Positions 1-64,000 of a stretch of 64,000 bases of DNA are shown one piece after another. The stretch comes from Gloeobacterales cyanobacterium. Lineage in GTDB: Bacteria; Cyanobacteriota; Cyanobacteriia; Gloeobacterales; PMM-0068. The DNA lies in NCBI GenBank assembly GCA_049582005.1, contig JBAUTB010000222.1, positions 682 through 64,681 on the forward strand. Reading direction: 5' to 3'. The notes under the pieces are model-generated. The model ran no database searches. It saw only the letters and a list, made by a program, of their open reading frames with translations, and was not told where the DNA came from. Each line of letters begins with the position of its first letter. Position 1 is the stretch's first letter. The translations under genes were made by a program, and so were the position numbers.

Positions 1-940
1 TTATGATATTAACTGCCCCAGTAATTACCGTGAGCTGAAGAGAATCTCGTTCGGAAAAACCAACAGCCCGCCACAAAACGCTGCTGTAGTAAAAAATCAC
101 GTTGATCCCGACAAACTGCTGCAATACTGATAGACCTATTCCGATCCAAACAATCGGCAATAGCCTACCATTTTTGCCAAAAAGGTCAGACAATTTTGGC
201 TTACGCTCTTTATCTTTAAAAACAGTTTGCCGAATCTCTTCGATTTTTAACGAGACATCACCATCCAAAATCTTGGCAAGAACGATAGTAGCTTCCTGCT
301 CTCGCCCTTGAGCTACTAAATAACGGGGAGATTCAGGAATCGTAAGCACAGCTACACCGTAGAGCACGGCTGGAAAAGCTGCCGTCACAAACATCCAGCG
401 CCAAGCAGCTATCCCAAACAAAAATGGCAGTTCTGCTGAACCCGCTAAAACCGCAATAAAGTAGTCGCTTAGTAACGCAATGAATATCCCTGAGACGATC
501 GCCAGTTGCTGGAGCGATCCGAGCCTGCCCCGCATCCTAGCGGGCGAGCATTCTGCAATGTAAGCTGGTGCAATGACGCTGGCAACACCGACGGCAACGC
601 CGCCCAGTAGACGCCAAAAGATAAAGTCCCAAATGCTGAAGGCAAAGCCAGAGCCAAGAGCGCTGATGGTAAATAACCCCGCCGCGACCACCATTGCCTT
701 AACGCGACCATAACGGTCCGCAATCTGTCCAGCAAAGAAGGCCCCCAACGCGGACCCTACCAAAGCCAGAGATACAGCAAGTCCCGTCAGCCAGCTACTG
801 GCATTAAACGATTTCGTTAGCGCTATAACTGCGCCATTGATTACAGCCGTATCAAAACCGAATAAGAAGCCACCAAGAGCAGCAGCCCCAGAAATTAAGA
901 TGACGTAAACCGTGCCAGCTTTACGGGTTGTCGCAGCCAT
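1..940 (-). CDS. glcP: Sugar-porter family MFS transporter (GlcP-like glucose/fructose:H+ symporter); 3' end lies outside the window
   Basis: Missing from the ORF track because it runs off the window edge. Reverse-strand translation from the ATG at 940-938 gives MAATTRKAGTVYVILISGAAALGGFLFGFDTAVINGAV...GQIADRYGR...PESPRYLVAQG...LQQFVGINVIFYYSS. These are sugar-porter signature motifs, and the sequence is near-colinear with cyanobacterial GlcP as I remember it. Confidence 0.85.
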   Translation of the reverse strand, partial: MAATTRKAGTVYVILISGAAALGGFLFGFDTAVINGAVIALTKSFNASSWLTGLAVSLALVGSALGAFFAGQIADRYGRVKAMVVAAGLFTISALGSGFAFSIWDFIFWRLLGGVAVGVASVIAPAYIAECSPARMRGRLGSLQQLAIVSGIFIALLSDYFIAVLAGSAELPFLFGIAAWRWMFVTAAFPAVLYGVAVLTIPESPRYLVAQGREQEATIVLAKILDGDVSLKIEEIRQTVFKDKERKPKLSDLFGKNGRLLPIVWIGIGLSVLQQFVGINVIFYYSSVLWRAVGFSERDSLQLTVITGAVNII

Positions 941-1111
941 ACTTCTACTCGACGATCCCACATGACTCCACGATCGCGTATAACTACAGTTTGGTTCGTG
1001 CTTGTAAACAAACTCAACTATCCGAACGGAGGGAATTCTATAGACGGGAAGCCTCTTTCAAGCTTTTCTATATACCTACCCCTGTCCGAGGCGCTAAAAT
1101 ATTAGCTCCCT

Positions 1112-3055
1112 ATGGAAAAGCTACACCCCAAAACCGTTGAGATGGTCCGCCAAAGGGCGGATATCGTTGAGGTGGTCGCCGATAAGGTGGTGTTGCGCAA
1201 ATCAGGCCGAGATTTTAAAGGCTTGTGCCCGTTCCATGATGATAAGAGTCCCAGTTTTTACGTCAGCGCTAGTAAGGGCATTTATAAATGCTTTAGCTGT
1301 GGGGCGGCGGGCGACGTCTTTAAATTCGTTGCTGAAATTAATAAAGTTTCCTTTGCCGAAGCTGCCCTCGAACTGGCCCAGCGCTACCAGGTTCCCGTCC
1401 ATACGCTGCATCCAGAGAAAAAAGCAGAATTTGCACGGCAGCTTTCCCGGCAACAACAGCTGTTGGAAATCCTCCAGCAGGCTGCAGAGTTCTATAGCTA
1501 TGCTCTGCATAGTAAACCGGGTCGCCCAGCCCTTGAATATCTACATCAACGCAATATCAACGCAGAAACGATCCAGCAGTTTCAACTAGGTTATGCGCCC
1601 CAAGGGTGGCAAGCCCTCTATAGCTATCTAGTAGAGCAAAAGCGCTATCCAGTGCAACTGGTAGCGGAATGTGGCCTCATTCGTTCCCGCAATACGGGAG
1701 GGGGCTGGTACGACTACTTCCGCCATCGGTTGATGGTTCCTATTTGTAACGACCGAGGGCAGGTTGTAGCCTTTGGGGGGAGGAGCCTTGGAGAAGAACA
1801 GCCCAAGTATCTTAATTCTCCAGAGACGGAACTTTTTTCTAAGGGGCGTACCCTCTATGCGCTGCATCTCGCCAAGAATGGGATCAGCCGCAAAGATCAG
1901 GCGGTGGTGGTAGAAGGGTATTTTGATGCGATTGCCCTCCATCAAGCAGGCATCAAAAATGTGGTCGCTTCTCTTGGAACGGCCCTTACTCAAGACCAAG
2001 TCAAACTACTTTTGCGCTATACCGCTTCGAATCGAGTCATCCTTAATTTTGATGGAGATGTGGCCGGGAATAAGGCTACCCATCGGGCCTTGGAATCGGT
2101 TAAATCGCTTGCTGCCAGTATGGCCGTACAGTTTCGGATTCTGGTAGTCCCTGACGGCAAAGACCCCGATGAATTCCTCCGTCATCATGGTCCCCTTGAA
2201 TACGAAGCCCTCGTCAATCAGGCCAAACCGCTCCTGGATTGGCTTCTAGACCAAGCCTTTGTGGGTAAAAATCTCCGTCTGCCGGAGCATTTCAAAGCCT
2301 GTAGCGAACAAGTGGTAGCGCTCCTATCGGAATTGACAGACAACCTTAGCCGCGCTCAATATCTCCAGCACATGGCTGATCGTTTGGCGGAAGGGAACGG
2401 TCGTTTAGCCATACAGCTCGAAGAAGAATTACGTCGTCGGATTCGGGCTCTACGCTGGGGAGGCAATAAACCCCAAAAGTCAAAGCGCGGCATCGACCCA
2501 TCTACAGGCGGTTTAAAGCTCTCACAAGCCGAGTTTCAACTGCTCCAAATCTTCTTGAACTATCCCGAATATCGAGCAGATATCTTCCGAGGGCTAGAAG
2601 AAAGAGAACTAGAATTTTCAATCTCCCACCATCGTAAGCTTTGGCAAATCATTCTAGAACTACAGGAAGAACTAGAAGTCGATGCTGATTTAGTGGCAGC
2701 CCTCCGAGGTCGATGTGATGATCCTAACCTCAACGGTCAGTTGACAGAACTTTTGTGGATTAGCGAACTGGGACGAGTAGCCTTGATGCGTCCGAGTATG
2801 GTAGTACGGGCAGCTCTAGCCAATATGGAATTGGAGATCTGTCAGCGCAGCTATCGCCAATGGGTGCGCTACTGGGAAGATTGTTTAGAGCCCGAACAAG
2901 CTCGCTTCTATCAAGAAGAAATGCATAGAGAATATCAACGTATCAAGGATCTAGAAATACAGACCTTCCTCAGCTACGAAGAAATGGCTGCCCTTGCTGA
3001 TGATACACCTATCCTTGATGATGAGATGGACGAGCAAGAAGATATAGCCTTCTAG
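1112..3055 (+). CDS. dnaG: DNA primase DnaG
   Basis: 647-aa ORF. N-terminal CHC2 zinc finger (CPFHDDKSPSFYVS...YKCFSCG), followed by a Toprim region (VVVEGYFDAIAL, NFDGDVAG). Confidence 0.95.
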   Translation: MEKLHPKTVEMVRQRADIVEVVADKVVLRKSGRDFKGLCPFHDDKSPSFYVSASKGIYKCFSCGAAGDVFKFVAEINKVSFAEAALELAQRYQVPVHTLHPEKKAEFARQLSRQQQLLEILQQAAEFYSYALHSKPGRPALEYLHQRNINAETIQQFQLGYAPQGWQALYSYLVEQKRYPVQLVAECGLIRSRNTGGGWYDYFRHRLMVPICNDRGQVVAFGGRSLGEEQPKYLNSPETELFSKGRTLYALHLAKNGISRKDQAVVVEGYFDAIALHQAGIKNVVASLGTALTQDQVKLLLRYTASNRVILNFDGDVAGNKATHRALESVKSLAASMAVQFRILVVPDGKDPDEFLRHHGPLEYEALVNQAKPLLDWLLDQAFVGKNLRLPEHFKACSEQVVALLSELTDNLSRAQYLQHMADRLAEGNGRLAIQLEEELRRRIRALRWGGNKPQKSKRGIDPSTGGLKLSQAEFQLLQIFLNYPEYRADIFRGLEERELEFSISHHRKLWQIILELQEELEVDADLVAALRGRCDDPNLNGQLTELLWISELGRVALMRPSMVVRAALANMELEICQRSYRQWVRYWEDCLEPEQARFYQEEMHREYQRIKDLEIQTFLSYEEMAALADDTPILDDEMDEQEDIAF

Positions 3056-5220
3056 AGTTGACCATATTTCTTCGACCACCATAGACCTTTGGAAAGAAAA
3101 AAAGCTACGCCTTTGTGTTTTGTATTTTTTCTTTTTTCTGGATCGGAACAGCGCAGCATAGTTCTCTTTTCCCCTTCTGCATTGACGTAAGGATATTCCT
3201 CCAGCATCACTTTTTTGCATATGGGGCAAGGATATTGTGTTTTCAGAGAAGAAGGCTGTGGATTAGACGTATCTTCTGTCTTTGCACGTGGTTTCTGCCA
3301 TTCACGCTTGAAATCATTCCAGAAAAGCACAAGGTCACACGCTTCGCATTTCAGAAAATATTTCTTCTTCATTTTTTGAGAAGGAATTTTAGCCATAGCT
3401 TTTGTGCAGCTAGCGCAACGCACCCTAGATAATTCCACAGGTACCTCCGAAGACCAGGATCTTCTCGATAGGGCAACCACTTGTTGCTTTGCCCGAGATA
3501 AAGCTGGGTCCAGGTAGGTTTCATTCCAGTGGATTAACCATCGCTCCCAAGCTTCTTTGCCCTCAGATATTCGGTCCAAGGTAGACTCCATCTGTGCCGT
3601 AAATTCAGCCTCAACCAGTCCAGGGAAGTATTCAGCCAAGAGGCTATCTGCTTGCATACCAAGTTCAGTGGGAATTAGCACTTTCCCCGTAAGCGATACA
3701 TAGCCCCGCTCTAAAAGAGTTTTTCCTGCTACGGCATAGGTAGACGGCCTCCCTATTCCTTTGCGATCCATCTGTTGTACAAGTTTGGGTTCTGAATAAC
3801 GCGAGGGGGGCTGGGTCTGTTTTTTTTCACAAGCTGCATGGTGCAGAGACAGGGCTTGCCCTTGACGGACTGAGGGCAAACTCAGCGCCTGAGCTAAATC
3901 ATCCCAATAACGGGTATAGCCAGCAAATTCTACAACCATTCCCCGTGCTTCCCAGGTTACCTCTCCTGAGCGGGTGAGAATGCGGGTCTTGCGTAAACGA
4001 GCGGCAGCGACCAAACTCGCCACAGCCCGCCGCCAAATCAAGGAGTAGACTGCGTGCTGCTCCTCTGTTACATGGGGTTTCAATTGTTTGGGTGTTATGT
4101 TCACATCGCAGGGACGAATCGCCTCGTGGGCACCCTGGGCCCCGGCTTTATTCCGATGGGCGGTACCCTTTCGCTGGGGAAGATTTTTGGGATCATGCTG
4201 TTCGAGCCAGGTGCGCGTAGCTTCTACAAATTCGGAGGCCAGGGACACGCTATCCGTGCGCATATAGGTGATCAGGCCCTTAGGACCATCTCCTAAGTCA
4301 ACTCCTTGATAGAGCTTTTCTGCAATTTCCATTGTCCGTTCCGGCTTATATCCCAACTTGGCTCCTGCTACCTGTTGCAGACTGCTCGTGATCAGCGGAG
4401 GTGGGGGAGCTTTTGGCGTTATCTTTCCCTCCACCTGCACCACTTGATGACTTTGACTACGCGCTAAACGGACCAATCGTTCAGCCTCATCCTGGCTTAA
4501 GACCCGTGTCGATTCGGAGGTCTGGCTGAGTTTCACTTCGGTGGTATCATCGGGCTCATCCGCTGGGGCGATACGCTCTTGAGTATCCTGTTTAAAGTAG
4601 GCCCGCCAGGATTGTTCACCCTCCAGGTAATCAACCCAGACGTTCCAGTAGGTTTGCGGTTTGAATGCCTGAATTTCCCTTTCTCGCGCACATAAAAGGT
4701 GGAGTGCAGCGGATTGGACTCTTCCAGCACTAGGGGCTTGAATGGTTTGCTGTAAAAGCGGGCTTAGCTTAAAACCAACTAAACGGTCCAAGCATTGACG
4801 CCCTTGCTGCGCTTTTACCTTGTTTTCATCGATCTTTCTGGGATGAGCAAGCGCCCTCTGCACCGCTTCTTGGGTGATTTCGGCAAAGGTAATGCGCTGC
4901 GGATTCCTCAGTCCCAGGGTCTTGGCTAGATGCCAGGAAATGGCTTCTCCCTCCCGGTCTGGGTCCGTGGCCAGGAAGACCTTGTCGGCTCTTCTAACAG
5001 CAGTTTTAATGCGTTCTACAGCACTCTTTCCCCGCTCACCATTCCATTCATAATGGCAATCAATCGTCTGCCCCTGGATCACAAAACCCAAGTTCCCCGG
5101 CCCGTCTTTAGCCAGTTGCCTAACATGTCCTCCAGAGGCTTGAATCTCCCAGCCTGCCCCAAGGATTTTTTTAAGGGTCTCTTTTTTCCCTCCAGATTCA
5201 ATGATGAGAAGGTTACCCAT
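3052..5220 (-). CDS. Type IA DNA topoisomerase with an atypical Toprim motif and C-terminal Cys4 zinc ribbons
   Basis: 722-aa ORF. Toprim region (LLIIESGGKKETL...ATDPDREGE) and catalytic-Tyr motif (GLITYMRTDS). C-terminal CxxC...CxxC pairs (CASCTK..CEACD; CPICKK...). Its stop codon shares the palindrome CTAG at 3052-3055 with the dnaG stop. Confidence 0.85.
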   Translation of the reverse strand: MGNLLIIESGGKKETLKKILGAGWEIQASGGHVRQLAKDGPGNLGFVIQGQTIDCHYEWNGERGKSAVERIKTAVRRADKVFLATDPDREGEAISWHLAKTLGLRNPQRITFAEITQEAVQRALAHPRKIDENKVKAQQGRQCLDRLVGFKLSPLLQQTIQAPSAGRVQSAALHLLCAREREIQAFKPQTYWNVWVDYLEGEQSWRAYFKQDTQERIAPADEPDDTTEVKLSQTSESTRVLSQDEAERLVRLARSQSHQVVQVEGKITPKAPPPPLITSSLQQVAGAKLGYKPERTMEIAEKLYQGVDLGDGPKGLITYMRTDSVSLASEFVEATRTWLEQHDPKNLPQRKGTAHRNKAGAQGAHEAIRPCDVNITPKQLKPHVTEEQHAVYSLIWRRAVASLVAAARLRKTRILTRSGEVTWEARGMVVEFAGYTRYWDDLAQALSLPSVRQGQALSLHHAACEKKQTQPPSRYSEPKLVQQMDRKGIGRPSTYAVAGKTLLERGYVSLTGKVLIPTELGMQADSLLAEYFPGLVEAEFTAQMESTLDRISEGKEAWERWLIHWNETYLDPALSRAKQQVVALSRRSWSSEVPVELSRVRCASCTKAMAKIPSQKMKKKYFLKCEACDLVLFWNDFKREWQKPRAKTEDTSNPQPSSLKTQYPCPICKKVMLEEYPYVNAEGEKRTMLRCSDPEKRKNTKHKGVAFFLSKGLWWSKKYGQL

Positions 5221-5259
5221 GACAGCCTCTATATGCAGACAAATCGTTTCAGAACAGAT

Positions 5260-6660
5260 TCAATTGGAAGCATCCACCGCCCCCGGTAAGGCCACGATCA
5301 AAGCTTCCAAAAGTTTACTAACCGGGGTTAACTGCATGCCAAAGGATGGACCCCCATAGCCTCTGGGCACTACCGCGCGGGTAAAGCCTAGCTTGGCTGC
5401 TTCTTTCAGTCTCAATTCCACCTGGGAAACAGCCCGCACTTGGCCGCCTAACCCGACTTCACCAATTAAAACAGTATTCGGGTCTACCACCCGGTCACGG
5501 AAGCTCGCCGCAATCGCCACCGCCACCCCCAAGTCTGCGGCAGGTTCTGCCACATTCAGTCCTCCCGCTGAAGCGACATAGGCATCCAACTTTGATAGAG
5601 GAATGCCCACACGCTTTTCTAAGACGGCAAGGATTTGCAAAAATCGGTTGGTTTCAATACCGGTACAGGTACGGCGGGGCGAACCATAGCTGGTTGGACT
5701 GACCAGCGCTTGCAGTTCTACCACCAGAGGTCGCGTACCCTCACAAGCGACAATGGCAGCCGTCCCAGGATTACTGTCCTCCCTAGAAGAAAGAAACAGC
5801 TCAGAAGGATTTTCTACTTCTATCAGCCCCCGATCGGCCATTTCGAAGACCCCAACTTCCTGTGTCGCCCCAAAACGGTTTTTGACCGAACGCAATAAAC
5901 GATACGATTGGAACTGTTCCCCCTCAAAATAAAGCACCGTATCGACCAAGTGTTCCAAGACTCTAGGGCCGGCGAGGGTTCCCTCTTTGGTGACATGGCC
6001 GACGATAAAGAGGGTGATGTTTTCCCGTTTAGCAACCCGCATCAGGGCTGCGGTACATTCCCGCACCTGAGACACAGATCCCGGCGCTGAAGACAAAGCC
6101 CCAAAATAGACCGCCTGGATACTATCAATCATTGCTACCTGGGGCCGGAGATGTTCCAGTTCTAGCAAAACCTGTTCTAAATCAGTTTCGGCCAAAAGAT
6201 AAAGAGATGAACCTTCACTGAGCAGACGGTCGGCCCTCAGCTTGATTTGCCGCGCTGATTCCTCCGCTGAAACATAGAGCACTCGCTGCTGTTGACTGAG
6301 TAGCTGGGCGGTTTGGAGCAACAGGGTAGATTTGCCAATCCCAGGGTCACCTCCAATTAGCACCAAAGACCCAGGAACAATGCCACCCCCCAAAACTCGG
6401 TCTAGTTCTGCATAACCAGAAGGTAGGCGAAACTCTGCCGTTTCTTCCACCAAACTAAGCGGAATCGAGTACAAAGGCTGGGCTGGAGCATCCTTAACTG
6501 CTTTGCTGGTGCGTTGACCGGGGCGGGGCACGGCGGGAACCTGCTCTACGACTTGCTCTGTAAAGCTATTCCAAGCCCCACACTCAGGACATTTGCCCAG
6601 CCATTTGGGAGAATCAGCTCCACAGGCACTGCAGGTGAAATGGGTCTTTAATTTGGCCAT
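5260..6660 (-). CDS. radA: DNA repair protein RadA/Sms
   Basis: The ORF extends to 6774. The conserved N-terminus starts at the internal Met (ATG at 6660): MAKLKTHFTCSACGADSPKWLGKCPECGAWNSF (zinc ribbon). Also has Walker A GDPGIGKST, the KNRFG motif and a Lon-like C-terminal region. Confidence 0.93.
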   Translation of the reverse strand: MAKLKTHFTCSACGADSPKWLGKCPECGAWNSFTEQVVEQVPAVPRPGQRTSKAVKDAPAQPLYSIPLSLVEETAEFRLPSGYAELDRVLGGGIVPGSLVLIGGDPGIGKSTLLLQTAQLLSQQQRVLYVSAEESARQIKLRADRLLSEGSSLYLLAETDLEQVLLELEHLRPQVAMIDSIQAVYFGALSSAPGSVSQVRECTAALMRVAKRENITLFIVGHVTKEGTLAGPRVLEHLVDTVLYFEGEQFQSYRLLRSVKNRFGATQEVGVFEMADRGLIEVENPSELFLSSREDSNPGTAAIVACEGTRPLVVELQALVSPTSYGSPRRTCTGIETNRFLQILAVLEKRVGIPLSKLDAYVASAGGLNVAEPAADLGVAVAIAASFRDRVVDPNTVLIGEVGLGGQVRAVSQVELRLKEAAKLGFTRAVVPRGYGGPSFGMQLTPVSKLLEALIVALPGAVDASN

Positions 6661-6971
6661 TTCCAAGGGATGACAGAGACCTCCCGATTGTAACCCTGGG
6701 CTTATTGCATTCTTAACAGACGTAGTATATTGGGTATCCACCCGCACCTTTCCAATTTTTCTAGGGCATAGCAAGTAAAAATCAACGCTATATCCTGTCC
6801 AATTGAAAAACAGGCTTAGGTGACTAAGTATTTATACCCTGTCTGGAAATATTAGCGGAATCAATTTCTCCCTGTTCCGTTGTTCAAGTGCTTAAAGTGT
6901 TTTTGGTTACAGTTTTAAAGTTTTGACTGAAAGATTCTCTCTAACCCTCTTTCTCTATATGCTTGAGGCCA

Positions 6972-6999
6972 TTGACACAATCGTATAGGGTGCTATTTA
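6972..6999 (+). promoter_or_regulatory. Candidate sigma70-type promoter for the S1-domain gene
   Basis: TTGACA (6972-6977), 16 nt, then TATTTA (6994-6999), about 110 nt upstream of the GTG start at 7110. It lies in the 335-nt divergent intergenic region. Confidence 0.4.
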
Positions 7000-7109
7000 C
7001 GGGTCTTCAAAACAAAAAAAATAGATGTAAATTCTAAAAAAGGGAAAAGCCTCTAGTAGAAGAGGATATGATCAGAATTAATTTAAACAGATGAAATTGG
7101 GTCTTTGCC

Positions 7110-8495
7110 GTGAATTATTCTTCAACCGAAAACGAACCACTCGTAACATTCACAGCAGAGCTGGAATCAACCCCCGCCCTCCCAGAGGATTCTTCGGGTG
7201 ATCTGGCAGAAGCACACGCTGCTGAACTATCAGTAGTTGCTGCTGAGGGAACAGACGTTCCGAGCGAAGCCAAAGCTCCCGTTGAATCAGAGTCCGCAGA
7301 GTTCCCACAAGAAACAGACGGCGCAATAGTAGAAGCTGAAGGCATTCCAGAAGAAGCTCCAAAGCCTGAGAACACGGTTGTTGCAGTAGATTCAGAGGTC
7401 GGCGAAGATGTAGTCGCAGTCATGGAGTCAGCCCCCACAGATGCGCACTCAGAGACAGGCGAAGCCAATGTCCCTGAAGCGAAGACCGAAGCACCGAAGG
7501 CTAAAGCAAGAAAATCTAAACTTCCTCCGATCAATCCTGAAGAAGGAGCGATTGTGGATGGGGTTGTGCGGAAATTGGTAGATTTTGGGGCTTTCGTGGA
7601 TATTGGGGCGGAAATGGATGGCCTCATGCACATTTCAGAAATGTCCTGGGACCGAGTTGCAAAGCCGCAAGATGTCCTGAAAGTTGGACAGAAGATCAAA
7701 ACGAAAATTATTAAGCTTGAGGGTGGAGACAAAAAGCGGATTGGTTTAAGCCTCAAGCAAGCCACAGAGAATCCGTGGAGCCTTGTTGGCACAGAATTCC
7801 AAGTGGGCGGACGCTATAAAGGCAAGGTGACCCGTATTACGGACTTTGGTGCCTTTGTGGAACTGGTCACAGGGCTAGAAGGACTTCTTCATAGCAGTGA
7901 ATTTTCTTGGGCTCAGCGTAATGCTAATCCTAAGGATTTTGTCAAAGAGGGAGACGAAATCGAAGTCGTTCTGATCTCTGCTGATCCCAACAAACGCCGT
8001 ATGGCTTTGAGCCGCAAGCAATTACAAGCAGACCCTTGGGCTAGTTCCGAGGAACGCTACACCCCCGGACAGACCGTCGAAGTGACTGTCCAAGAAGTGG
8101 TGGACTTCGGGACCTTCTGTGAAGTTGAGGAAGGCATGGTAGCCCTCCTCCCTAACCCTGAACTGACGAACCACAAGGAACCCCTGAAGGCAGGAGAAAA
8201 GCTGTCCGTCAAGGTCTTAGACGTAGATGCTAAACGTCGTCGGATGCGCTTAAGCCAACGGGCACTTGTCCCAAGCTCCAGCAGCGGTGCCCCATCTACC
8301 GAAACCCGTGAGATGCACAGAGGTCCCAGCCGCTCCAAAAAGCCACCAGCCCCTAGCCGTTCTGGTTCAGCAGCTTCTGGAAAATCCAGGGGGCCGAAGT
8401 CTACGACTTCTGTTTCATCTACATCCACTGGATTAGAAGGGCTGAGTGTTCTTGGTCAGGCACTTAAACAAGCTGGCTTTGACGTCTCTGAATAA
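7110..8495 (+). CDS. S1 RNA-binding domain protein (ribosomal protein S1-like), acidic N-terminus and basic Ser-rich C-terminus
   Basis: 461-aa ORF with a GTG start. Four repeats of the S1 pattern (G.IV.G.V....DFGAFV....GL.H.SE.S). A low-complexity E/A-rich segment of about 150 aa precedes them. Confidence 0.85.
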   Translation: MNYSSTENEPLVTFTAELESTPALPEDSSGDLAEAHAAELSVVAAEGTDVPSEAKAPVESESAEFPQETDGAIVEAEGIPEEAPKPENTVVAVDSEVGEDVVAVMESAPTDAHSETGEANVPEAKTEAPKAKARKSKLPPINPEEGAIVDGVVRKLVDFGAFVDIGAEMDGLMHISEMSWDRVAKPQDVLKVGQKIKTKIIKLEGGDKKRIGLSLKQATENPWSLVGTEFQVGGRYKGKVTRITDFGAFVELVTGLEGLLHSSEFSWAQRNANPKDFVKEGDEIEVVLISADPNKRRMALSRKQLQADPWASSEERYTPGQTVEVTVQEVVDFGTFCEVEEGMVALLPNPELTNHKEPLKAGEKLSVKVLDVDAKRRRMRLSQRALVPSSSSGAPSTETREMHRGPSRSKKPPAPSRSGSAASGKSRGPKSTTSVSSTSTGLEGLSVLGQALKQAGFDVSE

Positions 8496-8633
8496 CTTTG
8501 AGCTTGTGCTTATGGATACAGGGTCTCCGCGATCCTGCGGATATTTTGCGCAAGAAAAATCTCTGTCTCTTATACTTGATATGAAGGTTTGTAAGTAACT
8601 TATGCAACCTTTCATAACAAACTTAAATTTACT

Positions 8634-10322
8634 GTGAAGCAAACCACCCTCGAGAAACTCAAACGCTATGACTACGCAGCCATTGCTCGTCACTATCGTC
8701 AAAGGCCCTGGTTGCCTGTATTTCGTGCCCTGCAGGTGTTCTGGTGGTTTGCAGGATTTGCACTCGGGGTATGGTTCGATTTAAAAAAAGGTCAAGAAGA
8801 ACAAAATCGTCCCCGCCGGGCTATTCAGCTTCGGGAGATTATTACCAAGTTAGGCCCAGGAACCATCAAAATTGGTCAAGCGCTATCCACAAGGCCCGAT
8901 CTGATTCCTGCAGCCTATATGGAAGAATTGACCATTCTCCAAGACCAGCTGCCTCCTTTTGACAATGCGATGGCTTTTGCCTGTATCAAAGAACAGCTTG
9001 GGAAAGATCCCCAAGAAATCTATGCTGAATTTAGTCCTGAGCCCGTAGCTGCTGCTTCTCTCGGTCAAGTTTACAAGGCCAAGCTTAAAAGTGGTGAAGT
9101 TGTCGCCGTTAAAGTGCAGCGACCCAACCTAGTACGTTCGCTCACGCTGGATCTGTTTGTTTTACGCTGGGCCGCTGGATGGATTGCGCCCTATCTTCCC
9201 TTGAACCTTGGCCATGACCTTAGCCTGATTGTGGATGAGTTTGGAAATAAGCTTTTTGAAGAGATTGACTATCAACAAGAAGGGCGTAACTGCAATCGTT
9301 TTGCAGAATATTTCAAAAATGATTCCAGGATCTATGCGCCTAAAATTTATTGGGAATATTCTGCCCGTAGAGTACTGACCCTAGAGTGGATTGATGGTAT
9401 CAAACTCAATGATATAGATGCCATTCGCAAAGCAGGGCTGAGCACCGACAATCTAATCCGGCTTGGTGTGGAATCAGGGCTCAAGCAGCTGTTAGAATTC
9501 GGCTTCTTCCATGCAGATCCCCATCCAGGAAACCTTTTCGCCTTGCGAGATGGGCGTATGGCTTATATTGACTTCGGGATGATGGACCAATTACCTGAGT
9601 CACTCAAAGAAGGCTTAATTGATGCCTTAGTGCATCTGCTGAATAAAGATTATGACGAGTTGGCCGAATCCTTTAAAGCACTTGGTTTCCTTGCCCCTGA
9701 AGTGGATATCAGTCCGATTGTGCCAGCTTTGGAAAGAGTCTTAGGGGATATTTTGGGAGCGAAAGTTTCTGAATTTAATATCAAGACTATTACAGACCAA
9801 TTCTCTGAATTAATGTTTGATTATCCTTTCCGAGTCCCCGCTCAGTTTGCCTTAATCATTCGTTCACTGGTCACACAAGAAGGGGTAGCCCTTTCCCTAG
9901 ACCCTGAATTTAGCTTGGTCAGCATTGGTTATCCCTATGTAGCCCGTCGATTACTAACCGATGAGTCTCCTCGTCTACGGGAGCGGTTATTGAGAATCTT
10001 GTTTAAGCATGGACGCTTCCAGTGGCATCGTTTGGAGAACCTGCTGCGTATTGCTGGAGAGGGCGCCGCTGATAATGAGATAGACCTTATCCCCTCTGCC
10101 CAACTTGCCTTCCAGTATTTGACGAGCGAGGAAGGAGGATTCATCCGGGAGCAGGTCGTGAATGCCTTTACGGAAGGGGACCAGTTGCATACGCGCGAAG
10201 TTACGCGTCTATGGAAACTAATCCGTCCTCAAATTCAACCACAGCGTTTGGTCACGAGCCTCTTCACAGGAGTAGTCGATCAAGCACGTAAGCGTGTAAC
10301 GGCTGCCGTTTTACCTCGATAA
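8634..10322 (+). CDS. ABC1/AarF/UbiB-family atypical kinase
   Basis: 562-aa ORF with a GTG start. ABC1 motifs: IKIGQALSTRPDLIP, AAASLGQVYKA, VAVKVQRP, FFHADPHPGNL, IDFGMM. Confidence 0.9.
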   Translation: MKQTTLEKLKRYDYAAIARHYRQRPWLPVFRALQVFWWFAGFALGVWFDLKKGQEEQNRPRRAIQLREIITKLGPGTIKIGQALSTRPDLIPAAYMEELTILQDQLPPFDNAMAFACIKEQLGKDPQEIYAEFSPEPVAAASLGQVYKAKLKSGEVVAVKVQRPNLVRSLTLDLFVLRWAAGWIAPYLPLNLGHDLSLIVDEFGNKLFEEIDYQQEGRNCNRFAEYFKNDSRIYAPKIYWEYSARRVLTLEWIDGIKLNDIDAIRKAGLSTDNLIRLGVESGLKQLLEFGFFHADPHPGNLFALRDGRMAYIDFGMMDQLPESLKEGLIDALVHLLNKDYDELAESFKALGFLAPEVDISPIVPALERVLGDILGAKVSEFNIKTITDQFSELMFDYPFRVPAQFALIIRSLVTQEGVALSLDPEFSLVSIGYPYVARRLLTDESPRLRERLLRILFKHGRFQWHRLENLLRIAGEGAADNEIDLIPSAQLAFQYLTSEEGGFIREQVVNAFTEGDQLHTREVTRLWKLIRPQIQPQRLVTSLFTGVVDQARKRVTAAVLPR

Positions 10323-10358
10323 CATATTACACTGAGGTCTAGCTTTTTCAGGCAAGCT

Positions 10359-11072
10359 ATGGTGTCCTCTAACAGGCTGGTTCAAAAATGGGCGCTATTC
10401 AGTCTTTGGGGTATTACAGTTTGGGGTCTACCTAGCTATGCCATCCCTGACAACATTCCTGCGGCTGCGGATGACCTGAATATAGAACAGGATTTAGTCC
10501 AGCGTTCGCCCGTCCTCAAACGCTGGCTGGATAACCCACCCAATGTCCTCAGCGAGATAGACAATAGCCCAGCTTTTCCTACCAAGTTCAAAGTGGGGGT
10601 GGCGAATGTGACTTCGCGGGATAACGACTATGAACTGGTGCTGGGCATAGAAGACCTATTCCTGGGGAAAAGTCGATTTACGGCGAGTGGAGAATATCAC
10701 CAATCTTTGAATCAAAACACCCATAACACCAATCTCTGGGGAGGAAATGTCCGCTATTACCTTCTGCCCCTGGGAGCCTATGTAAATTTGGCCCCCCAAG
10801 TAGGCTATACTTCCCTCCGCTTAGAGGGCGTAGAATTCCAAGGCCCTGAACTAGGGGGCAAACTGGTATTTGCCCTAGCCCAAACCGCTGATGTGACCCT
10901 GACAGAAAGCGTTATTTTGCCTTCGCAAGGGCTGACGGTAGGCCGGACCCAACTTTCCTTTGGTTATGCCTTGAGTCCTACGATACGGGTCAGTGCGGAT
11001 ATTGACTTTATCAATGCTCCGACTCGTCAAGATACTAGCTTTGGCATCAACTTTGAATTTACTTCCTACTAA
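10359..11072 (+). CDS. Hypothetical secreted protein, possibly a small outer-membrane beta-barrel
   Basis: 237 aa. Signal-like N-terminus (WALFSLWGITVWGLPSYA), alternating hydrophobic pattern, and a C-terminal ...FGINFEFTSY ending in an aromatic residue, as in OMP beta-signals. No family recognised. Confidence 0.5.
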   Translation: MVSSNRLVQKWALFSLWGITVWGLPSYAIPDNIPAAADDLNIEQDLVQRSPVLKRWLDNPPNVLSEIDNSPAFPTKFKVGVANVTSRDNDYELVLGIEDLFLGKSRFTASGEYHQSLNQNTHNTNLWGGNVRYYLLPLGAYVNLAPQVGYTSLRLEGVEFQGPELGGKLVFALAQTADVTLTESVILPSQGLTVGRTQLSFGYALSPTIRVSADIDFINAPTRQDTSFGINFEFTSY

Positions 11073-11087
11073 GTTTTTAACAAAGTC

Positions 11088-12683
11088 TTAGTGCTCCGAA
11101 GGAATACTCTGCTCCCCGGATGGCCTACCCAAGAAAAACACCAGGGGCAGTGAGCCAATAAACATGATGCCCACCACTCGAAAGATATCCTCAAACGAGA
11201 GGATAGCAGCCTGGGTGTTGATCAGTTGGTCAATTAGCTTGAGGGCTTGAGTGTGAGACATGGCTAGGTCTATGCCCTGAGTGAAAAGTGCCCCACTCAG
11301 TTGGTCGAGACGCTGTGTCGTGGCATGGTTATACAGGCTCACGCTCTCGACTAAGATAGTCCGATGGAAAGCTTCCCTTTGCGCCAGTAGGGTCGTCAGC
11401 AGGGCAATCCCGATGCTGCCGCCGAGCTGACGTGTCAAGTTATATAGCCCCGAACCCGCTGATATAAACTCCTTAGGCAAAGGGCCAAGGGTCGCCAGAC
11501 TAAGGGGTAGAAACATCATCACGGTTCCTGCCCCACGCCAAATGAGCGGCCAAAACAATTCTTCAGTGCCTGTTTGGGGATTCAGATGGGTGAGAGAAAA
11601 CATCACAGCCACTGTAATTAGACCCCCTGTAAGAATGAGAAATCGAGGATCAAACCAGCGAGTGGCCTTGCCCATCAAAACCATCATGGCTGCTGAGGTC
11701 AGCGCCCCTGGCAGCAGTAATAGGCCCGTCTGCATCGCTGTGAAGTGCAATACGCTCTGGGTAAAGATCGGTACGGCGAACAGTGCTCCGTAGATACCCA
11801 TCCCTAGCACCATCGAATAGATGCTTCCCGCTGCCAGAGAGGGAAAACGCAGTATGCGCAGATCCACCGCCGGATGCTCCGTAGTTAGCTCCCGCCAAAT
11901 GAATAGACTAAGACCGCCAATGCCGATGACGGCCATAGCCACAATGAAAGAAGAGGAAAACCAATCGTCTTTCTGTCCTTCTTCCAACATCGTTTGTAAA
12001 CCAGCTAGGCCCACGATGAGCAAGAAGATACCCAGCCAATCTACGGTTCGGTTCCGGTATGCAGCAGCAGGTTTCGGTAGGAAGATCCAGGCCATCACCA
12101 CGGCCAAGATGCCGAAGGGAATATTGATAAAGAAGATCCAGCGCCAGCCAAGGGTATCCGTAAGGTAACCACCAAGCGTAGGACCGATGGCTGGTCCAGC
12201 AATGACTCCGACGCCAAAGAGGGCCTGGGCAACGCCTTGTTCCTCTCGCGGAAAGGTTTCAAACAGAATGGCTTGGGCTTTGGCTAAAAGTCCACCCCCG
12301 CCCAACCCCTGTAGAATGCGGGCAAAGATCAGCATGGGTAGGTTGACCGACAAGCCACAAAGTACCGAGGCAAGGGTAAAGGCAATCAGGGAAAAAATGA
12401 AGTAGGTCTTGCGCCCAAAGTAATCGCCTAACCAAGCCGATAAGGGAATGATGATCACATTGGCGATGGCATAACCGGTTATCACCCAGCCGATTTCTGA
12501 AAGGGTGGCACCGAGGCTACCTTGCATATCGATCAGGGCAACATTGACGATACTGGTGTCTATAACTTCCAGAATCGCTCCCAGGGAAACGGTGAGGGCA
12601 ATCGCCCATTTGAGCCAACTGTTGCGAGGAGAATCTACCGAATCAGTGATAACAGCAACAGGGCGTTCAATGGCCCGTGTCAT
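11088..12683 (-). CDS. MFS drug:H+ antiporter, DHA2 (EmrB/QacA) family
   Basis: 531 aa with about 14 hydrophobic segments and the motif LGDYFGRK. The start overlaps the upstream tetR stop, indicating an operon. Confidence 0.85.
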   Translation of the reverse strand: MTRAIERPVAVITDSVDSPRNSWLKWAIALTVSLGAILEVIDTSIVNVALIDMQGSLGATLSEIGWVITGYAIANVIIIPLSAWLGDYFGRKTYFIFSLIAFTLASVLCGLSVNLPMLIFARILQGLGGGGLLAKAQAILFETFPREEQGVAQALFGVGVIAGPAIGPTLGGYLTDTLGWRWIFFINIPFGILAVVMAWIFLPKPAAAYRNRTVDWLGIFLLIVGLAGLQTMLEEGQKDDWFSSSFIVAMAVIGIGGLSLFIWRELTTEHPAVDLRILRFPSLAAGSIYSMVLGMGIYGALFAVPIFTQSVLHFTAMQTGLLLLPGALTSAAMMVLMGKATRWFDPRFLILTGGLITVAVMFSLTHLNPQTGTEELFWPLIWRGAGTVMMFLPLSLATLGPLPKEFISAGSGLYNLTRQLGGSIGIALLTTLLAQREAFHRTILVESVSLYNHATTQRLDQLSGALFTQGIDLAMSHTQALKLIDQLINTQAAILSFEDIFRVVGIMFIGSLPLVFFLGRPSGEQSIPSEH

Positions 12684-13314
12684 GTGAAAATTCCTGTACC
12701 GAGGGAGTAGGGTTTGTCATGATGCCGCACACAAAAATATCGACACAGCTATCGAGGTAGTGCTCCGCGTCATATTCCAGCATGCTTACGTGCCGTCGGA
12801 GCATTCCTGCGAGTAGCATGCCCGTAAAAATATCAATAGCAGCGACAGGATCTAGTTCAGCCCGCACGTTACCCTGACGTTGGGCATTCTGTATATAAGC
12901 TGTTAGTCTTTCACGCAGAGGCTGGATGGCCTCACGCAGGATCTGGCGAGCTTCTTCTGGATACCTGCGGGCCTCACCGATGAGGGTTCGGGTTAGGGCT
13001 TCATGTTCTTCTAGCGTCCGGTTGTAGAGATGGGCGTAGTGAACCAGGTCTGTACGCAGATCTTGGGTCCACTCCTGTTGATTGGCAAGGCTCTCCGCCT
13101 GCAGCGCAAAAGCCTGTGAGATAACAGCACCTAGCAATTGGTTTTTGCTAGAGAAGTGGCGAAAGACGGTTACCTCGTTCACGCTAGCAACCCGGGCAAT
13201 TTCTCTAGTGGTAGCACCCTGAAAACCGTCACGAGCAAAGACTTCAGTCGCTGCTTCCAAAAGGCGCTGGCGGGTATTTTTGCTAGAGCCTGAATGAATG
13301 TTCATTGTCGTCAT
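12667..13314 (-). CDS. TetR/AcrR-family transcriptional regulator
   Basis: 215 aa. N-terminal HTH: RQRLLEAATEVFARDGFQGATTREIARVASVNEVTVFRHFSSK. Overlaps the downstream MFS gene by 17 nt. Confidence 0.9.
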   Translation of the reverse strand: MTTMNIHSGSSKNTRQRLLEAATEVFARDGFQGATTREIARVASVNEVTVFRHFSSKNQLLGAVISQAFALQAESLANQQEWTQDLRTDLVHYAHLYNRTLEEHEALTRTLIGEARRYPEEARQILREAIQPLRERLTAYIQNAQRQGNVRAELDPVAAIDIFTGMLLAGMLRRHVSMLEYDAEHYLDSCVDIFVCGIMTNPTPSVQEFSHDTGH

Positions 13315-13465
13315 GCAAGTGCTTACTTACATTTATAAGGATAAGCGGCACCCGTAAATTATGCAAGTACGTACATATCTATAAAGGTGGTATGCGGCAA
13401 TGATTCCTTATTTTTGTTGATCAGAATTATCCATGCCCACGACTCGTACTACCTGGGTAGTGTTC

Positions 13466-13915
13466 CTACCTTAAGAGATAACGTCCCATCGCTTTTAAAT
13501 AGACCGAAACAGGGAACTGATAATAATTGCATATAATGCTGCCTACTAAAAACAGATGTAATAAGAACGTCAAACCAGTCCAAAAGATGGGAAACCAAGC
13601 CCAGGCTGTATTTGGTATCGATGGAACACAATAGGTTGTTATGCCAACAATGAAAGGAGGGAATAAAATTAAACTTATTCCAGCGAACCAATCGGCCTTT
13701 CCCAATTCCGTTCCCTTAGGATATACTCCCCGCCAGGTGTGACCCTTCCATTGCCACGTTAAGGGATGAGAACTATCTATTACGGTCAAGGTTTTTTGAC
13801 TGGAATCCACGGTGAAGATATGTTTGCATTGAACACAGGATAAGGTTTCCATTAAAGCCATGGGAGCAAGCTTTCCAAAGCGACAAATCGGGCAATATTC
13901 ACTATCTAAAATCAT
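13466..13915 (-). CDS. Hypothetical membrane protein with an N-terminal zinc ribbon
   Basis: 149 aa. CPICRFG...CVQCKH (CxxC-N19-CxxC), followed by Trp-rich hydrophobic segments. No family recognised. Confidence 0.55.
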   Translation of the reverse strand: MILDSEYCPICRFGKLAPMALMETLSCVQCKHIFTVDSSQKTLTVIDSSHPLTWQWKGHTWRGVYPKGTELGKADWFAGISLILFPPFIVGITTYCVPSIPNTAWAWFPIFWTGLTFLLHLFLVGSIICNYYQFPVSVYLKAMGRYLLR

Positions 13916-14062
13916 GGATTCCTCTACCTACTAGAAATGTCAGAGTAAAGTCGTAGGAAGCTTGCTGGTATATTTTGTCTAGGACAGCACCCAGATCTTA
14001 TACGTCTGCCCTACTCTTTACGAATACCTTTGTGATTGCTTTAGGCTTGGGCTACTTTGAAC

Positions 14063-14608
14063 ATGACAGAAGAAACATGGTGGTTAATCGGGACGATAGT
14101 GGGTAGCCACGGACTCAAAGGTGAATTGAAGGTATTGCCAGAAACTGATTTCCCAGAACGTTTAACAGAAGCGGGTCCCCGCAGGTTGCAAGGACCGGAT
14201 GGGCAACATCGGGAGGTCTATCTCTTATCAGGTCGCTATCATGCCAGTAAAAAGCAGTATTTGGTCCAACTGAAGGGCGTAGATGACTCTGATGCGGCAG
14301 AAGCCTTACGTGGTTGGCATCTCGTTGTTTCTAGCGAAGAGCGGCTTGTGCTTGCGACCGATGAATTTCATGTTATGGATCTGATTGGGCTCATGGCCTA
14401 TCGACAGGATACGGGTGCGATCCTAGGGCCTGTGGTGGATATGAATACCTTTGGCAACGACATTCTGGTTATTCAAACGCCCAAACAAGAGCTGATGGTT
14501 CCCTTTGTAAAAGCCCTCGTCCCCGTGGTAGACCTGGAACATAAACGGCTTGAAATCAATCCCATTCCAGGACTATTGGACGAGCTGCTAGAGGATCCAG
14601 CGTCATAG
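14063..14608 (+). CDS. rimM: 16S rRNA processing protein RimM
   Basis: The sequence WWLIGTIVGSHGLKGELKVLPETDFPERL is typical of RimM, with a PRC-barrel-like C-terminus. The track ORF starts at a TTG at 14057. I prefer the ATG at 14063. Confidence 0.88.
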   Translation: MTEETWWLIGTIVGSHGLKGELKVLPETDFPERLTEAGPRRLQGPDGQHREVYLLSGRYHASKKQYLVQLKGVDDSDAAEALRGWHLVVSSEERLVLATDEFHVMDLIGLMAYRQDTGAILGPVVDMNTFGNDILVIQTPKQELMVPFVKALVPVVDLEHKRLEINPIPGLLDELLEDPAS

Positions 14609-15530
14609 CTTGGCCTCTTAAGTACCGCAGGAGCTTAAGCCAATTGTCTGGGAGAGGGGCCGTACAACTTATTCTTTCTTGGCTAACGGGATGGGTGAAC
14701 TGCAAGCGATAGGCATGGAGTACCTGCCCTTGAAAGTTGACCTTGGGCAGTTTCCCCTGTCCATACAGAGGGTCCGCTACGATCGGGTGGCCCATGTGGA
14801 AGCTATGGACTCTGATTTGATGGGTGCGGCCCGTCTCTAGGCGAAATCCAATCAGGGTATAGTTGCCCATGCGTTCCAGGACTTTCCAATGGGTGCGGGC
14901 AGGACGGCCATTTTCTACCACCGCCATTTTTTTTCGCTGGACCGGATGGCGGCCAATAGGAGCATCTACTACTCCCATTAGTGTTTTGGGAGCGCCCCAG
15001 ACAATGCCTAAGTACTCTCTTTGTGCCGTTTTAGCCTGGATCTGAGCCTGTAGACTTTGATGGGCTAAGTCGGTCTTAGCAACGACCAGAACGCCACTGG
15101 TGTCTTTGTCCAATCGGTGAACAATACCGGGACGTTCTACACCGTTAATCCCTGATAAATCAGAACAATGGGCGAGTAGGGCATGAACCAAAGTGCCACT
15201 GCTATGTCCTGGAGCCGGATGAACGACCATCCCGACGGGTTTATTGAGGACAATTAACTGTTCGTCTTCATAGAGGATGTCCAGGATAGCGGCTTCACCC
15301 TCACTAGGAGAGAGGTCTAGGGCCACGGGGGCAGGGACTTGAACGGAAACCTCATCTCCAGATTTGATCGGACTTTTGCATACACAGGGATGTTGATTGA
15401 GTAACACCTGTCCTTGATCGATCAACTTTTGCAGACGAGAACGAGACAAATCGGGCAGTTGGGCTGCCAACCATCGGTCTAACCGCTGCTCCGAGGGGTC
15501 TGGCGGAACTATCAATTGGTGGGTATGCAT
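14556..15530 (-). CDS. rluD: RluA-family 23S rRNA pseudouridine synthase (RluD-like)
   Basis: 324 aa. S4-like N-terminus (RLDRWLA...SRSRLQKLI) and catalytic motif GIVHRLDKDTSGVLVVAK. The 3' end converges on and overlaps rimM by 53 nt. Confidence 0.9.
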   Translation of the reverse strand: MHTHQLIVPPDPSEQRLDRWLAAQLPDLSRSRLQKLIDQGQVLLNQHPCVCKSPIKSGDEVSVQVPAPVALDLSPSEGEAAILDILYEDEQLIVLNKPVGMVVHPAPGHSSGTLVHALLAHCSDLSGINGVERPGIVHRLDKDTSGVLVVAKTDLAHQSLQAQIQAKTAQREYLGIVWGAPKTLMGVVDAPIGRHPVQRKKMAVVENGRPARTHWKVLERMGNYTLIGFRLETGRTHQIRVHSFHMGHPIVADPLYGQGKLPKVNFQGQVLHAYRLQFTHPVSQERISCTAPLPDNWLKLLRYLRGQAMTLDPLAARPIVLEWD

Positions 15531-15551
15531 AGGAGTTACTTCGTTATCTTG

Positions 15552-16352
15552 CTATTTGGATTCGGGCAGGAAATTTTTCAAGAGTTTACTTACCCGATCA
15601 CTATTCTTTTGATCGCCTTTGTCCTCAAAGAGGCTTTGGGCACTTTTGAGCTCAATTTCCGCTTGCTTCATCAGCGCTAGCCCCAGGTTATAGCGGGTGA
15701 TTGGGTCTTTTGGGTCTAGCTTGACACCCTGTTCTGCCGCCCGGATCGCTTCTTGATAACGTTTGGCGGCAATCAGAGCACCTGCCAAATTACCCAGAGG
15801 TTCTACTTCCTTGGGGGTGAAGGATACCGCTTTCTGGAAAGAGTCAATTGCGTCTTCTAAGCGATTCTGGCTAAAGTAAATTTTCCCGACATTGTTGTAG
15901 GCAAAGCCTAGCTTAGGGTCCAACTCTAAAGCCTTATTAAAAGCTTCTAGGGCCTCTGGAGTCTTGTTCTGTAGACGTAGGGCTTCACCGAGATTGTTAT
16001 AGATTTTTGCGATGCGCGGATTATCTCCTGCTGGCACATTCTGGATAGCCTTACGGTAGCTGGAAACAGCTCCTTCATAATCTCCCTGTCTTTTGAGTGC
16101 AATCCCCAGATTATTCAGGGCTGTAGCATCGTCTGGCCTGAGTCTAAGATATTCACGATATAAGCGGGCCTGCCGGGCAGGGTCTTGGGCTTTGACCGCA
16201 TCTTGAAATAGGCTATCCTCTGGGCTAGCTGCCGGATTCGTGGGATTCTCAGCCTGGGCCAAAAGGGGTGGTTGCATGACCAGACAGGCTGTACCAAGCC
16301 ATAATCCGAGCAAGGTCTGCTGCATGGGTGAATTTTTGAGTATATTCTTCAT
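15552..16352 (-). CDS. Secreted TPR-repeat protein
   Basis: 266 aa with a signal-like N-terminus. Repeated TPR pattern (A..NLG.AL...GDYEGA...Y.KAI...P, seen several times). Confidence 0.8.
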   Translation of the reverse strand: MKNILKNSPMQQTLLGLWLGTACLVMQPPLLAQAENPTNPAASPEDSLFQDAVKAQDPARQARLYREYLRLRPDDATALNNLGIALKRQGDYEGAVSSYRKAIQNVPAGDNPRIAKIYNNLGEALRLQNKTPEALEAFNKALELDPKLGFAYNNVGKIYFSQNRLEDAIDSFQKAVSFTPKEVEPLGNLAGALIAAKRYQEAIRAAEQGVKLDPKDPITRYNLGLALMKQAEIELKSAQSLFEDKGDQKNSDRVSKLLKNFLPESK

Positions 16353-16423
16353 AAGATAGAAAGTAGTGGAACGTGCAGTATTACTCTAGCGTCAATGCTA
16401 TTGGGTTCTTACCTCAAACTGCT

Positions 16424-17191
16424 ATGCAAAAGGTTCCCGTTTGGACGTTAACTATCTTGCTATCCTTGCTCTTGTCTTCTCTTGCGCCCTCTGCCAAAGC
16501 CCAATGGGTTGGTCCTTTGCTCACGCCTCTGCTCAAAACATGGATCATGCAACAGGTGACTCGTGCAGACAATTTGGATATCAAACTCCAAGGAACGGAC
16601 CAGGAACTTCTAGGAGGGCTGATTCCTCAAATTAATATCAGTGCTGATAACGTGGTCTATCAAGGGATACAGGCTCGTTCGGTCAATTTGGTGGGCCGCT
16701 CTGTACAGCTAGATCTGGCCCAGGCCCTTAAAGGAGGTGGGGTCAAACTCAAGAGTCCAGTTCACGCAGACTTGGCGATCACGATGGCAGAACCGGATCT
16801 AAATCGCTACTTGACTTCTCCCCAATTTCAAAAGCAGTTTGCTAACCTCAGGTTCCCAATGCCTGGTTTTGCCGGATCTGCGTCTTCGTTACCCCTTTCG
16901 CTCAATCAACCCCAACTAACTTTCCTAGACCAGGGACGGGTCCAGGTAACGGCTGCCCTCAAGCCTGAGCAGGGACCATCACTCCCGGTACAAATTACCA
17001 CAGGGCTCGACCTTCTGAATAACAATACTCTGCAATTGAATAATCCAGAGTTGAAGTCCAGTGGTCAAGTGCTCCCCAATGAGCTACTCCAAAATCTCAA
17101 GATTGATCTGGGACAAGACACTCAGATTAAATCGCTGGATATCCGTAAAGGCTTGATGCAGCTAAGTGGTATTTTTACCATTCGCCCCTGA
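16424..17191 (+). CDS. Hypothetical secreted protein, tentatively DUF2993/LmeA-like
   Basis: The track ORF starts at a GTG at 16373. The internal ATG at 16424 gives a clean signal peptide (MQKVPVWTLTILLSLLLSSLAPSAKAQ). The family assignment is from memory of the DUF2993 pattern and is tentative. Confidence 0.55.
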   Translation: MQKVPVWTLTILLSLLLSSLAPSAKAQWVGPLLTPLLKTWIMQQVTRADNLDIKLQGTDQELLGGLIPQINISADNVVYQGIQARSVNLVGRSVQLDLAQALKGGGVKLKSPVHADLAITMAEPDLNRYLTSPQFQKQFANLRFPMPGFAGSASSLPLSLNQPQLTFLDQGRVQVTAALKPEQGPSLPVQITTGLDLLNNNTLQLNNPELKSSGQVLPNELLQNLKIDLGQDTQIKSLDIRKGLMQLSGIFTIRP

Positions 17192-17270
17192 CCGATATCA
17201 TCAGAGTCGTGATTAGGGTAGTTTTAGTTATGTCTGATCTTGCTTATTTATTTCTTAGAGGACTTCTTTC

Positions 17271-18002
17271 GTGCGTAATCAAATAGCTCTCTTCTTGCTA
17301 GGCACTACCTTGGGTCTAGCACTCAACCAACCAGCGCGGGCATTGGATGAGAACGTAGTGCTTCGGAAGATGGATAGCATTCCTGTTTTTACCTTGCTGA
17401 ACGAGAAGAGTAGTCCCGTTCTTGTCGCACCCCCAAAAGGAGCCAAGACCTCTGCTTCCCAAATTGCCTATTTTTTCTTGAGTAAGCAAGAACTCGCTAA
17501 TTTTCAAAAAGTTCTTGAGAAATCCAATCCTACCTTGGCTAAATCACTGAAGGCCAAGGCATTGCCCTTGGGCAAAGCTATAGAGTTTGGCAATGAGAAT
17601 AAAAAAAATAAGCTTGCTATTGAAATCCTGCCTTCCCAAAATTCTTTGAGCTATGCCTTGAAACTGGCTCAGGAAAAAGATAAAGCGCTTAAAGTCTATC
17701 CAGGAGTTCCTATCTTCGCCCTCACCGATAAAAGTGAAAAAAATGTGCTTGGGGTAAAGCAGAATGGCCAAACAGTCCAACCTTTTTTCTTTGATAACCA
17801 GGACGCTGAGAATACTTTTGCTGCCCTTAAACAGAAAAATCCTGAACTTGCAAAAAATACTAAAATTGCCGTGTTACCTTTTCAAAAGCTCTTTGACTTA
17901 CTGCGTCAAACTAAAGATGCAAAAGAAGCAGATCGAATCGCAATCGTTCCATCATCTGAATCTTTGCAGTATGCCCGGACTTTGAACCCCACTAAGAAGT
18001 AA
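17271..18002 (+). CDS. Tic22-family periplasmic protein
   Basis: 243 aa with a GTG start and a signal peptide. LRKMDSIPVFTLLNEKSSPVLVA...IAYFFLSKQELANF... and a second half PIFALTDK...FFFDNQDAENTFAALK match the two-repeat Tic22 pattern as I recall it. Confidence 0.65.
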   Translation: MRNQIALFLLGTTLGLALNQPARALDENVVLRKMDSIPVFTLLNEKSSPVLVAPPKGAKTSASQIAYFFLSKQELANFQKVLEKSNPTLAKSLKAKALPLGKAIEFGNENKKNKLAIEILPSQNSLSYALKLAQEKDKALKVYPGVPIFALTDKSEKNVLGVKQNGQTVQPFFFDNQDAENTFAALKQKNPELAKNTKIAVLPFQKLFDLLRQTKDAKEADRIAIVPSSESLQYARTLNPTKK

Positions 18003-18141
18003 ACACCTTCTGGCTAGTAGTAGATTCTCGGGCAAGTCCTTTCCTATCATTCGATGTCATCTTGCCCTAAGTTATTTCGCACGACGCCACCAAACCCGAT
18101 AATCTATACTTATGATATATATCAGCTTTTTGGAGGATGCT

Positions 18142-18387
18142 ATGTCGAAAACTGGAATTGCCAAGCTTTTTCGTAACGGACGTAGCCAGGCTGTACGTCT
18201 ACCTCAAGAGTTCCGTTTCCAGGGAGACCGGGTGCGCGTAAGCCGGGTCGGGAAAGGGGTCCTCCTTGAACCAATCGTGACGGATGCAGCCGAATGGTTT
18301 GCAGAATTGGATCGAATGAGCGACGAGCCCTTTATGCCCGAGGGTCACCATCAGCCCATTACACCTATCCGTGATCTGTTCGGATGA
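18142..18387 (+). CDS. vapB: VapB-type antitoxin (AbrB/SpoVT fold)
   Basis: MSKTGIAKLFRNGRSQAVRLPQEFRF.GDRV is the typical swapped-hairpin antitoxin motif. The stop overlaps the vapC start in ATGA at 18384-18387. The track ORF begins 30 nt upstream at 18112. Confidence 0.85.
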   Translation: MSKTGIAKLFRNGRSQAVRLPQEFRFQGDRVRVSRVGKGVLLEPIVTDAAEWFAELDRMSDEPFMPEGHHQPITPIRDLFG

Positions 18388-18800
18388 CCTACTTGTTGGA
18401 TACGAACGCATGCATCGCGCTGATCAACGGGAATCCTTCCCATGTGCGAGAGCGCTTCCAGCGCACAATGGCTACAGGCGATTCCATCACTGTGTCATCG
18501 GTTGTGGCTTTTGAACTTTGGTATGGTGTTGCTAAGAGTACACGAAAGGTAGCCAATACCAAGCGACTGGAAACCTTTTTCGCTGGGCCGCTTGACCTGT
18601 TGGCCTTTGACGATGAGGACGCTCGGACAGCGGGGACTATCCGAGCCGAACTAGAAGCAGGTGGGAATCCGATTGGGGCCTATGACCTATTGATCGCGGG
18701 ACAAGCGCTACGATACGGAGCGACCCTGGTGACAGCGAACGTCTCAGAATTCTCAAGGGTAGCGGGTCTCACCTGGGAAGATTGGGCGTCCCTGAGTTGA
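18384..18800 (+). CDS. vapC: VapC-type PIN-domain ribonuclease toxin
   Basis: 138 aa. MTYLLDTNACIALING (first acidic PIN residue), then ...FELWYG..., ...YDLLIAGQAL..., ...LVTANVSEF. Confidence 0.9.
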   Translation: MTYLLDTNACIALINGNPSHVRERFQRTMATGDSITVSSVVAFELWYGVAKSTRKVANTKRLETFFAGPLDLLAFDDEDARTAGTIRAELEAGGNPIGAYDLLIAGQALRYGATLVTANVSEFSRVAGLTWEDWASLS

Positions 18801-19056
18801 GCAGAATACACGGATGGATCGCAGCCTCCCCTCCTCAATGTTCTCTACGAGATTAAATGAAGTGGAAGTTAATTTTGTCTTTTAGCCTCTCTTTGTCAAG
18901 AATCTTGGGATCGCCAAAGTTTATACACCGTATGTTTTCCGGGATGAAATTACCCCCCTTTTTTTTGGCAAAGCACCTCTGAATGCAGTTTTAGATCGCG
19001 CTTAGGATACATGTAAGGAATAGTGTCCACCTATGTGGCCACGAGGAGAGTAAGCT

Positions 19057-20193
19057 ATGACCGACACCCCTTTGCTCAAATTGCAAGACTATGGCCAAAG
19101 CGTTTGGTTGGACTATCTCAGACGAAACTTGGTCACTTCTGGGGAACTTGCTCAAAAAATTGAACAGGATGGACTACGTGGGCTGACTTCTAACCCAGCC
19201 ATTTTTAAAGAAGCGATTGTGGGAAGCGCTGATTACGATGATGCGATTCGGACCTTAACAGCACAGGGATTAACGGAAGACGCCATTTACGAAACCATGG
19301 CAGTGGAAGATATCCAAGGTGCTGCCGATGCCTTCCGGCCCTTATATGACCGTTTAGACGGCAAAGATGGTTTTGTAAGTCTCGAAGTGTCCCCCCATCT
19401 GGCACGGGATACCGCTGGGACAGTCGCTGAAGCCAAGCATCTCTGGCAAAAAGTCAATCGCCCCAATTTGATGATCAAAGTGCCGGGAACCCCTGAAGGA
19501 TTACCTGCTATTCAAGAACTGATCGGGGAAGGCATCAACGTCAATGTCACCCTTTTGTTCTCGCGGGAAGCCTACAAAGCCTGTGCCGAAGCCTATCTCA
19601 GCGGGTTGGAAGCCCACCTCGCCAAAGGTGGAAATCTAAGCCGCGTGGCCAGTGTAGCCAGTTTCTTCCTGAGCCGCATTGACAGTTCTATTGATGCGAA
19701 ACTAGAAGCCCTGATCGCCAAAACAACTGATCCGGCAAAACTCGAGAAACTGCAAGGGCTGATGGGAAGCTTGGCAATTGCCAACGCCAAACTGGCCTAT
19801 CAGGATTACAAGGCACTCTTCACCAGCGAACGGTTCAAAGTGCTCGCACAAGCAGGAGCCCATCCCCAAAGGCTTTTGTGGGCGAGCACAGGCACCAAAA
19901 ATCCCCATTATCGGGATGTGCGTTATGTAGAAGAGCTGGTTGGGCCCAATACGGTCAATACTATGCCCGTTGCTACCCTCAATGCCTGTGCAGACCATTG
20001 TGAGCTGCGTTCTAGCCTGGAAGAAAACCTAGAGCAAGCCCAAAAACTGCTGACAGACCTGGAGGCGGTGGGTATTAGCTTGGATCAAGTCACCGCTGAC
20101 CTCTTGGTAGATGGTTTGATCAAATTCACGGGACCTTTTGATGAACTTCTACAGAGCATCCGCAACAAACGGGCACTTGTAGCAAGTACTTAG
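19057..20193 (+). CDS. tal: Transaldolase
   Basis: 378 aa. LKLQDYGQSVWLDYLRR, GLTSNPAIF, VSLEVSP, IKVPGT and NVTLLFS (the active-site Lys region) are typical of the long cyanobacterial type. Confidence 0.93.
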   Translation: MTDTPLLKLQDYGQSVWLDYLRRNLVTSGELAQKIEQDGLRGLTSNPAIFKEAIVGSADYDDAIRTLTAQGLTEDAIYETMAVEDIQGAADAFRPLYDRLDGKDGFVSLEVSPHLARDTAGTVAEAKHLWQKVNRPNLMIKVPGTPEGLPAIQELIGEGINVNVTLLFSREAYKACAEAYLSGLEAHLAKGGNLSRVASVASFFLSRIDSSIDAKLEALIAKTTDPAKLEKLQGLMGSLAIANAKLAYQDYKALFTSERFKVLAQAGAHPQRLLWASTGTKNPHYRDVRYVEELVGPNTVNTMPVATLNACADHCELRSSLEENLEQAQKLLTDLEAVGISLDQVTADLLVDGLIKFTGPFDELLQSIRNKRALVAST

Positions 20194-20228
20194 TGTTACT
20201 TCATTTCACTTATATATAGGAAACCTCT

Positions 20229-21638
20229 ATGACTAAACCCAGTATCGGTCTGATTGGTTTGGCCGTGATGGGAGAGAACCTGGCCTTAAATATTGAGAGC
20301 AGGGGCTTTCCGATTGCAGTTTATAACCGAACCACTTCCGTCACGGAGAAATTTTTAGCCACCCGTGCTAAGGATAAACAATTCTACGGGGCCTCGACCT
20401 TGGAAGAATTTGTCCAGAGCATGGAAACGCCTCGCAAAATCATCATCCTGGTCAAAGCCGGCGCTCCGGTAGATGCGGTGATTGATCAGCTCAAGCCGCT
20501 TTTGAGTCCTGGGGACATCATTATCGATGGCGGTAACTCACTCTATGAGGATACCGAGCGGCGGGCCGTTGCTATAGAAGCCTCTGGATTGCGATTCATG
20601 GGTATGGGTGTTAGCGGTGGGGAAGAAGGGGCACTCCATGGTCCTAGTTTGATGCCTGGAGGTCCCAAAGAAGGCTATGAAGAGATGGCCCCCATTCTCA
20701 CCAAGATTGCGGCTCAAGTAGATGATGGTCCCTGCGTGACCTACATAGGACCCCGTGGCGCTGGTCACTACGTGAAGATGGTCCACAACGGCATTGAGTA
20801 TGGAGACATGCAGCTCATTGCCGAAGCCTATGATCTGCTGAGAAGAGTCTTGGGCCTTACTGCAGCAGAATTGCACGAAGTCTTCTCCGAATGGAATAAG
20901 ACCGAGCTGGAATCCTATCTCATCGAAATCACCGCCGATATTTTCACCAAGATCGATGACCAGACTGGAAAGCCCTTGGTTGACCTGGTTCTGGATAAAG
21001 CGGCCCAGAAAGGGACCGGCAAGTGGACCATCATGTCGGCCTTGGATCTAGGCGTTCCGATCCCAACCATAGATGCAGCGGTGAATGCCCGAATCTTATC
21101 TTCCCAAAAAGATCAGCGAGTAGCAGCGTCCACTGTGCTCAAAGGCCTGGAAGCAAGCTTCACGGGGGATCGCCAGATATTTATTAATGCTGTACGTGAT
21201 GCCCTCTATTGTTCGAAAATCTGCTCCTATGCTCAGGGAATGGCTCTGATCAAAGCGGCTTCCGATTCTTTTGAGTACAATCTAAATTTGGGAGAAATCG
21301 CCCGCATCTGGAAAGGTGGATGCATCATCCGGGCAGGCTTCCTGGACAAGATCAAGCTAGCCTTCCAGAAGAACCCTCAACTGGCCAACCTCCTTTTGGA
21401 TGATGGCTTCCGAGGGGATATCGAACAAAAGCAGAAAGGTTGGCGCTATGTCGTCGAAACCGCAGCGATCCACGGCGTACCGATCTATGCTCTGGGCGCT
21501 TCTCTATCCTATTTCGATGCCTACCGTCAGGCAAATCTACCTCAAAACCTGACCCAAGCTCAGCGAGACTATTTTGGTGCCCATACCTATGAACGCACCG
21601 ACCAACCAGGATCTTTCCACACGGAATGGGCGAAATAA
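20229..21638 (+). CDS. gnd: 6-phosphogluconate dehydrogenase, decarboxylating
   Basis: 469 aa. GLIGLAVMGENLALN Rossmann motif, plus GMGVSGGEEGA, HYVKMVHNGIEYGDMQLIAEAY and RDYFGAHTYER. Confidence 0.96.
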   Translation: MTKPSIGLIGLAVMGENLALNIESRGFPIAVYNRTTSVTEKFLATRAKDKQFYGASTLEEFVQSMETPRKIIILVKAGAPVDAVIDQLKPLLSPGDIIIDGGNSLYEDTERRAVAIEASGLRFMGMGVSGGEEGALHGPSLMPGGPKEGYEEMAPILTKIAAQVDDGPCVTYIGPRGAGHYVKMVHNGIEYGDMQLIAEAYDLLRRVLGLTAAELHEVFSEWNKTELESYLIEITADIFTKIDDQTGKPLVDLVLDKAAQKGTGKWTIMSALDLGVPIPTIDAAVNARILSSQKDQRVAASTVLKGLEASFTGDRQIFINAVRDALYCSKICSYAQGMALIKAASDSFEYNLNLGEIARIWKGGCIIRAGFLDKIKLAFQKNPQLANLLLDDGFRGDIEQKQKGWRYVVETAAIHGVPIYALGASLSYFDAYRQANLPQNLTQAQRDYFGAHTYERTDQPGSFHTEWAK

Positions 21639-21817
21639 GTCTTCCATTCTTGTTGCTTCTCGTTCCAAGAAATTGAATTAATGGAACTGATGAGTTACAA
21701 CGGCGGAAGATACCAATGGATCGATTGGCTTTCCTCGCGCCATCCGGCACGGCCTATTATTCCTTTTCTTCGGCACCGCCTAGAGCGGAGCACTCAAAAA
21801 AACTTAAGGAGTACCCT

Positions 21818-22405
21818 ATGTCCTTCGTCCTACCTCCTCTACCTTACGCAAAAACAGCGCTGGAACCCTACCTCACCGAGGAGAACCTCGACCTCCACTA
21901 CAGCAAGCACCACAATGCCTACGTAGTGAACCTCAATAAATTTATTGATGATGGGAAAGTCGATGGCAGCAAGACTTTAGAAGAAGTCATTCTGTCCTCT
22001 GACGGCCCTGTATTTAATAACGCTGCTCAGATTTGGAATCACACTTTCTACTGGAGCTCCCTGAAGCCTGGTGGGGGTGGTGAGCCGACAGGGGCTCTGG
22101 CCGATGCTATAAACCGTGACTTTGGCTCCTTTGCCAAGCTCAAAGAAGAGTTTACCAATGCCGCTGTCAGCCAGTTTGGCTCCGGCTGGGCTTGGTTGGT
22201 TGTAGAAAATGGAAAGCTCAAGGTCACCAAGACCAGCAACGCGGACCTCCCACTCAAGTATGGCCAAACAGCGCTTCTTACCTGTGATGTGTGGGAGCAC
22301 GCCTACTATCCCACCTATAAGAATCTTCGTCCTAAGTATGTCGAGACCTTCTTGAATAGCTTGGTTAACTGGGACTTTGCTGCGGAAAACTTAGCTAAGG
22401 CCTAA
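21818..22405 (+). CDS. sodB: Iron superoxide dismutase
   Basis: The conserved N-terminus MSFVLPPLPYAKTALEPY starts at the ATG at 21818, preceded by AAGGAG at 21806-21811. AAQIWNHTFYW and DVWEHAYY are Fe-type motifs. The track ORF's 34-codon upstream extension is probably not translated. Confidence 0.92.
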   Translation: MSFVLPPLPYAKTALEPYLTEENLDLHYSKHHNAYVVNLNKFIDDGKVDGSKTLEEVILSSDGPVFNNAAQIWNHTFYWSSLKPGGGGEPTGALADAINRDFGSFAKLKEEFTNAAVSQFGSGWAWLVVENGKLKVTKTSNADLPLKYGQTALLTCDVWEHAYYPTYKNLRPKYVETFLNSLVNWDFAAENLAKA

Positions 22406-22453
22406 TCAGGGCCGTTACACTAGCCAGGTTAAAGCTTAAGTCGCCTATCCATG

Positions 22454-22490
22454 AATACCCCCTAATTTTAAGGGGGTATTTCTTGATTTT
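22454..22490 (+). terminator. Rho-independent terminator after sodB
   Basis: Perfect 10-bp stem AATACCCCCT (22454-22463) / AGGGGGTATT (22471-22480) with a 7-nt loop, followed by the T-rich TCTTGATTTT. Confidence 0.8.
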
Positions 22491-22713
22491 CGATTGCTGC
22501 TCTTTGTGCGACGTTACGTTCCCCTATAATTCCAAGAGTTTCTTACTCGGCCTCTTCACTTAGCGTTCGACTACTCGGTCTGCTTACCTAGCGTGTCACT
22601 ACCGACGACGATCAAGGGCTTCATGCGGTAAAACTATGTAGAGCAGACCTGTTAACCTAGCAAAGCATTAAGGAACTATAAAAAATCAGCGCTAAAGTTT
22701 TATCTCTCCTCTC

Positions 22714-24228
22714 ATGAACTCTTTCTCTCCCCTCCGATCTACTCGTGTATTCCTTCGGGAACAGGTGCTAGATGAACGATTGATTCTCTCTTTGCGGAAT
22801 ATGCTCGGGGAGTCTCTGAGAGATATTGTTCCATTGAATTATGTCGCTCCTACTTTATATTTGGGGCACTTTAACCCTATAGACCCTACCGTACAGGCTA
22901 CCTTAAGCCAAAAACTGAAGAGCCCTCTGGAATGGGTCCTGCTGGATGCGGAGGATTATGCATTTTGGCAAGAATATTGCCGTGAGCACATCAAGGACTT
23001 TGAAGATGCCGCTCCTCTGCGGCCAGCCCCACCATCTAAAGTCATGACCACGGTGGGTGCAGACTTAGATGAACGGCAGATCTCTGAGCAGGTTCGCCAA
23101 CTTATCCTGGATGCTCTGGAGTGCCGAGCTTCTGACATTCACTTTGAACCAATGCCCCAGGGGTTGTTGGTGCGTTTCCGTATAGATGGTCTACTCAAAG
23201 AAGTAGCGTTGATGTCTCCTGCCTTAAGTAAGGTGGTGCTAGCACGGGTAAAAGTTCTGGCAGAGCTAGATATAGCAAACCAGCGAACGCCCCAGGATGG
23301 TCGCTCTACAGAATATTTTGGACAAGTGGAAGTAGACCTACGGGTAAGCACCCTGCCTTGTTTACATGGGGAAAAAGCCGTTATCCGTCTTTTACCAAAA
23401 ACTCAATCTTTCCAAATTGAAGAAGTAGGCTTTTCCTTTGACCAACTGAAGCGATTCCGTTCATGGTTGGGCTATAGCCAGGGGCTGGTCTTGATCACAG
23501 GGCCTACGGGTTCAGGAAAAACCAGTACCCTCTACGCTGGCTTGATGAATGTACTCACGCCCACAAAAAACATCGTTACCATTGAAGATCCGATTGAGTA
23601 TCAACTTTCCTCGGTCAATCAGGTCCAGGTGAATCCGAAGGCTGGTTTGACGTTTGCTTCGGGATTGCGGTCTATCTTGCGTCAAGATCCAGATGTGATC
23701 ATGGTGGGGGAAATCCGAGATTTAGAAACGGCCCAGACGGTCTTTCAAGCTGCAGTGACGGGCCACTTGGTCCTGAGTACGCTGCACACCAATGATGCCC
23801 CGAGCACCATTAATCGTCTGTTGGACATGGGAATTGAACCCTATTTGGTGGCTGCTTCTTTGCTGGGGGTGGTAGCGCAGCGTTTGGTTCGGAAGGTCTG
23901 TCCCCATTGCTGTCAGGAATATGAGCCAAAACCTACGGATATTCGCCGTTTAAATGTCGAAAAGGTCCCTCCCGCTACCCGTTGGCAAAAACCGATGGGT
24001 TGTGATCTGTGCAATCATATGGGCTACCTCGGTCGAGAGGGAATCTTTGAAATGATGCCTGTAGACGGGCCTTTGAGACAGATGATCCGTGACCGTGCCA
24101 GTGAGCAACAAATGCGTGTCCATCTGGAACAAAACTTGGGAGAGCGCTCTCTTAACCAATCAGCGGTACAAAAAGTAATGGAAGGGAAAACTTCTATTGA
24201 AGAAGTTCTCAGGGTGGTAACTATCTGA
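22714..24228 (+). CDS. GspE/PilB-family secretion ATPase (T2SS/T4P assembly-ATPase type)
   Basis: 504 aa. Walker A GPTGSGKTST, Asp box IVTIEDPIEYQL, Walker B DPDVIMVGEIRD, His box LVLSTLHTNDA. The tetracysteine CPHCC...CDLC is typical of GspE/PilB-like rather than PilT-like ATPases. The N-terminal region of about 130 aa resembles T2SSE_N. Confidence 0.88.
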   Translation: MNSFSPLRSTRVFLREQVLDERLILSLRNMLGESLRDIVPLNYVAPTLYLGHFNPIDPTVQATLSQKLKSPLEWVLLDAEDYAFWQEYCREHIKDFEDAAPLRPAPPSKVMTTVGADLDERQISEQVRQLILDALECRASDIHFEPMPQGLLVRFRIDGLLKEVALMSPALSKVVLARVKVLAELDIANQRTPQDGRSTEYFGQVEVDLRVSTLPCLHGEKAVIRLLPKTQSFQIEEVGFSFDQLKRFRSWLGYSQGLVLITGPTGSGKTSTLYAGLMNVLTPTKNIVTIEDPIEYQLSSVNQVQVNPKAGLTFASGLRSILRQDPDVIMVGEIRDLETAQTVFQAAVTGHLVLSTLHTNDAPSTINRLLDMGIEPYLVAASLLGVVAQRLVRKVCPHCCQEYEPKPTDIRRLNVEKVPPATRWQKPMGCDLCNHMGYLGREGIFEMMPVDGPLRQMIRDRASEQQMRVHLEQNLGERSLNQSAVQKVMEGKTSIEEVLRVVTI

Positions 24229-24231
24229 ATC

Positions 24232-25338
24232 ATGACCCAGCCCTTCCCCACAGAAGACCCTAAGCTACCCCTCGCTCCGTGGGAAGAGTCGTCCCTAGGC
24301 GACGATTTTGACGTATCAAAGACTCACGGAGCAGAGGTCTTCTACTTGGGAGACGAGGCCGACGAACAGCCCCCCCATCCTCAACCACCCGACCAAGAAG
24401 TAGAGGCTGGTTTCCCTTGGCAATCCAGCAGTCTATCCAATCAAAGAACAACATCGTCAAAGCCTCTCCCTTGGGAGGTCAAAGATATATCTTCTATATC
24501 TTCTGGGCAATCATATCAGACCCAGCCCCGCCCCCAGGTTCCTCCCGTTAGTCCCTCTCGACCGAGTCCTCCAAAAAATTTGCTGCAGCCCAAAAAATTC
24601 ACCTCTGACATCTGGCAGAATGTTCCTATATCGGGCTATGTTACTGCGGCAGCTGTCTTGGTTTTGGGAATGGGAGTGGTGTGGACAGCCAATGGTCTTT
24701 CCAAGGATTCAACAGTCAATGTGCCGCAAAGTGCCATTGTGGCAAAGAATAGTACCGTCGGAGCGGACGGAGGAACTTCTAGCGCATCCATACCCGTGCG
24801 TCCCCTGCGGTCTCGGGTCGTACCCGGTTCATCCTCCAATGAGGCCTCTAAGCCTGGATATATGCCAGAGGCTACTCCTGCGAGGCCAATGGCTCCGCTC
24901 CTGAATGGAAGCGTAAATTCATCGGATTCCACTTCCTCGGGCGAAACCAGTTCTGAATCTTCAACTGAATCCATGTATCTGTCTCCGCTAGCGGCTAGTT
25001 CTGCAGAGGCCGGAGCAGAGGGTGGGCCCCAAAATCCTTTTGCGCCTGCTTATCCTGCGCCAAAGCCTGCGGAGGAACCAAAACCGACCCTAACACCCCC
25101 TCCTGTAAGGCCTTTACCCTTGCCTCCCCCGCCCAAAGTGCTACCAGCGGTCCTTTCTCTAGAGGGAGTCGCTACGGATGGAAAGACAAAATTAGCGATT
25201 GTGCGGGTTGGGGATCAGCCCCTCACCGCAGAGGTGCAAGTTGGTACAACAATAGAAGGCTGGACGGTCACCGCTATCAAGGACCAGACCGTTACCCTCC
25301 GCAAATATAAACAACAACAGGTGCTCCGGCTGCCATGA
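24232..25338 (+). CDS. Bitopic Pro/Ser-rich protein with a C-terminal GspC/PilP-like (HR) domain
   Basis: 368 aa, starting 3 nt after the ATPase stop. Acidic, Pro-rich N-terminal region of about 130 aa. One TM segment (ISGYVTAAAVLVLGMGVVW). A low-complexity S/P/A linker of about 170 aa. The last ~70 aa (LSLEGVATDGKTKLAIVRVGDQPLTAEVQVGTTIEGWTVTAIKDQTVTLRKYKQQQVLRL) fit the GspC-HR/PilP pattern (L.G......A.I.....Y.VG..I.G..V..I....V.L). Confidence 0.6.
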   Translation: MTQPFPTEDPKLPLAPWEESSLGDDFDVSKTHGAEVFYLGDEADEQPPHPQPPDQEVEAGFPWQSSSLSNQRTTSSKPLPWEVKDISSISSGQSYQTQPRPQVPPVSPSRPSPPKNLLQPKKFTSDIWQNVPISGYVTAAAVLVLGMGVVWTANGLSKDSTVNVPQSAIVAKNSTVGADGGTSSASIPVRPLRSRVVPGSSSNEASKPGYMPEATPARPMAPLLNGSVNSSDSTSSGETSSESSTESMYLSPLAASSAEAGAEGGPQNPFAPAYPAPKPAEEPKPTLTPPPVRPLPLPPPPKVLPAVLSLEGVATDGKTKLAIVRVGDQPLTAEVQVGTTIEGWTVTAIKDQTVTLRKYKQQQVLRLP

Positions 25339-27317
25339 ACAAGAAAATGCTCAGTTCTGCCTTGACTGTTTTAGGGATACTGCTTTCTACTCAGCTTCCC
25401 CTCCTGGCAGCTCCTGTCCTCACTCAATTGAATCCCACCGCTAATGGCTTGGAATTATCCGCCAATGAGTCACTGGGCTATCGCGTCCTCAAGCAAGATG
25501 CCAAACAGGTCGTTGTGCTCTTACCTGGAGCAAAGTTAGGTTCTCTCAGCCCTCAATACACGGCGAATGTAGGTCAGGTCAACCTAGCAGAGAATGCCCA
25601 AGGGGTCCAAATGACCGTGGATTTTGCCAATAATGGATTGGCTTATGTCTTTCGTATGAACAAACAGAATTCTGCGCTTGTGTTGGAGTCGATTAAGCCT
25701 GCTGAAGCGATCGCAAAATCTTTGAATAATCCCTCTCTATCCGTACAGCCCGTCTCTTCCCCATCTTCTAATGCTGGCCCACGGGTCAATCTCAAGGTGC
25801 GAGATGGAGAAGTGCGGGACGCCTTAACCCTACTGAGCCGAGTTTCTAAAACCAGTATCGTCACCAACCAGGAAGTAAAAGGAAAAGTTACGCTGAACTT
25901 AGAAAACACCACCTTTGATGAAGCCCTAAAATCTTTGACGAGCGCTGCAGGCCTCCGCACCGAAAAAGTAGGGAATGTTTTCGTGGTCAGCCAGCCTGCT
26001 TCCCAGCAGCCTAACGCCTCTGGAGGTGGCGGGAATAGCCCTAATCCCTTGCGATCTTTGAATCCTAAAGAATTTCAAGGAGATCCTGGACGCCGATTGG
26101 TTTCGGTTATTGCTAATTCCACGCCTCTGAATGTAGCCCTACAAGAAATGGCTAACCAGGTAGGGGTGGATATTGTCATTAATGGGGAGTTGACAGAACC
26201 CGTGACAGCCCGCTTAGTTTCTAGACCCTTCGAAGATGCCTTAAAGCAACTGTTGCTCGGTACTAACTTTGGTTTCATCCGCGATGGAGATACCTATCGA
26301 GTCGGAGATGCTACCCCTGGTTCACCTGCAGCTCGTAATTTTGACGATGTGCAAGTGATCAAGCTAGCCTATAGCGATGCAAAAGATGTCTTGGCGGCTC
26401 TTCCTCCTGATACCCGTGCTCAAGGGATTAAGGTAGATGCTGCCCGTAATGCCTTGATTGTCTCAGGACCCTCTAATTTCCAGGCAAGTATCAAACGTTT
26501 TGTGCAAACGGTAGACACTCCGATTCAGCAAGTCAGTTTCTCTGTCAAAGCTTTTCAGTTGGACGAGGGGGGCAGTAGGGAATTTGATGTTCTAAAAGGG
26601 GCCGATCCAAGCCTAGGAGCCATAGCTACTGCTAATGCTACAAATCCTATCAGTTTGGCAGGTGCAATTGCGGGAACTAATGTTGCCATGTATAACAACA
26701 TCGCTCTTTCATTAAGCATTATTAATGGACTTATCAATGAGAATAAGGGGAGAGTTTTAACGGATACAAAATTGACCACTATGAGTGGGCAGAAAGCTTC
26801 CATAGATGTGAGTCAAGACATCAATGTACGGATCACGACGCCCATCAATACGGGGGGTACTTCAACAATCAGTAGTCAGTTCCAGACCATTCGTGCAGGT
26901 AATGTGATCGAAATTGAACCTGTGATTCGCGCAGACGGAAAAGTGTTTGCTTCTATATCCGTTGAAGCCTCTGTCCCTGTGAGAAAAACCATTTTGCCCG
27001 ATGTGGCTCCTGATATTAACCGTAGAAAAGTAACGAATAAGTTGATTCTTGAAGATGGACAGACCTTAGAAATTGGTGGTTTGATTCAGGAGACTATTAC
27101 AGAGACCAAACGACGTTTGCCCCTTTTTGGATATTTGCCGCTAGTCGGAGAGTTCTTCAGCGATACGGGAGAAGACAAGACCACTAATCAGCTCTTGGTT
27201 TTTATCACTCCCTACCTCAGCCGGGCTCCTCAAGCTTCCGTCCCCACCCTGGATCCAGCCCCTAAACGGCCTTCTGCGCCTGGTATTTCGCTTCCCTCGC
27301 AATCAGGAGTGCGGTAA
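25335..27317 (+). CDS. Outer-membrane secretin (GspD/PilQ family)
   Basis: 660 aa. The start overlaps the upstream stop (ATGA at 25335-25338). Signal peptide, then an AMIN-like N-terminal domain. Next come two STN/N0-like modules, both fitting ...IV.N.E....VT..L....F.DALK.L, then an N1-like module (VQVIKLAYSDAKDVLAAL...). The C-terminal secretin signature is RRLPLFGYLPLVGEFF...NQLLVFITPYL. Confidence 0.88.
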   Translation: MNKKMLSSALTVLGILLSTQLPLLAAPVLTQLNPTANGLELSANESLGYRVLKQDAKQVVVLLPGAKLGSLSPQYTANVGQVNLAENAQGVQMTVDFANNGLAYVFRMNKQNSALVLESIKPAEAIAKSLNNPSLSVQPVSSPSSNAGPRVNLKVRDGEVRDALTLLSRVSKTSIVTNQEVKGKVTLNLENTTFDEALKSLTSAAGLRTEKVGNVFVVSQPASQQPNASGGGGNSPNPLRSLNPKEFQGDPGRRLVSVIANSTPLNVALQEMANQVGVDIVINGELTEPVTARLVSRPFEDALKQLLLGTNFGFIRDGDTYRVGDATPGSPAARNFDDVQVIKLAYSDAKDVLAALPPDTRAQGIKVDAARNALIVSGPSNFQASIKRFVQTVDTPIQQVSFSVKAFQLDEGGSREFDVLKGADPSLGAIATANATNPISLAGAIAGTNVAMYNNIALSLSIINGLINENKGRVLTDTKLTTMSGQKASIDVSQDINVRITTPINTGGTSTISSQFQTIRAGNVIEIEPVIRADGKVFASISVEASVPVRKTILPDVAPDINRRKVTNKLILEDGQTLEIGGLIQETITETKRRLPLFGYLPLVGEFFSDTGEDKTTNQLLVFITPYLSRAPQASVPTLDPAPKRPSAPGISLPSQSGVR

Positions 27318-27333
27318 CAACCTACGGCTCAAC

Positions 27334-28059
27334 CTAATTAGCCGCCGTACTTGGGGCATTTTCTCCAATATGCTGCTGGATGGCGTAGGCTTGCATCCCC
27401 TGGAGCACCGCAAGCTCTGAAAATGCCTCTGTTAGTTTTGCGTGGGCTTCATCGCTCACGCTTGCTTCGATTCGTTTCATCAGGTCAGTTACCCGTTCTC
27501 CCTGCGCTTGAATCTCCTCTGGGTCAATCCGGCCATCAGCAATAGCCCGTTGCCACGATTCCATACGCTGGAAAAATTGAGCTGAATACACTTCGTTGGT
27601 CTCTTCGTTAAACCAACTGGTAGGCAACTCTACTGGAGTCGAAGGCGTAGGAGCGACTTGTTCCGTCGAAGTACTGCCGGTGGGCAAAGCCGACTCGATG
27701 ACTTTCCAGACTTCCTGATCGAGCTGGTATTGTTCCCACGTACCCCAGGCTGCCGGTAAGACTAGAGGCAAAAAGAGCAACAAGCCAATGCCTGCCACAA
27801 TCAGTTTATCGGCCCAGGCTCCTGCTCCGATCTTGACTTCGAGGGATTGGTCAGCCAGGGGCTTAATTTGGATGGTCAAAGCAGCGGCAAGACCAACGGC
27901 CACGCGCCAAATATCATCTCGGTAGCCTTGAATCACCAAGCTGCCATCCGGCAAACGAAGCAGCTGCGTTTCATATTCATGGCCCACAAACCAAAGCCGC
28001 ATTTTCTCCGCCAGATCTTGAGCCGTCAGCCCTGGGGCGTAGTAAGTTCTTGTTTGCAT
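27334..28059 (-). CDS. Hypothetical protein: fusion of a membrane-anchored N-domain and a helical C-domain (paralogs of the two upstream genes)
   Basis: 241 aa. Residues ~1-125 align without gaps to the 147-aa ORF (WF....ETQ.L..P....IQG..D......GL.AALT......L.V.IGA..W.DK...LF.P...A.G.W.Q..L....W..I...LP). Residues ~148-225 align to the 109-aa ORF (SWF....Y...FQRM.SWQ.AIADG.I.PEEI..Q...V..L...E..VSD.....TE...E.AVLQ.MQA). No family recognised. Confidence 0.7.
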   Translation of the reverse strand: MQTRTYYAPGLTAQDLAEKMRLWFVGHEYETQLLRLPDGSLVIQGYRDDIWRVAVGLAAALTIQIKPLADQSLEVKIGAGAWADKLIVAGIGLLLFLPLVLPAAWGTWEQYQLDQEVWKVIESALPTGSTSTEQVAPTPSTPVELPTSWFNEETNEVYSAQFFQRMESWQRAIADGRIDPEEIQAQGERVTDLMKRIEASVSDEAHAKLTEAFSELAVLQGMQAYAIQQHIGENAPSTAAN

Positions 28060-28070
28060 AGCAATTCTCC

Positions 28071-28514
28071 TCAGGGCGTTAACTTAACAGACTGGAAAGG
28101 TGGGGTAGGAACTTGGACTGCCACCTCGACGGCACCCGGTAGCCGTTTGGAGATGTATGTCCAGAGTTTGTCTTCGAGATTATCCTGCTGCCAAACCCCA
28201 TAGGCGGCGGTAAAAGCGAAGGGAGCGAACAAGAAGACGCCTGCAAAGCCTGCTAAATATTTATCTACCCAACTACTGGCTCCGATGGAAACGGTCAACG
28301 CTCCATCGGCCTGAGTCCCCACGGTGACGGTAAGTGCCGCCGAAAGCCCAAAGAAAAAGCGGATAAGATTGTCTTTGCGCCCTTGAATGATGAAGGTATT
28401 TTCAGGACCGACAAGGGTTTGGGTTTCGAAGTCTTCGGAACGAAACCATGACTCAATGGAAGTGGCCAGATATTGGGGCGAAGTATCTGGAATTTGATAG
28501 GCTTTGACTTTCAT
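28071..28514 (-). CDS. Hypothetical membrane-anchored protein, paralog of the N-domain of 27334-28059
   Basis: 147 aa. One hydrophobic segment (LAGFAGVFLFAPFAFTAAYGVW). An 11-nt gap to the downstream gene and a 9-nt gap to the upstream gene on the same strand. Confidence 0.7.
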   Translation of the reverse strand: MKVKAYQIPDTSPQYLATSIESWFRSEDFETQTLVGPENTFIIQGRKDNLIRFFFGLSAALTVTVGTQADGALTVSIGASSWVDKYLAGFAGVFLFAPFAFTAAYGVWQQDNLEDKLWTYISKRLPGAVEVAVQVPTPPFQSVKLTP

Positions 28515-28523
28515 GATGATTCC

Positions 28524-28814
28524 TTACTGATTTTTCTGCAGGGAACTGGTAACGGCAGAAGCTTGCATCGCCTGTAGTACCGCCATTTCATACAGCGTCT
28601 CGGTGATCATCTGGCGTTCAGCGTCGCTTACAAGAGGCTCTACTTCTTTCAGCAATGCAATCACCTTATGGGCCTGGTCCCGAATTTCTTCAGGGGTGAT
28701 TTTGCCGTCCGCTATTGCCTGCTGCCAAGAAGCCATTCGCTGAAAATACTCAGATAGATATAAAGGTCCTTTTTCTTGGTCAAACCAGCTAATACGCGAT
28801 GATTCCTCTACCAT
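28524..28814 (-). CDS. Hypothetical helical protein, paralog of the C-domain of 27334-28059
   Basis: The track ORF runs to 28853 (109 aa). The internal ATG at 28814 is preceded by GGGAGAAAGAAGAAC and gives MVEESSRISWFDQEKG... (96 aa). The choice of start is uncertain. Confidence 0.65.
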   Translation of the reverse strand: MVEESSRISWFDQEKGPLYLSEYFQRMASWQQAIADGKITPEEIRDQAHKVIALLKEVEPLVSDAERQMITETLYEMAVLQAMQASAVTSSLQKNQ

Positions 28815-29002
28815 GTTCTTCTTTCTCCCTAGGAATATCCGTCGTTTCAACATACTTCAGAAATTTAGCATTGCTTGCCCTTATAAGCCTCTACCTTGAG
28901 GAAGAGCTGAAAGGCATAAGCAGCGTGGAAGAACAGAAGCTACTCTAGCAATAAGGGACTCGGAAAACAAAGTGGCTTCCCAAAAGTAAGGTTAGAAATG
29001 TT

Positions 29003-30058
29003 GTGACGAACAAAAACCAACTATCTATTCTGTTCGTGACCCTGCTCCTCCTCTGGGGGGCGCTGTTGATTTTAGCTCCTTTCCTAAGCGCTATTTGTTG
29101 GGCCACCATCGTAGCCGTAGTTACTTGGCCGCTCTACAAGAGACTGCAAAGCTTTTTGGGAAAACGTCAAGGTTGGTCTGCCCTGGTCATGACCCTTCTG
29201 GTATTTCTAGGGGTGTTTCTCCCTTTGGCGCTCATGGCTCTGCTCCTGGCTGAGCAAGTTGCGGATATTGCTAGAACACTTAACCTCAACACGCTTGCTA
29301 AACAGCTAGACAATCTGGTTGTTAGTTCCCAGCAAATACCTTGGATAGGGCCACAGCTTTATACCTCTCTACAAGACCTAGGACCAAAGCTACAAGAGGG
29401 ATTACGTAGCCGAATTGGAGGGATCTTGACGGTTTTTGCCAGTGTAGGGCAGCAAGTAACTCAAGGTTTTATTACACTGGGCCTGACCGTTTTCATTAGT
29501 TTCTTTTTTTATAAAAACGGCGATGCTTGGGTGAATCAGGGGCAGCGCAGTTTGTATCGCTTGGGCGGAGACCCCTTAGCTTCTTTACTTAACCCTTTAG
29601 CAAATACCGTACGGGCTGTAGTTCTGGGCTTGACTTTGACTGCTATCGTGCAAGGATTTCTGGCTGGTTTGGGTTTCTGGGGAGTCGGTATAGAAGGAGC
29701 CGTAATTTGGGGACTCGTCACCACCCTACTGGCAATTATTCAGATTCCCACGTTCTTCGTGTGGTTACCTTGGGGGCTCTGGCTGGTTTTTGCCGGTCAA
29801 CTCTGGCAGGGGCTCGCGCTGCTCACTTGGGGCGCATTGGCCGTGAGCACGATTGATAATTTCTTGAAACCTGTATTCATCAGTCAGGGTGCAGGGATCC
29901 CTTTTTTAGTCGTACTTTTTGGTGTCTTAGGGGGAGTGCTCGCTTTCGGTCCATTAGGTATTATTCTGGGGCCTGTGCTTTTATCGGTTCTCCTCACGCT
30001 CTGGCAACGCTGGGTGGACTCTGGAGAAGCGGAGGAAAATAAGAACCTCTCCAGTTAA
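29003..30058 (+). CDS. AI-2E family transporter (PerM/UPF0118)
   Basis: 351 aa with a GTG start and about 8 hydrophobic segments. The C-terminal pattern ...TIDNFLKPVFISQGAGIPFLVVLFGVLGGVLAFGPLGIILGPVLL is typical of the family. Confidence 0.82.
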   Translation: MTNKNQLSILFVTLLLLWGALLILAPFLSAICWATIVAVVTWPLYKRLQSFLGKRQGWSALVMTLLVFLGVFLPLALMALLLAEQVADIARTLNLNTLAKQLDNLVVSSQQIPWIGPQLYTSLQDLGPKLQEGLRSRIGGILTVFASVGQQVTQGFITLGLTVFISFFFYKNGDAWVNQGQRSLYRLGGDPLASLLNPLANTVRAVVLGLTLTAIVQGFLAGLGFWGVGIEGAVIWGLVTTLLAIIQIPTFFVWLPWGLWLVFAGQLWQGLALLTWGALAVSTIDNFLKPVFISQGAGIPFLVVLFGVLGGVLAFGPLGIILGPVLLSVLLTLWQRWVDSGEAEENKNLSS

Positions 30059-30184
30059 AGGCAGGAACTTTTATAGATAGAAGAAGCTCAGTCATCGGCT
30101 TTGCACAAAATCCAATGATGATGCACCTAGCGGAATGGGTAGCCTGAAATCAAGCTTATTTATTGAGGAGTGCACAACAGAACC

Positions 30185-31507
30185 ATGAACCTACGTCTTA
30201 TGGCAAAAGGTGTATTAGGGATCATGTTTCTCTTGACAGGAGGATGGTTATCGCAAGGCTTAACGAAGTCTCTGCCCACAGTGCTTGCTCAAGCTCCTTT
30301 AAACAGTACAGGGGCCACGATCATTGCCCAACCCGGAGAAAAATTTCCGCAATTAGTGCGGAGGGGAGAACAAACGGCTCGTTCTCTGTTGGAACCACTC
30401 TTTGCCGCAGGGGCTCAGGAAGGCTACATACAAATCGGAGTAAAAAGTCGTAGTAGTATATTTCCTTTAATGGATGTGCGGGTGTCGCGCGCGGATTGGT
30501 CCCAGAAGCCCTCTTCTTTGCTCCCATACAGCCGCGTATTTACAGAGACCGAGAGTTTAATAGAATTCTCCCCGACTCCAAAGGCAGACATAATAAAACG
30601 TCCTGCCAAATCTCCCAGTACAACTTCTGCAACAACCTCATCTGAGAATAAAAAGACTGCAGAAGGCCAACAAGCCACTCCAGAAAACAAAAAAGTGGAT
30701 AGTTCGACTAGTTCGACGGGATCAATCGCTGAACCTTCAAGCAACCAACTGAGCTCTAGCGCTCCAAAGGCAGACAGCAAGAGAGTTCCTGTCAATACCC
30801 CGATTATGCTTAGTTTTAAAGACCTCCTGGCAAAGGACGTAAAGAGTTTAGGGGTCCAAATTATGCCTGCACCGAAAGGAGGCAATGAATCCCTTTCAGA
30901 TAAAACCTATCAATTTACGCCCCAGCCCCGCTTGGGCTATAGTACGGAATACACTGTTACGGTGAGTGGGTCCAAGGAAAAGCCCCTCAAAGAACCGATC
31001 AAACTCAAGTTCACCACTGAGCCTCAGTACACCTATAAGAAAGATATCCAGACCATGCTGGCAGGTACCTGCACCAGCTGCCACAGTACCACGGGGACCC
31101 AACGCAATCGCTCGGAATTGGATACCTATGCGAAAGTCTTGAAGTACGTTACCCCAGGAATAGGAGGCGAGCTCATCAATCCCAAGTGGTTAGCACTCCA
31201 TGCAAGCGGTGGAGGAACGGGAGGACCAGGTTTTCTCCCAAAAGCAGGTCTTCGCCAACGAGGCGATAAAGTGATTGGTGGAGGCGGAGCCACTTCTGCC
31301 AATCCCTTTGGCACCGTAGCACCCTCATCGACCACAAGTGCTACAGGAACGGCCAGCACCGCAGATAGCTTGCAAGGTAATGCAGGTTCATCCCTTAGTA
31401 CCGATACCAGCAATGTTTCACGAGGTAACCGTCAAGGTGCGCTAACCGATGAACAGGTAACCATTCTAAAGACATGGATTGTTCAAGATAAAGCGGTAGA
31501 AGAATAG
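30185..31507 (+). CDS. Secreted multidomain protein: unknown N-domain, Ser/Thr-rich linker, Ig-like domain, and CXXCH (PSCyt1-like) putative heme-c domain
   Basis: The track ORF starts at a GTG at 30170. The ATG at 30185 gives the signal-like MNLRLMAKGVLGIMFLLTGGW. The Ig-like (SbsA-type) pattern is VPVNTPIMLSF...YQFTPQPRLGYSTEYTVTVSG. Then IQTMLAGTCTSCHS...LTDEQVTILKTWIVQDKA, resembling the planctomycete-type cytochrome c domain. Confidence 0.6.
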   Translation: MNLRLMAKGVLGIMFLLTGGWLSQGLTKSLPTVLAQAPLNSTGATIIAQPGEKFPQLVRRGEQTARSLLEPLFAAGAQEGYIQIGVKSRSSIFPLMDVRVSRADWSQKPSSLLPYSRVFTETESLIEFSPTPKADIIKRPAKSPSTTSATTSSENKKTAEGQQATPENKKVDSSTSSTGSIAEPSSNQLSSSAPKADSKRVPVNTPIMLSFKDLLAKDVKSLGVQIMPAPKGGNESLSDKTYQFTPQPRLGYSTEYTVTVSGSKEKPLKEPIKLKFTTEPQYTYKKDIQTMLAGTCTSCHSTTGTQRNRSELDTYAKVLKYVTPGIGGELINPKWLALHASGGGTGGPGFLPKAGLRQRGDKVIGGGGATSANPFGTVAPSSTTSATGTASTADSLQGNAGSSLSTDTSNVSRGNRQGALTDEQVTILKTWIVQDKAVEE

Positions 31508-31592
31508 TTTATGTAGCGCTTGATGTGAGAGGCTTTAGTCTGAGTCGTTGCAAATCTAAGTTTATACATGTATTGAATATGAGGAAAATCAG

Positions 31593-31883
31593 CTAATCCA
31601 GGCTCGATGGCTTAAGTTCTTCAATGCTAATTTCAACGGGAAATTTAGTTAGTCCTGTTGCTAATTGCTGAGCTTCTTCTTTAGGCAAGATCCGGAACAG
31701 GCTATTCTTCTGTTCATCGAAATCCCAATCCACAGAGTCTTGTTTTAAACGTCCTAATTCATCTTCCAACTTTAAAATGCGCAGGTCTAATTCTTCGCCA
31801 AACCAGCGTTCATCACTCATTTTTGCAGGGCGGCGCGGGCTTAGATCCATGCGACATTTTTGCTCTAGAGAAATTTCTGTCAT
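31593..31883 (-). CDS. Hypothetical protein
   Basis: 96-aa acidic ORF starting 1 nt after the murQ stop on the same strand. No family recognised. Confidence 0.45.
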   Translation of the reverse strand: MTEISLEQKCRMDLSPRRPAKMSDERWFGEELDLRILKLEDELGRLKQDSVDWDFDEQKNSLFRILPKEEAQQLATGLTKFPVEISIEELKPSSLD

Positions 31884-31884
31884 C

Positions 31885-32787
31885 TTAGGACCGCAAAATT
31901 TTGCTGAGATGGCCTTGATGTTTTGCCAAGAGGGTTTCGGCTTGTCCTTTATCTAATTGCCGATGGTGCATGACTAGGGCTAGTTTTACTTTGTTATCCG
32001 CTTTCTCGAGTAAATCCTGTGCTTCAGGCGGTGAAATTTTAGCCAATTCCCCGAGAATGCGTAAAGCGCGAGCCTCAAGTTTGTGGTTCGTGACCGATAC
32101 ATCCACCATCAGATTTTGATAGACCTTCCCCAGGCGAACCATCGCTCCAGTGGAGAGCATGTTAAGCACCATCTTGGTGGCCGTGCCTGCTTTCAGTCGG
32201 GTGGACCCTGTTAAAACCTCAGGCCCAACCAAGACTCGGATCGAAAGGTCATAATCATCGGGCACTTGCTCCTTAGACACACAGCAGAAAAAGATAGTCT
32301 TTGCTCCCTGTGCGCGGGCTCCAGCCAAAGCTCCATGAATATAGGGCGTAGTTCCTCCGGCGGCAATGCCCACCACCACGTCGGCAGAGCTGATTCCCCG
32401 TTCTGTAAGGTCTGCCGCTCCTGCACTAGGGCTATCCTCTGCTCCTTCTATACTGCGCACTAAGGCTTCTGGACCTCCAGCAATCAACCCCTGCACCATG
32501 GTTGGATCTGTTCTAAAGGTCGAAGGACACTCGGAAGCATCAAGAACCCCCAACCGACCACTGGTACCTGCTCCTACATAAAACAGGCGGCCGCCTTGAG
32601 CAAGCGCTTCCGCGATGAGCAGTATACCTTGGGCAATGGATTCCTGGGCTGCTTGGACCGCTCGCACCACTTCTGAATCCTGCTGGTTCATGAGCTGGAC
32701 CAGTTCCAAAGCGGATAGGTTGTCCAGGTCCATACTCAGAGGGTTGCGTTGCTCCGTCAGAAAATGTCCCCGATTATCTTGTCCCAC
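31885..32787 (-). CDS. murQ: N-acetylmuramic acid 6-phosphate etherase
   Basis: 300 aa. LTEQRNP...DLD, with the SIS domain YVGAGTSGRLGVLDASECPSTF and GIAAGGTTPY. Confidence 0.92.
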   Translation of the reverse strand: MGQDNRGHFLTEQRNPLSMDLDNLSALELVQLMNQQDSEVVRAVQAAQESIAQGILLIAEALAQGGRLFYVGAGTSGRLGVLDASECPSTFRTDPTMVQGLIAGGPEALVRSIEGAEDSPSAGAADLTERGISSADVVVGIAAGGTTPYIHGALAGARAQGAKTIFFCCVSKEQVPDDYDLSIRVLVGPEVLTGSTRLKAGTATKMVLNMLSTGAMVRLGKVYQNLMVDVSVTNHKLEARALRILGELAKISPPEAQDLLEKADNKVKLALVMHHRQLDKGQAETLLAKHQGHLSKILRS

Positions 32788-32819
32788 AATGCTCCCTAGA
32801 AGGCCCTAACAAGCCTATC

Positions 32820-33437
32820 CTAACGACTGGACAACCAAGCAATTGATGAGCGAATCCACTCTTCTGCGGCAGAACCGGGATTCTGACCACTGACCTGTTG
32901 CAGAGCTTGCGCTACCTCCTTGGGCGAAAAACCAAGAGCCAAAAGCGCCATTTGGGCCTCCTCATAAACTTGGGGCTGAACAGAAACCCCTGAAGATACT
33001 CCTAGTCCTGCTTCCTGGCGAAACTTTTCCATCTTGCTCTTCAGTTCTAAGGTAATCCGTTGAGCCGTTTTACTACCTACCCCTGGGGTCAACGCTAAGG
33101 CTCGAAAATTCTCTCGTACCACTGCCTGGACTAATTCCATCGCCCCCAGGGTATCCAAAAGAGCAAGGGCAAGTCGGGGACCTACCCCTGAGACCGAGGT
33201 AAGTAAGGTGAATAGTTCTCGTTCCTGCTCTTCCAGAAAACCATAGAGCGTCATACTGTCTTCGCGGGGGACCAGAACCGTATGCATTTTAAGCAGGCTA
33301 CCCAGATTAGGAAGTTGATCCAAAGCCCGACTATGGGTCCAGACTTGATAGCCCACGCCTTGCACATCGACCACCACCCATTGCTGACTTTCGCGGGTAG
33401 AGGCTGAGACCAACATCCCCTGGACAAAAGCAATCAT
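32820..33437 (-). CDS. ruvA: Holliday junction DNA helicase subunit RuvA
   Basis: The conserved start MIAFVQG.L corresponds to the ATG at 33437; the track ORF extends 13 codons further. Contains the HhH motifs (LTSVSGVGPRLALALL, LALTPGVGSKTAQRI). Confidence 0.92.
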   Translation of the reverse strand: MIAFVQGMLVSASTRESQQWVVVDVQGVGYQVWTHSRALDQLPNLGSLLKMHTVLVPREDSMTLYGFLEEQERELFTLLTSVSGVGPRLALALLDTLGAMELVQAVVRENFRALALTPGVGSKTAQRITLELKSKMEKFRQEAGLGVSSGVSVQPQVYEEAQMALLALGFSPKEVAQALQQVSGQNPGSAAEEWIRSSIAWLSSR

Positions 33438-33447
33438 GGGTATTGAG

Positions 33448-33849
33448 TTAACGAACAGAAATAGCGCGCTTCTCAAGCTGGGCTATTTCTGTTAATTTGT
33501 CAGCGCCTACAAAGCGAATCTGGATATCTTCAGGGTCCGTCCACCCATAGGATTTCTTGAGCATCGGCTCAATTTGTTGGGGGTCAAAGGCATAGGTAAA
33601 GCGTTCCCGTGCCTTCACATAGGTTTTTTTGGCTACGACCAACTCTTGGGTTAAAGCCTGTAAACGCTGTGATTGGAGGGTACTGAGCTGGAGCAAATGC
33701 CAAAGGCTATAAAATGCCCAGATACATAATCCTACAAGCAGCATTACTAACCCTAATTGAACGTAGACCTGCCGCAACGTATCCCCAGAGAAGGTTCTTA
33801 GGACCTGAAAAGGTTTGGTGGTGGCGGGAGTAGTAGGGATGCGGTTCAT
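33448..33849 (-). CDS. Hypothetical bitopic protein with a coiled coil (FtsB/DivIC-like topology)
   Basis: 133 aa. One TM segment (VQLGLVMLLVGLCIWAFYSLW) followed by the heptad-like LQLSTLQSQRLQALTQELVVAKK. The start overlaps the upstream ORF stop by 4 nt. Any functional call would rest on topology alone. Confidence 0.5.
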   Translation of the reverse strand: MNRIPTTPATTKPFQVLRTFSGDTLRQVYVQLGLVMLLVGLCIWAFYSLWHLLQLSTLQSQRLQALTQELVVAKKTYVKARERFTYAFDPQQIEPMLKKSYGWTDPEDIQIRFVGADKLTEIAQLEKRAISVR

Positions 33850-34070
33850 TCGCAGAGAGATTTAAGTTGACAAAGCACAGGTTTCATCCTAAGGCCAAGT
33901 CCTCTGGGCAGCAAGTTAGCGCGGATTTCTAACTGGAGGACTACCAAAGGCAAAAGCTCATTGAAGGCACGTAAAGAATCCTGGGTTTGACATTCCACCC
34001 AGTCCAAAAACTCCTCAATGTTCAGCACCGAATAGGGACTATCGACATAGAGCAAAACATCCGACACCAC
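33846..34070 (-). CDS. Hypothetical small protein
   Basis: 74 aa with a GTG start, translationally coupled to the next gene. No family recognised. Confidence 0.35.
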   Translation of the reverse strand: MVSDVLLYVDSPYSVLNIEEFLDWVECQTQDSLRAFNELLPLVVLQLEIRANLLPRGLGLRMKPVLCQLKSLCE

Positions 34071-34103
34071 TCAGATCCTCCGTAGAGCCGAGGTTTGTCT
34101 TAG

Positions 34104-34232
34104 CTACTTGGCTAAGGTAGTACTTAGCATCATTGCGAAGACCCCAGCGATTAAAGCAACTACGAACGCAATTGCCACTTCACCATTGCCAATGAGGGCG
34201 GCAACAAACACGTGCAGATTACTTATTAACAT
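34104..34232 (-). CDS. psaM: Small hydrophobic protein, PsaM-like (photosystem I subunit XII candidate)
   Basis: Below the track's size cutoff. Reverse-strand ATG at 34232 and TAG stop at 34106-34104, with AAGGGG 4 nt upstream. Translation: MLISNLHVFVAALIGNGEVAIAFVVALIAGVFAMMLSTTLAK. The C-terminal part aligns by eye to PsaM as I recall it (..QVYVALVIALLPAVLAFRLSTELYK), sharing VAL...V.A..LST.L.K. Confidence 0.5.
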   Translation of the reverse strand: MLISNLHVFVAALIGNGEVAIAFVVALIAGVFAMMLSTTLAK

Positions 34233-34388
34233 TGTGCCCCTTGTGCTTTAAGGAATATAAATCACGACTAATTATACCGAGTGAACCAGGTCGAAGCCTT
34301 GCTCCGTCAAATAGCTTAATCTTCTGCAATATATCTGACTTGAAAAACGGAGTAAGTCCTCACCGAACCGAATCTAAAGTCGAGAAGT

Positions 34389-35486
34389 TTACACATTGAA
34401 GCGGAAGTGGAGCACGTCTCCGTCTTTCACAAGGTATTCTTTGCCTTCAGAACGATAGGTCCCTTTTTCCCGGGCCGCTGCATAGGAGCCCGCTGCGACT
34501 AGGTCCTCATAGGCAATAGTTTCCGCGCGGATAAACCCCTTTTCAAAATCCGAGTGAATTACGCCTGCGGCTTGGGGAGCTAACGTACCCCTGCGGATGG
34601 TCCAAGCCCGCACTTCTTTTTCCCCTGCAGTGAAGTAGGTAATCAGTTCCAAGAGGCTATAGGTTTCTTTGATCAGGGATTGAAGCCCTCCTTCTTGGAC
34701 GCCCAGGGAAGCCAAATAATCTGCTCTATCTTCTGGAGGCAGTTCAACCAACTCTGATTCAACCTGAGCTGACATCACGACCACGCCCGCATGCTCTTGT
34801 TGGGCGATGGCCTTCACTTTCTCCACAAAAGCATTCCCCGTCGCTAAGTCCGTCTCACTGACATTGGTAGCGTAAATCACAGGCTTAGCGGTGAGCAACC
34901 CTAGATTGCTATTATCAAGAATAGCTTGCTCTTCTACTGTCAGCGGGACCAGACGTACGGGAATACCTTGGTCTAGCGCTTCAGTTAGCCGTTCTAAGAC
35001 TTTCTGCTCCTCTTGATAAGCTTTATCGGTACGGGCTTGCTTAGCAATCTTCTGCTGACGCTTTTCTATTTGGGCCAGATCGGATAGAGCCAGTTCCAGA
35101 TTAATGGTGCTAATGTCCCGCTCTGGATCAATAGAACCCTCCACATGGCTAATGTTCGGGTCTTCAAAGCAGCGCACCACATGGACAATCGCATCCACTT
35201 GCCGAATATGGGAAAGGAATTGATTCCCCAGGCCTTCTCCTTGGGAAGCTCCCCGCACCAATCCTGCAATATCTACAAATTCAATGCGGGTAGGGATTAG
35301 GACCTTCGTATTCACAATCTTCTGAAGCTTCTCCATCCGCTCATCTGGGACGGATACCAAGCCCGTATTCGGTTCAATGGTACAAAAAGGGAAATTAGCC
35401 GCCTCGGCTTTCGCATTGTCCGCAATGGCATTAAATAGGGTGGATTTACCCACATTAGGTAAACCGACAATTCCAGCACGCAGCAT
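34389..35486 (-). CDS. ychF: Ribosome-binding ATPase YchF (Obg family)
   Basis: 365 aa. [35 protein letters not shown], and a TGS-like C-terminus ending [11 protein letters not shown]. Confidence 0.95.
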
Positions 35487-35709
35487 AAGATAAACGCTGA
35501 ACCTAAGTCAGGGTGGGAAAACAGCTTATCCACGTTAACATGCATCAATACTCAAAACCAATGCCAACCTATCACTCCATGGTTCGTGAAAAATAACTGA
35601 GGTGCCCAAGAAGGTACTTTCCGTGTGCATACTGATGTAACATCTTGCATCCAAATTTATAGTTAGGCTATAGGCTATAAGCTATAAGTCAAACACCAGA
35701 AGGAATGCC

Positions 35710-36108
35710 ATGGTGATGTCGTTTGAAAAACCTGAATCAGCAGTTCTTCCATTCAAACAAGTTAACTTCCTAAAAAAAGGTAATTATACCTATAGCACTT
35801 CTCGAGATGTCATTAGGTTAAAAGGCGCTATTACAGAAAAGAGTAGCCGCTGTATAGAAGAGAAGATATTAGGCGGTATTGCACGCAAAAAGATAAATCT
35901 GATTATTGACTTAACGGGTGTAACTTCTATCGATGGGGATGGAATTCGCCTTCTGAATACTGCTTTACGGATGAGTCGTTCTTTTGGTAGAATTTTAACT
36001 CTATTTGGTCTTTGCCCTGAAGTTAAGGAATCTTTAATCCTGGCTGACATTTATTCTCAGTTCAGTATTTGCCAAACTGAGGCCGAGGCCATTAACCAGG
36101 TTTGCTAG
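35710..36108 (+). CDS. STAS-domain protein (anti-sigma-factor antagonist family)
   Basis: 132 aa. ...INLIIDLTGVTSIDGDGIRLL... fits the STAS/SpoIIAA pattern (phosphorylatable Ser context DL..V..IDS.G). The gene is AT-rich. Confidence 0.7.
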   Translation: MVMSFEKPESAVLPFKQVNFLKKGNYTYSTSRDVIRLKGAITEKSSRCIEEKILGGIARKKINLIIDLTGVTSIDGDGIRLLNTALRMSRSFGRILTLFGLCPEVKESLILADIYSQFSICQTEAEAINQVC

Positions 36109-36134
36109 AAAATTTCCTAAGAAAGTTAGTGTGC

Positions 36135-36180
36135 TAGCCCCCGCTTTGGCTCCGTCCAAGTTGGGGGCTATTTTTTATTT
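36135..36180 (+). terminator. Rho-independent terminator after the STAS gene
   Basis: Stem TAGCCCCC (36135-36142) / GGGGGCTA (36163-36170), with inner TTGG/CCAA pairing, followed by TTTTTTATTT. Confidence 0.7.
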
Positions 36181-36218
36181 GAGAGGGGGGATATATTGCG
36201 CCTTTACGTATTTATTTA

Positions 36219-37712
36219 TTATTGTTTTCGGCGCTGGTCATTTTCCGGATAGATCCAACCAAATGCAAAGTAATTTAAACAATCAATTTTTTGCGCTTTT
36301 TGTTGAGCATGTTCTTGCAAGACTTTGACTTGTTCACTTAAGGCCACATGATGGTCTCCGCCGGGTTTTCCCACTCGATAGGGAGGGTCGGGAGACAGGA
36401 GGGTACAAAATTTTCCATTAGGAAAGAAACTCAACGCTCGATCGTATTCTCCGGTAATACAGCTACGTTCTGGAGTCGCTGGATTGCACACGGGATCATA
36501 GCTATAGTTCATAAAACTGGGACCTCTAGAAAGAGGAAATTGGTCATAGGGTTGCATGCGACTATCGTTTGCTTGATTCCCATCACTCCAAACCGCTGCC
36601 GTGAGAACCTTAGCATTGGGGATATTTTGCGCCGTCTGCCGGACCAGATTTAAGATATTGCTACGTAGATATTGGTAGGTAAGACTCGAAAGATTCCCTG
36701 TAGTTTGAAGGTCCAAGGTGTTTCTTTTATTTATCCATTGGTCTACCACTTTGGGGTCGATGCCCTGGTTTTGGATAAAAGAGAGAAATCGAGCAAATCC
36801 TTTATCTTCTGCAAAAAGCCAGAGCAGGCGGGGATCCTTTTGTAAACACCCTTTTTGTTCAGCGCATTGGGCAACAGGGTAGCGGATGTAGTCTAAGGCA
36901 ATTCCATCAACTCCTTGATCGAGGGCTCCCCTGACAATAGTTTGTAGGTCTTGCTGAACTTGGGGATGGGAAGGATCCACAAACCAATGAGATGCCTCTG
37001 AAACTTTAAAATCAGGGATGCTTATGGTCGGGATGAAGTCAGGCTTTGTGTCTTTAGTTGAACTTTTTAGGTTAGAAATTTGCCCAAAAGCATTACGGAT
37101 CAGCCTTTCAGGAAACCTGACAGCGTATTCTGGTCCAAAGTCAGCTGCTCGAATCCAGGCATGTATCCGCATACCCCGCTGATGCGCCAGCTCCGCATAG
37201 ATTTTAAGAAGGTCGCCTTGATCCGGACTGAGCCAACTAGAAAAAGAGCTGTTCTCGATCGGGAAAAGGGTCTTTCCTTCATAAAACGCTTCAAGATAAA
37301 TATCGGTGACACCTGATAAGAGCATCTGGTCCAGAACACCCAAGACCTCAAAGCTTTTACCATCATTCGGATAAGCTCGGATCCACATTCCCCGCTCTTT
37401 AGGAATGCCATTCCCCTGACATGCTAGGTTGACAGATTCTATGGACTGCTGGAGTGCTGCTCGGTATTGAGCAATATTTCCAGAATTTTCGTTGATCAGT
37501 TCCGGTAACTTAGACAAAGGAAGTTGCTTGGCTTTTAGCTCAGGCAGGGCTAGGTTTCTGACAGTAACCAAACGCTCAACCATTTCTGGAGCAATAGGAC
37601 AAAATGGTTCCCTTACAGGCTCTGCCTGCACAGGGAAAGGTAAAAAAACGGCTAATCCAAAGAATAGGGAGCTAATGAGCTTGGAAAACCACACTGAATG
37701 TTTTGATCTCAT
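36219..37712 (-). CDS. Glycoside-hydrolase-like family 10 (GHL10/YddW, UPF0748) secreted protein
   Basis: The track ORF runs to 37799. The Met at 37712 gives a signal peptide (MRSKHSVWFSKLISSLFFGLAVFLPFPVQA). Motifs MWIRAY...VTDIYLEAFYEGKTLFP...AHQRGMRIHAWI...GIALDYIRYP fit the TIM-barrel GHL10 family as I recall it. Confidence 0.65.
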   Translation of the reverse strand: MRSKHSVWFSKLISSLFFGLAVFLPFPVQAEPVREPFCPIAPEMVERLVTVRNLALPELKAKQLPLSKLPELINENSGNIAQYRAALQQSIESVNLACQGNGIPKERGMWIRAYPNDGKSFEVLGVLDQMLLSGVTDIYLEAFYEGKTLFPIENSSFSSWLSPDQGDLLKIYAELAHQRGMRIHAWIRAADFGPEYAVRFPERLIRNAFGQISNLKSSTKDTKPDFIPTISIPDFKVSEASHWFVDPSHPQVQQDLQTIVRGALDQGVDGIALDYIRYPVAQCAEQKGCLQKDPRLLWLFAEDKGFARFLSFIQNQGIDPKVVDQWINKRNTLDLQTTGNLSSLTYQYLRSNILNLVRQTAQNIPNAKVLTAAVWSDGNQANDSRMQPYDQFPLSRGPSFMNYSYDPVCNPATPERSCITGEYDRALSFFPNGKFCTLLSPDPPYRVGKPGGDHHVALSEQVKVLQEHAQQKAQKIDCLNYFAFGWIYPENDQRRKQ

Positions 37713-40686
37713 ACGGTTTGAAGTGGAAAGCAAATTGTTTTTCATGATGAGGGAGAAGATGGCTATTATGTTCCAGCAGGTCACATTCATAGACTGCACA
37801 GAGTCTATAGGGAAAGTAAATAGTCTCCTGAAATTCTTTTCCTAAGGTCTCGTACAGTCGAATAATCCAGCTTTTTCCATCTTCAGCTTTTTTGAAAGCA
37901 GTCAGGATAGTTTTATTAGATGCAGTGGATAGAAAGCTCTTATTAACCTCAGTGCCGATAGAGGGATAGACCTGAACGGGATTATTTAAGAAATGAGCTT
38001 GCTGGATAATATCAGCTTCTTTCCAATCTCCCTGATGAGGCACGAGCTGATAGGTAAATTCATGAAAACCTCGGTCCGAATCTGGGGCAGGCCAGGTTGG
38101 ACTGCGTAATAAACTAAGTCTAAGTTGACTAGGTTTGGCGTCATAACCGTACTTACAGTCATTAAGAATGCTCAGCCCGAGCCCTACGCCACTTAGATCA
38201 GCCCAAGTTTGAGCAGGCACTTCAAACTTTACTTTGGCTTCCTCTCCTTCCGTACTCCTACAGATAACCCCCATCGGAATCTCGTAGGTAGCAAAAGATG
38301 CCGAAAAACCAAGTGGGAAGCAAGCTTTTAGCAAAATATGTTCTTCTTGCCAGTCCACCCAGTTTTTAACTGTGATCTTGGGGCTATAAGCATCTAATAG
38401 AATCTCTTGATGAAAGGTTGAGTCCCTAAATTTCCGAATGCTCTTTAGGGAGGCTCTCACTGGACCTTTTTCTTGAATAGACCAAGACTGAAGCTCCAGA
38501 TCAGATAACTGCTTTTGTTCATACTGGGGGTCAATATTCCATGCATCCCAATATTGGCCACGATCTTCAAAAAATTGAAGGATACTAGGGCTACTCAGAA
38601 GCGTATTATTCCTACGTTTATCAAGAATTTGCTGAATATCCCCGGTTGCTGGATCAAGCGTTATTTTAAGATATTTGTTTTCTAATCTATCTATCTTTAC
38701 CTCTAAAAAAGGAACTTCTACAGGAGGTAATTGACTATCGATAAGTTTATACCGAATATATCCCAAACTGGGGACATCATCTGCATAAAAAATACTTCCT
38801 ATATCTGTTTTTTGGATTGGCACATTTTTCTGCAAAGTATTACCTGGTCGGCATAGACCATCCTCTTCTCTTAATGAATTATTTGGAATTTCTATGATTC
38901 CCTGATAAGGAAAACTATGAAAATTCCATAGATCTATAGAATTAGGTAAATGGGCCTCAATTCCTTGGATAATTTCTCGACAAGAGTTCTCTGCTTGCGT
39001 CCAAATTAAATTAGCATCCTCAAAGACTTCAGGGATTGAGGTACCCGGTAAAATATCGTGGAACTGATTAAGGAGAAGATTTTTCCAAGCCCCTTCCAAT
39101 TTGCACTTCGGGTAATTCGCATTTTGGCTGAGATTTGCCATTGAACAAAACTTTTCCGTATTGGATATAAGCCCTTCTATTTTTCTATTTTTTCTTTTCT
39201 GATCGGCTTTACTAGTGAAAGTACCGCGATGAAATTCAAGATAAAGCTCATTCTTCCAGATGGGAATCGATTGGTTGGAAATTTCTTCTTTGAGTGTTTG
39301 AATAAACCCTTCAGCTGTTTGAGGCTCTAGCTGGAAAAATAAATCTGATTGTTGCCATTCCTCAGCCAGGTCAAGCATGTCAGCAGTGGGTCCTCCTCCG
39401 TGATCACCGACCCCATAGAGCCAGAGTGCATTTTTCAATCCATGCTTTTGCTCCAGATCCCTTGCGTCCTTAGCAACAGAAAGAGGTTCAAAACCTTGAC
39501 CAATCTCGTTGGAAAAATAGGTGAGTATTTGACTGCCATCAAGTCCTTGCCATTGGAATGCTCTGTAGGGAAACTTATGCGTATCATTCCAAGCCAGTTT
39601 CTGAGTAATAAATGCCTCAAATCCACTTTTTACAAGGATCTGGGGTAGCTGCCAAGAAAATCCAAAGCTATCTGGATTCCAGGCTATTTTTATAGCTTTA
39701 TTGAATTTTTCTTGAAAATATCGTTTGCCATAGAGAATTTGTCGAATCAGGGACTCACCACTGGGCAGGTTGAGGTCTGGTTCTATCCACATTCCTCCTG
39801 TCAATTCCCAATGATTCTGTTTGACGGCATCTTGGATAGTGGAAAATAGTTCCGGTTCTCTTTGTTCAATCCATTCATAGGTCAACGCACTACTCTGGTT
39901 GAAAATCAAACTTGGATAATCTTTCTGAAGTTTCAAAACAGATTTAAAGGTTCTTTTTAAGACATCCTTTGTCTCTGCAATCGGCCAAAGCCAAGCGATA
40001 TCGATATGTGCATTACCAAGTAGATGAATTTTTCGGGCTTTGAAAAAATGTCTCAAGGGAAGGAGCTGCTCTCTGGCGGCCTTTAAGACTTCTAACGAGG
40101 ATGCATTAATGGGCGTACTCAATATTGATTCCAAACGAGCAAGGACGGGTTCCACTTCAAATCTAGTTTTAGCAATCTCGGCTAGATAGGTATGAACAAA
40201 GGCTAGCTCATCGGCGAACTTGGCGGGGTCACAAGGGGTTTGCGGATATTCAATCAATATCCTTGAAGTCTGTAAGGCGCCATCGTCATGTTTTGGGCTG
40301 TTGAGTTTGAGCTCTAGCGTAAACGTCATACCAGGCTGTATATTTTCTCCTAAAAACAGTCGGCATTTGGCATCGAAGAGATCGCCCTCTTGTACTTTTC
40401 GTCCGTCGATAAAAACTGCTGCTGTCGCTGCCCACCAGGTTAGCTGCAGTCGCTGAGTTGTGCCTGCTAGGGATAGATTCGTATCTCCAAGGCTGTCTGG
40501 GATCTGCCAAACTTGCTGGAGGTGAACCGCCTTCCCACCTCTTTCCCAAGTGAAAAGATGACCCTCATTTACGAGAATCGGCTGCCAAGTGTCCCCAACT
40601 TTTTGCCTCCAGGAGGGGAGTATATCCACCGCAGAACTGCTTTGCAGCTTGCGGATAACCGAAGATAGGCGCTGAGAGAGGTCCAA
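37672..40686 (-). CDS. GH38 alpha-mannosidase
   Basis: 1004 aa with a TTG start as drawn. The GH38 N-terminal catalytic motif is HLLGNAHIDIAWLWP, and NQSSALTYEW, WIEPD and GVGDHGGGP are also present. A long beta-rich C-terminal region follows. Confidence 0.88.
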   Translation of the reverse strand: MDLSQRLSSVIRKLQSSSAVDILPSWRQKVGDTWQPILVNEGHLFTWERGGKAVHLQQVWQIPDSLGDTNLSLAGTTQRLQLTWWAATAAVFIDGRKVQEGDLFDAKCRLFLGENIQPGMTFTLELKLNSPKHDDGALQTSRILIEYPQTPCDPAKFADELAFVHTYLAEIAKTRFEVEPVLARLESILSTPINASSLEVLKAAREQLLPLRHFFKARKIHLLGNAHIDIAWLWPIAETKDVLKRTFKSVLKLQKDYPSLIFNQSSALTYEWIEQREPELFSTIQDAVKQNHWELTGGMWIEPDLNLPSGESLIRQILYGKRYFQEKFNKAIKIAWNPDSFGFSWQLPQILVKSGFEAFITQKLAWNDTHKFPYRAFQWQGLDGSQILTYFSNEIGQGFEPLSVAKDARDLEQKHGLKNALWLYGVGDHGGGPTADMLDLAEEWQQSDLFFQLEPQTAEGFIQTLKEEISNQSIPIWKNELYLEFHRGTFTSKADQKRKNRKIEGLISNTEKFCSMANLSQNANYPKCKLEGAWKNLLLNQFHDILPGTSIPEVFEDANLIWTQAENSCREIIQGIEAHLPNSIDLWNFHSFPYQGIIEIPNNSLREEDGLCRPGNTLQKNVPIQKTDIGSIFYADDVPSLGYIRYKLIDSQLPPVEVPFLEVKIDRLENKYLKITLDPATGDIQQILDKRRNNTLLSSPSILQFFEDRGQYWDAWNIDPQYEQKQLSDLELQSWSIQEKGPVRASLKSIRKFRDSTFHQEILLDAYSPKITVKNWVDWQEEHILLKACFPLGFSASFATYEIPMGVICRSTEGEEAKVKFEVPAQTWADLSGVGLGLSILNDCKYGYDAKPSQLRLSLLRSPTWPAPDSDRGFHEFTYQLVPHQGDWKEADIIQQAHFLNNPVQVYPSIGTEVNKSFLSTASNKTILTAFKKAEDGKSWIIRLYETLGKEFQETIYFPYRLCAVYECDLLEHNSHLLPHHEKQFAFHFKPYEIKTFSVVFQAH

Positions 40687-40806
40687 ATTGATCTGCCTAG
40701 TTTGGCTCTTATCTGATTATCCATCAGATAGCTGCTAGAAATGAGCGAGCTTTGGAGCCGTATAATCCGGCTATGTCTCATCCCACTATTGATATTTGAG
40801 GTAGTC

Positions 40807-41766
40807 ATGGCATCCGAAACCTCAGAGAGTAACCGTCGCAAACGCCAAATTTTGGGCATGAAGGGAGGTGATGTTAAAGAGCGCTCGCTCTTCCAAATTC
40901 GGGTGCAGCTCATGAAGCCGGTGACCTGGATACCTCTGATGTGGGGCGTAATCTGTGGGGCTGCTTCCGGTGGTTTTACTTGGTCGGTGTCGAATGTATT
41001 GATGGTGATTTTGGCGATGGTTATGTCTGGGCCTCTTTTGGCAGGCTTTACACAGACTATTAATGATTATTATGACCGGGATATCGATGCGATCAATGAG
41101 CCCTATCGACCTATTCCTTCAGGGGCAATCTCTATTCCTCAAGTGGAACAGCAGATCTATCTGCTCTTGTTCTTAGGTTTAGCTGTTTCCTACACCCTAG
41201 ATCGGTGGGTTGGTCATACATTTCCCATAATTTTCTGCCTGGCGTTGGGTGGAAGCTTCCTCGCTTATATTTACTCAGCTCCTCCTCTCAAGCTTAAGCA
41301 GAACGGTTGGTTGGGAAACTATGCGTTGGGGGCTTCCTATATTGCTCTGCCTTGGTGTTGTGGCCATGCCCTCTTTGGAACGCTGAATCCAACGATTGTC
41401 ATTCTGACCCTTTTCTATAGCTTTGCAGGTTTGGGGATTGCAATTGTCAATGACTTTAAGAGCATTGAAGGAGACCGGGCACTGGGGCTTAAGTCTTTAC
41501 CTGTCATTTTTGGTGTGCAGAAGGCCGCCTGGATTTGCGTATTCATGATCGATTTCTTTCAGCTAGGCATCCTTGCTTACCTTATATATGCGGGTAAGTT
41601 TTACTGGTATGGCGCTATACTTGGCGGCCTGATTTTACCGCAGATGTTTTTCCAAACTCAGCTTTTGAAAGATCCAATTGCCAATGATGTTAAGTACCAA
41701 GCTAGTTCTCAACCCTTCCTTGTCCTTGGCATGCTGATTACCGGACTGGCCCTAGGGGCTAGCTAA
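40807..41766 (+). CDS. chlG: Chlorophyll a synthase ChlG (UbiA prenyltransferase family)
   Basis: RQILGMKG...FQIRVQLMKPVTWIPLMWGVICGAASGG and NDYYDRDIDAINEPYRPIPSGAIS are ChlG hallmarks. I prefer the start MASETSES at the ATG at 40807; the track ORF starts at 40741. Confidence 0.9.
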   Translation: MASETSESNRRKRQILGMKGGDVKERSLFQIRVQLMKPVTWIPLMWGVICGAASGGFTWSVSNVLMVILAMVMSGPLLAGFTQTINDYYDRDIDAINEPYRPIPSGAISIPQVEQQIYLLLFLGLAVSYTLDRWVGHTFPIIFCLALGGSFLAYIYSAPPLKLKQNGWLGNYALGASYIALPWCCGHALFGTLNPTIVILTLFYSFAGLGIAIVNDFKSIEGDRALGLKSLPVIFGVQKAAWICVFMIDFFQLGILAYLIYAGKFYWYGAILGGLILPQMFFQTQLLKDPIANDVKYQASSQPFLVLGMLITGLALGAS

Positions 41767-42085
41767 AGATTAATCATTGAGAACAATTGTTGACATATAT
41801 TAAGTTTCCTCAGGGAAATGCATAACTTATGTAGCTCGGAATAATCTCTGAGTTCTTGTATGCCCTGCCTATGGCTCGTTTTGTGAATTCTTAATAACTG
41901 TTACAGAGTGCTCTATTTACTTAAAACTCTAGCCTATAATGCTCCGTAACTCTGAGTCATGCAGCTACGCCATTATTTCATCATTCGTTTAGCGGTAGCG
42001 TCTCAGATGTGTTCTCGTTCCGTTGTATGTAGCCTACGTGCATTTTGCGAAAGATGTGCGTCTACGTCTAGAGGAGATCGTCTCT

Positions 42086-44404
42086 ATGACCATCACGCCG
42101 CAGGAGCGAGAGGATAAGGTCAAAGTAACGGTTGACAACAATCCGGTTCCTACTTCTACTGAGAAGTGGTTTAAGCCGGGTTGGTTTGAGCGTTCTTTGG
42201 CTCGTGGGCCCAAAACCACCACCTGGATTTGGGATCTTCATGCTCTCGCCCATGACTTTGAAACACATACCAGCGACCGGGAAGACATCGCTCGCAAAAT
42301 CTTTGCTGCCCACTTCGGCCACTTGGCCGTTGTTTTTGTTTGGGCTAGTGGGATGTTTTTCCATGGTGCGCAGTTTTCCAACTACATTGATTGGTTGGCT
42401 GACCCCATAAAGGTGAGGCCTTCCGCTCACGCTATCTGGCCAATCTTTGGTCAGGAGATCCTTCGAGATCCTGGCACCGTCACACAAAGCTATGAAGGAG
42501 GGATCCAAATCACCTCCGGATTGTTCTATGTTTGGCGGGCTGCTGGCTATACCAATTCAGCTCAGCTTATGTCTTCTGCAGTGGCAGGCTTGGCAATGGC
42601 TGGTTTGATGGTGTTCGCTGGCTGGTTCCATTACCACGTCCGGGCTCCTAAGCTGGAGTGGTTCCAAAATGCGGAATCCATGCTCAACCATCATTTGGCT
42701 GGGCTTCTGGGCTTAGGCTCCCTAGCTTGGGCCGGGCACCAAATTCACGTGGCCTTGCCTGTGAACCAAATGCTCAATAAAGGAATGAAGCCTTCTGAAA
42801 TTCCTTTGCCTCATGAATACGCCTTCGATGCTGCCAAGATGGGTGAGTTCTTCCCTAGCTTCAAGCAGGGACTTACTCCTTTCTTTACTTTGAACTGGGG
42901 GGTATATAAAGACTTCCTTACCTTTAAGGGAGGCTTAGACCCTCAAACAGGTTCTCTGTGGATGACGGATATTGCCCATCATCACTTGGCCATTGCCACC
43001 TTGTTCATCATTGCCGGACATATGTACCGCACGAACTGGGGCATTGGTCACTCCATTAAAGAAATGCTGGAAGCCCACAAGGGTCCTCTCACTGGCGAAG
43101 GCCACAAGGGACTCTACGAAGTGCTCACCAATTCCTGGCATGCTCAACTGGCTATTAACCTAGCCATGGTGGGTTCCCTCTCTATCATCGTGGCGCACCA
43201 CATGTATGCCATGAATCCCTATCCATATATGGGGATTGATTACCTGACCCAAATCAACCTTTTCACCCATCACATGTGGATTGGTGGCTTTTTGATCGTT
43301 GGGGCAGGGGCTCATGCCGCAATCTTCATGGTGCGGGACTACGACCCTGTAATGAACCAGAACAACCTACTAGACCGAATGCTTCGCCATCGCGATGCCA
43401 TTATTTCCCATTTGAACTGGGTATGTTTGTTCCTGGGCTTCCATAGCTTTGGTCTATATGTCCACAACGACACCATGCAAGCCTTAGGCCGTCCTCAAGA
43501 TATGTTTGCGGATTGGGCAATCAACCTGCAGCCTATCTTTGCTCAAGGAGTACAGGCCATTAATGCTGCAGCTTTTGGAGCAGGCTCTACGGCTCCTTGG
43601 CTCACCAGTGCAACCTCTCCTGTATGGGGCGGACAGACCTTGGCGGTGGCAGGTAAAGTCTCCATGTCTGCTATTCCTTTGGGAACAGCGGACTTTATGA
43701 TCCACCACATTCATGCACTTACTATTCACGTCACGGTCTTGATCTTGTTGAAGGGTGTGCTTTTTGCTCGCTCTTCCCGCTTGATCCCTGACAAGGCTAA
43801 CTTGGGATTCAGGTTCCCTTGCGATGGTCCTGGTCGTGGTGGTACGTGCCAATCTTCTGCTTGGGATCATGTGTTCCTGGGCTTGTTCTGGATGTATAAC
43901 TGCATCTCCATTGTTATTTTCCACTTTTCGTGGAAGATGCAATCAGACGTCTACGGCACAGTAGATGCTTCTGGAAAGGTCACCCATGTTGTTGACCAAA
44001 TCAATGTCATTACCAACAGCATCACGGGCGCTACCGCACCCTTCAATCAGTTTGCAGCTAGCTCTGTAGATATTAATGGTTGGTTGCGTGATTTCCTGTG
44101 GGCACAAGCAGCTCCCGTAATTAACTCTTATGGAACTTCTGCTTCTGCTTATGGTTTGGCATTCTTAGGTGCTCACTTCATCTGGGCGTTTAGCTTGATG
44201 TTCCTGTTCAGTGGCCGTGGTTACTGGCAAGAACTGATAGAGTCCATCGTTTGGGCTCACAGCAAACTAAAACTTGCTCCTGCTATACAGCCTCGTGCGT
44301 TGAGCATTACCCAAGGTCGTGCAGTGGGTGTTGCCCACTACCTGCTTGGAGGAATCGTCACTACGTGGGCGTTCTTCTTGGCTCACTACCTGGCGATTCA
44401 GTAA
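42086..44404 (+). CDS. psaA: Photosystem I P700 apoprotein A1
   Basis: [24 protein letters not shown]... starts at the ATG at 42086, preceded by GAGGAG at 42071-42076. FX-binding [12 protein letters not shown] is present, and the protein is colinear with PsaA throughout. The track ORF's 21 upstream codons are probably untranslated. Confidence 0.97.
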
Positions 44405-44419
44405 AGGAGATAGCAATCA

Positions 44420-46600
44420 ATGGCAACTCGTTTTCCGAAATTCAGCCAGGATCTCGCCAATGACCCGACTACTCGTCGGATCTGGTATGGGATAGCTACG
44501 GCCCATGATTTTGAAAGCCACGATGGCATGACTGAAGAAGTGTTGTATCAAAAGATCTTCGCTTCTCACTTCGGTCACATTGCCATCATCTTTCTCTGGG
44601 CTTCGGGCAACCTATTCCATGTGGCCTGGCAGGGTAACTTTGAACAGTGGATTTTAGACCCCACGAAGGTGAAGCCAATTGCTCACGCGATTTGGGACCC
44701 CCATTTCGGTCCTGGAGCAATGAAAGCGTTCACGCCAGAAGGAGCAGCCGGTCCGGTGAACTTTATGTACTCCGGTCTCTATTACTTCTGGTACACCATC
44801 GGCATGCGCCATAACTCGGAGCTATTCGAGGGTGCGATTTTCTTGATTGTGCTTGCTACTCTGTTCCTCGCGGCAGGCTGGCTGCACCTACAACCTCGTT
44901 TCCGTCCTTCTTTGGCTTGGTTCAAGAACGCAGAATCTCGTTTGAACCACCACTTATCTGGATTGTTCGGGGTTTCTTCCCTGGCTTGGACAGGACACCT
45001 GGTCCACGTGGCTATCCCCCGTTTGAACGGAAGGGAAGTCAACTGGTCCAACTTCACTCAAGCTCAGTTTGCCCCCCACCCAGCAGGACTTTTGCCCTTC
45101 TTTACAGGGAACTGGTCCGTGTATTCACAGCCTGCTGCTGATGGTACTGGTTGGCCGATGCTGACCTTCTACGGAGGATTGAATCCGGCTACCAACTCAT
45201 TGTGGCTATCGGATATTGCCCACCACCATTTGGCCATTGCTGTGATTTTCATCATTGCGGGCCATATGTATAAGACCAACTGGGGAATTGGACACAGCAT
45301 CCGAGAAATCTTAGATGCCCATAGTCCACCTAGTGGTCGCTTGGGAGCAGGCCACCGCAATCTCTATGACACCGTGAACAACTCTCTGCATTTCCAGTTG
45401 GGTTTGGCCTTGGCGTCTTTAGGAACGGTGACTTCTCTGGTAGCACAGCAGATGTATGCGCTGCCGCCGTACTTCTATATGCATGAAGACCACACCACCA
45501 TGGCAGCGCTCTATACCCATCACCAGTACATTGCTGGATTCCTGATGGTAGGGGCCTTCGCACACGGTGCCATCTTCTTCGTACGGGATTACGACCCTGA
45601 GGCGAACAAGGACAACGTTTTGGCTCGGGTTCTGGAGCACAAAGAAGCGATTATCTCTCACCTGTCTTGGGTCTCTCTGTTCCTCGGGTTCCATACCCTT
45701 GGTTTGTATGTACACAACGATGTCATGCAAGCCTTCGGTCGCCCTGAAGACCAAATCCTGATTGAGCCTGTGTTCGCACAGTTCGTTCAGGCCCAGTCCG
45801 GGAAGATTATTGCTGGTATTCCTGCTATCTTTGGTGGCCTTGCTGCCACGGCTCCAGGTGCCTTTGTGAATGGTTGGACTCAGACCGTGAATTCGGTAGG
45901 GGATGCCAATCCCTTCCTGAACATCGGTCCTGGGGACTTCTTGGTCCACCATGCGATTGCTCTAGGGATTCACACCACCGTTCTGATTGGTGTCAAAGGG
46001 GCGTTGGATGCTCGTGGTTCTAAGTTGATGCCCGACAAGAAAGACTTCGGCTTTGCCTTCCCTTGCGATGGTCCTGGCCGGGGTGGTACTTGCGATATCT
46101 CTGCTTGGGATAGCTTCTACCTGGCTATGTTCTGGATGCTCAACACCATTGGTTGGGTTACCTTCTACTGGCATTGGAAACATCTGTCGATCTGGACAGG
46201 TACGGAGTCGGTCTTCAACGAAAAGTCTGTGACGATTATGGGTTGGCTCAACAACTATCTATGGGCCTATTCAAATACTCTGATCAACGGCTATACCCCT
46301 GGAACAGGGACCAATAACCTGTCTGTCTGGTCTTGGATGTTCCTGTTTGGTCACCTGGTGTGGGCAACAGGCTTCATGTTCCTCATTGCCTGGCGTGGTT
46401 ACTGGCAGGAGCTGATTGAGACCCTGGTATGGGCTCATGAACGCACCCCTCTGGCTAAGTTGGTCCGTTGGAAAGACAAGCCTGTGGCTATGTCCATTGT
46501 CCAAGGTCGTTTGATTGGTCTGGCTCACTTCACGGTGGGGTATGTCCTTACGTATGCGGCCTTTGTCATTGCCTCAACAGCAGGTTTATCAAGCGGTTAG
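44420..46600 (+). CDS. psaB: Photosystem I P700 apoprotein A2
   Basis: [36 protein letters not shown].., with [12 protein letters not shown]. Starts 15 nt downstream of the psaA stop. Confidence 0.97.
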
Positions 46601-46633
46601 CATAAGTTCAATAACGAGCTAGAAGCTATAGTA

Positions 46634-46659
46634 AAGCCCCCTAGTTAGGGGGCTTTTTT
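46634..46659 (+). terminator. Rho-independent terminator after psaB
   Basis: Stem AAGCCCCCT (46634-46642) / AGGGGGCTT (46647-46655), loop AGTT, with a T-run through 46659. Confidence 0.85.
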
Positions 46660-46682
46660 GCGCCTACAAGTTAAGTTGAGTG

Positions 46683-47051
46683 CTAAGCGGCGACACCTTC
46701 GACTGGGTATTGAGCAGCTTTCCATGCTTCGAAGCCACCCTGTAGTACGGAAACATATTGGAAGCCAGCCGCACGGAGCTTAGCTGCAACAGCATTGGTT
46801 TCTTCATCCGTCTCGCCATAGACGTATAAGTCACGAATAGGCTCAAGGTTGGCGAGCGCATAATTTACCAAATTAGATTCAGGAATAAAAACGGCACCCT
46901 GAATCCGACCCTGATCAAACGCAATCGAAGTACGAACATCAACAATGGTAAGTGCAGGCTCACCCCAGTCTAAGCGGGCCTTCAGGTCAGAAACGTGAGA
47001 CTGGTCTTGTAAGGTAGGAGGTAAAGGAAACAATCCTAGAAACTTTTTCAT
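46683..47051 (-). CDS. Single-domain rhodanese-like protein, apparently lacking the catalytic Cys
   Basis: The Met at 47051 gives 122 aa; the track ORF starts at 47108. Rhodanese fold pattern (TIVDVR...F..GRI.GA..IP ... GGFEAW). At the active-site loop position it reads VYGETDEET rather than C..G.R. Confidence 0.7.
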   Translation of the reverse strand: MKKFLGLFPLPPTLQDQSHVSDLKARLDWGEPALTIVDVRTSIAFDQGRIQGAVFIPESNLVNYALANLEPIRDLYVYGETDEETNAVAAKLRAAGFQYVSVLQGGFEAWKAAQYPVEGVAA

Positions 47052-47214
47052 GGGAGTTCTCACGAGTGAGGGACACTCATACTGTAACAAGATTTTAAAG
47101 AATTGCAAATTTTTGTAAATGAATACTTTACATAGATTCTGATTTATGCATCTAATTTCTCTAATAACTAGTAAATAATCACAAAATAGAGTGCAGGAAG
47201 GCTTTGTCTCAGGA

Positions 47215-47889
47215 TTAAGGCTTTATGCCCACACTCAGCCCATCAGGAGTAGGCAAGCATACGGCCAAACAATGCTCAGCCAGGAATTCATGAAACTGAG
47301 TCATCCCTTCTATGGCTTCTTGATTCCAATTTTCGTCTGGGGCCCGGCCCTTTAGATAGCCGAATAGATAAGTGTTGTCTCCGAGAATCAAACCACCTGG
47401 GCGCAGATGTTCAAAGGCCCAGCGGGCGTAATGAATATAGTTTTTTTTGTCTGCGTCAATAAACACGGCATCAAAGGGTGCTTCTGGTGACAGTTTTTCT
47501 AGAGAGTCCAGAGCAGGACCTTCTAGCACAGTGACTTGTTGATCCAGTCCAGCCCGCTCAAAAACAGCTTGGGCGACTTTGGCGTGTTTTGGATTGTACT
47601 CACAGGTCCATAGATGACCCGTTTTCCCTAAAGCCTTAAGCATCCACAGAGCAGAATAACCAGAGAGCGTACCAAATTCCACTACTTTTTGCGCTCCAAT
47701 CATAGACAGTAGGACCTGTAAAATTTTTCCTTCTGTAGGCGCAATTTGGATGTGCGGCATCCCCATTACATCGAGCTGATGAACTGCATCTTCTAAGGCT
47801 GCATCATGAGGACTGAATAGCTCCTCGAGATAGGTTCTTATAGCGGGAGTATCGTAGCCTAGACCTGCTCTTGAGTTGTCATCCGCCAT
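47215..47889 (-). CDS. Class I SAM-dependent O-methyltransferase (caffeoyl-CoA OMT-like)
   Basis: 224 aa. VVEFGTLSGYSALWM (SAM motif I), FDAVFIDADKKNY and GGLILGDN are typical of the family-3 OMT fold. Confidence 0.82.
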   Translation of the reverse strand: MADDNSRAGLGYDTPAIRTYLEELFSPHDAALEDAVHQLDVMGMPHIQIAPTEGKILQVLLSMIGAQKVVEFGTLSGYSALWMLKALGKTGHLWTCEYNPKHAKVAQAVFERAGLDQQVTVLEGPALDSLEKLSPEAPFDAVFIDADKKNYIHYARWAFEHLRPGGLILGDNTYLFGYLKGRAPDENWNQEAIEGMTQFHEFLAEHCLAVCLPTPDGLSVGIKP

Positions 47890-47952
47890 TGTTAATCTGT
47901 CTGAAGTGCTTCTCTATATGCTACAAACTAGAGCGACCTCGCGCGACTAACC

Positions 47953-48741
47953 ATGACAAAAATAATGGGTTATTTATTAAAGACTCTTCTAGGGGGAACG
48001 GTGGCTATCTTGCTAACCCCTGACGGAAGCTCTGCTTCCCCCATTCCGACCCAAAGCCGTCAGGCCTTAGTGGTTAAGGCTGAAACTTGGGATAGCACTC
48101 AGGCAACGTTGCAGCGTTATACCAAGATGACTGGGCTAGGTAGGCTGAAGGGGAAAAGCTTTTGGAAGCCTGTAGGCGAGCCTGTAGTCGTTGTTTTGGG
48201 TAAAGGTGGCCTGGGTTGGGGGGTAGGACTTCACAATGCCTCTAGCCCTTCGCTGGGCACTCCTGAGAGCACAGAGCCGATTAAGCAGGAAGGTGATGGC
48301 AAATCGCCCGCGGGAATATTCAAGCTAGGGTCAGCCTATGGCTATGCTGTGAGTCCTTTATCCCCTATGAAATGGCCGTATCAAACTAGTACCCAAGACT
48401 TACGCTGTGTGGATGATGCAAAATCTAGTTTCTACAACCAGATTTTGCCTGACAAACCCAACATGTGGGACTCTGCAGAAGTTATGCGCCGTTCCGATGT
48501 CCTCTATACCTGGGTGTTGGATGTAGAGCACAACAAGCAGCCAGCAACTCCAGGAAAAGGTAGCTGTATTTTTCTGCATGTCTGGCGAGGGGAAACCAGT
48601 CCTACCGTAGGATGCACCGCGATGGCTCAGAAAAATTTAGAGAAAGTTCTGTTATGGCTCGATCCTAAAGCACAGCCAGTACTCATCCAACTTCCGGAAA
48701 AGACCTACCAAACACTCCAAACCTCCTGGGAATTGCCATAA
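47953..48741 (+). CDS. Secreted YkuD-like L,D-transpeptidase-fold protein
   Basis: 262 aa with a signal peptide. GDGKSPAGIF.LG.AYG and GSCIFLHVW.....PTVGCTAM (His...Cys catalytic pair context), as in the COG3786-type L,D-TPase family. Confidence 0.7.
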   Translation: MTKIMGYLLKTLLGGTVAILLTPDGSSASPIPTQSRQALVVKAETWDSTQATLQRYTKMTGLGRLKGKSFWKPVGEPVVVVLGKGGLGWGVGLHNASSPSLGTPESTEPIKQEGDGKSPAGIFKLGSAYGYAVSPLSPMKWPYQTSTQDLRCVDDAKSSFYNQILPDKPNMWDSAEVMRRSDVLYTWVLDVEHNKQPATPGKGSCIFLHVWRGETSPTVGCTAMAQKNLEKVLLWLDPKAQPVLIQLPEKTYQTLQTSWELP

Positions 48742-48836
48742 AAAATATTCATGCATCAAATCCTTATTCCTTATGGGTTTGAAGACTGGCCCGGTAAGTG
48801 CATGGAGTCCTTTGTTTGCAAAAACTCTACAATTCT

Positions 48837-48850
48837 GTATTGAGAAATAC
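48837..48850 (+). promoter_or_regulatory. NtcA-binding box (GTA-N8-TAC) upstream of ntcA
   Basis: GTA (48837-48839), TTGAGAAA, TAC (48848-48850), embedded in the larger palindrome TGTAT..N..ATACA. -10-like hexamers follow at 48871 (TATACA) and 48877 (TAAATT). The box sits 53 nt upstream of the ntcA start. Confidence 0.6.
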
Positions 48851-48902
48851 ATATTAATGCCAGCGGAACGTATACATAAATTAAAAAGTTCGGGGTGAAC
48901 TA

Positions 48903-49574
48903 TTGGTCCTAACAACTGATCATCGATTAGGTGTCTTATTTCAAAAGCTTGAAAGCGGACAAGTTCCACCCGTTGTGGAACATTTCGACCGGGGAAAGAC
49001 TATCTTCTTTCCTGGGGATCCTGCAGAGCGAGTCTATTTTTTAGTCAAGGGAGCGGTGAAGCTTTCTAGAGTGTTTGATAATGGTGAAGAAATTACAGTT
49101 TCTTTGCTTAGAGAGAACAGTGTCTTTGGGGTTCTCTCAATCATCACAGGACATCGTTCTGATCGTTTTTATCATGCCGTAGCAATTACTCCGGTTGAAT
49201 TATTGGCTGCCAATATTGACCAAGTGGAGAAGGCGCTTCGTAATGATGCAGAGCTTTCTTCCATTCTGCTCAAGGGATTGGCTTCACGTATTCTGCAAAC
49301 AGAGATGATGATTGAGACCTTGGCTCACCGAGATATGGGTTCTCGCTTAGAGAGTTTCATCTTGATCCTTTGTCGAGATTTTGGGGTTCCTGGGCGAGAC
49401 GGGATCACCATTGACCTCAGGCTTTCTCACCAGGCTATAGCGGAAGCCATTGGCTCTACACGAGTCACGATTACCCGATTGCTCGGCGAGTTGAAGAAGA
49501 AAAATTTGATCTCCATCCACAAGAAAAAGATCACGGTTCGCGATCCTGTTCAACTTGGTCAGCGATTTACCTAG
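48903..49574 (+). CDS. ntcA: Global nitrogen regulator NtcA (CRP/FNR family)
   Basis: 223 aa. [23 protein letters not shown]...[34 protein letters not shown]...[34 protein letters not shown]...[28 protein letters not shown]...[10 protein letters not shown] is nearly identical in pattern to characterised NtcA. It apparently uses a TTG start. Confidence 0.96.
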
Positions 49575-49624
49575 TCTGCCTATGCAAGAAGGGGGAACCC
49601 CTAGGGTATAATCGATAGGCTCTT

Positions 49625-49707
49625 GGGCGAGTGGCGAAATGGTAGACGCACCACACTCAAAATGTGGCGGTAGAGATACCATGTCAGTTCGAGTCTGACC
49701 TCGCCCA
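49625..49707 (+). tRNA. tRNA-Leu (anticodon CAA), class II with a long variable arm
   Basis: Folded by hand. Acceptor GGGCGAG/CTCGCCC plus discriminator A. D stem GCG/CGC. Anticodon stem CCACA/TGTGG with loop CT-CAA-AA. Variable arm GGTA-GAGA-TACC. T arm GTCAG-TTCGAGT-CTGAC. CCA is not encoded. Confidence 0.92.
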
Positions 49708-49782
49708 GGTTTTTAAAATTTTCTGCTCTGCTGACCCTTGGCTCTTTTCTGAAAGAGCATCAGTTATGGATTTTTCCCCTTA

Positions 49783-50661
49783 CTAGCTAGTAGAGGAGGA
49801 TTCTTCTAAAGGAGAGGCGACTGCTGGAGCGTCGATTTGGACAGTTTCTATGGAAGCAGAAGTGCTTGACCAGCGTTTAGCCAAACGAGAAAAAGAAGCG
49901 GGATTGCCAGATACATAGAAGTTGGTTTTTCCAGGTTTAGTGCTGTTACTCAATAGGCCTAGGAGTTGAAGTTCTCGATTCACCGCTAAAGCTGTTTCCA
50001 CGGAAGGATCTACTAAGGTGATGTAGTCTGGCAAAAAACTTCTGAATAGGGGTTCGAGGTGGGGGTAATGCGTACAGCCATAGACCAAGGTATCAATTCT
50101 TTCGTTGAGTAGAGGCTGCAAATAGTTGATTGCTATTTTTCTGGCTTGACGGTTGTTAACCTGCCCTGACTCTACCAAGGGAACGAATTCCGGACAGGCT
50201 ACTTCGAAAACTTGTACAGTAGGGTCCAATTCTTTCATAGCACTGGTATAGGCTTGGCTCCGCACAGTGGCCTGAGTAGCGATAACTCCGATCCTACGTC
50301 CTCGCTGGACCGCTGCCTTGGCACCGGGGAGGATTAATCCCACAATGGGGGTTTGAAATTCTTGGCGCACTACTTCCAAGGCCAGAGCACAGCTTGTATT
50401 ACAGGCAGCGACTACCAATTTGACCCCCTGGTGCTCCATCCAGGTCATGGTGTCCCGCATAAATTGCTGTATTTCTTCAGAGGAGCGGTTCCCGTAAGGA
50501 ACTCGAGCGGTATCGCCAAAGTAGGTTTTATTCTCTTTGGGGAGCAACTTTTGGAGCTGGTTTAAAAAGGTTAAACCCCCAACACCACTATCAAAAATAC
50601 CAATAGGTTTAGACACAGGCTCAAGTCCTTTCTTACTTTTGGAAGTATTCATCCAAAGCAC
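49783..50661 (-). CDS. murI: Glutamate racemase
   Basis: 292 aa. IGIFDSGVGGLT, VVACNTS and YGCTHYP (the two catalytic Cys contexts). The start overlaps the upstream amidase stop. Confidence 0.92.
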   Translation of the reverse strand: MLWMNTSKSKKGLEPVSKPIGIFDSGVGGLTFLNQLQKLLPKENKTYFGDTARVPYGNRSSEEIQQFMRDTMTWMEHQGVKLVVAACNTSCALALEVVRQEFQTPIVGLILPGAKAAVQRGRRIGVIATQATVRSQAYTSAMKELDPTVQVFEVACPEFVPLVESGQVNNRQARKIAINYLQPLLNERIDTLVYGCTHYPHLEPLFRSFLPDYITLVDPSVETALAVNRELQLLGLLSNSTKPGKTNFYVSGNPASFSRLAKRWSSTSASIETVQIDAPAVASPLEESSSTS

Positions 50662-52450
50662 GGGCTATGGATTCTGCAGCGAGACGTTGGTGAGGAGCCT
50701 GGGAAACGAGAGCTAGTTCGGCCGGGTTGGTTATGTAGCCCATTTCCACAAGAATAGCAGGCATTGTGGTTTTGCGGATTACGTAGAAGCGGGCAGTACG
50801 TAGACCACGGTCTGGCTGGCCCACCCTGCTAATGAGGTTACGATGGACGATTTTGGCTAACCTGTGGCTATTTTCCCTTATATAGTAAGTTTGGATGCCG
50901 TCGGTTGCCGTATTTTCACTAGCATTATGGTGAATACTAACAAAAATATTCGCATTAACCTGCTCCGCTATATCTACTCTGCCCTGTAGCGGAATAAATC
51001 GATCATCCTCGCGTGTAAAGACTACCCGGTATCCTTTTTGAGATAGAATTTGCCCCAGATATTGGGCTACTTGGAAATTCAACGTCTTTTCATTACGGCC
51101 TCCAGCCATGGCTCCTGGGTCTGTGCCTCCGTGGCCTGGGTCAATGACTACTAGGGGCCCTTCTCCTGTAGGCTGACCAATTTGGCCTTTATTGAACTGG
51201 ATGATGAACTGATTTTTCCTGGATTCCGCTTTTGTCACCTGAATGCCCGGCCCTAAAGCCAAAACAGCGGAGACTTCGCTGCCGGGGTCTTGAAATATCC
51301 GAAGACGGTCTAGAGGCCCTTTAGTGGTCAATTTAGGGCCGCTGAGGGTCTGTGCAGGCAGAGAAATTCCTGGGAATGTTACTTTATAGTTGTTGCCGGT
51401 AAATTCAGCCTTAGCTTGTAAAGGACCATCGCCAACAAAGATTAAACGGTCGCCAATTAAGCGGACGGCGAGCAAGTTACCCGCTCTTTTTTGAATTACG
51501 GCTAATTGGCCCGCAGGAACTAAGCGTACGCCCTTTACGCTGGGATCATAAGCCGTTTCCCAATCAGCCACCTCTTGGTCTATGTCCAACACGATGCGCG
51601 TGATGGGGGGTCGATTCTGGAATTGTCCAAGACGAATTTGTTGGATCCCGAGGCGATTAGCTGGAAAAGATCGCTCTTTCGTCGCAGTGGAGATGATCGT
51701 GTTTGGAAGGTCTACGATCAAACGATCTGGACTATCTACCCGGCGCACCGAAGCATCAGTTGGTCCACTGGTTCGGATAATAAAACCTTGGGCGGTGTTA
51801 TCAATACCCTCAAAGCGGACCATGGCTCTGAGCTCTTGTTTTGTAAGTGATGGAGAAGCTAAGGGTGGAGGGTTAGGATTTGGAACTGGATTAGGATTTG
51901 GAACTGGATTAGGATTTGGAACTGGATTAGGATTTGGAACTGGATTAGGATTTGGAACTGGATTAGGATTTGGAACTAGATTAGGATTTGGAACTGGATT
52001 AGGCGCTTGTGACGGGTCTGTATTCGGAATTCCTTGACTCAATTGAACCTGCCAACGATTGAATCCTCGATTGTCAAGTTCATATTGTTCTGGACGAAGC
52101 TCTTCGGGGACACGCAGCTGGATAACAAGGCGTGCTATCTCTGGGGTAAACTGTGCAGTGCGGATTTCCTCCACAAGGCCCGTTGGGAACTGTTGACTAT
52201 TGGAACGTTCCAAGGTCGCTGCGGGTAAGTCCATAATCAACCGACTCGGTCCCGCTTTCGTGGAGAGAATCGGTATGGTAACGCCCTTGGTTGTGATTTC
52301 TAAAAGTTGTCTATTAGGGTCATAGGACCAGGAGAGCAATCGCGGACGTTCTATGCCTCCAGGTGCAGCCCACACAGGAAATAGAGGATGGCTGCACCCC
52401 CAGAAGAACACTATCAATAGCGTCAATACCCGCTTCAACATGGCCCTCAC
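50633..52450 (-). CDS. amiC: N-acetylmuramoyl-L-alanine amidase (AmiC-type: AMIN domains, Pro/Asn linker, Amidase_3 domain)
   Basis: 605 aa with a signal peptide. Two AMIN-like repeats (..RLIMDLP.. and ..RLIVDLPNT..). A (PNPNPV)n linker. C-terminal VVIDPGHGGTDPGA...SIHHNA...E.GYITN. Confidence 0.9.
   Translation of the reverse strand: MRAMLKRVLTLLIVFFWGCSHPLFPVWAAPGGIERPRLLSWSYDPNRQLLEITTKGVTIPILSTKAGPSRLIMDLPAATLERSNSQQFPTGLVEEIRTAQFTPEIARLVIQLRVPEELRPEQYELDNRGFNRWQVQLSQGIPNTDPSQAPNPVPNPNLVPNPNPVPNPNPVPNPNPVPNPNPVPNPNPVPNPNPPPLASPSLTKQELRAMVRFEGIDNTAQGFIIRTSGPTDASVRRVDSPDRLIVDLPNTIISTATKERSFPANRLGIQQIRLGQFQNRPPITRIVLDIDQEVADWETAYDPSVKGVRLVPAGQLAVIQKRAGNLLAVRLIGDRLIFVGDGPLQAKAEFTGNNYKVTFPGISLPAQTLSGPKLTTKGPLDRLRIFQDPGSEVSAVLALGPGIQVTKAESRKNQFIIQFNKGQIGQPTGEGPLVVIDPGHGGTDPGAMAGGRNEKTLNFQVAQYLGQILSQKGYRVVFTREDDRFIPLQGRVDIAEQVNANIFVSIHHNASENTATDGIQTYYIRENSHRLAKIVHRNLISRVGQPDRGLRTARFYVIRKTTMPAILVEMGYITNPAELALVSQAPHQRLAAESIARALDEYFQK
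51870..52003. repeat. 18-bp tandem repeat (about 7.4 copies) inside amiC, encoding the (VPNPNP)n linker
   Basis: The unit GGATTAGGATTTGGAACT starts at 51870, 51888, 51906, 51924, 51942, 51960 and 51978, plus a partial copy. The five central copies are identical and the outer copies differ by single substitutions. Confidence 0.95.
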
Positions 52451-52521
52451 ACCATGACTGCATTCAATACTCTACTGCAAAGGGCAATCTAGGCTAGGGG
52501 TAAACCGCAAAATTAATATGT

Positions 52522-53487
52522 TTAAGCTTCTGGTCTCGGTTGAACTTTTTCCAAAAAGAGCCTTTCCAGGCTTTTTCGCTCTAGATTTAAGGATAAAAGA
52601 CGCATTTTTTTGCTTTCTAAGTAAGAAAGAAATTGTGCCGGGTCTTTTTGCAGGATTCCAGTCCATTGCTCGCCCTCACCTCTGAGATCCCGTAACCAAT
52701 GGGCCAAAGATTCTGGACTAGAACTTTGTACTTTAGCAACATACTGACTGGACGTGCCCAAGAGCTGTTCTAGGGTTCCGCAACAGACCAGTTCTCCCTT
52801 AACGAGAATGCCCACTTGGTCACAAACCAATTCCACGTCAGAGAGGATGTGGCTATTAAAAAATACGGTTTTGCCTTGAGCTTTGAGAGAAAGAATCAAT
52901 TCCCTCATTTGATAGCGACCTGTAGGATCTAAGCCAGACATTGGCTCGTCCAGAAAGACCAGCGAGGGATCGTTGATCAGCGCTTGGGCTAAGCCAATGC
53001 GTTGGAGCATCCCTTTAGAGTATTTTCGCAGGGGTTTGCGCGCTGCTGCTTCGGTGAGTCCCACGGTTTCGATAAGCTGGACAATCCGTGTGCGAGCCAC
53101 ATCCGCCGGGACTTCAAAGATCCGAGCCATCAAGGTTAGAATTTCGAAGCCCGTTAGGTAGTCATAGAAGTAAGGATTTTCAGGCAAATAGCCAATACAT
53201 TGCTTGACAGTCTGATCCCCTAGGAGTTTGCCTAGAATATAGGCTTCTCCCCCAGAAGGGCGAATGATCCCCAGCAAGATTTTGAGTAGGGTGGTTTTGC
53301 CTGCGCCATTGGGGCCTAGCAAACCGAAGGTCTGTCCTTCTTCCACACGGAGACTGCATCCTTTGAGAGAATGTATCCGCTGATTTAACCAGAAACCTGT
53401 ACGAAATTCCTTACTCAGGTTGTTGGCCTGAATGGCAACTTGAGGAGTTATGGCCTGAGTTTCTTTGAGAATTGGAGAAGTACGCAT
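52522..53487 (-). CDS. ABC transporter ATP-binding protein
   Basis: Walker A GPNGAGKTT, signature YSKGMLQRIGLAQAL, Walker B LVFLDEPMSGLD. I prefer the Met at 53487 (MRTSPIL...) because the track ORF's longer N-terminus overlaps menA. Confidence 0.88.
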   Translation of the reverse strand: MRTSPILKETQAITPQVAIQANNLSKEFRTGFWLNQRIHSLKGCSLRVEEGQTFGLLGPNGAGKTTLLKILLGIIRPSGGEAYILGKLLGDQTVKQCIGYLPENPYFYDYLTGFEILTLMARIFEVPADVARTRIVQLIETVGLTEAAARKPLRKYSKGMLQRIGLAQALINDPSLVFLDEPMSGLDPTGRYQMRELILSLKAQGKTVFFNSHILSDVELVCDQVGILVKGELVCCGTLEQLLGTSSQYVAKVQSSSPESLAHWLRDLRGEGEQWTGILQKDPAQFLSYLESKKMRLLSLNLERKSLERLFLEKVQPRPEA

Positions 53488-53563
53488 CGCACGAGGAGGA
53501 CACCCTACAGCTCTAGCGTTCCCCAATTTAGCCAGGATGTAAAGTATTTGGATACGGAAGTTA

Positions 53564-54445
53564 TCAAGCAGGCAGCACAAATCCCAGCGCCAGCAAAATT
53601 CCACTCAAAAAATGGATACGCACTGCCAGGGGAAGGGCCTTGGCTACTTCATGAGGCTGGTCGTGAAAATCATTCACATGTTGAATCAACTGCACCGTCA
53701 AGGGAAAGGTAAAAAAGACCAATCCTGTCCACCGCGGGAAATCTCCTTGGAGGCCAAACCAGACACTAAGCAGATAGGGGATCGCTACCAAGAAGATGAT
53801 TCTTCGGGCTGCTCTGAGCGTCCCCCAGCGGACAATAGGAGTGCGTTTGCCAAAGGTTCGATCATCTTCTACTTGGGGAAAATGATGGGTATAGAGAATC
53901 AAGCTGGTGAAAGAACCGACGATTAAAGAGGCTTTAAACGCCGTAAGAGACCAATTTCCGCGTTGGCTATAGTCTGCGACCAAAACGGCGATGGGACCAA
54001 AACAAATAAAAGAAACTAACTCTCCCCATCCACGATAGGCCAGGCGGAAGGGTGGCCCCTGATAGCTATAACCCAGGAAAATGCCTATAGTCCCCATAAT
54101 TAAGAGTTCGTAGCTTGGGAAAAAGCTATTGATTCCTACGAAGCAGAGATAGCCCAACCCCAAAGCTATGGTACCCAGCCAAAATACTAATGAGGTGCTG
54201 CCCGTTAGGTTTACCAAGGAATCTGCTTTATTACGGTCTACTCCTGTCTGGGCATCAAAAACATCATTGGTAAAGTTGATCCATATCTGGACCAAGATGA
54301 GACCGATGAAACACAGCATAAAACGCAGGATATCAATCTGGGCTATTTCATACCAGGAAACGGCCGTTCCCACCAAAACAGGGATCACCGCCGCTGTATA
54401 AATGGCTGGATTGAGTGCCACTTTCCAGGGAAAAGGAGCAGACAT
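53564..54445 (-). CDS. menA: 1,4-dihydroxy-2-naphthoate phytyl/prenyltransferase (MenA, UbiA family)
   Basis: 293 aa with about 8 TM segments. The UbiA motif is NDVFDAQTGVDRNKADS. It sits directly downstream of a UbiE/MenG methyltransferase. Confidence 0.8.
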   Translation of the reverse strand: MSAPFPWKVALNPAIYTAAVIPVLVGTAVSWYEIAQIDILRFMLCFIGLILVQIWINFTNDVFDAQTGVDRNKADSLVNLTGSTSLVFWLGTIALGLGYLCFVGINSFFPSYELLIMGTIGIFLGYSYQGPPFRLAYRGWGELVSFICFGPIAVLVADYSQRGNWSLTAFKASLIVGSFTSLILYTHHFPQVEDDRTFGKRTPIVRWGTLRAARRIIFLVAIPYLLSVWFGLQGDFPRWTGLVFFTFPLTVQLIQHVNDFHDQPHEVAKALPLAVRIHFLSGILLALGFVLPA

Positions 54446-54454
54446 AACTATTTT

Positions 54455-55183
54455 CTAGGCTTCCACAATCAAGAAACCAATCGCCCCTTGTTCTACTGTA
54501 CGGTGAATGGCCCGTTTAAAGCCCTGCCCAAGCGCGATCTGTATTTGCTCTGCTCCCTTAGGAAAGCGCTCTAAGCTTGGTGCAATATAAGTATATTCCG
54601 CTTCCAGATTTAGCCAACGGCCTAATTGGGGCACGATGGTCGAGAGATACCATTGCTGAAAATGCTCTTGATTCGGATTATCCGTGCGGTTGAGGTCCAA
54701 TATCACGGCCTTGGCCCTTGGCTTGAGCACGCGATGGAGTTCTTGAAAGGCTTTGGCAAGATCGGTAAGATTTCTCAAACCAAAGCTCATGGTGGTTGCA
54801 TCAAAGGTCTGATCCCCAAATGGTAGCGCCAGGGCATCACCCTGGACCCAGTCTATTTGGCGCTGTAGGGGATCGTAGGTTTTACGGCGAGCATATTCCA
54901 ACATCTGTTCTGAAAAATCTAAACCAACGACCTTGCCCCTAGGACCTATATGACGGGCTAGAAGACGGGCTAAGTCGCCCGTCCCACAACAAACATCCAG
55001 GACACAGCCTCCTTCTGGGGGAGTAGCCCAATCCACAGCTATTTTTTTCCAAGCAAGATGGCGGCCCCAACTCATGAGGCCATTCACGCGGTCGTATACC
55101 GGAGCGATACGGTTAAAAAGCGTCTGGATATCCTGAGCCGTAGGAATCTCAGCGTCGCCGTCACTGTAGCTTTTGTTTGCCAT
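54455..55183 (-). CDS. menG: Demethyl(phyllo/mena)quinone methyltransferase (UbiE/MenG)
   Basis: FNRIAPVYDRVNGLMSWGRHLAWKK, LDVCCGTGDLA and MSFGLRNL are UbiE/MenG hallmarks. The start is taken at MANKSY (55183). Confidence 0.88.
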   Translation of the reverse strand: MANKSYSDGDAEIPTAQDIQTLFNRIAPVYDRVNGLMSWGRHLAWKKIAVDWATPPEGGCVLDVCCGTGDLARLLARHIGPRGKVVGLDFSEQMLEYARRKTYDPLQRQIDWVQGDALALPFGDQTFDATTMSFGLRNLTDLAKAFQELHRVLKPRAKAVILDLNRTDNPNQEHFQQWYLSTIVPQLGRWLNLEAEYTYIAPSLERFPKGAEQIQIALGQGFKRAIHRTVEQGAIGFLIVEA

Positions 55184-55790
55184 TCCGCACAACTTGGAGC
55201 ATGTTGAGCAGGTTGTTCTCTAGATTCCCCAGAATCTCACCCACATAGCGGTCTGCTTCAGCTTGTATCGATTGCGCCTCTGCTTTTGCCTTTTGCTGGA
55301 TCGATTGGGCTTCGTTTAATCCTGTTTCCCGAATAGTCTGTATCTCCGCAAATACATCTTGCCGTAATTTCTCCACCTGTTGACGGGTTTGCTGTTCTAG
55401 CCGAGCAGCCTCCTGGCGCAGATGGTCTAATTCCTGTTCAGCTTGCTCCCGTATCGCTTGAGCCTGCGTTTGAGCTGTACGGATCAGATCTGATTCGTTG
55501 AGATAGCGTTCGCGTTCCTGTTGGGCTTGGGTAATCCTACGGTCAGCTTCTTGTTGGGCTTGCATCAAGATTCGGTCCGCATCCTGCTGTGCTTGAGCTA
55601 GATAGGTTTGCTTACGAGCTACCAGAGAAGTGGCTTCTGTAACTACGTCCGGTAGACTCACACGAACGCGGTCCAATAGATCCAGCACTTGATCTTCAGA
55701 AACCAGAACTTTCCCAGTAATCGGTACACGGGCACTGTCCAGAATCAAGTTCTCCAGACGGTCGAGTTCCTGTTTGAGGTCCATGATCAT
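55161..55790 (-). CDS. Coiled-coil protein (DivIVA-like N-terminus; Gln/Ala/Glu-rich repeats)
   Basis: 209 aa. The N-terminal [34 protein letters not shown] is followed by repeated (A)QQEADR/AQ..AE heptads. It overlaps coaD by 4 nt. The functional call is tentative. Confidence 0.5.
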
Positions 55791-56308
55791 TGCTCCTCCT
55801 CGGCAACGGCCTTAAGTGAAAATTTGTGGGCTAAAGCTTGGGCAATATGGGCTGGGACCAAATGATCCACAGGTCCCCCGAATTGAGCGATTTCACGGAC
55901 TACAGAACTGCTCAGGAAACTGTATTCAGTCGCGGTGGCTAGAAAAATAGTTTCGAGTTCTTGATCCAGGGTGCGGTTGGTTTGGGCCATCTGTAGTTCC
56001 AATTCAAAATCAGATACAGCCCGCAAGCCGCGGATCAAAAACTTGGCGCCTAGGGAGTGGGCATACTGGTAGGTCAACCCATCAAAAGAATGTACTTCAA
56101 CGTTATTTAGATGGGCCACAGCTTTACGAATATGCTCCATGCGCTCCTTGGTAGTAAACAGAGGGGTTTTACGAGGATTGCGGACTACAGAAACCACTAC
56201 CTTCTCAAAAAGATGGGTAGCACGTTCAATGATGTCTAGATGGCCGTGGGTCAGCGGGTCAAAGCTGCCTGGATAAAGAGCAATCAAGGATGTCTGTAGA
56301 TTTTGCAT
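55787..56308 (-). CDS. coaD: Phosphopantetheine adenylyltransferase
   Basis: 173 aa. [22 protein letters not shown], with ...SSSVVREI near the C-terminus. Confidence 0.95.
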
Positions 56309-56378
56309 TAACCCATCTACTATATCTAGTTCTTAAAACACTGAACTAATGATTTTTATCACTAGATGTAATGATTCT

Positions 56379-58262
56379 CTACAAAACAGCACGTTGTAGC
56401 TTAAAGAGCACCCTGCCCATCGCTAGAGCTGTGAATCCAGACAGCGCTAATCCTCCGGAAGCTTCTACCGGATGCCCTGTGCCGAAGAGTACCGCCGTAG
56501 AAACCAAAAGTCCTGATAGGAGAATGGCATACATCAAGCCAAAAGCGGCAATGTTTAAGCGGCGCAATAGACGGTCCGTTTCATTGGCCCGCACCCGCAG
56601 GCGAATATCCCCTTTCTCTACCCGATTGAGGGTTTCTTCAATACGCTTGGGGAGATTAGCCGCCGTAGAGCCGGCTTGTACTGCTTGGCGACCGAATTCA
56701 TTAATGATCCCTACCGGCCCTCCAAAATTCCGGGAAGCATCGGACACAAACTGTGTGGCAAAGGGCTGTGCTACTTCCATAAAATTGAATCCAGGGTCTA
56801 GGCCTTTGCCCAAGCCTTCAAGCGTAGACAGCGCTCTCAGCACAAAGGTGAAGGTAGCGGGGAATCGAAAAGGCTGGTCGTAGGCCATTTCATAAATGTC
56901 ATCAGACAGATCGCCGATGGAAAAGTTTTGCGGCTGTTCAAAAGGCTGGTCTGCAAAGTTGGTCAACAGGAATTCGACGGAGCGACGAATGGGTGCTTGA
57001 TCCGCTCCTGGCTTGATCGCCCCTAGATCGGTCAAAGCTGTAATCACTTTATCGGTATCTTTCTGAGCTACTCCCAGGAAAGTATCCATTAGTTTTTCTT
57101 TAGTCCCCGGCTTAATCGATCCCATCATCCCGAAGTCATAGAAAACGACGACTCCGTCCGGTCTAACCGCTAAATTACCTGGGTGGGGGTCTGCATGAAA
57201 AAAGCCATCTTCCAAGAGTTGCTGTAGATAGGAACGAGCCCCAATTCGGGCTATCACCTTGCGGTCCAGACCTGCGGCCTCAATCGCCTCATAGTTGCTT
57301 ATCTTGATTCCCGGTGCATATTCCAACGTCAAAACTTTAGGCGAAGAGTAGCGCCAATAGACTTTAGGGACATGAATCAATTCATCATTACGGAAATTTC
57401 TACGGAAGGTATCAGCGTTGCGCCCTTCGTTCAGATAGTCAATCTCTTCATAAAGGATTTTGGCGCATTCATCGTAGATGGGTAACCATTCCCGCCCCTT
57501 CCCATAACGGGGATGATTTTGCAGATAACTGGTCACCCCTCTAAGAATCTGGAGATCAATATCAAAAAGCTTCTTCAGACCGGGACGCTGAACTTTAACG
57601 ACTACCTCTTCTTGAGTGTTCAATTGAGCCCGGTGGACCTGTCCCAAAGAAGCTGCTGCCATGGGGGTAGGGTCAAAAAACTGGAAAATCTCTTTTAAAG
57701 ATTTGCCGAATTCAGATTCAATGATCGTGACAACCTTGCTGTACTCAAAAGCAGGAACTTCATCCTGGAGCTTTGAAAGCTCTTCTACATACTCTTTAGG
57801 AAACAGGTCAGCCCGCGTTGAAAATAACTGTCCTACTTTGATGAAGGTAGGCCCCAAGTCCAACATAGTCTCGCGAATCCAGATAGCGCGATTTCTTCGA
57901 CGCTCTGTTCGGTGGGCCTCCGTCAACCCATTTCGATAAGACCAAGCTTTGCCATCCAACCAACGGTAGAACAAAAAGAGAAAAACGAAACGCCAGACGT
58001 CTATAACGCGACCCAGACGGGAATAGTTTTCTCTGCTCCAGCGATAGGAATTTTGGGCGGGTGGAGGTGACACAGGTTCTATGGGTTGTAGGACTAAATC
58101 TGCGTACTTAATTGTCTGCGTTACGGTGCTGTTGGAGTGCTGAACGTAATTGAGCGACCTCAGCCCTAATATCGTCGACTGTAGCTTGAACATCGTTGGC
58201 TGGGCGGGAATAGCTGCTCCCTGTACGACCCAATTCATCCATGACACGGGCTTCTTCTTCAT
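56379..58262 (-). CDS. ABC1/AarF/UbiB-family atypical kinase (second copy)
   Basis: IKVGQLFSTRADLFP, AAASLGQVHRA, VVVKVQRP, FFHADPHPGNL and YDFGMM. The start is uncertain. As drawn it overlaps the upstream 107-aa ORF by 155 nt. An in-frame GTG at 58073 would remove the overlap while keeping all conserved regions. Confidence 0.88.
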   Translation of the reverse strand: MKKKPVSWMNWVVQGAAIPAQPTMFKLQSTILGLRSLNYVQHSNSTVTQTIKYADLVLQPIEPVSPPPAQNSYRWSRENYSRLGRVIDVWRFVFLFLFYRWLDGKAWSYRNGLTEAHRTERRRNRAIWIRETMLDLGPTFIKVGQLFSTRADLFPKEYVEELSKLQDEVPAFEYSKVVTIIESEFGKSLKEIFQFFDPTPMAAASLGQVHRAQLNTQEEVVVKVQRPGLKKLFDIDLQILRGVTSYLQNHPRYGKGREWLPIYDECAKILYEEIDYLNEGRNADTFRRNFRNDELIHVPKVYWRYSSPKVLTLEYAPGIKISNYEAIEAAGLDRKVIARIGARSYLQQLLEDGFFHADPHPGNLAVRPDGVVVFYDFGMMGSIKPGTKEKLMDTFLGVAQKDTDKVITALTDLGAIKPGADQAPIRRSVEFLLTNFADQPFEQPQNFSIGDLSDDIYEMAYDQPFRFPATFTFVLRALSTLEGLGKGLDPGFNFMEVAQPFATQFVSDASRNFGGPVGIINEFGRQAVQAGSTAANLPKRIEETLNRVEKGDIRLRVRANETDRLLRRLNIAAFGLMYAILLSGLLVSTAVLFGTGHPVEASGGLALSGFTALAMGRVLFKLQRAVL

Positions 58263-58431
58263 TAGCCCGTGTCAGAACCTGCTCTGTGAATTCCTTGAGG
58301 TTTTCCCGCTGTTCTGATTCGAATTTGCCGATTTCGCTCAAAACGTCTGTGACAACATCCTCCAGACGTTCCACCAATAGGTCTGCCGTAGCCCTACCTA
58401 CAAAAAATGCGCGAATTAAGGGATTGCTCAC
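58108..58431 (-). CDS. Hypothetical helical protein
   Basis: 107 aa, predicted amphipathic and helical (LLVERLEDVVTDVLSEIGKFESEQRENLKEFTEQVL...). Directly upstream of the ABC1 kinase. No family recognised. Confidence 0.5.
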   Translation of the reverse strand: MSNPLIRAFFVGRATADLLVERLEDVVTDVLSEIGKFESEQRENLKEFTEQVLTRANEEEARVMDELGRTGSSYSRPANDVQATVDDIRAEVAQLRSALQQHRNADN

Positions 58432-58588
58432 TGAGCCACTCCTTTTGTACCACCATTCATTATAGTGCGATGCCTTGGTCGCTGCGCGTTAGTCCCTAGA
58501 TTCAATTAGGGAAACGTATTGGTGCCCATGCTATTGCCCCTATGATGGTACCGTAGGGTGCCCATGTACTTCGCCTTCCCACCTGCCC

Positions 58589-60913
58589 ATGACAACACCC
58601 CTTTTATTTCCTCTAGTCAACAACCAGCAGCGCAAAGCCATTGAGCATCAAGAAGGCCCCATGCTTGTAGTGGCTGGGGCGGGATCAGGTAAGACAAGGA
58701 CATTGACCCTGCGCATTGCCAATCTCATTCTGCGCCATGGAATAGACCCTTCTCAGATTTTCGCGGTGACGTTTACCAATAAAGCGGCCGGTGAGATGAA
58801 AGAGCGTATCCAGCAATTTTTTGTGGAACGTCGGGCCTTGGAGATGGACCAGCGTAAGTATGAAGAGCTTCCCTCCCAGCGCCAATATGCTCTGAGAGCC
58901 TTGGTCAACAAAACAATTACCCAACCGCTCTGGGTAGGCACCTTTCATGCGCTGTGCGGTCGGATTCTCCGGTTTGATATTGAGCGTTATAAAGACTGGC
59001 AAGGGCGTAGTTGGCAGAAAAATTTCAATATCGCCGATGAAGGGGATGTACAAAGTCTCATCAAAGAGATCGTTACCAAAGAATTGAACTTGGATGACAA
59101 ACGGTACAACCCCCGCGCGGTGCGTTCCACGATTAGTGGAGCCAAAAACCAAGGGCTTACTCCTGAACAGTTCAAAATGCAAGAAGGCGGAACAATCCGT
59201 TCTCAGCGGATTGCCGAAGTATACGAGCGCTATCAAACTCGTCTTTCCCAAAATAACACGCTAGACTTTGATGATTTGATCTGGGTTCCTGTACTGCTAT
59301 TCCAACAAAATCCCGATCTTTTAAATTATTGGCACAACCGTTTTAATCACATTTTAGTAGATGAATATCAGGATACAAATCGTGCTCAATATCAACTGAT
59401 TCGATTACTGGCTACCAATAGTTTGACAGCCCGTGACACAGACTGGAAAAATCGTTCCCTGTTTGTCGTGGGCGATGGCGACCAGTCTATCTATGCTTTT
59501 CGGGGAGCAGATGTTCAAATCATCCTAGATTTTCAGCGGGATTTTGGGGATGGCCTGACCGATCTCCAAACCAAAACGATGATCAAGTTAGAAGAGAATT
59601 ATCGCTCCTGTGCCAATATTCTGTCGGTGGCGAATACCCTCATTGAACATAATTCGGACCGCTTAGACAAGGTTTTGAAGCCTACCCGAGATAATGGCGC
59701 TCCGGTTTACAGCAAGAAAGCTGAAGATGAAATCAAAGAAGCTGAATTTATTGTTGGCCAAATTCGCCATCAGGAACAAACGGAAGCCAAACGTTCCTGG
59801 AAAGATTTCGCCGTACTCTACCGAACAAACGTCCAATCCAGGGTTGTAGAAGAAACGTTGATGCGTTGGGGCATTCCCTATACCGTAATCGGGGGGTTGA
59901 AATTCTATGACCGCCGAGAAGTAAAAGATATTCTCTGCTACCTCAAAGCTATTCATAACGCTGACGATGGGATGAGTATCCAACGGATCATCAATACACC
60001 CCGTCGGGGAATTGGCAACTCCACGTTAACTAAGCTCATGGAAGTGGCTAATGGTGCTCAGATGTCTTTGTGGCAAGTCTTGAGTTCACCGGAGAGCGTA
60101 AAAACCATTGCCGGTCGTACCGCTCGCCCAATTTTAGAATTTGTTGCATTGCTTCAACAATGGCAAGAAACCAGCACCAAGTTAACCGTTGCCGAACTAT
60201 TAGAACAGGTTATTGAAGAATCAGGATATGCTCGTAGCCTGGTCGAAGAAGGGACAGACGAAGCTCTTAACCGCGTGGAAAATGTCCATGAATTACTTTC
60301 GGTAGCCCGTCAATTTGAAGAGCAAACTGATGACCCAAGCCTTGATGCTTTTCTTGCCAATATTGCTCTCGCTTCTGACCTGGATCAGCTTGGAGAACAA
60401 GGGGACCGAGTTTCTTTGATGACACTTCACTCCGCCAAAGGGTTAGAATTTCCGGTGGTATTTCTGTGTGGTATGGAGCAAGGATTGCTTCCCCATTTCC
60501 GTTCCTTAGATGATCCAAAATCCTTAGAAGAAGAAAGACGGCTTTGTTATGTGGGTGTTACCCGTGCGCAAGAGCGGTTATTCCTCAGCCATGCTCAAGA
60601 ACGAAGACTTTACGGTGATCGAGAACCGGCGATCACCTCTCAATTTTTAGAAGAAGTCTCGGATCTTCTCTCCGGCGATAGTCCCCGCAAGTCTTTTTCT
60701 CCTGGCTATCGGGTCCCAGCGGCCAAAACTGCTGTAAAATCCATCACCCATCAAACGTGGGATGTGGGAGAAGTAGTGCTTCACCCTTCTTTCGGACAAG
60801 GACAAATTACCCATGTTCTGGGAACTGGAGAAAAACTCTACATTGCTGTCAATTTCCCTGGCTTGGGTAAAAAGATTTTGGACCCACGTACCGCAGCCCT
60901 GGAAAAAATCTAA
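58589..60913 (+). CDS. pcrA: UvrD/PcrA/Rep-family ATP-dependent DNA helicase
   Basis: 774 aa. Motif I AGAGSGKT, motif II VDEYQDTN, plus VGDGDQSIYAFRGA, NYRS, LYRTN, TLHSAKGLEF and YVGVTRA. Confidence 0.93.
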   Translation: MTTPLLFPLVNNQQRKAIEHQEGPMLVVAGAGSGKTRTLTLRIANLILRHGIDPSQIFAVTFTNKAAGEMKERIQQFFVERRALEMDQRKYEELPSQRQYALRALVNKTITQPLWVGTFHALCGRILRFDIERYKDWQGRSWQKNFNIADEGDVQSLIKEIVTKELNLDDKRYNPRAVRSTISGAKNQGLTPEQFKMQEGGTIRSQRIAEVYERYQTRLSQNNTLDFDDLIWVPVLLFQQNPDLLNYWHNRFNHILVDEYQDTNRAQYQLIRLLATNSLTARDTDWKNRSLFVVGDGDQSIYAFRGADVQIILDFQRDFGDGLTDLQTKTMIKLEENYRSCANILSVANTLIEHNSDRLDKVLKPTRDNGAPVYSKKAEDEIKEAEFIVGQIRHQEQTEAKRSWKDFAVLYRTNVQSRVVEETLMRWGIPYTVIGGLKFYDRREVKDILCYLKAIHNADDGMSIQRIINTPRRGIGNSTLTKLMEVANGAQMSLWQVLSSPESVKTIAGRTARPILEFVALLQQWQETSTKLTVAELLEQVIEESGYARSLVEEGTDEALNRVENVHELLSVARQFEEQTDDPSLDAFLANIALASDLDQLGEQGDRVSLMTLHSAKGLEFPVVFLCGMEQGLLPHFRSLDDPKSLEEERRLCYVGVTRAQERLFLSHAQERRLYGDREPAITSQFLEEVSDLLSGDSPRKSFSPGYRVPAAKTAVKSITHQTWDVGEVVLHPSFGQGQITHVLGTGEKLYIAVNFPGLGKKILDPRTAALEKI

Positions 60914-61015
60914 ATCCTTATTCCTCGCCGAAGGATGGCAAAACCACGTACTCAGGACTGGAGTGAATAACTCCTATCCGTTACCCTGGAAAGTAGCCCC
61001 TCAATCTCCCGAGCT

Positions 61016-61381
61016 ATGCTAACTCAGACAAAACTCAGCCGCCTTGGTCATGTAGCGGTCCAAGTCCAGGATGTTGCTAGAGCTGTGACCTTTTATACCG
61101 ACTTGGGTATGGAGGTCGTATGGCAAGATTCCGACTGGGCTTATGTAAAAGCGGGAGATGACGGATTGGCCTTGCTAGGACCTGAGTATAAACACGCGGG
61201 ACCCCACTTTGGATTCGTGTTCCATGACCCCCATGAGATCCAGCCTTACTACGAGAAGCTTAAAGCTCAAGGCTATACGAGCAGCAAAATCCTAAACCAT
61301 CGGGATGGCACCCGTTCTTTCTATGCCAAAGACCCTGATGGCAATCTCTTTGAATTCCTCTACGAACCAGTAGGCGATTGA
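61016..61381 (+). CDS. VOC-family (glyoxalase/bleomycin-resistance fold) protein
   Basis: 121 aa. LGHVAVQVQDVARAVTFYTDLGM... and ...SFYAKDPDGNLFEF are typical VOC beta-alpha-beta-beta-beta modules. Confidence 0.8.
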   Translation: MLTQTKLSRLGHVAVQVQDVARAVTFYTDLGMEVVWQDSDWAYVKAGDDGLALLGPEYKHAGPHFGFVFHDPHEIQPYYEKLKAQGYTSSKILNHRDGTRSFYAKDPDGNLFEFLYEPVGD

Positions 61382-61992
61382 GTGTTGATCGGAGGCTGCC
61401 TCATGTAGTTAGCCACTGCCTCCTTCCAGAGGGGACGCTCTCCCTGCTGATAACGCTGCCATGCCATCTGCGCTAGGGCAGTTACAGGAATAGTAGTCTG
61501 TGCTCCACCATCAATCACTTTATCGGGGTGATAGGTTTCTAAAAGGGCGTGCCATTGCTGTTCATCAAAGATATCTTCAGCGACAATAGGCTTCATAGTA
61601 CCATCTCCCCCTTGATAGATCCCGCCGTACCGTTCATTTTTGCGGGCATCCAGATGTACGGCAATGATGGCCTTTTCTGCGCTCCGACCAGCCCACAAAG
61701 CGAGGGAGGAAATAGTAAAAACGGGAATAGCTAATTGTTGGCCTAGCGTACGCGCAACCACCAAACCTACCCGCGTACTGGTAAAACTACCTGGCCCATT
61801 CGCTACTGCGACAAAAGCCAGATCCTGTAAGGATTGAGGTGGCAAGAAATCCCGCATTCTGACAAGCAACAGATTAGATAAATCTAGTCCTAAGCGTTCT
61901 TGGTGCTCACGATATTCTTGATCAGAACGCATGAGGGCTAAGCCAAGAATGTCTGTAGTGGTATGAAGTGCTAATCCCCAATCCGCTGACAT
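61360..61992 (-). CDS. tsaB: tRNA t6A biosynthesis protein TsaB (YeaZ)
   Basis: The Met at 61992 (MSADWGLALHTTTDILGLAL) avoids overlap with the ferredoxin gene. The NGPGSFTSTRVG motif is present. Confidence 0.8.
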   Translation of the reverse strand: MSADWGLALHTTTDILGLALMRSDQEYREHQERLGLDLSNLLLVRMRDFLPPQSLQDLAFVAVANGPGSFTSTRVGLVVARTLGQQLAIPVFTISSLALWAGRSAEKAIIAVHLDARKNERYGGIYQGGDGTMKPIVAEDIFDEQQWHALLETYHPDKVIDGGAQTTIPVTALAQMAWQRYQQGERPLWKEAVANYMRQPPINTQSPTGS

Positions 61993-61996
61993 GCTC

Positions 61997-62302
61997 TTAG
62001 CCGAACTGCTGACGATACACTTCGTCTTCCTTATCAGATTCAATCACGAGATCAGACTTCGGGTAGGAAACACATAAAAGGGCGTAGCCTTTTTCCTGTA
62101 ATTCAAGACCAATGCCCATTCCTTCGCTCTGATCCACGATGCCAGATTGAATGAGAGAAGCACAGGTGGTGCAGACCCCGGCTTCGCAGGAGGAACTGAG
62201 CGGGACGCCTTGACGTAAGGCGGCTACGAGAACTGTTTCATTAGGACCGATAGTAATGGTGAACTCTTGGCCACCATGCTGAATCTGGGCAGTGTAGGTC
62301 AT
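61997..62302 (-). CDS. Plant-type [2Fe-2S] ferredoxin
   Basis: 101 aa. Cluster ligands in SCEAGVCTTCASL...LLCVSYP (C-X4-C-X2-C...C). Confidence 0.9.
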   Translation of the reverse strand: MTYTAQIQHGGQEFTITIGPNETVLVAALRQGVPLSSSCEAGVCTTCASLIQSGIVDQSEGMGIGLELQEKGYALLCVSYPKSDLVIESDKEDEVYRQQFG

Positions 62303-62460
62303 GCTAGGAATGATAAGGCATTAGACTCGCTACTGTAAGCTGCTTTTCTAAAGTAGCGGCCTCACATTTTCACTTTAACCAAAATGTGCTGACCCTAACC
62401 CCAGACCATAATAAATGTGCAGGGGCTAGAAAATGGGGAAATACCCTCTTCTTTAGCCTT

Positions 62461-62620
62461 TATCCTTAGGTTAAGCCAAATAGCTATGGGGAAAAGGCCT
62501 GCTGCAGAGATTATGTAGCCTTTGTGAGCGTATTCACAACCGTTCTCTTCATGACGTACAATGTACATTGTCTGGGAAGTTAAACCTATTGGCTTAGATG
62601 TCTCCAGATGTTGATTTTGA
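62461..62620 (+). promoter_or_regulatory. Candidate structured 5' leader of mgtE (possible M-box-like Mg2+ riboswitch); tentative
   Basis: The intergenic leader is 430 nt with no credible ORF. CCUUAGGUUAAGCC...GGCCUGCUGCAG resembles the M-box core GUUAGGUGAGGC...CUGCUGCC as I recall it. UUAAGCC (62471-62477) can pair with GGCUUAG (62591-62597). Boundaries are approximate. Confidence 0.3.
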
Positions 62621-62733
62621 GGCTCAGCTTTGAGTAGTAGCAACGGTCCGAGTATCTAGCTCCTTCGGTCTTTGGGATTCCCATCTTCTGGAGGAGGTTT
62701 AGTCAGACCCTAAGAAGATGGAGGAAGGGAGAG

Positions 62734-64000
62734 ATGCTCACCCAAGACCGCCGTGACTTCCTGATGTCTATCGATGACTTCACGCAGTTAAAGGCTCAAC
62801 TGAAAGACCTCAATCCCGCAGACGCGGGGGAATATATTGCGGCGCTCCCAGATGCGCGGAAGGGTATTGCTTTCCGGCTTTTGGGCAAACAGCAAGCGAA
62901 TGAAGTCTTTGAATACCTGCCCTTTGAAGTTCAAGAAGAGCTCATCAATAACCTTCATGACCGAGAAGTCCGGGCCCTGGTAGATGCCATGTCTCCAGAT
63001 GATCGTGCTGAGCTATTTGATGAATTGCCCGCTCGGATAGTCAAGCGCCTTTTAGCGCAAATGAGCCCCAGTGAACGGGAAGCGACGGCGTTGCTTTTGG
63101 GTTATCCCGAAGCAACCGCAGGCCGGGTAATGACTACGGAATATGTGCGTCTGCGCAATGACCTCACCGTTGCTCAAGCCATTCAGAAAATCCGCCGTTT
63201 AGACGCCGATAAAGAAACGATTTACTATGCCTACCTCACAGACACGAACCGAGCCCTAGAAGGGGTGGTATCTCTGCGTCAACTGATCTTCGCGGATCCT
63301 GAGACAGAAATTCGGTCTTTGGTCTGTCGCAATCTGGTTTTTGTCACAACCCACACCCCTCAGGAAGAAGTGGCCCGCCTCATGAAGCGCCACGACCTCC
63401 TGGCTTTGCCGGTGGTGGACCGCGAGCAACGCCTGGTGGGAATTGTAACCATTGACGATGTGATCGACATCTTGGAAGAAGAAGCTACGGAAGATATCCT
63501 GAAATTTGCGGCAGTCAGCGGTGGAGAAGAGTCCACCTTGGCAGCTCCTGTTGTCACGATTCGTCAGCGTTTGCCTTGGCTTTTGGGCGTTATGGCTCTT
63601 TATATTGCCTCTGCTAGTGCCATTGCTCCTTTCCAATCTGTTATTGCGCTCGTGCCCGTACTGGCGGTGATTATGCCGATTTTCTCCAATACAGGCGGGA
63701 CCGTGGGTATTCAAGCCCTAACGGTAACTATCCGTGGTCTTAGTGTTGGCGAAATCACACCCCTAGATACGTTCCGTATCCTTCGCAAAGAGATCTTGGC
63801 GGGATTAGGTACAGCCTTGGCCTTAGGTTTTACCCTCATCTTGCTCTCTTTGATTTGGACGCCGCCAGCGCAACGTTGGGTAGCGGCGGTAGCAGGATTG
63901 GTCATGGCAATCAATACCATGGTGGCCGTTACTTTGGGCGCTTTGTTGCCCATGGGATTCAAGCGCTTCAATCTCGACCCTGCTTTGATTAGTGGCCCCC
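62734..64000 (+). CDS. mgtE: Magnesium transporter MgtE; 3' end lies outside the window
   Basis: Missing from the track because it runs off the edge. ATG at 62734 is preceded by GGAGGAAGGGAG. My translation: MLTQDRRDFLMSIDDF...MSPDDRAELFDELP...LLGYPEATAGRVMTTEYV... It also has CBS pairs (LLALPVVDREQRLVGIVTIDDVIDILEEEATEDI), and the TM region carries IMPIFSNTGGTVGIQAL. This is the canonical MgtE layout. Confidence 0.92.
   Translation, partial: MLTQDRRDFLMSIDDFTQLKAQLKDLNPADAGEYIAALPDARKGIAFRLLGKQQANEVFEYLPFEVQEELINNLHDREVRALVDAMSPDDRAELFDELPARIVKRLLAQMSPSEREATALLLGYPEATAGRVMTTEYVRLRNDLTVAQAIQKIRRLDADKETIYYAYLTDTNRALEGVVSLRQLIFADPETEIRSLVCRNLVFVTTHTPQEEVARLMKRHDLLALPVVDREQRLVGIVTIDDVIDILEEEATEDILKFAAVSGGEESTLAAPVVTIRQRLPWLLGVMALYIASASAIAPFQSVIALVPVLAVIMPIFSNTGGTVGIQALTVTIRGLSVGEITPLDTFRILRKEILAGLGTALALGFTLILLSLIWTPPAQRWVAAVAGLVMAINTMVAVTLGALLPMGFKRFNLDPALISGP

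What the first reader, a model, noticed from the sequence alone, without database searches (positions are those of the whole stretch)
22714..27317. Self-contained three-gene operon (GspE/PilB-type ATPase, bitopic HR-domain protein, secretin) with no platform protein, alignment complex or pilins in cis
Seen in sequence:
- Three same-strand ORFs are tightly coupled, with a 3-nt gap and then an ATGA overlap.
- The sodB terminator hairpin (22454-22490) lies upstream, and a convergent operon begins 16 nt after the secretin stop. The transcription unit therefore appears to hold only these three genes.
- The ATPase carries the full Walker A, Asp-box, Walker B and His-box set plus the tetracysteine motif.
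- The last gene has the C-terminal secretin signature.

Established knowledge:
- T2SS and type IV pilus machines need a polytopic platform protein (GspF/PilC).
- They also need GspL/M or PilM/N/O, pilins or pseudopilins, and a prepilin peptidase.
- In cyanobacteria the PilQ secretin is normally the last gene of pilMNOQ.

Inference: an ATPase directly operon-linked to a secretin through one bridging protein is not a standard layout. It could be a reduced or novel envelope-spanning export or uptake module, or a dedicated secretin/ATPase pair that borrows components encoded elsewhere.
Basis: partly seen in the sequence, partly recalled or inferred. Interest (0 to 1): 0.72.

Follow-up and report, generated by a model that had tools for sequence, protein, structure and literature searches.

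The report
Reduced secretion-machine operon in basal cyanobacteria
Three tightly linked genes in an early-branching (Gloeobacterales) cyanobacterium encode a motor ATPase, a membrane-spanning connector and an outer-membrane pore. Together they look like the conserved core of a slimmed-down type II secretion-like machine, a kind of system that published surveys report as missing from cyanobacteria.

Summary
Three coupled genes encode a GspE/PilB-family ATPase (22714-24228), a bitopic protein (24232-25338) and a secretin with two STN domains (25335-27317). The bitopic protein's C-terminal domain is predicted to fold like the GspC-HR/PilP domain. No platform, pilin or alignment gene lies anywhere in the 64 kb.

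The window is a Gloeobacterales MAG contig. ATPase-secretin linkage is conserved in every Gloeobacterales genus sampled, in different genomic contexts each time.

The "self-contained" look is local and derived. All six nearest relatives carry three prepilin-like genes divergently upstream of the ATPase. Gloeobacter and Anthocerotibacter carry a giant gene with a pilin-like N-terminus downstream. In the window, homology to relatives starts right after the sodB terminator.

The two nearest non-Gloeobacterales secretins whose context could be read close complete GspF-G-H-I-J-K-L-M clusters. No crown-cyanobacterial PilQ was found among the nearest relatives. The nearest ATPases are melainabacterial and are always followed by a connector-like gene.

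Best reading: the energising and outer-membrane core of a reduced, T2SS-derived type IV filament machine that borrows its platform, major pilin and peptidase from elsewhere.

I could not check directly whether these genomes also hold a separate canonical pilMNOQ. This is a new variant of a known kind, of moderate interest.

The parts
22453..22490 (+). Intrinsic terminator of the upstream sodB gene. It marks the upstream boundary of the unit, and homology to related genomes breaks just here.
   Evidence: Hairpin GAATACCCCCT...AGGGGGTATT followed by a T-run. Alignment with L012/L013/L050 shows homology starting at about 22500.
22500..22713 (+). Conserved upstream leader and promoter region of the operon. 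Two blocks are conserved in relatives: 22597-22630 (CACTACCGACGACGATCAAGGGCTTCATGCGGTA) and 22648-22679 (CCTGTTAACCTAG...AAGGAACTAT). A TATAAT lies at 22525-22530.
   Evidence: DNA alignments A7 and A8. No Rfam family matches and there is no convincing conserved fold. The function is inferred only.
22714..24228 (+). GspE/PilB-family secretion ATPase, 504 aa. It has one degenerate N-terminal domain (residues 1-118) and a complete catalytic core, and it ends without any C-terminal extension.
   Evidence: Pfam T2SSE 1e-125. NCBIfam GspE 504 bits (cut-off 630) and PilB 472 bits (cut-off 675). Motifs. Orthologues at 55-59% identity in Gloeobacter, Anthocerotibacter and Cyanaurora; the next best are Melainabacteria.
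23500..23523 (+). Walker A motif (GPTGSGKT) of the ATPase.
23899..24012 (+). Tetracysteine (CPHC...CDLC) zinc-binding motif of the ATPase C-terminal domain.
24232..25338 (+). Bitopic connector protein, 368 aa. It has a disordered acidic, proline-rich cytoplasmic tail, one TM helix, a long Pro/Ser-rich periplasmic linker and a C-terminal GspC-HR/PilP-like domain.
   Evidence: AF2 model, Foldseek, weak NCBIfam GspC_delta 2e-5 and PilP 0.035. 16 orthologues; alignments A1 and A3.
24412..24420 (+). Invariant FPW motif (residues 61-63) in the cytoplasmic tail of the connector. It is the candidate docking site for the ATPase.
   Evidence: F61, P62 and W63 are invariant or nearly so in 11 Gloeobacterales and melainabacterial sequences. 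Motif list. The role is inferred.
24628..24690 (+). Single transmembrane helix of the connector (residues 133-153), preceded by K115/K121/K122, which suggests an N-in topology.
   Evidence: The positive-inside rule was read from the sequence.
25129..25335 (+). HR (GspC/PilP-type) beta domain of the connector (residues 300-368).
   Evidence: pLDDT about 90, six strands. The top ten PDB matches are all GspC-HR, PulC-HR or PilP. The same domain ends the 831-aa Anthocerotibacter protein (blastp 6e-8).
25335..27317 (+). Secretin, 660 aa. Order of domains: signal peptide, all-beta N-terminal domain (28-120), two STN/N0-type domains (150-219 and 255-325), N1/Secretin_N (339-393), secretin beta-barrel (399-629).
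   Evidence: Pfam; NCBIfam PilQ 158 bits (cut-off 284) and GspD 121 bits (cut-off 351); AF2 model; generic secretin fold matches.
25782..26309 (+). Tandem STN/N0-type periplasmic domains of the secretin. They are the expected binding site for the HR domain.
   Evidence: Pfam STN with two stretches; AF2 secondary structure. The same double-STN architecture occurs in the T2SS-cluster secretin P0182. Binding is inferred by analogy with PDB 3OSS.
27334..28059 (-). First gene of the convergent three-gene set, marking the downstream boundary. It is not part of the system. It is syntenic in all near relatives.

Best explanation
The three genes encode the energising and outer-membrane core of a reduced type IV filament machine descended from a type II secretion system.

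**Components**
- a hexameric GspE-type ATPase;
- a single-pass connector;
- a secretin with two STN domains.

**Proposed working**
- The connector's periplasmic HR domain binds the secretin's N0/STN ring, as GspC binds GspD.
- The connector's cytoplasmic tail, with an invariant FPW motif, recruits the ATPase.
- One protein therefore lines the motor up beneath the pore.

**The rest of the machine**
- It still uses pilin-like subunits. These are three minor-pilin-type genes in the nearest relatives and a giant protein with a pilin-like N-terminus in Gloeobacter and Anthocerotibacter.
- Its platform protein, major pilin and prepilin peptidase are never encoded in cis. They are presumably encoded elsewhere or shared with the type IVa pilus genes.

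**Output:** probably export of folded proteins, or of a short fibre.

**Status of each step**
- Shown: gene anatomy, folds, conservation of linkage, and relatives' gene content.
- Inferred: both protein contacts, the borrowing of parts, and the substrate.

In this particular genome a rearrangement (or an assembly join) next to the sodB terminator has separated the operon from its pilin genes.
For: 1. **Linkage is conserved in unrelated flanks.**
   - G. violaceus: ATPase then secretin gll0920.
   - Anthocerotibacter: ATPase, 279-aa connector, secretin, 831-aa protein.
   - Cyanaurora: a pure triad followed by gyrA.
   - Other Gloeobacterales MAGs.
2. **Pilin genes accompany it in relatives.**
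   - Six of six near relatives (L012, L013, L047-L050) have three N_methyl-type genes, one of them GspH-like, divergent from the ATPase.
   - Gloeobacter has a 713-761 aa protein with a weak PilX_N-type N-terminus (4.4e-4, below the Pfam cut-off) after the secretin.
3. **The connector fold matches GspC-HR and PilP**.
4. **The nearest secretins outside the order come from T2SS clusters.**
   - Named ones are from Bacillota, Syntrophothermus, Desantisbacteria and similar groups.
   - The two whose context could be read (Halanaerobacter L046; P0182 in L051/L052) close complete GspF-G-H-I-J-K-L-M clusters.
   - BLASTP gives 125-136 bits to these, against 71 bits to a proteobacterial T4aP PilQ.
   - The L046 ATPase passes the GspE equivalog cut-off.
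5. **The ATPase is not PilB1-like.**
   - It has no C-terminal extension (criterion from PMC4390875).
   - None of the best 120 homologues has the length I recall (about 670 aa) for crown-cyanobacterial PilB1.
6. **ATPase and connector are coupled beyond the order.** Three of three melainabacterial loci have the orthologous ATPase followed by one bitopic protein with the same tail motif, TM helix, (N/D)PF motif and C-terminal domain.
7. **Published surveys score G. violaceus as having PilB1, PilC, PilT, PilM, PilN, PilO and PilQ homologues** (PMC7690421; PMC7292380). Donors for the missing parts therefore exist.
Against: - I could not read a whole Gloeobacterales genome. It is therefore unproven that a separate canonical PilQ or pilMNOQ exists, or where any platform protein is.
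- No GspF, GspG, GspL, GspM or peptidase gene lies within 10 kb of the module in any of the roughly 15 loci seen. 'Borrowing' is an assumption.
- The connector-ATPase and connector-secretin contacts are untested.
- Homology of the melainabacterial partners rests on shared architecture, short motifs and a weak profile match (hhalign E = 2e-4 over 35 columns).
- Gloeobacter proper lacks the connector gene in cis, so the connector is not indispensable in cis.
- NCBIfam scores are below every equivalog cut-off.
- There are no expression or functional data.
Confidence: 0.55

Rival explanations
1. The secretin is simply the Gloeobacterales type IVa pilus secretin (PilQ) and the middle protein is its PilP. 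PilP is unlinked from pilMNOQ in crown cyanobacteria but sits next to pilQ here. The ATPase is an accessory PilB2-type motor that serves the same pilus machine.
For: - NCBIfam ranks PilQ (158 bits) above GspD (121 bits), and JGI and NCBI annotators call relatives 'PilQ'.
- The HR domain matches PilP as well as GspC.
- Reviews say cyanobacterial PilP is encoded away from pilMNOQ and is longer than usual (PMC12288463).
- Minor-pilin-like genes next to the operon are equally typical of T4aP.
- I did not see a third, canonical PilQ in any Gloeobacterales sequence.
- A pilB2 mutant of Synechocystis has reduced transformation.
Against: - No crown-cyanobacterial PilQ appears among the 30 nearest clusters looked up. 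Where context is visible, the neighbours are T2SS-cluster secretins.
- No AMIN domain is detectable.
- No pilMNO gene is adjacent in any locus.
- The PilQ bit-score quotient published for G. violaceus (1.4, which I estimate at roughly 250 bits, PMC7292380) exceeds the BLASTP scores measured for this secretin against four of the five non-Gloeobacterales secretins compared (71-136 bits). The exception is one unnamed metagenomic secretin, P0177, at 241 bits. This hints at a different, closer PilQ.
- The connector is coupled to the ATPase even where no secretin is adjacent (Melainabacteria), which is unlike PilP.
Confidence: 0.25
2. A truly minimal, platform-less trans-envelope machine. A GspE-type ATPase is tethered directly to a secretin by one bitopic protein, works without GspF/PilC or GspL/M, and possibly works without pilins. 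It would be functionally analogous to the filamentous-phage pI/pXI-pIV exporter.
For: - In the window and in Cyanaurora the three genes stand alone.
- No platform gene lies near the module in any locus.
- The connector combines a cytoplasmic tail with a secretin-binding fold in one chain.
Against: - Pilin-type genes are adjacent in most lineages, which implies filament assembly. In every studied system that requires a platform protein (established knowledge of T2SS and T4P).
- The closest secretin relatives read in context belong to complete T2SS clusters.
- The window's isolation is explained by a local rearrangement.
Confidence: 0.08
3. A dedicated DNA-uptake (competence) pseudopilus module rather than a protein exporter.
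For: - The secretin gives weak HofQ hits (116 bits), and the connector C-terminal domain gives weak HofP hits in 3 of 10 family members (E = 0.042).
- Minor pilins are needed for competence in S. elongatus (PMC7125226).
- pilB2 affects transformation in Synechocystis.
Against: - There are no com genes nearby and all scores are far below cut-offs.
- The closest secretin relatives read in context are in GspG-containing T2SS clusters.
- Nothing in the sequence discriminates between possible substrates.
Confidence: 0.07
4. A decaying remnant of an ancestral secretion system with no present function.
For: - Partner genes (platform, major pilin, L/M) are missing in cis.
- Gene content varies between genera: the connector is lost in Gloeobacter, and the giant pilin is absent here.
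Against: - All three ORFs are intact and all catalytic motifs are present.
- The ATPase is 94% identical in protein against about 90% in DNA to L012.
- The HR domain and FPW motif are invariant over 16 orthologues.
- Translational coupling is preserved.
- The module has been retained in every Gloeobacterales genus sampled.
Confidence: 0.03

Closest known systems
Type II secretion system, GspE-GspC-GspD sub-assembly (e.g. the ETEC GspC-HR/GspD-N0 complex PDB 3OSS; Klebsiella PulC/PulD 6HCG)
   Same: - A GspE-family ATPase with a tetracysteine motif.
- A bitopic inner-membrane protein whose C-terminal HR fold matches GspC-HR (TM-score 0.77).
- A secretin with N0/STN-type domains.
- Minor-pseudopilin-like genes (one GspH-like) next to the module in relatives.
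   Different: - No GspF, G, L, M or O in cis in any locus.
- The connector has a long cytoplasmic tail with a conserved FPW motif and lacks the PDZ or coiled-coil end of GspC.
- The secretin has an extra all-beta N-terminal domain and two STN domains, and no S-domain was recognised.
- All NCBIfam scores are below the equivalog cut-offs.
T2SS clusters seen with the nearest non-Gloeobacterales secretins (Halanaerobacter jeridensis L046; metagenomic L051/L052 of unknown organism)
   Same: - They carry the closest secretins outside Gloeobacterales whose context could be read, and P0182 shares the double-STN architecture.
- The L046 ATPase is 48-49% identical.
- They hold H/I/J/K-type minor pseudopilins.
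   Different: - These clusters are complete (GspE-F-G-H-I-J-K-L-M-D in one operon) and have no GspC/HR protein.
- The Gloeobacterales module keeps only E and D, plus pilins in some lineages, and adds an HR connector.
Type IVa pilus PilB / PilP / PilQ, and the cyanobacterial pilMNOQ and pilB1-pilT1-pilC loci
   Same: - Same protein superfamilies.
- The HR fold equals the PilP core.
- PilQ is the best-scoring secretin model.
- Cyanobacterial PilP is also unlinked from pilMNO.
   Different: - Not adjacent to pilMNO or to pilT/pilC.
- The ATPase lacks the PilB1 C-terminal zinc-finger extension.
- No AMIN domain is detectable.
- The connector is a TM protein with a cytoplasmic tail, not a lipoprotein.
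- No crown-cyanobacterial PilQ was seen among the nearest relatives.
Cyanobacterial 'PilB2' (second PilB homologue, e.g. Synechocystis slr0079), function unresolved
   Same: An extra PilB/GspE-like ATPase without the PilB1-specific C-terminal domain, encoded away from pilT/pilC.
   Different: - Orthology was not tested because no reference sequence was available.
- As far as I know, PilB2 has not been reported as operon-linked to a secretin or an HR protein.
Filamentous-phage assembly-export machine pI/pXI-pIV
   Same: A minimal layout in which an inner-membrane ATPase component contacts a secretin directly, without a polytopic platform.
   Different: - pI is a Zot-type ATPase fused to its own TM segment, not a soluble GspE-type hexamer.
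- There is no HR domain, and it is phage-encoded.
- The analogy concerns architecture only.
Reduced T2SS of Chlamydiae (classed 'generic' by Denise et al. 2019, PMC6668835)
   Same: A precedent for a T2SS-related system that lacks recognisable GspL/M and minor pilins.
   Different: Chlamydial systems keep GspF and GspG in the system. Here the missing parts are the platform and the major pilin.

Membership tests
Type II secretion system (Gsp) | GspE ATPase (NCBIfam TIGR02533 equivalog) | tested here: not met
   504 bits against a cut-off of 630. This is family-level membership only (Pfam T2SSE 1e-125). The Halanaerobacter T2SS ATPase passes the cut-off (635 bits).
Type II secretion system (Gsp) | GspD secretin (TIGR02517 equivalog) | tested here: not met
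   121 bits against a cut-off of 351. The Pfam Secretin, STN and Secretin_N domains are present.
Type II secretion system (Gsp) | GspC with an HR domain contacting the secretin N0 domain | tested here: inconclusive
   The fold match to GspC-HR is good (3oss_C TM-score 0.77, rmsd 1.8 A). The sequence score is weak (GspC_delta 24.5 bits against a cut-off of 150). The contact itself was not testable.
Type II secretion system (Gsp) | GspF platform protein in the system | tested here: not met
   No T2SSF hit among the larger window ORFs scanned, nor within 10 kb in about 15 related loci.
Type II secretion system (Gsp) | Major pseudopilin GspG and minor pseudopilins GspH-K | tested here: inconclusive
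   None in the window. Near relatives have three N_methyl genes, one weakly GspH-like, and Gloeobacter has a protein with a weak PilX_N-type N-terminus. No GspG was seen in any locus.
Type II secretion system (Gsp) | GspL/GspM assembly platform and GspO peptidase | tested here: not met
   Absent in cis in every locus examined. The rest of the genome was not testable.
Type IVa pilus machine (cyanobacterial type) | PilQ secretin (TIGR02515), as the last gene of pilMNOQ | tested here: not met
   158 bits against a cut-off of 284. The upstream genes are an ATPase and an HR protein, not pilMNO. No AMIN domain is detectable.
Type IVa pilus machine (cyanobacterial type) | PilB1: TIGR02538 equivalog, a C-terminal extension with an extra tetracysteine zinc finger, and the pilB1-pilT1-pilC context | tested here: not met
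   472 bits against a cut-off of 675. The protein ends at residue 504, right after the core. The criterion comes from PMC4390875. There is no pilT or pilC nearby.
Type IVa pilus machine (cyanobacterial type) | PilP lipoprotein with an HR-type beta domain | tested here: inconclusive
   The fold matches PilP (2y4y, 2lc4, 3jc8_Pa). TIGR03021 gives only 15 bits against a cut-off of 34.65. No lipobox was noticed by eye. Instead there is an N-in TM helix with a 130-aa cytoplasmic tail.
Type IVa pilus machine (cyanobacterial type) | This is the sole secretin and sole PilB-type ATPase of the genome | not testable with these tools
   Only 64 kb of the genome is available. Literature tables score G. violaceus positive for PilB1, PilM, PilN, PilO and PilQ but give no locus tags. 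Gloeobacter also has a shorter paralogous secretin.
Filamentous-phage pI/pIV exporter | Zot-type membrane-anchored ATPase (pI) plus secretin, in a phage context | tested here: not met
   The ATPase is a soluble T2SSE type. The context is chromosomal housekeeping genes.

The most novel reading that the evidence does not exclude
The ATPase-connector-secretin triad is a functional machine in its own right. A single bitopic protein, with an FPW-tail, a TM helix and an HR domain, replaces the whole GspL/M/C or PilM/N/O/P alignment complex. It tethers a GspE-type motor directly under a secretin and works without a polytopic platform. On this reading the module is an ancestral Cyanobacteriota system, retained in Gloeobacterales and partly in Melainabacteria and lost in crown cyanobacteria.
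Probability: 0.1. Interest if true: 0.85.

Novelty: new variant of a known kind. Interest (0 to 1): 0.55.

Why it matters
- **T2SS in cyanobacteria.** Surveys report no dedicated type II secretion system in cyanobacteria (Denise et al. 2019, as summarised in PMC7690835), and how these organisms export folded proteins is poorly understood. This locus shows that the earliest-branching order keeps a conserved operon for an ATPase, an HR connector and a secretin. The closest relatives of that secretin read in context sit in complete T2SS clusters.
- **Evolution.** The ATPase-connector pair is also present in non-photosynthetic Melainabacteria. That points to an ancestral secretion or filament system in Cyanobacteriota that crown cyanobacteria lost or remodelled.
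- **Mechanism.** The connector family combines a conserved cytoplasmic motif with a secretin-binding fold in one chain. It suggests a simpler way to align a motor with its pore, and two or three interaction experiments would test this.
- **Annotation.** 'PilQ' and 'GspE' labels in Gloeobacterales genomes should not be read as the canonical pilus genes without checking.

Tried and rejected
- **Canonical pilMNOQ or PilB1 in Gloeobacterales.** I tried to verify this directly and could not. Literature tables give presence or absence without locus tags. The supplements of Denise et al. held as text contain no Gloeobacter entry.
- **AMIN identity of the secretin N-terminal domain.** There was no Pfam hit. 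hhalign against proteobacterial PilQ AMIN regions gave E = 0.029 at 1.7% probability. BLASTP against the AMIN-bearing AmiC of the same window found nothing. Rejected as unsupported.
- **PDB sequence-profile search with the HR domain.** Only noise was returned. The fold search was needed instead.
- **Fold search with the whole secretin model.** It matched T2SS, T3SS, T4P and phage secretins alike and did not discriminate.
- **RNA element in the conserved leader.** There was no Rfam match and no covarying structure.
- **Homologues of the giant pilin-like protein, the small secreted protein and the three pilins elsewhere in the window.** None were found. The one short match (22572-22628) lies in the conserved leader, which is non-coding in L012 and L013, so I do not treat it as a gene remnant.
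- **Shared contig length of P0048 and P0051.** This proved uninformative. P0051 has a low-GC-type composition and belongs to an unplaced family of 565-570 aa ATPases.

Full report
**1. What is in the sequence**

The window carries three + strand ORFs at 22714-24228 (504 aa), 24232-25338 (368 aa) and 25335-27317 (660 aa).
- The first two are separated by 3 nt. The last two share an ATGA overlap.
- Upstream lies sodB (21716-22405), with a clear intrinsic terminator at 22453-22481 followed by a T-run.
- Downstream, a convergent gene ends 16 nt after the secretin stop.
- Protein 1 is a T2SSE ATPase (Pfam 1e-125). It has Walker A (residue 263), an Asp box (291), Walker B (329), a His box (349) and the CPHC...CDLC tetracysteine (396/430).
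- Protein 3 has Secretin, Secretin_N and two STN stretches.
- Protein 2 has no Pfam hit. NCBIfam gives only weak GspC_delta (2e-5) and PilP (0.035) matches.

**2. The middle protein**

An AlphaFold2 model built on 16 orthologues shows four regions:
- a disordered N-terminal 130 residues;
- one TM helix (133-153), preceded by lysines;
- a long disordered Pro/Ser-rich linker;
- a confident (pLDDT about 90) six-strand domain at residues 300-368.

The ten best Foldseek matches in the PDB to that domain are all GspC-HR, PulC-HR or PilP. Examples are 3oss_C (TM-score 0.77, rmsd 1.8 A over 63 columns), 2y4y, 2lc4, 3jc8_Pa, 6hcg_e and 2ivw. E-values are modest (2e-3 at best) because the domain is small, but the ranking is unambiguous. 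A PDB sequence-profile search found nothing.

The protein is therefore a bitopic GspC/PilP-type connector with an N-in, C-out topology. It carries an unusually long cytoplasmic tail.

**3. Context in the window**

The window is a contig of a Gloeobacterales cyanobacterium MAG, according to the names attached to P0001 and P0156. All the other larger, non-overlapped ORFs (mostly over 150 aa) were scanned with Pfam.
- They are housekeeping or unrelated genes: dnaG, topA, radA, rpsA, two ABC1 kinases, tal, gnd, sodB, an AI-2E transporter, murQ-like, ruvA, ychF, a GH38 mannosidase, psaA/psaB, a Crp-family regulator, an AMIN-AmiC amidase, uvrD and others.
- No T2SSF, pilin, PilM/N/O or peptidase gene is present.
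- A six-frame prepilin-motif scan of the window is empty.

**4. Conservation of the linkage**

The secretin has orthologues only in Gloeobacterales. Close relatives are 81-89% identical, A. panamensis 42% and G. violaceus gll0920 39%. The gene orders are:

| Lineage | Gene order |
|---|---|
| G. violaceus | ATPase, secretin, 761-aa protein, 174-aa protein (no middle gene) |
| A. panamensis | ATPase, 279-aa connector, secretin, 831-aa protein |
| A Gloeobacter-like metagenomic contig and three MAGs | ATPase, secretin, 713-761 aa protein, 141-186 aa protein |
| Cyanaurora vandensis | ATPase, 268-aa connector, secretin, then gyrA (a pure triad) |

- The flanking genes differ in every genus. The module is what is conserved, not the neighbourhood.
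- The 713-831 aa proteins begin RRGF(T/S)L followed by a hydrophobic stretch. This is a pilin-like, E5-less N-terminus. The Gloeobacter protein hits PilX_N weakly, below the Pfam cut-off (4.4e-4); the Anthocerotibacter protein does not.
- The Anthocerotibacter protein ends in the same HR-like domain as the window's connector (blastp 6e-8).

**5. The window is the exception among its closest relatives**

A genome-collection scan plus contig look-ups recovered six loci with 82-89% identical secretins: L012, L013 and L047-L050.
- All six have three overlapping prepilin-type genes (175, 184-185 and 233-253 aa) immediately and divergently upstream of the ATPase. Their cleavage-site motifs are G|FALLEV, G|FTLVEV and G|V(S/T)LVE. 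They carry Pfam N_methyl, and the middle one is weakly GspH-like.
- Two loci also have a 169-216 aa secreted protein that is homologous to the 174-aa Gloeobacter gene.
- Downstream synteny with the window is perfect: three convergent small genes, the AI-2E transporter and onward beyond 36 kb.
- Upstream homology stops at about 22500, directly after the sodB terminator.
- About 200 nt of leader are retained, including two blocks conserved even in L013 and L047 (22597-30 and 22648-79). These blocks match no Rfam family and show no covarying fold.

The absence of pilins in cis is therefore a derived state of this genome, or an assembly join. It is not a property of the system.

**6. Relatives outside the order: the secretin**

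An exhaustive HMMER search of 1.84 billion representatives found 138 secretins at E <= 1e-30. Of these, 30 clusters were looked up by name.
- Apart from Gloeobacter itself, the named ones come from Bacillota/Firmicutes, Syntrophothermus, Desantisbacteria and unclassified MAGs.
- None is a crown cyanobacterium, although most clusters carry no name.
- Context could be read for two of them. Halanaerobacter jeridensis (L046) has a GspK-like gene, a GspE that passes the equivalog cut-off, GspF, GspG (T2SSG 1e-40), three further pilins, a PilM/N-type GspL and a 182-aa protein, and then the secretin.
- P0182 (L051/L052) has GspF-G-H-I-J-K-L-M followed by a double-STN secretin.
- BLASTP of the window secretin gives 125-136 bits to these T2SS-cluster secretins. 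It gives 71 bits to a proteobacterial pilMNOPQ PilQ.

**7. Relatives outside the order: the ATPase and its partner**

After Gloeobacterales (55-59% identity), the best 120 hits are 45-57% identical ATPases of about 390-580 aa. The named ones are Melainabacteria, Caenarcaniphilales or 'Cyanobacteria bacterium' MAGs. None has the length I recall (about 670 aa) for crown PilB1.

In all three melainabacterial-type loci examined, the ATPase is followed by one unannotated gene (473-627 aa) and no secretin. These partner proteins share the connector's plan:
- an acidic tail with WPP or FPW(E) motifs;
- one TM helix;
- a G-R-x-(N/D)-P-F motif;
- a C-terminal beta domain with the conserved Trp.

F61, P62, W63, P269, F270 and W344 of the window protein are invariant or nearly so across 11 sequences. 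Profile-profile support is weak (E = 2e-4 over 35 columns), so I call the homology probable rather than proven. The persistent ATPase-connector pairing, even without a secretin next door, is the main reason to propose that the tail docks the ATPase.

**8. Is it just PilB1/PilQ?**

For the ATPase, no.
- It ends 10 residues after the core. It lacks the C-terminal zinc-finger extension that PMC4390875 describes as the hallmark of cyanobacterial PilB1.
- It is not next to pilT or pilC.
- PilB scores below GspE, and both are below their cut-offs.
- Published bit-score quotients for G. violaceus give PilB1 0.7 where Synechocystis self scores 1.6 (PMC7292380). By my rough estimate, assuming a self-score of about 1,350-1,400 bits for a protein of about 670 aa, this implies a PilB1 homologue scoring about 600 bits. 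That is more than this family reaches against anything outside the order (476 bits or less). This is an inference from published numbers.

For the secretin, the question stays open.
- The literature scores Gloeobacter positive for PilM, PilN, PilO and PilQ, but without locus tags.
- I could not read a whole genome.
- The T2SS-type neighbours, the missing AMIN domain and the lack of pilMNO adjacency argue against orthology with crown PilQ. They do not exclude that this pore also serves the pilus.

**9. Proposed mechanism**

Shown:
- the three gene products and their folds;
- translational coupling;
- order-wide linkage;
- pilin genes in cis in most lineages;
- T2SS-type ancestry of the secretin, judged from its closest relatives read in context.

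Inferred:
- the HR domain binds the secretin STN/N0 ring, by analogy with PDB 3OSS and 6HCG;
- the FPW tail binds the ATPase N-terminal domain;
- the connector thereby does in one chain what GspL plus GspC (or PilM/N/O/P) do together;
- a short pseudopilus primed by the H/I/J(/K)-like pilins is assembled on a platform protein encoded elsewhere, possibly the T4aP PilC, with PilD and a major pilin also borrowed;
- the output is protein export or a short fibre.

I put 0.55 on this reading, 0.25 on the 'T4aP PilP-PilQ plus accessory ATPase' reading, and about 0.1 on a genuinely platform-less minimal machine.

**10. Novelty**

I found no paper describing this module. Reviews state that cyanobacteria lack a dedicated T2SS, and that Gloeobacter only shows 'generic' type IV filament systems.
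- The parts belong to known superfamilies, so this is a new variant of a known kind.
- It is an E-C-D core operon of T2SS descent, with a new connector family.
- It is confined to the basal cyanobacterial order, and the ATPase-connector pair is shared with Melainabacteria.

Interest is moderate (0.55). It bears on the evolution of secretion in Cyanobacteriota and offers a testable simplified motor-to-pore linkage. No function has been demonstrated, and the key whole-genome inventory is still missing.

Noticed in passing
L018 7136-11455 ('Aphanocapsa lilacina HA4352-LM1', a G. violaceus-like MAG); also P0324 of G. kilaueensis: There is a second, shorter paralogue of this secretin. It is 551 aa (519 aa in G. 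kilaueensis), 62% identical to gll0920, and lacks the N-terminal beta domain. It lies directly after genes that, read by eye without an HMM scan, look like an HlyD/MacA-type adaptor and a MacB/FtsX-type permease. That would place a secretin where a TolC-type channel would be expected. GenBank annotates it as PilQ in G. kilaueensis.
   Followed up: partly
L007 10001-13612, L008 10001-13048, L009 10001-13147 (Melainabacteria-type MAGs): There is a conserved two-gene unit. It consists of the orthologous GspE-like ATPase plus one unannotated bitopic protein, which has an acidic tail with WPP/FPW motifs, one TM helix, a GRxNPF motif and a C-terminal beta domain. No secretin lies nearby.
   Followed up: partly
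window 27334-28853 (- strand): Three convergent genes without Pfam hits form a paralogue set. The 241-aa protein equals the 147-aa protein in its N-terminal half (2e-33) plus the 109-aa protein in its C-terminal half (1e-27). This is a fused/split gene pair, syntenic in all near relatives.
   Followed up: partly
window 22597-22630 and 22648-22679: Two non-coding blocks in the leader of the ATPase gene are conserved across relatives, including those where the neighbouring gene differs. There is no Rfam match and no covarying structure, so this may be a regulator-binding site or a promoter.
   Followed up: partly
L001 5692-8229 (G. violaceus): An 845-aa protein lies divergently upstream of the ATPase. 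It has a cNMP-binding domain and a sigma-54-activator AAA+ domain. This is odd, because to my knowledge cyanobacteria lack sigma-54.
   Followed up: no
L002 422-4023 (Anthocerotibacter panamensis): A prokaryotic Argonaute (Piwi domain, 786 aa) sits next to a DpnII/MboI-type gene, flanked by resolvases, a few kb upstream of the module. It is probably a mobile defence islet.
   Followed up: no
window 48903-49574 and 50633-52450: A Crp-family cNMP-binding regulator and an AmiC-type amidase with two AMIN domains lie in the same window. To my knowledge, Crp-type regulators control pilus genes in Synechocystis. No link to the operon was examined.
   Followed up: no
P0051, P0057 and about 20 similar hits: A family of 565-570 aa GspE-like ATPases is 48% identical over 92% of the query. 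They have a degenerate first cysteine pair (CSCH or CPCH) and a low-GC-type composition. Their origin is unknown, and they may be the crown-cyanobacterial 'PilB2'.
   Followed up: partly
window 30170-31507: A 445-aa secreted Ser/Thr-rich protein has a Big_5 domain and a CTSCH (CxxCH-type) motif. It is syntenic in relatives.
   Followed up: no

Follow-up and report, generated by a model that had tools for sequence, protein, structure and literature searches.

At positions 24232..25338 (+) of the window (the whole stretch of DNA that was analysed, 64,000 nucleotides), an open reading frame with an ATG start encodes a protein of 368 residues, here called X. It lies between the gene of a GspE/PilB-family secretion ATPase of 504 residues (22714..24228, +; Pfam T2SSE at 1e-125) and that of a secretin of 660 residues provided with a signal peptide (25335..27317, +). 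Between the TGA stop codon of the ATPase and the ATG of X lie 3 nt, while the stop of X and the start of the secretin overlap in the sequence ATGA, a spacing that bears out the original prediction of a gene sandwiched between, and translationally coupled to, both neighbors. X is 100% identical to an NCBI entry named 'MAG: hypothetical protein WCA07_14140 [Gloeobacterales cyanobacterium]' and has 16 homologs in the window clade that share 55-78% identity and keep the start and the architecture unchanged. The dN/dS ratio is below 1 in all regions of the protein and reaches its minimum in the C-terminal domain (0.11-0.27). Judged by these homologs and by this ratio, X is a real gene. Two overlapping open reading frames, 24620..24904 (+) and 24636..24974 (-), were set aside because it is the frame of X that is conserved at the protein level and under purifying selection. 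The four parts expected for the product, namely an acidic and proline-rich N-terminal region, one transmembrane (TM) helix, a Ser/Pro/Ala linker and a compact C-terminal domain, are all present, although the linker spans about 152 residues instead of 170 and the C-terminal domain about 63 instead of 70. A profile of full-length X gave zero matches against PDB sequences. A search for related loci with a separate alignment returned only 2 genome and 3 metagenome loci, and a search with a mixed alignment (window clade plus Gloeobacter-type and other sequences) recovered the close clade only, its low-complexity words having probably swamped the candidates.

The C-terminal beta domain (residues 306-368; 25147..25335, +) is modelled by AlphaFold2 as six strands with a pLDDT of about 90. 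Its best Foldseek match in the PDB is the HR domain of GspC (3oss_C, TM 0.77, rmsd 1.8 A over 63 columns), and the other top matches are PilP structures (2y4y, 2lc4, 2ivw and 3jc8_Pa, with probability 1.00 and a TM(target) of 0.35-0.64) and the HR domain of PulC (6hcg_e). Two NCBIfam models match X below their cut-offs, NF041515 GspC_delta (E 2e-5, 24.5 bits versus 150) and TIGR03021 pilP_fam (E 0.035, 15.1 bits versus 34.65). The GspC HR/PilP pattern that had been read in this part of the sequence is therefore upheld by a predicted structure that superposes on both families, and the weak NCBIfam matches agree with it; on the evidence of the model, the domain has the HR/PilP fold. An exhaustive profile search collected 215 relatives, mainly of 140-230 residues, which is the size of PilP, with the domain at the C-terminus. 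Among the 64 relatives scanned against Pfam, 18 matched T2SSC and 23 matched Y4YQ_C, and the homolog of G. morelensis is labelled 'GspC N-terminal domain-containing' in UniRef. The chain of X stops 2 residues past the last HR strand, and no PDZ match to X was found in Pfam.

The sole hydrophobic segment of X, residues 133-153 (24628..24690, +; Kyte-Doolittle 1.87), is both the hydropathy maximum and an AlphaFold2 helix, and it is the single predicted TM helix. Neither a lipobox nor a signal peptide was found in X, whose N-terminus is acidic and proline-rich and whose mature sequence has no cysteine. This lack of a signal peptide, together with the lysines at 121-122 on the N-terminal side of the helix, points to an N-in topology. 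The helix is followed by a putatively periplasmic Ser/Pro/Ala linker (residues 154-305; 24691..25146, +) that is predicted to be disordered from its composition (18% Pro, 17% Ser, 11% Ala, including PPPVRPLPLPPPPK) and from an AlphaFold2 pLDDT below 50 over most of its length. Conserved islands are found within it at residues 187-196 (IPVRPxRSRV) and 208-216 (PGYxPEATP). A further motif of the type G-x-x-[N/D]PF, GGPQNPFAPAYP (residues 264-275; 25021..25056, +), precedes a proline-rich stretch and the beta domain. G265, P269, F270 and P275 are invariant in an alignment of 11 sequences from the window clade, Gloeobacter-type and related proteins, and GRxxPF is invariant in the non-window lineages.

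The first 132 residues (24232..24627, +) would constitute a cytoplasmic tail, predicted to be disordered by its composition (17% Pro, 14% Ser and a net charge of -8, with 18 D+E versus 10 K+R) and by a pLDDT of 34-54. No GspL-like or PilM-like fold was found in this region by AlphaFold2, Pfam or PDB comparison, and the AlphaFold2 model of X has no ferredoxin-like or actin-like domain. The tail carries three related PW[E/Q] motifs. The first, A15-P-W-E-E19 (24274..24288, +), with P16 and W17 at 90% conservation or more within the clade, aligns in the mixed alignment with the N-terminal YPWEK of the Gloeobacter homologs. The second, F61-P-W-Q64 (24412..24423, +), is invariant in 16/16 clade homologs and aligns there with the second [F/Y]PW of the Gloeobacter proteins; the third, L79-P-W-E82 (24466..24477, +), is equally invariant in the 16. 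Beyond the window clade, [F/Y]PWE is invariant in 10 aligned tails from Anthocerotibacter, Cyanaurora, the MAG L017 and Gloeobacter-type sequences. The dN/dS ratio is 0.10-0.34 for residues 57-85 and 0.02-0.25 for residues 113-132, and 0.4-0.96 in the spacers; the tail is accordingly predicted to be disordered with islands of sequence constraint. A PilN-like reading of the KNLLQPKK stretch beside the TM helix (compare INLLP) was rejected, since positions 115-120 vary among homologs, which show KNVIQS, KNVPQP or KSAPPP in place of KNLLQP.

The ATPase encoded upstream consists of an N-domain (residues 10-92), a flexible linker (95-117) and the N2 and C-terminal ATPase domains, with a tetracysteine motif. 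It scores 504 bits with the GspE and 472 bits with the PilB model of NCBIfam, both below the cut-off, and its GspE, PilB and PilF matches in the PDB cover residues 119-502 only. The N-domain folds confidently in AlphaFold2 (pLDDT about 80). Foldseek aligns the protein with full-length GspE (4pht) over 479-485 columns versus about 385 for N-truncated ATPases, and lines up its N-domain with N1E, the GspL-binding domain of GspE in 4pht. When a profile of the N-domain was compared with PDB sequences and Pfam, no match reached significance, that to MshEN/N1E included. The region (residues 1-118) is kept at 96-98% coverage only in the Gloeobacterales orthologs, and outgroup ATPase matches cover 75-98% of the query, mostly 76-92%. 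From the structural alignment of the model, this lineage-specific domain may be N1E-like.

The downstream secretin matches Pfam Secretin at 7e-37, along with Secretin_N and two STN stretches. An AMIN domain occupies residues 34-117 (25434-25685, +; 23.6 bits versus a cut-off of 20.5) and is followed by an N0/STN module at residues ~147-220 (25773-25994, +), of which residues 147-218 are matched by the N0 domain of PilQ (4ar0). A second STN-like module lies at residues ~255-322 (+; Pfam STN stretch), and the N1 and secretin domains lie at residues 339-399 and 466-628 (+; Pfam Secretin_N and Secretin). The closest PDB relatives are PilQ proteins, and the NCBIfam PilQ score exceeds that of GspD. 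By these matches, the protein has a PilQ-type architecture of AMIN, two N0/STN modules, N1 and secretin, as anticipated when the downstream gene was first read as a secretin with N0/STN modules. It offers several candidate docking modules, namely the two N0-like ones and AMIN.

The order ATPase-X-secretin recurs in five further loci of the window clade, and also in Anthocerotibacter panamensis, Cyanaurora vandensis and the MAG L017. Between lineages, full-length ATPases are 54-59% and secretins 36-42% identical. Homologs lying usually away from any ATPase or secretin, which would count against the original prediction, are not what was found: the sandwich is retained in four deep Gloeobacterales lineages, so that in most lineages X stays beside these partners, and it is unlinked in Gloeobacter only. 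In this genus, G. kilaueensis and G. morelensis included, the orthologs of the ATPase and the secretin are encoded side by side without X. There X is located elsewhere, in translational coupling with a separate AMIN-like protein that is homologous to the N-terminus of the secretin, a further tie between X and periplasmic modules of the secretin type. The Gloeobacter gene also abuts another, divergent filament cluster that carries its own GspC-like protein, and the secretin served by X in this genus is therefore ambiguous. The 10-gene cluster beside the Gloeobacter homolog X260 was considered as the orthologous ATPase/secretin locus and rejected, with matches of 33% over 186 aa and 25% over 232 aa; the true orthologs sit away from it. 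At one more locus (L008), the pair of X and the AMIN-like gene is isolated among housekeeping genes.

As for other components, no GspL/M or PilM/N/O gene was found near any of the ATPase-X-secretin loci examined, the 64-kb window included. Within these 64 kb no T2SSF, GspL or GspM gene was found, and X has no neighbors from such a system other than the ATPase and the secretin. Prepilin-like genes are absent from the window and adjoin the module in sister genomes. No platform protein of its own (PilC/GspF) was found at any locus examined, hence the module probably draws its platform and peptidase from genes at other sites. Upstream of the ATPase, sister genomes carry an intact gene for a secreted accessory protein of 169-216 residues. 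Comparison with them identifies 22490..22630 (+) as a 3' remnant of this gene, ending in ...TIKGFMR*, which marks a rearrangement breakpoint beside the sodB terminator.

The predicted fold of the C-terminal domain, the PilQ-type secretin next door and the recurring gene order make it likely that X is an inner-membrane-anchored, secretin-docking subunit of the PilP/GspC class, belonging to a compact type-IV-filament-like module found throughout the Gloeobacterales. With similar assurance, the core of this module can be described as a GspE-like ATPase, X and a PilQ-type AMIN secretin, accompanied in most genomes by prepilin-like genes. The same reading is favored by dN/dS values that are lowest in the beta domain and the motif islands. 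X would be inserted by its one TM helix with the N-terminus in the cytoplasm, and the predicted disordered tether of about 150 residues would cross the periplasm and the peptidoglycan. HR domains of GspC dock on the N0 domain of GspD, and PilP docks on N0 of PilQ. By analogy, and given the gene linkage, the beta domain of X would dock on an N0-type module of the secretin translated along with it, the TM anchor taking the place of the lipid that holds classical PilP in the membrane. The short PW[E/Q] motifs conserved in the disordered tail would have to bind some cytoplasmic partner.

Some chance must be granted to a different assignment, by which X is the Gloeobacterales ortholog of cyanobacterial PilP (the Synpcc7942_0168 family) and serves the canonical T4a pilus (pilMNOQ, pilBTC). 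The periplasmic segment of X would then contact PilN/O, the tail would be regulatory or bind a pilus factor such as PilM, and the adjacency to the ATPase would reflect operon history. The best match of PilP in G. violaceus is glr3906, at 28% identity (Taton et al. 2020; PMC7125226 supplement). This gene is probably the Gloeobacter homolog of X, since its number and strand fit that locus, a plus-strand gene preceded by ten minus-strand genes. In cyanobacteria, pilP lies away from the pilMNOQ genes and its product exceeds proteobacterial PilP in length (PMC12288463). At L008, X stands apart from ATPase and secretin, and the secretin of the module is PilQ-like and bears AMIN. Against this stand the locking of X between ATPase and secretin in four lineages and the lack of pilM/N/O at the ATPase-secretin locus of Gloeobacter. 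Moreover, the published pilQ hit of G. violaceus, glr2438, adjoins the pilD/M/N hits (PMC7125226 supplement), and the two genomic settings together suggest that the ATPase-X-secretin module is a machine separate from the canonical T4a pilus.

It is rather unlikely that X forms, as a single polypeptide, a bridge across the envelope, whose PW[E/Q] motifs recruit the ATPase through its N1E-like N-domain while the C-terminal domain holds the secretin, thereby replacing GspL(+M) and GspC or PilM/N/O/P. The persistence of PWE in all non-window tails despite a length of ~45 to 130 residues would suit such a bridge, as would the three motif copies of the window clade with their islands under purifying selection, the Gloeobacterales-specific and confidently folding N-domain that aligns with N1E, and the lack of GspL/M or PilM/N/O genes at any of the loci. 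However, the tail is disordered without a GspL/PilM-like fold, and the likeness of the N-domain to MshEN/N1E does not reach significance at the sequence level. When the ATPase and the tail were modelled as a fusion in AlphaFold2, the tail showed a pLDDT of 23-32 and neither docking nor induced structure, a weak test in which the alignment covered the ATPase part only and no multimer model was used. In addition, G. kilaueensis and G. morelensis keep the ATPase-secretin pair adjacent without X, and the pilM and pilN hits of Gloeobacter listed in published gene tables (PMC7125226 supplement, PMC7690421) could do the tethering. The earlier proposal that the tail recruits the ATPase and takes over a GspL-like role is thus left unproven and leaning slightly to the negative. 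Its fullest version, a minimal three-gene machine in which [F/Y]PWE captures the N1E-like domain, HR captures the PilQ-type secretin and the disordered bitopic X replaces PilM/N/O/P or GspL/M/C, appears improbable. Equally improbable is a tail devoid of any specific partner, a lineage-specific low-complexity expansion beside a TM helix, linker and beta domain that alone matter: its length varies about 3-fold, with internal duplications in two homologs (P0002 and P0003), its spacers are nearly neutral (dN/dS up to 0.96), and 101/149 profile relatives have the first hydrophobic segment within their first 30 residues, the long PW[E/Q] tail being restricted to the Gloeobacter-type ones, but no variation is seen in PWE among the non-window lineages or in FPWQ and LPWE within the window clade, and low dN/dS values mark the islands around the motifs and next to the membrane.

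In type IV pili and type II secretion, three or four proteins are normally required to link the secretin in the outer membrane with the platform and motor at the inner membrane. The Gloeobacterales are the deepest, early-branching lineage of cyanobacteria, a phylum whose PilP long remained elusive and has been predicted only recently. With X as a TM-anchored docking subunit, its family would show what the secretin connector of the deepest cyanobacteria looks like: PilP/GspC-like, with an unusually long tether, and operonic between an ATPase and an AMIN-bearing PilQ-like secretin. The family further delimits a secretin module that extends throughout the Gloeobacterales and differs from the published pilMNOQ cluster of G. 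violaceus. The invariant cytoplasmic PWE, and the three tryptophans, would provide a mutable handle on motor-pore coupling in a stripped-down system.

Among known systems, PilP of type IVa pili (P. aeruginosa, Neisseria, M. xanthus) shares with X a disordered linker followed by a small C-terminal beta domain of the same fold, an [N/D]PF-containing segment upstream of it, and a gene directly upstream of an AMIN-bearing PilQ-type secretin. Unlike PilP, X has no signal peptide or lipobox, its TM anchor at 133-153 coming after a cytoplasmic tail of 132 residues; it lies outside any pilMNOPQ operon and reaches 15 bits with TIGR03021, below the cut-off of 34.65. GspC (HR domains 3oss_C, 6hcg_e, 2lnv, 7oio) is likewise a bitopic, N-in inner-membrane protein with an HR-fold domain, insofar as the predicted topology of X holds, and the ATPase beside X is similar to GspE of the type II system in size and layout. 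In X, however, HR is the very last domain, with neither PDZ nor coiled-coil behind it, some 150 residues separate it from the TM helix and the cytoplasmic tail is long, while the locus has neither gspF nor gspG-M and its secretin is PilQ-like with AMIN. GspL and the PilM-PilN pair resemble X by analogy only, in a bitopic layout with a short conserved motif in the cytoplasmic N-terminus. The INLLP motif of PilN serves PilM. X differs from them in having no actin-like cytoplasmic and no ferredoxin-like periplasmic domain, and from PilN in a periplasmic part that is disordered and then HR, its KNLLQP not being conserved. Cyanobacterial PilP (Synpcc7942_0168; glr3906), compared through a published table, is long and lies away from pilMNOQ (PMC12288463), as X does, whereas in most Gloeobacterales X shares an operon with a GspE-like ATPase and a secretin, an arrangement not described for other cyanobacteria. 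X is, in sum, a variant of a known secretin-connector part, whose fold is already familiar from pilus and secretion machines.

The 368-aa product of 24232-25338 (+), hereafter X, comes from a real gene; a hypothetical protein without annotation in a Gloeobacterales cyanobacterium MAG is 100% identical to X, and the dN/dS of X against three orthologs remains below 1 along the entire length, with the minimum (0.11-0.27) in the C-terminal domain. The four parts ascribed to this open reading frame in the original prediction are present in the sequence: an acidic, Pro- and Ser-rich tail of 132 aa with a net charge of -8, a single hydrophobic helix (residues 133-153) preceded by KK, a Ser/Pro/Ala-rich segment of 152 aa, and a C-terminal domain of 63 aa with six beta strands. 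AlphaFold2, supplied with a 16-homolog alignment, limited confident structure to the TM helix and the six-stranded C-terminal beta domain (pLDDT ~90) and predicted the remaining regions to be disordered. The top PDB match of this domain in Foldseek was the GspC-HR of the ETEC GspC-GspD complex (3oss_C; TM 0.77, rmsd 1.8 A, 63 columns), followed by PilP of P. aeruginosa, Neisseria and M. xanthus and by PulC-HR, GspB and LspC. The GspC HR/PilP fold proposed earlier is thereby confirmed, with sequence-level matches that are weak and sub-threshold (GspC_delta, E 2e-5; pilP_fam, E 0.035). With the C-terminal 107 residues of X as profile, an exhaustive search (E up to 1e-3) found 215 proteins, the majority of 140-230 aa with the domain at the C-terminus; among 64 relatives scanned, 18 matched Pfam T2SSC and 23 matched Y4YQ_C. 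X probably works like PilP or GspC: anchored in the inner membrane, it would cross the periplasm by means of a long tether and present its HR/PilP-fold domain to the secretin encoded immediately 3'.

This secretin (25335-27317, +, 660 aa) is PilQ-type, not GspD-type. Its signal peptide is followed by AMIN (23.6 bits, over the Pfam cut-off), a pair of STN/N0 modules, N1 and the secretin domain; its nearest solved structures are PilQ proteins, and residues 147-218 align with the N0 domain of Neisseria PilQ. The internal reference for AMIN was an AmiC-type N-acetylmuramoyl-L-alanine amidase (50633-52450, -), which carries two such domains and is otherwise unrelated to X. The ATPase encoded 5' of X (22714-24228, +, 504 aa) is a GspE/PilB-family protein whose scores lie under the cut-offs of both curated models. 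Its residues 1-118, which gave no sequence-level match in the searches run, are predicted to form a confidently folded small alpha/beta domain. The best Foldseek match of the ATPase is full-length GspE with GspL (4pht), over 479-485 columns, as compared with only ~385 for N-truncated ATPase structures; this longer alignment is suggestive of an N-domain that is probably N1E-like. The three genes look like one transcription unit because 3 nt separate the ATPase stop from the X start codon, the X stop and secretin start overlap as ATGA, and a strong, terminator-like hairpin (22453-22481) follows sodB. Ordinary housekeeping DNA of cyanobacteria, with genes such as psaA/psaB, tal, gnd, sodB and dnaG, makes up the window outside the module.

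The position of X between ATPase and secretin was found again in five more window-clade loci (L001, L002, L004, L010 and L013), in Anthocerotibacter panamensis (L015), in Candidatus Cyanaurora vandensis (L016) and in another MAG (L017), so that the arrangement originally described holds beyond the window, Gloeobacter excepted. Between lineages, full-length identity is 54-59% for the ATPases and 36-42% for the secretins. A platform protein (PilC/GspF), prepilin peptidase, PilM/N/O and GspL/M are absent from every locus compared. Three small genes on the minus strand (27334-28059, 28071-28514 and 28524-28853; 241, 147 and 109 aa) lie directly 3' of the secretin and are syntenic in L001, L004, L010 and L013, the clade loci reaching there; they are missing from the Anthocerotibacter, Cyanaurora and Gloeobacter loci, and no family match was found for them. 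By eye, the 241- and 147-aa products resemble paralogs: in each, a hydrophobic segment comes after a soluble N-domain. Giant prepilin-like proteins of 748-831 aa, with the N-terminus RRGF[ST]L[LI]..., are encoded immediately 3' of the secretin in L015 (14437-16932), L017 (8670-11123; P0075), G. kilaueensis L014 (13630-15876) and G. morelensis L018 (13492-15780). Those of Anthocerotibacter and L017 (817-831 aa) end in a second HR/PilP-like domain, 40-45% identical to that of X and, in Anthocerotibacter, nearer to X than is its own X homolog; the G. kilaueensis protein has no such domain. Three divergent prepilin-like genes lie just 5' of the ATPase in sister genomes of the window clade, together with the gene of a small secreted protein. 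That gene ('WDTTI'; 169-216 aa, with a signal peptide) is intact at this position in L004, L010 and L013, and its G. kilaueensis homolog (27% identity, E 1e-11) lies 3' of the giant pilin gene. In the window, only its last ~130 nt are kept, as a 3' remnant (...TIKGFMR*; 22490-22630, +) adjoining the hairpin after sodB, and none of the three prepilin-like genes that lie ahead of it in other genomes was found anywhere in the window. Either a rearrangement or deletion left this remnant as a scar, or it arose as a join in the assembly.

The orthologs of the ATPase and secretin genes are direct neighbours in G. kilaueensis and G. morelensis, with no X between them. Divergent from the ATPase in both species is a gene for an 842-844-aa protein (L014 7266-9794, -; L018 7295-9829, -) with cNMP-binding, sigma54-activator AAA+ and Fer4_5 domains, a candidate regulator of the module. 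The Gloeobacter X homolog (260-265 aa, same architecture as X) is encoded apart from this pair and is translationally coupled to a ~205-aa secreted protein, whose gene overlaps its stop (L005 10780-11397; L006 10795-11418; L007 802-1431; L008 9853-10260). This protein, in which a domain aligning with the AMIN-bearing N-terminus of the secretin precedes a Pro-rich tail, resembles a secretin N-terminus that was split off or never fused. In both Gloeobacter species the X-AMIN pair adjoins a divergent ten-gene filament cluster (L005 294-9820, -; L006 598-9813, -) encoding a secretin, a highly divergent 618-aa ATPase, pilin-like proteins and a GspC-like protein of 287-290 aa (TM, Pro-rich segment and beta-domain); in one further assembly the pair is surrounded by housekeeping genes. 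Sequence comparison ruled out the cluster's ATPase and secretin as orthologs of the window's. Among cyanobacteria, a 'generic type IV filament system' has been reported for Gloeobacter alone (PMC7690835), and this cluster probably corresponds to it.

The cytoplasmic tail of X varies from ~45 aa in Cyanaurora to 130-175 aa in the window clade. The homologs of Anthocerotibacter, Cyanaurora and L017 and those of Gloeobacter type share an invariant [F/Y]-P-W-E motif close to the N-terminus, and the window-clade tail holds three related copies: APWEE (residues 15-19), FPWQ (61-64) and LPWE (79-82), the last two invariant in 16/16 clade members. The dN/dS is 0.02-0.34 in the motif blocks and juxtamembrane segment and 0.4-0.96 in the intervening spacers. 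Among 149 C-domain profile relatives, the first hydrophobic segment lies <=30 residues from the N-terminus in 101, and PW[E/Q] in a long N-terminal tail is confined to Gloeobacter-type homologs. This motif conservation, low dN/dS and lineage restriction mark the tail as a lineage-specific carrier of short linear motifs, which very likely has a cytoplasmic partner. The periplasmic linker also keeps a basic motif, ~35-50 aa past the TM helix (24790-24819, residues 187-196): IPVRPxRSRV in the window clade, SRRPRRIRPV in Anthocerotibacter, TRPVRRRAT in Cyanaurora and SRRPLRPRLN in L017. That the partner of the tail is the ATPase, with the C-domain holding the secretin, was the original prediction. 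Circumstantial points in its favour are the close coupling of the ATPase and X genes, a lineage-specific ATPase N-domain that has the same distribution as the PWE motif and resembles N1E, the GspL-binding domain, and the lack of any other tether gene close by. However, the tail contains no folded GspL- or PilM-like domain, the two genes are unlinked in Gloeobacter, and a fused ATPase + X(1-132) model, a weak test made with a non-multimer model, an alignment restricted to the ATPase and no PAE, gave a tail pLDDT of 23-32 and no induced structure. Recruitment of the ATPase by the tail is thus considered unlikely, and the merging of GspL-like and GspC-like roles in X is an attractive but currently unsupported hypothesis.

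Cyanobacterial PilP has been described as separate from pilMNOQ and longer than its proteobacterial counterpart (PMC12288463). In G. violaceus, pilD/M/N/Q matches are tabulated at glr2433-2438 and pilBTC at gll2665-2667, and glr3906 is listed as the best match of the predicted S. elongatus PilP, Synpcc7942_0168 (PMC7125226); the number and strand of glr3906, a candidate, fit the Gloeobacter X locus. Unlike PilP, X has a TM anchor and no lipobox, and unlike GspC it has neither a PDZ nor a coiled-coil domain. Because of its TM anchor, the missing PDZ/coiled-coil and scores under the cut-offs, X is no bona fide member of the curated PilP/GspC families. X probably works like PilP or GspC and is plausibly the cyanobacterial PilP predicted recently, in the form it takes in Gloeobacterales; to this, the present analysis adds a conserved three-gene operon of GspE-like ATPase, X and AMIN-PilQ-type secretin, together with an invariant cytoplasmic PWE motif.

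Follow-up and report, generated by a model that had tools for sequence, protein, structure and literature searches.

Split and fused copies of a two-module, putatively membrane-associated protein pair in an operon conserved across the Gloeobacterales

Genes and modules of the triad

The 64-kb stretch of DNA analyzed here (the window) comes from a member of the Gloeobacterales, an early-branching, thylakoid-less lineage of cyanobacteria. Within it, three ORFs, all on the minus strand and separated by gaps of 11 and 9 nt, encode a standalone C-module protein, a standalone N-module protein, and a fused N-C protein (Table 1), hereafter the triad. An earlier reading made from the sequence alone (the sequence-only reading) had described three closely spaced minus-strand ORFs in the order C-like, N-like, and N-C, and the ORF map bears out both the spacing and the order. 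No other copies of the N- or C-module are found elsewhere in the window.

Table 1. Positions of the triad genes, their modules, and the upstream flank in the window
Feature	Coordinates	Strand	Description
Gene 1, standalone C-module protein	28524..28814	-	probably 96 aa from Met14; first-ATG ORF to 28853 (109 aa)
Gene 2, standalone N-module protein	28071..28514	-	147 aa; alpha/beta domain, conserved hydrophobic helix, short Pro-rich tail
Hydrophobic helix, split N protein	28191..28259	-	aa 86-108, YLAGFAGVFLFAPFAFTAAYGVW; central Pro conserved; ungapped match to fused protein
Gene 3, fused N-C protein	27334..28059	-	241 aa ORF
Alpha/beta domain, fused protein	27820..28059	-	aa 1-80, beta-alpha-beta-beta-beta-beta
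Hydrophobic helix, fused protein	27736..27804	-	aa 86-108, LIVAGIGLLLFLPLVLPAAWGTW; Pro98 central
Linker between N- and C-modules	27622..27684	-	aa 126-146, low-complexity Pro/Thr/Ser
C-module of fused protein	27355..27621	-	aa 147-235; invariant WF, SHOCT-like segment ESWQRAIADGRIDPEEIQAQ, helical hairpin
Divergent intergenic region	28854..29002	.	common to triad and PerM/AI-2E-like gene
PerM/AI-2E-like gene	29003-30058	+	neighbor of triad across intergenic region

Gene 1 most likely starts at Met14, because its orthologs are mostly 96 aa long, spanning only 88% of the 109-aa ORF, and because a Shine-Dalgarno-like GGGAG (28825-28829) lies 10 nt ahead of the ATG at 28814. In the closest relative, locus L002, the ORF itself is 96 aa long. 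The sequence motifs AAGGA and GAGGAG lie ahead of the ATGs of gene 2 (147 aa) and gene 3 (241 aa), respectively. The divergent intergenic region is presumed to be the promoter region of the triad, and a search of it gave no convincing match to the sigma-70 consensus. A terminator-like hairpin at 27777-27798 falls inside coding sequence and within chance expectation, and was discounted.

By BLASTP, the 147-aa protein aligns without gaps to residues 1-145 of the 241-aa protein (37% identity, E=2e-29), and residues 22-108 of the 109-aa ORF align, again without gaps, to residues 148-234 (48% identity, E=9e-28). Both alignments are far above chance. Formal alignment statistics, on which the sequence-only reading had staked the homology, therefore uphold it for the N-half and for the C-half alike; of its description of the small protein, the likeness to the C-half stands, while the length of 109 aa probably does not.

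In the AF2 model of the fused protein, pLDDT is >90 over most of residues 1-80 and low in the linker, whose length differs among orthologs (about 60-85 aa in the Chloroflexia fusions). The small C protein is modeled by AF2 (pLDDT 83.7) with helices at residues 16-35, 41-61, and 64-95. F150 is the sole invariant column of alignment A1.

Searches of Pfam, NCBIfam, and PDB sequences with the three triad proteins returned nothing above cut-off; weak matches to JAKMIP_CC3, DUF6001, ASXH, TipAS, MotS, and DppC are all sub-cut-off and were discounted as noise. Similarly, Foldseek against the PDB gave no significant match for the fused AF2 model (best E 0.01) and nothing for the C protein. The C-module carries a hint of SHOCT likeness, under every curated cut-off. 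The SHOCT profile (PF09851, gathering score 27 bits) had no match at E<=1 in the window proteins or in 15 C-modules, whereas DUF1707 (PF08044) matched 5 of these 15, below its gathering score of 27.6 bits (E=0.003-0.1) and always at the ADG-x-I-x-PEEI segment. Alignment of the C-module to seven SHOCT sequences with hhalign gave E=0.0015 in the expected register, at a probability of only 17%.

Conservation within and beyond the Gloeobacterales

The triad is present in the same order (C, N, N-C) at nine Gloeobacterales loci, including glr4060-4062 of G. violaceus; no paper mentioning glr4060, glr4061, or glr4062 came up in a text search. Measured against L002, dN/dS is 0.085 for gene 1 (C), 0.17 for gene 2 (N), and 0.088 for gene 3 (N-C); purifying selection thus acts on each of the three. 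Split-N orthologs are 146-152 aa long across the order, and the fused protein forms 28 orthologous clusters (226-264 aa), every one of them from Gloeobacterales-type sources. Gene trees resolve the split and fused paralogs as reciprocally monophyletic clades, and the duplication is therefore older than the radiation of the Gloeobacterales. The trees of all modules group the same lineages together, and inheritance of the triad looks vertical and order-wide, with a core-genome character.

Among the loci compared, no neighboring gene is conserved across the whole order. The adjacent GspE/secretin operon accompanies the triad only in L002 and L013, the two closest relatives, and not in Gloeobacter, Cyanaurora, or others. 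We therefore reject a functional link to it, in line with the sequence-only reading, which had seen none.

That reading had also called the 241-aa protein a fusion of the other two. The paralogy is real, but the implied direction of evolution is probably wrong. Within the Gloeobacterales the split-N is the sister of the fused-N and, since doublets of a C gene and an N-C fusion also exist, the split-N may have arisen as a truncated copy of the fusion. Such doublets are found in Chloroflexia, in Chlorohelix, and at second loci within the Gloeobacterales. The split-N tail VPTPPF was considered as a remnant of LPTSWF, with which the C-module starts; this is a weakly supported hint, because MAFFT and BLAST align the tail differently.

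The two modules are not orphans, even though neither has a Pfam or NCBIfam model. A profile built from them recovers a large unannotated superfamily of 1,234 representative clusters (50% identity), in which the usual unit elsewhere is a C gene and, directly after it, an N-module gene whose product has a zinc-ribbon tail. Pairs of a C gene and an N gene, traced in part by a genome scan with C-module alignment A2, occur in Chloroflexota (Thermoflexus, Anaerolineae) and in Polyangiaceae, and span at least three phyla. Among randomly picked standalone-C representatives, all four that could be assessed had an N-module gene 2-15 nt downstream. Fusions occur in both orders, 34 N-C and three C-N, the latter on several independent contigs. 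The gene preceding the C-N fusion in L023 (234 aa) is unrelated and prepilin-like in appearance. The sequence-only reading had proposed a survey of split and fused forms across cyanobacteria; gene pairs and fusions occur in other phyla as well.

The modules are therefore neighbors in some genomes and a single chain in others, which is the Rosetta-stone pattern, and the existence of both fusion orders lends strong support to a physical partnership, as the sequence-only reading had predicted by the same logic. This genomic evidence, unusually clean in that it combines linked genes with fusions in both orders, suggests that C and N bind each other, and joint action of the two at the cell membrane is very probable.

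Membrane topology and possible function

The hydrophobic helix is the best-conserved portion of the N-module. Over 186 N-modules, conservation reaches 98% at W82, 97% at G106, 95% at P98, 94% at K85, and 91% at Q110, and the residues conserved family-wide in or near the helix are W82, D84, K85, P98, G106, W108, and Q110. One possible arrangement, in line with the one TM helix of the sequence-only reading, would be a helix that crosses the membrane once (N-in), leaving the fused C-module periplasmic and the free C protein cytoplasmic, so that the C paralogs would either do related jobs on opposite faces or attach generically to the membrane surface, whichever the side. The stretch L86-W108 indeed comprises 23 hydrophobic residues without interruption, a classical transmembrane length, and in the AF2 model it is for the most part a single long helix running on to residue 124. 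The Pro/Thr/Ser-rich linker that follows resembles common extracytoplasmic tethers, and the split-C and fused-C clades are old and distinct, so that functional divergence is possible.

Nevertheless, we consider a single crossing unlikely. In the C-N fusions the same conserved C-module lies on the side of the N-domain, and no hydrophobic segment separates the two. C-only proteins begin right at the WF motif and carry no signal peptide, and split and fused C-modules retain the same invariant residues. Across the family, both flanks of the helix frequently carry K/R residues, and cytoplasmic-type domains (C, zinc ribbon, TIR, kinase, CHAT) are found on either side of it. Zinc ribbons follow the helix in 45 representatives and precede it in 17; normally cytoplasmic zinc-ribbon or SHOCT domains come after it in at least 45 members, and TIR, kinase, or zinc-ribbon domains before it in others. 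In the AF2 model, DSSP breaks the helix at residues 91 and 96, just ahead of Pro98. The segment that the sequence-only reading had described as one TM helix is probably something other than a plain anchor spanning the membrane.

The reading we favor, tentatively and with somewhat less than even confidence, combines a re-entrant membrane anchor (N) with a SHOCT-like three-helix partner (C) in mixed sub-membrane assemblies that would act as a scaffold or sensor, not as an enzyme. The triad would then form a dedicated two-module membrane-associated system. In the N-module, an alpha/beta domain of about 80 aa is followed by a hydrophobic helix of about 23 residues. This helix would insert into the cytoplasmic membrane, its most probable form being a re-entrant (monotopic) helix-break-helix, a topology that the domain architectures suggest and that would leave both ends of the N-module in the cytoplasm. 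The C-module would be soluble and cytoplasmic, a domain of three helices with an invariant Trp-Phe motif near its N-terminus and a stretch resembling SHOCT, and would serve as the specific binding partner of the N-module. A Gloeobacterales cell would accordingly hold free C, free N, and covalently linked N-C, all from one operon, and the three could co-assemble into mixed sub-membrane oligomers, which may serve as a scaffold or as a sensor of membrane state. One point against the re-entrant topology is that the zinc ribbons of family members may be extracytoplasmic.

The domains to which the N-module is fused also bear on function. They include TIR (10 of 146 representatives), CHAT, Ser/Thr-kinase, FHA, and SHOCT domains, as well as bPH_3 and DUF4429. 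The TIR and CHAT fusions equally fit an effector role in a conflict system, which speaks against a scaffold or sensor. In such a toxin-antitoxin-like arrangement the N-module would be a membrane-permeabilizing effector that oligomerizes through its Gly/Pro/Trp/Gln helix. The C protein, small, acidic, and encoded upstream, would be an inhibitor or a trigger-sensing regulator, and the N-C protein a self-inhibited version. TIR, CHAT, and Ser/Thr-kinase fusions are typical of bacterial conflict systems; a small soluble gene ahead of a membrane gene recalls many antitoxin-toxin pairs; a membrane helix of such unusual conservation would fit a pore; and Chloroflexota, myxobacteria, and cyanobacteria are rich in such systems.

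We regard this arrangement as quite improbable, however, given the vertical inheritance of the triad across a whole ancient order, the congruent grouping of lineages in the trees, and the low dN/dS. The GC content of the triad is that of its surroundings, as in native DNA, no defense genes are conserved beside it at the loci inspected, and a tblastn search with one standalone N-module representative found no plasmid or phage copies. No PADLOC model matched the N- or C-module proper; at most 8 of 146 representatives matched PADLOC-DB v2 families (TIR, ThsB, kinase/PglW, PD-T4-6), and these family names indicate the TIR and kinase portions of the fusions rather than the shared N-module. No toxin-antitoxin family matched either protein above its Pfam gathering score, and the only match with such a name, antitoxin VbhA, is far sub-threshold (E>=0.083, 2 of 15 C-modules). 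A type II toxin-antitoxin pair would comprise a small antitoxin of DNA-binding fold and a toxin from a known family, in a patchy, mobile distribution; the distribution of the triad within the Gloeobacterales looks vertical. The absence of any family from the Pfam, NCBIfam, PADLOC, and PDB searches also agrees with the sequence-only reading, which could assign neither module to a known family.

A further alternative is envelope-stress sensing of the PSP type, in which the N-module would sense the state of the membrane and, through C, zinc-ribbon, or SHOCT tails, signal to downstream factors or recruit them. The partner domains (SHOCT, SHOCT-like, zinc ribbon, bPH_3, DUF4429, FHA, kinase) match those of PSP-associated membrane-proximal proteins, and SHOCT-like, zinc-ribbon, and bPH partners have been described around PspA, PspC, and Toastrack systems (PMC11237479). 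Yet PspA/Vipp1, PspC, Toastrack, and LiaF are not adjacent to the triad in the window, in G. violaceus, or at the other loci inspected, either in Pfam-annotated gene lists or in the unannotated ORF translations read, and the triad has no linked transcription factor or two-component system. We therefore give this alternative a low probability.

A broader form of the re-entrant scaffold model, which we hold to be doubtful as a whole, would make the N-module an unrecognized, widespread monotopic (re-entrant) insertion domain that holds TIR, CHAT, Ser/Thr-kinase, FHA, and zinc-ribbon domains at the inner leaflet; the C-module, related to SHOCT, would be the partner dedicated to it. The free-plus-fused triad of the Gloeobacterales might then build a mixed-stoichiometry sub-membrane lattice that helps to organize the cytoplasmic membrane, which is there the sole membrane for photosynthesis and respiration.

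This analysis defines two domain families, with more than 1,000 clusters at 50% identity, that have neither a Pfam or NCBIfam model nor a match in the PDB searches run. Because N-modules recur at the end of TIR, CHAT, and kinase proteins, knowledge of the topology and partner of this module would help to annotate many signaling and immunity proteins in bacteria. Should the proline-centered helix prove re-entrant, it would add a new common fold to the very few bacterial monotopic anchors. The retention of split and fused forms throughout Gloeobacterales history also offers a natural experiment on stoichiometry and tethering in an interacting pair.

Comparison with known systems

The likeness of the C-module to SHOCT lies in a common motif, helix - G-x-[ILV]-[TD]-x-E-E-[FI] - helix, which sets ESWQRAIADG-R-I-D-PEEIQAQ of the C-module in register with LAELKERG-I-I-T-AEEFQAQK of SHOCT. 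In other family members a genuine SHOCT follows the N-module, and thus sits where the C-module does, after the helix. The SHOCT profile covers 28 residues and the DUF1707 core is a bihelical G-x-L-[ST]-x-x-E-F; unlike both, the C-module is about 90 aa long, has an extra invariant WF and a third long helix, and occurs on its own. Domains of the SHOCT-like type are predicted to lie inside the cell, close to the membrane (PMC11237479).

The N-module helix resembles those of PglC and caveolin in its TM-like segment of about 20-25 residues, its central Pro after a bulky residue, and the basic residue at its N-terminal edge, as well as in having its soluble domains on the same side, which for the N-module the architectures suggest. 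The re-entrant helix of PglC relies on a central Ser-Pro together with a Lys-Arg at its N-terminal end, and that of caveolin on Ile-Pro (PMC6133551). In contrast to these proteins, the N-module has no catalytic domain and no sequence or fold relationship to them.

The beta-alpha-beta-beta-beta-beta order followed by a helix recalls the KA1, AMPK-alpha C-terminal, and BamC-N domains, which are the top Foldseek matches. KA1 domains are membrane-binding. These matches (E 0.01-0.03, TM 0.2-0.47, 7-14% identity) leave homology unsupported, and for the KA1/helix-grip fold no match of the fused model reached E<=1e-3 or TM>0.5.

Finally, the triad shares with Rosetta-stone pairs the occurrence of its modules as neighboring genes in some genomes and as a single polypeptide in others, here in both orders. 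In ordinary cases, the split and fused forms are mutually exclusive alternatives, whereas in the Gloeobacterales they coexist in one operon and have been kept order-wide.

Paralogous split and fused genes of the Gloeobacterales

The triad consists of three adjacent genes in the order C-like, N-like and N-C, separated by gaps of 9 and 11 nt. This order, first proposed by the sequence-only reading, is upheld by the ORF map, and the paralogy claimed for the split and fused proteins is real and far beyond chance. In fact, BLASTP aligns the 147-aa and 241-aa proteins in a single ungapped stretch of 145 residues (37% identity, E=2e-29), and the 109-aa protein matches residues 148-234 of the 241-aa protein, also ungapped (48% identity, E=9e-28). 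The C-like identity of the small gene stands, while its length of 109 aa should probably be corrected to 96 aa from an internal ATG. Because its orthologs are mostly 96 aa (spanning 88% of the 109-aa ORF), the ORF in the closest relative, locus L002, is also 96 aa, and a GGGAG site precedes the ATG at 28814, the split C gene most likely covers 28524-28814. Shine-Dalgarno-like AAGGA and GAGGAG sites ahead of the other two genes, together with the lack of a visible intergenic terminator within the triad, fit a single operon. The split N protein ends in a Pro-rich tail (V-P-T-P-P-F-x-x-V/I-x-L-T/A-P) kept in all orthologs, which may be a vestige either of the linker or of the WF start of the C-module, a point on which alignments disagree.

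Positions of the triad, its surroundings and related loci
Feature	Sequence	Coordinates	Strand	Content
Fused N-C gene	window	27334-28059	minus	ORF, 241 aa
Split N gene	window	28071-28514	minus	ORF, 147 aa
Pro-rich tail of split N	window	28071-28115
Split C gene, as ORF	window	28524-28853	minus	ORF, 109 aa
Secretin cluster	window	22714-27317	plus	504, 368 and 660 aa
Overlapping ORFs	window	18112-18800	plus	91 and 138 aa
Ser/Thr-rich ORF	window	30170-31507	plus	445 aa
Extra doublet	L006 (MAG la1_52)	12021-13104		C gene, N-C fusion
Extra doublet	L008 (Candidatus Cyanaurora vandensis)	7253-8276		C gene, N-C fusion
C with two-TM zinc ribbon	L014 (Chloroflexota MAG)	8335-10477
C with two-TM zinc ribbon	L016 (Chloroflexota MAG)	8300-10516
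Half-length C, N-C fusion	L018	7242-8237
Half-length C, N-C fusion	L019	7169-8240
Third gene at a C, N-module-zinc ribbon locus	L026 (metagenomic)	2019-2618

Word-indexed searches recovered each triad protein essentially only from Gloeobacterales: Gloeobacter violaceus (Glr4061, Glr4062), G. kilaueensis, Anthocerotibacter panamensis, Candidatus Cyanaurora vandensis and metagenomic relatives. The proteins of L002 (MAG PMM_0068), the closest locus, are 91-95% identical to those of the window, which places the window in a Gloeobacterales cyanobacterium. Between the two, dN/dS is 0.085 (C), 0.17 (N) and 0.088 (N-C), and the identical gene order, with tiny or overlapping gaps, is present in nine Gloeobacterales loci. 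In neighbour-joining trees, split-N and fused-N, as well as split-C and fused-C, form separate clades that each hold the same set of lineages, indicating that the duplication is older than the radiation of the order and that all three copies have been retained since. Two genomes carry an extra doublet of a C gene and an N-C fusion (L006 and L008); these second copies are divergent and lack a split N gene, which suggests that the doublet is the older arrangement. Since split-N is sister to fused-N inside Gloeobacterales in these neighbour-joining trees, and such doublets occur in both Gloeobacterales and Chloroflexia, the triad may, tentatively, have arisen when the N-C gene of a doublet was duplicated and truncated, and not by fusion of split genes.

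Synteny of the tail-to-tail secretin/GspE operon and of a divergent PerM-like gene is confined to the two closest relatives, the secretin cluster being syntenic in L002 and L013 only; in the Gloeobacter clade this place is taken by a glyoxalase gene and one of 102 aa. No neighbour gene is conserved across the order, and the triad is therefore an autonomous unit, in agreement with the earlier view that nothing in the sequence links it functionally to the secretin operon. The compact secretin cluster encodes a GspE/PilB-like ATPase, a Pro/Ser-rich protein with one hydrophobic segment and a secretin, and no further type II/IV machinery genes are visible beside it. Elsewhere in the window, two overlapping ORFs resemble by eye an AbrB/VapB-type antitoxin and a PIN-domain VapC toxin; a 445-aa ORF, conserved in L013, is rich in Ser and Thr over long stretches of low complexity, and its CxxCH motif (CTSCH) hints at a c-type haem site.

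Two unannotated modules and their partners

Neither module could be assigned to a known family, as in the sequence-only reading: Pfam, NCBIfam and PADLOC searches turned up no model for the N- or C-module, and a PDB sequence search found nothing related to the triad proteins. Searched exhaustively with an HMMER profile, 1.84 billion cluster representatives gave 1,234 matches at E<=1e-3 (463 at E<=1e-10); both modules belong to a large superfamily and are not orphans. Separate N and C HMMs sorted 221 proteins into N only (149), C only (35), N-C (34) and C-N (3), the last being genuine single ORFs on several independent contigs. Over 146 representatives, the N-module is accompanied by zinc ribbons in 57, TIR in 10, SHOCT in 7, GYF in 3, a Ser/Thr kinase in 2, and CHAT, FHA, bPH_3 and DUF4429 in one each. 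We note that the N-module lies C-terminally in conflict and signalling proteins (superfamily members P0139, P0101, P0181, P0157, P0125 and P0126, with TIR-zinc ribbon-N-module, CHAT-N-module and kinase-N-module-SHOCT architectures).

The AF2 model of the fused protein has a mean pLDDT of 74 and four parts. It opens with a confidently predicted beta-alpha-beta-beta-beta-beta domain (residues 1-79), followed by a hydrophobic stretch (85-124) that is helical but interrupted at residues 91 and 96; a Pro/Thr/Ser linker, modelled as disordered, then leads to three helices. The free C protein is likewise predicted as three helices (pLDDT 83.7). Against the PDB, Foldseek likened the N-domain to KA1, AMPK-CTD and BamC-N domains, in no case significantly, and gave no match for the C protein. 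The C-module segment ESWQRAIADGRIDPEEIQAQ aligns in register with genuine SHOCT sequences (LAELKERGIITAEEFQAQK) found after the N-module elsewhere in the family. Because the DUF1707 ‘SHOCT-like’ Pfam model matches this segment in 5 of 15 C-modules, each time below threshold, and hhalign of the C-module against SHOCT reaches a probability of only 17% (E=0.0015), we treat ‘SHOCT-like’ as a lead and not as membership. Comparative work predicts that SHOCT-like domains lie inside the cell and keep a variety of other domains at the inner leaflet of the membrane (PMC11237479), and the original SHOCT paper found simple oligomerisation unsupported (PMC3581485).

C and N as neighbours beyond the cyanobacteria

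When 185,579 species genomes were scanned with C-module motifs, C genes turned up in Thermoflexus, Anaerolineae, Chloroflexia, Chlorohelix and Polyangiaceae. Thermoflexus, three Polyangiaceae MAGs and one Anaerolineae MAG have, as the following gene, an N-module that ends in a zinc-ribbon tail. In Chlorohelix (L018) and a single Chloroflexia MAG (L019), the C gene is half-length, comprising helices 2-3 only (64-83 aa), and stands directly before an N-C fusion, whose long linker is ~60 aa and Pro/Tyr/Gln-rich. C is paired with a different protein, one that has two TM segments and a zinc ribbon at its C-terminus and is small, not an N-module, in L014 and L016, where the third gene encodes a secreted/TM protein of ~565 aa with an odd Cys-Ala repeat end (CACACACAGCACACAGGGR). 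At L026, where C is followed by an N-module with a zinc ribbon, a third gene encodes another membrane protein, which has no N-module and ends in a similar double zinc ribbon.

As an unbiased check, linkage was also assessed on the contigs of five standalone-C representatives, picked regardless of context. An N-module and zinc-ribbon gene begins 2-15 nt after C in 4/4 contigs with a downstream region, the fifth, which stops at the C gene, being excluded from the count. Together with the gene pairs outside cyanobacteria, this makes C then N the widespread unit; both covalent orders also exist. The interaction predicted earlier by Rosetta-stone logic thus gains genomic support from the C and N pairs, the 4/4 linkage and both fusion orders, roughly the strongest case for a physical partnership that genomic data can make. 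The N- and C-modules are new families, as yet unannotated, and their partnership is clear.

Proposed helix topology and assembly

Over 186 N-modules, the best-conserved positions lie at or within the hydrophobic segment and not in the soluble domain: W82 (98%), D84 (90%), K85 (94%), P98 (95%), G106 (97%), W/Y108 (88%) and Q110 (91%). Such conservation would not be expected of a generic membrane anchor. C-only proteins open with the invariant WF motif and lack a signal peptide. In N-C fusions the C-module follows the hydrophobic helix; in C-N fusions it precedes the N-domain with no intervening hydrophobic segment. Of the representatives with zinc ribbons, 45 have them downstream of the helix and 17 upstream, never both. 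TIR, kinase and CHAT domains are upstream, SHOCT and bPH downstream. The main rival reading is a single-pass helix, spanning the membrane once. With C, zinc ribbons and other partner domains on either side of the helix, and no signal peptide on free C, the simplest reconciliation would be a re-entrant helix-break-helix centred on Pro98, both ends being cytoplasmic.

We propose that the N-module inserts monotopically into the membrane and probably self-associates via its conserved Gly/Pro/Trp/Gln helix, and that C binds the N-module, being tethered in the fused protein. The three operon products would then co-assemble into mixed sub-membrane complexes acting as a scaffold or sensor. TIR and CHAT fusions of the N-module keep a defence or toxin-antitoxin role alive; however, the triad is retained vertically across the order, and a search with one standalone N-module representative found no copies on plasmids or phages. 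From this retention and the absence of mobile-element copies in that search, we favour a core cellular role. The modules offer a solid domain-discovery lead, with testable predictions of topology and interaction.

For the re-entrant topology, experimental precedent exists in other proteins. In PglC, it is a Ser-Pro at the centre, together with a Lys-Arg at the N-terminal side, that makes the hydrophobic segment of ~20 residues re-entrant; in caveolin, Ile-Pro serves for the re-entrant segment (PMC6133551). For the N-module helix, we propose a comparable topology.
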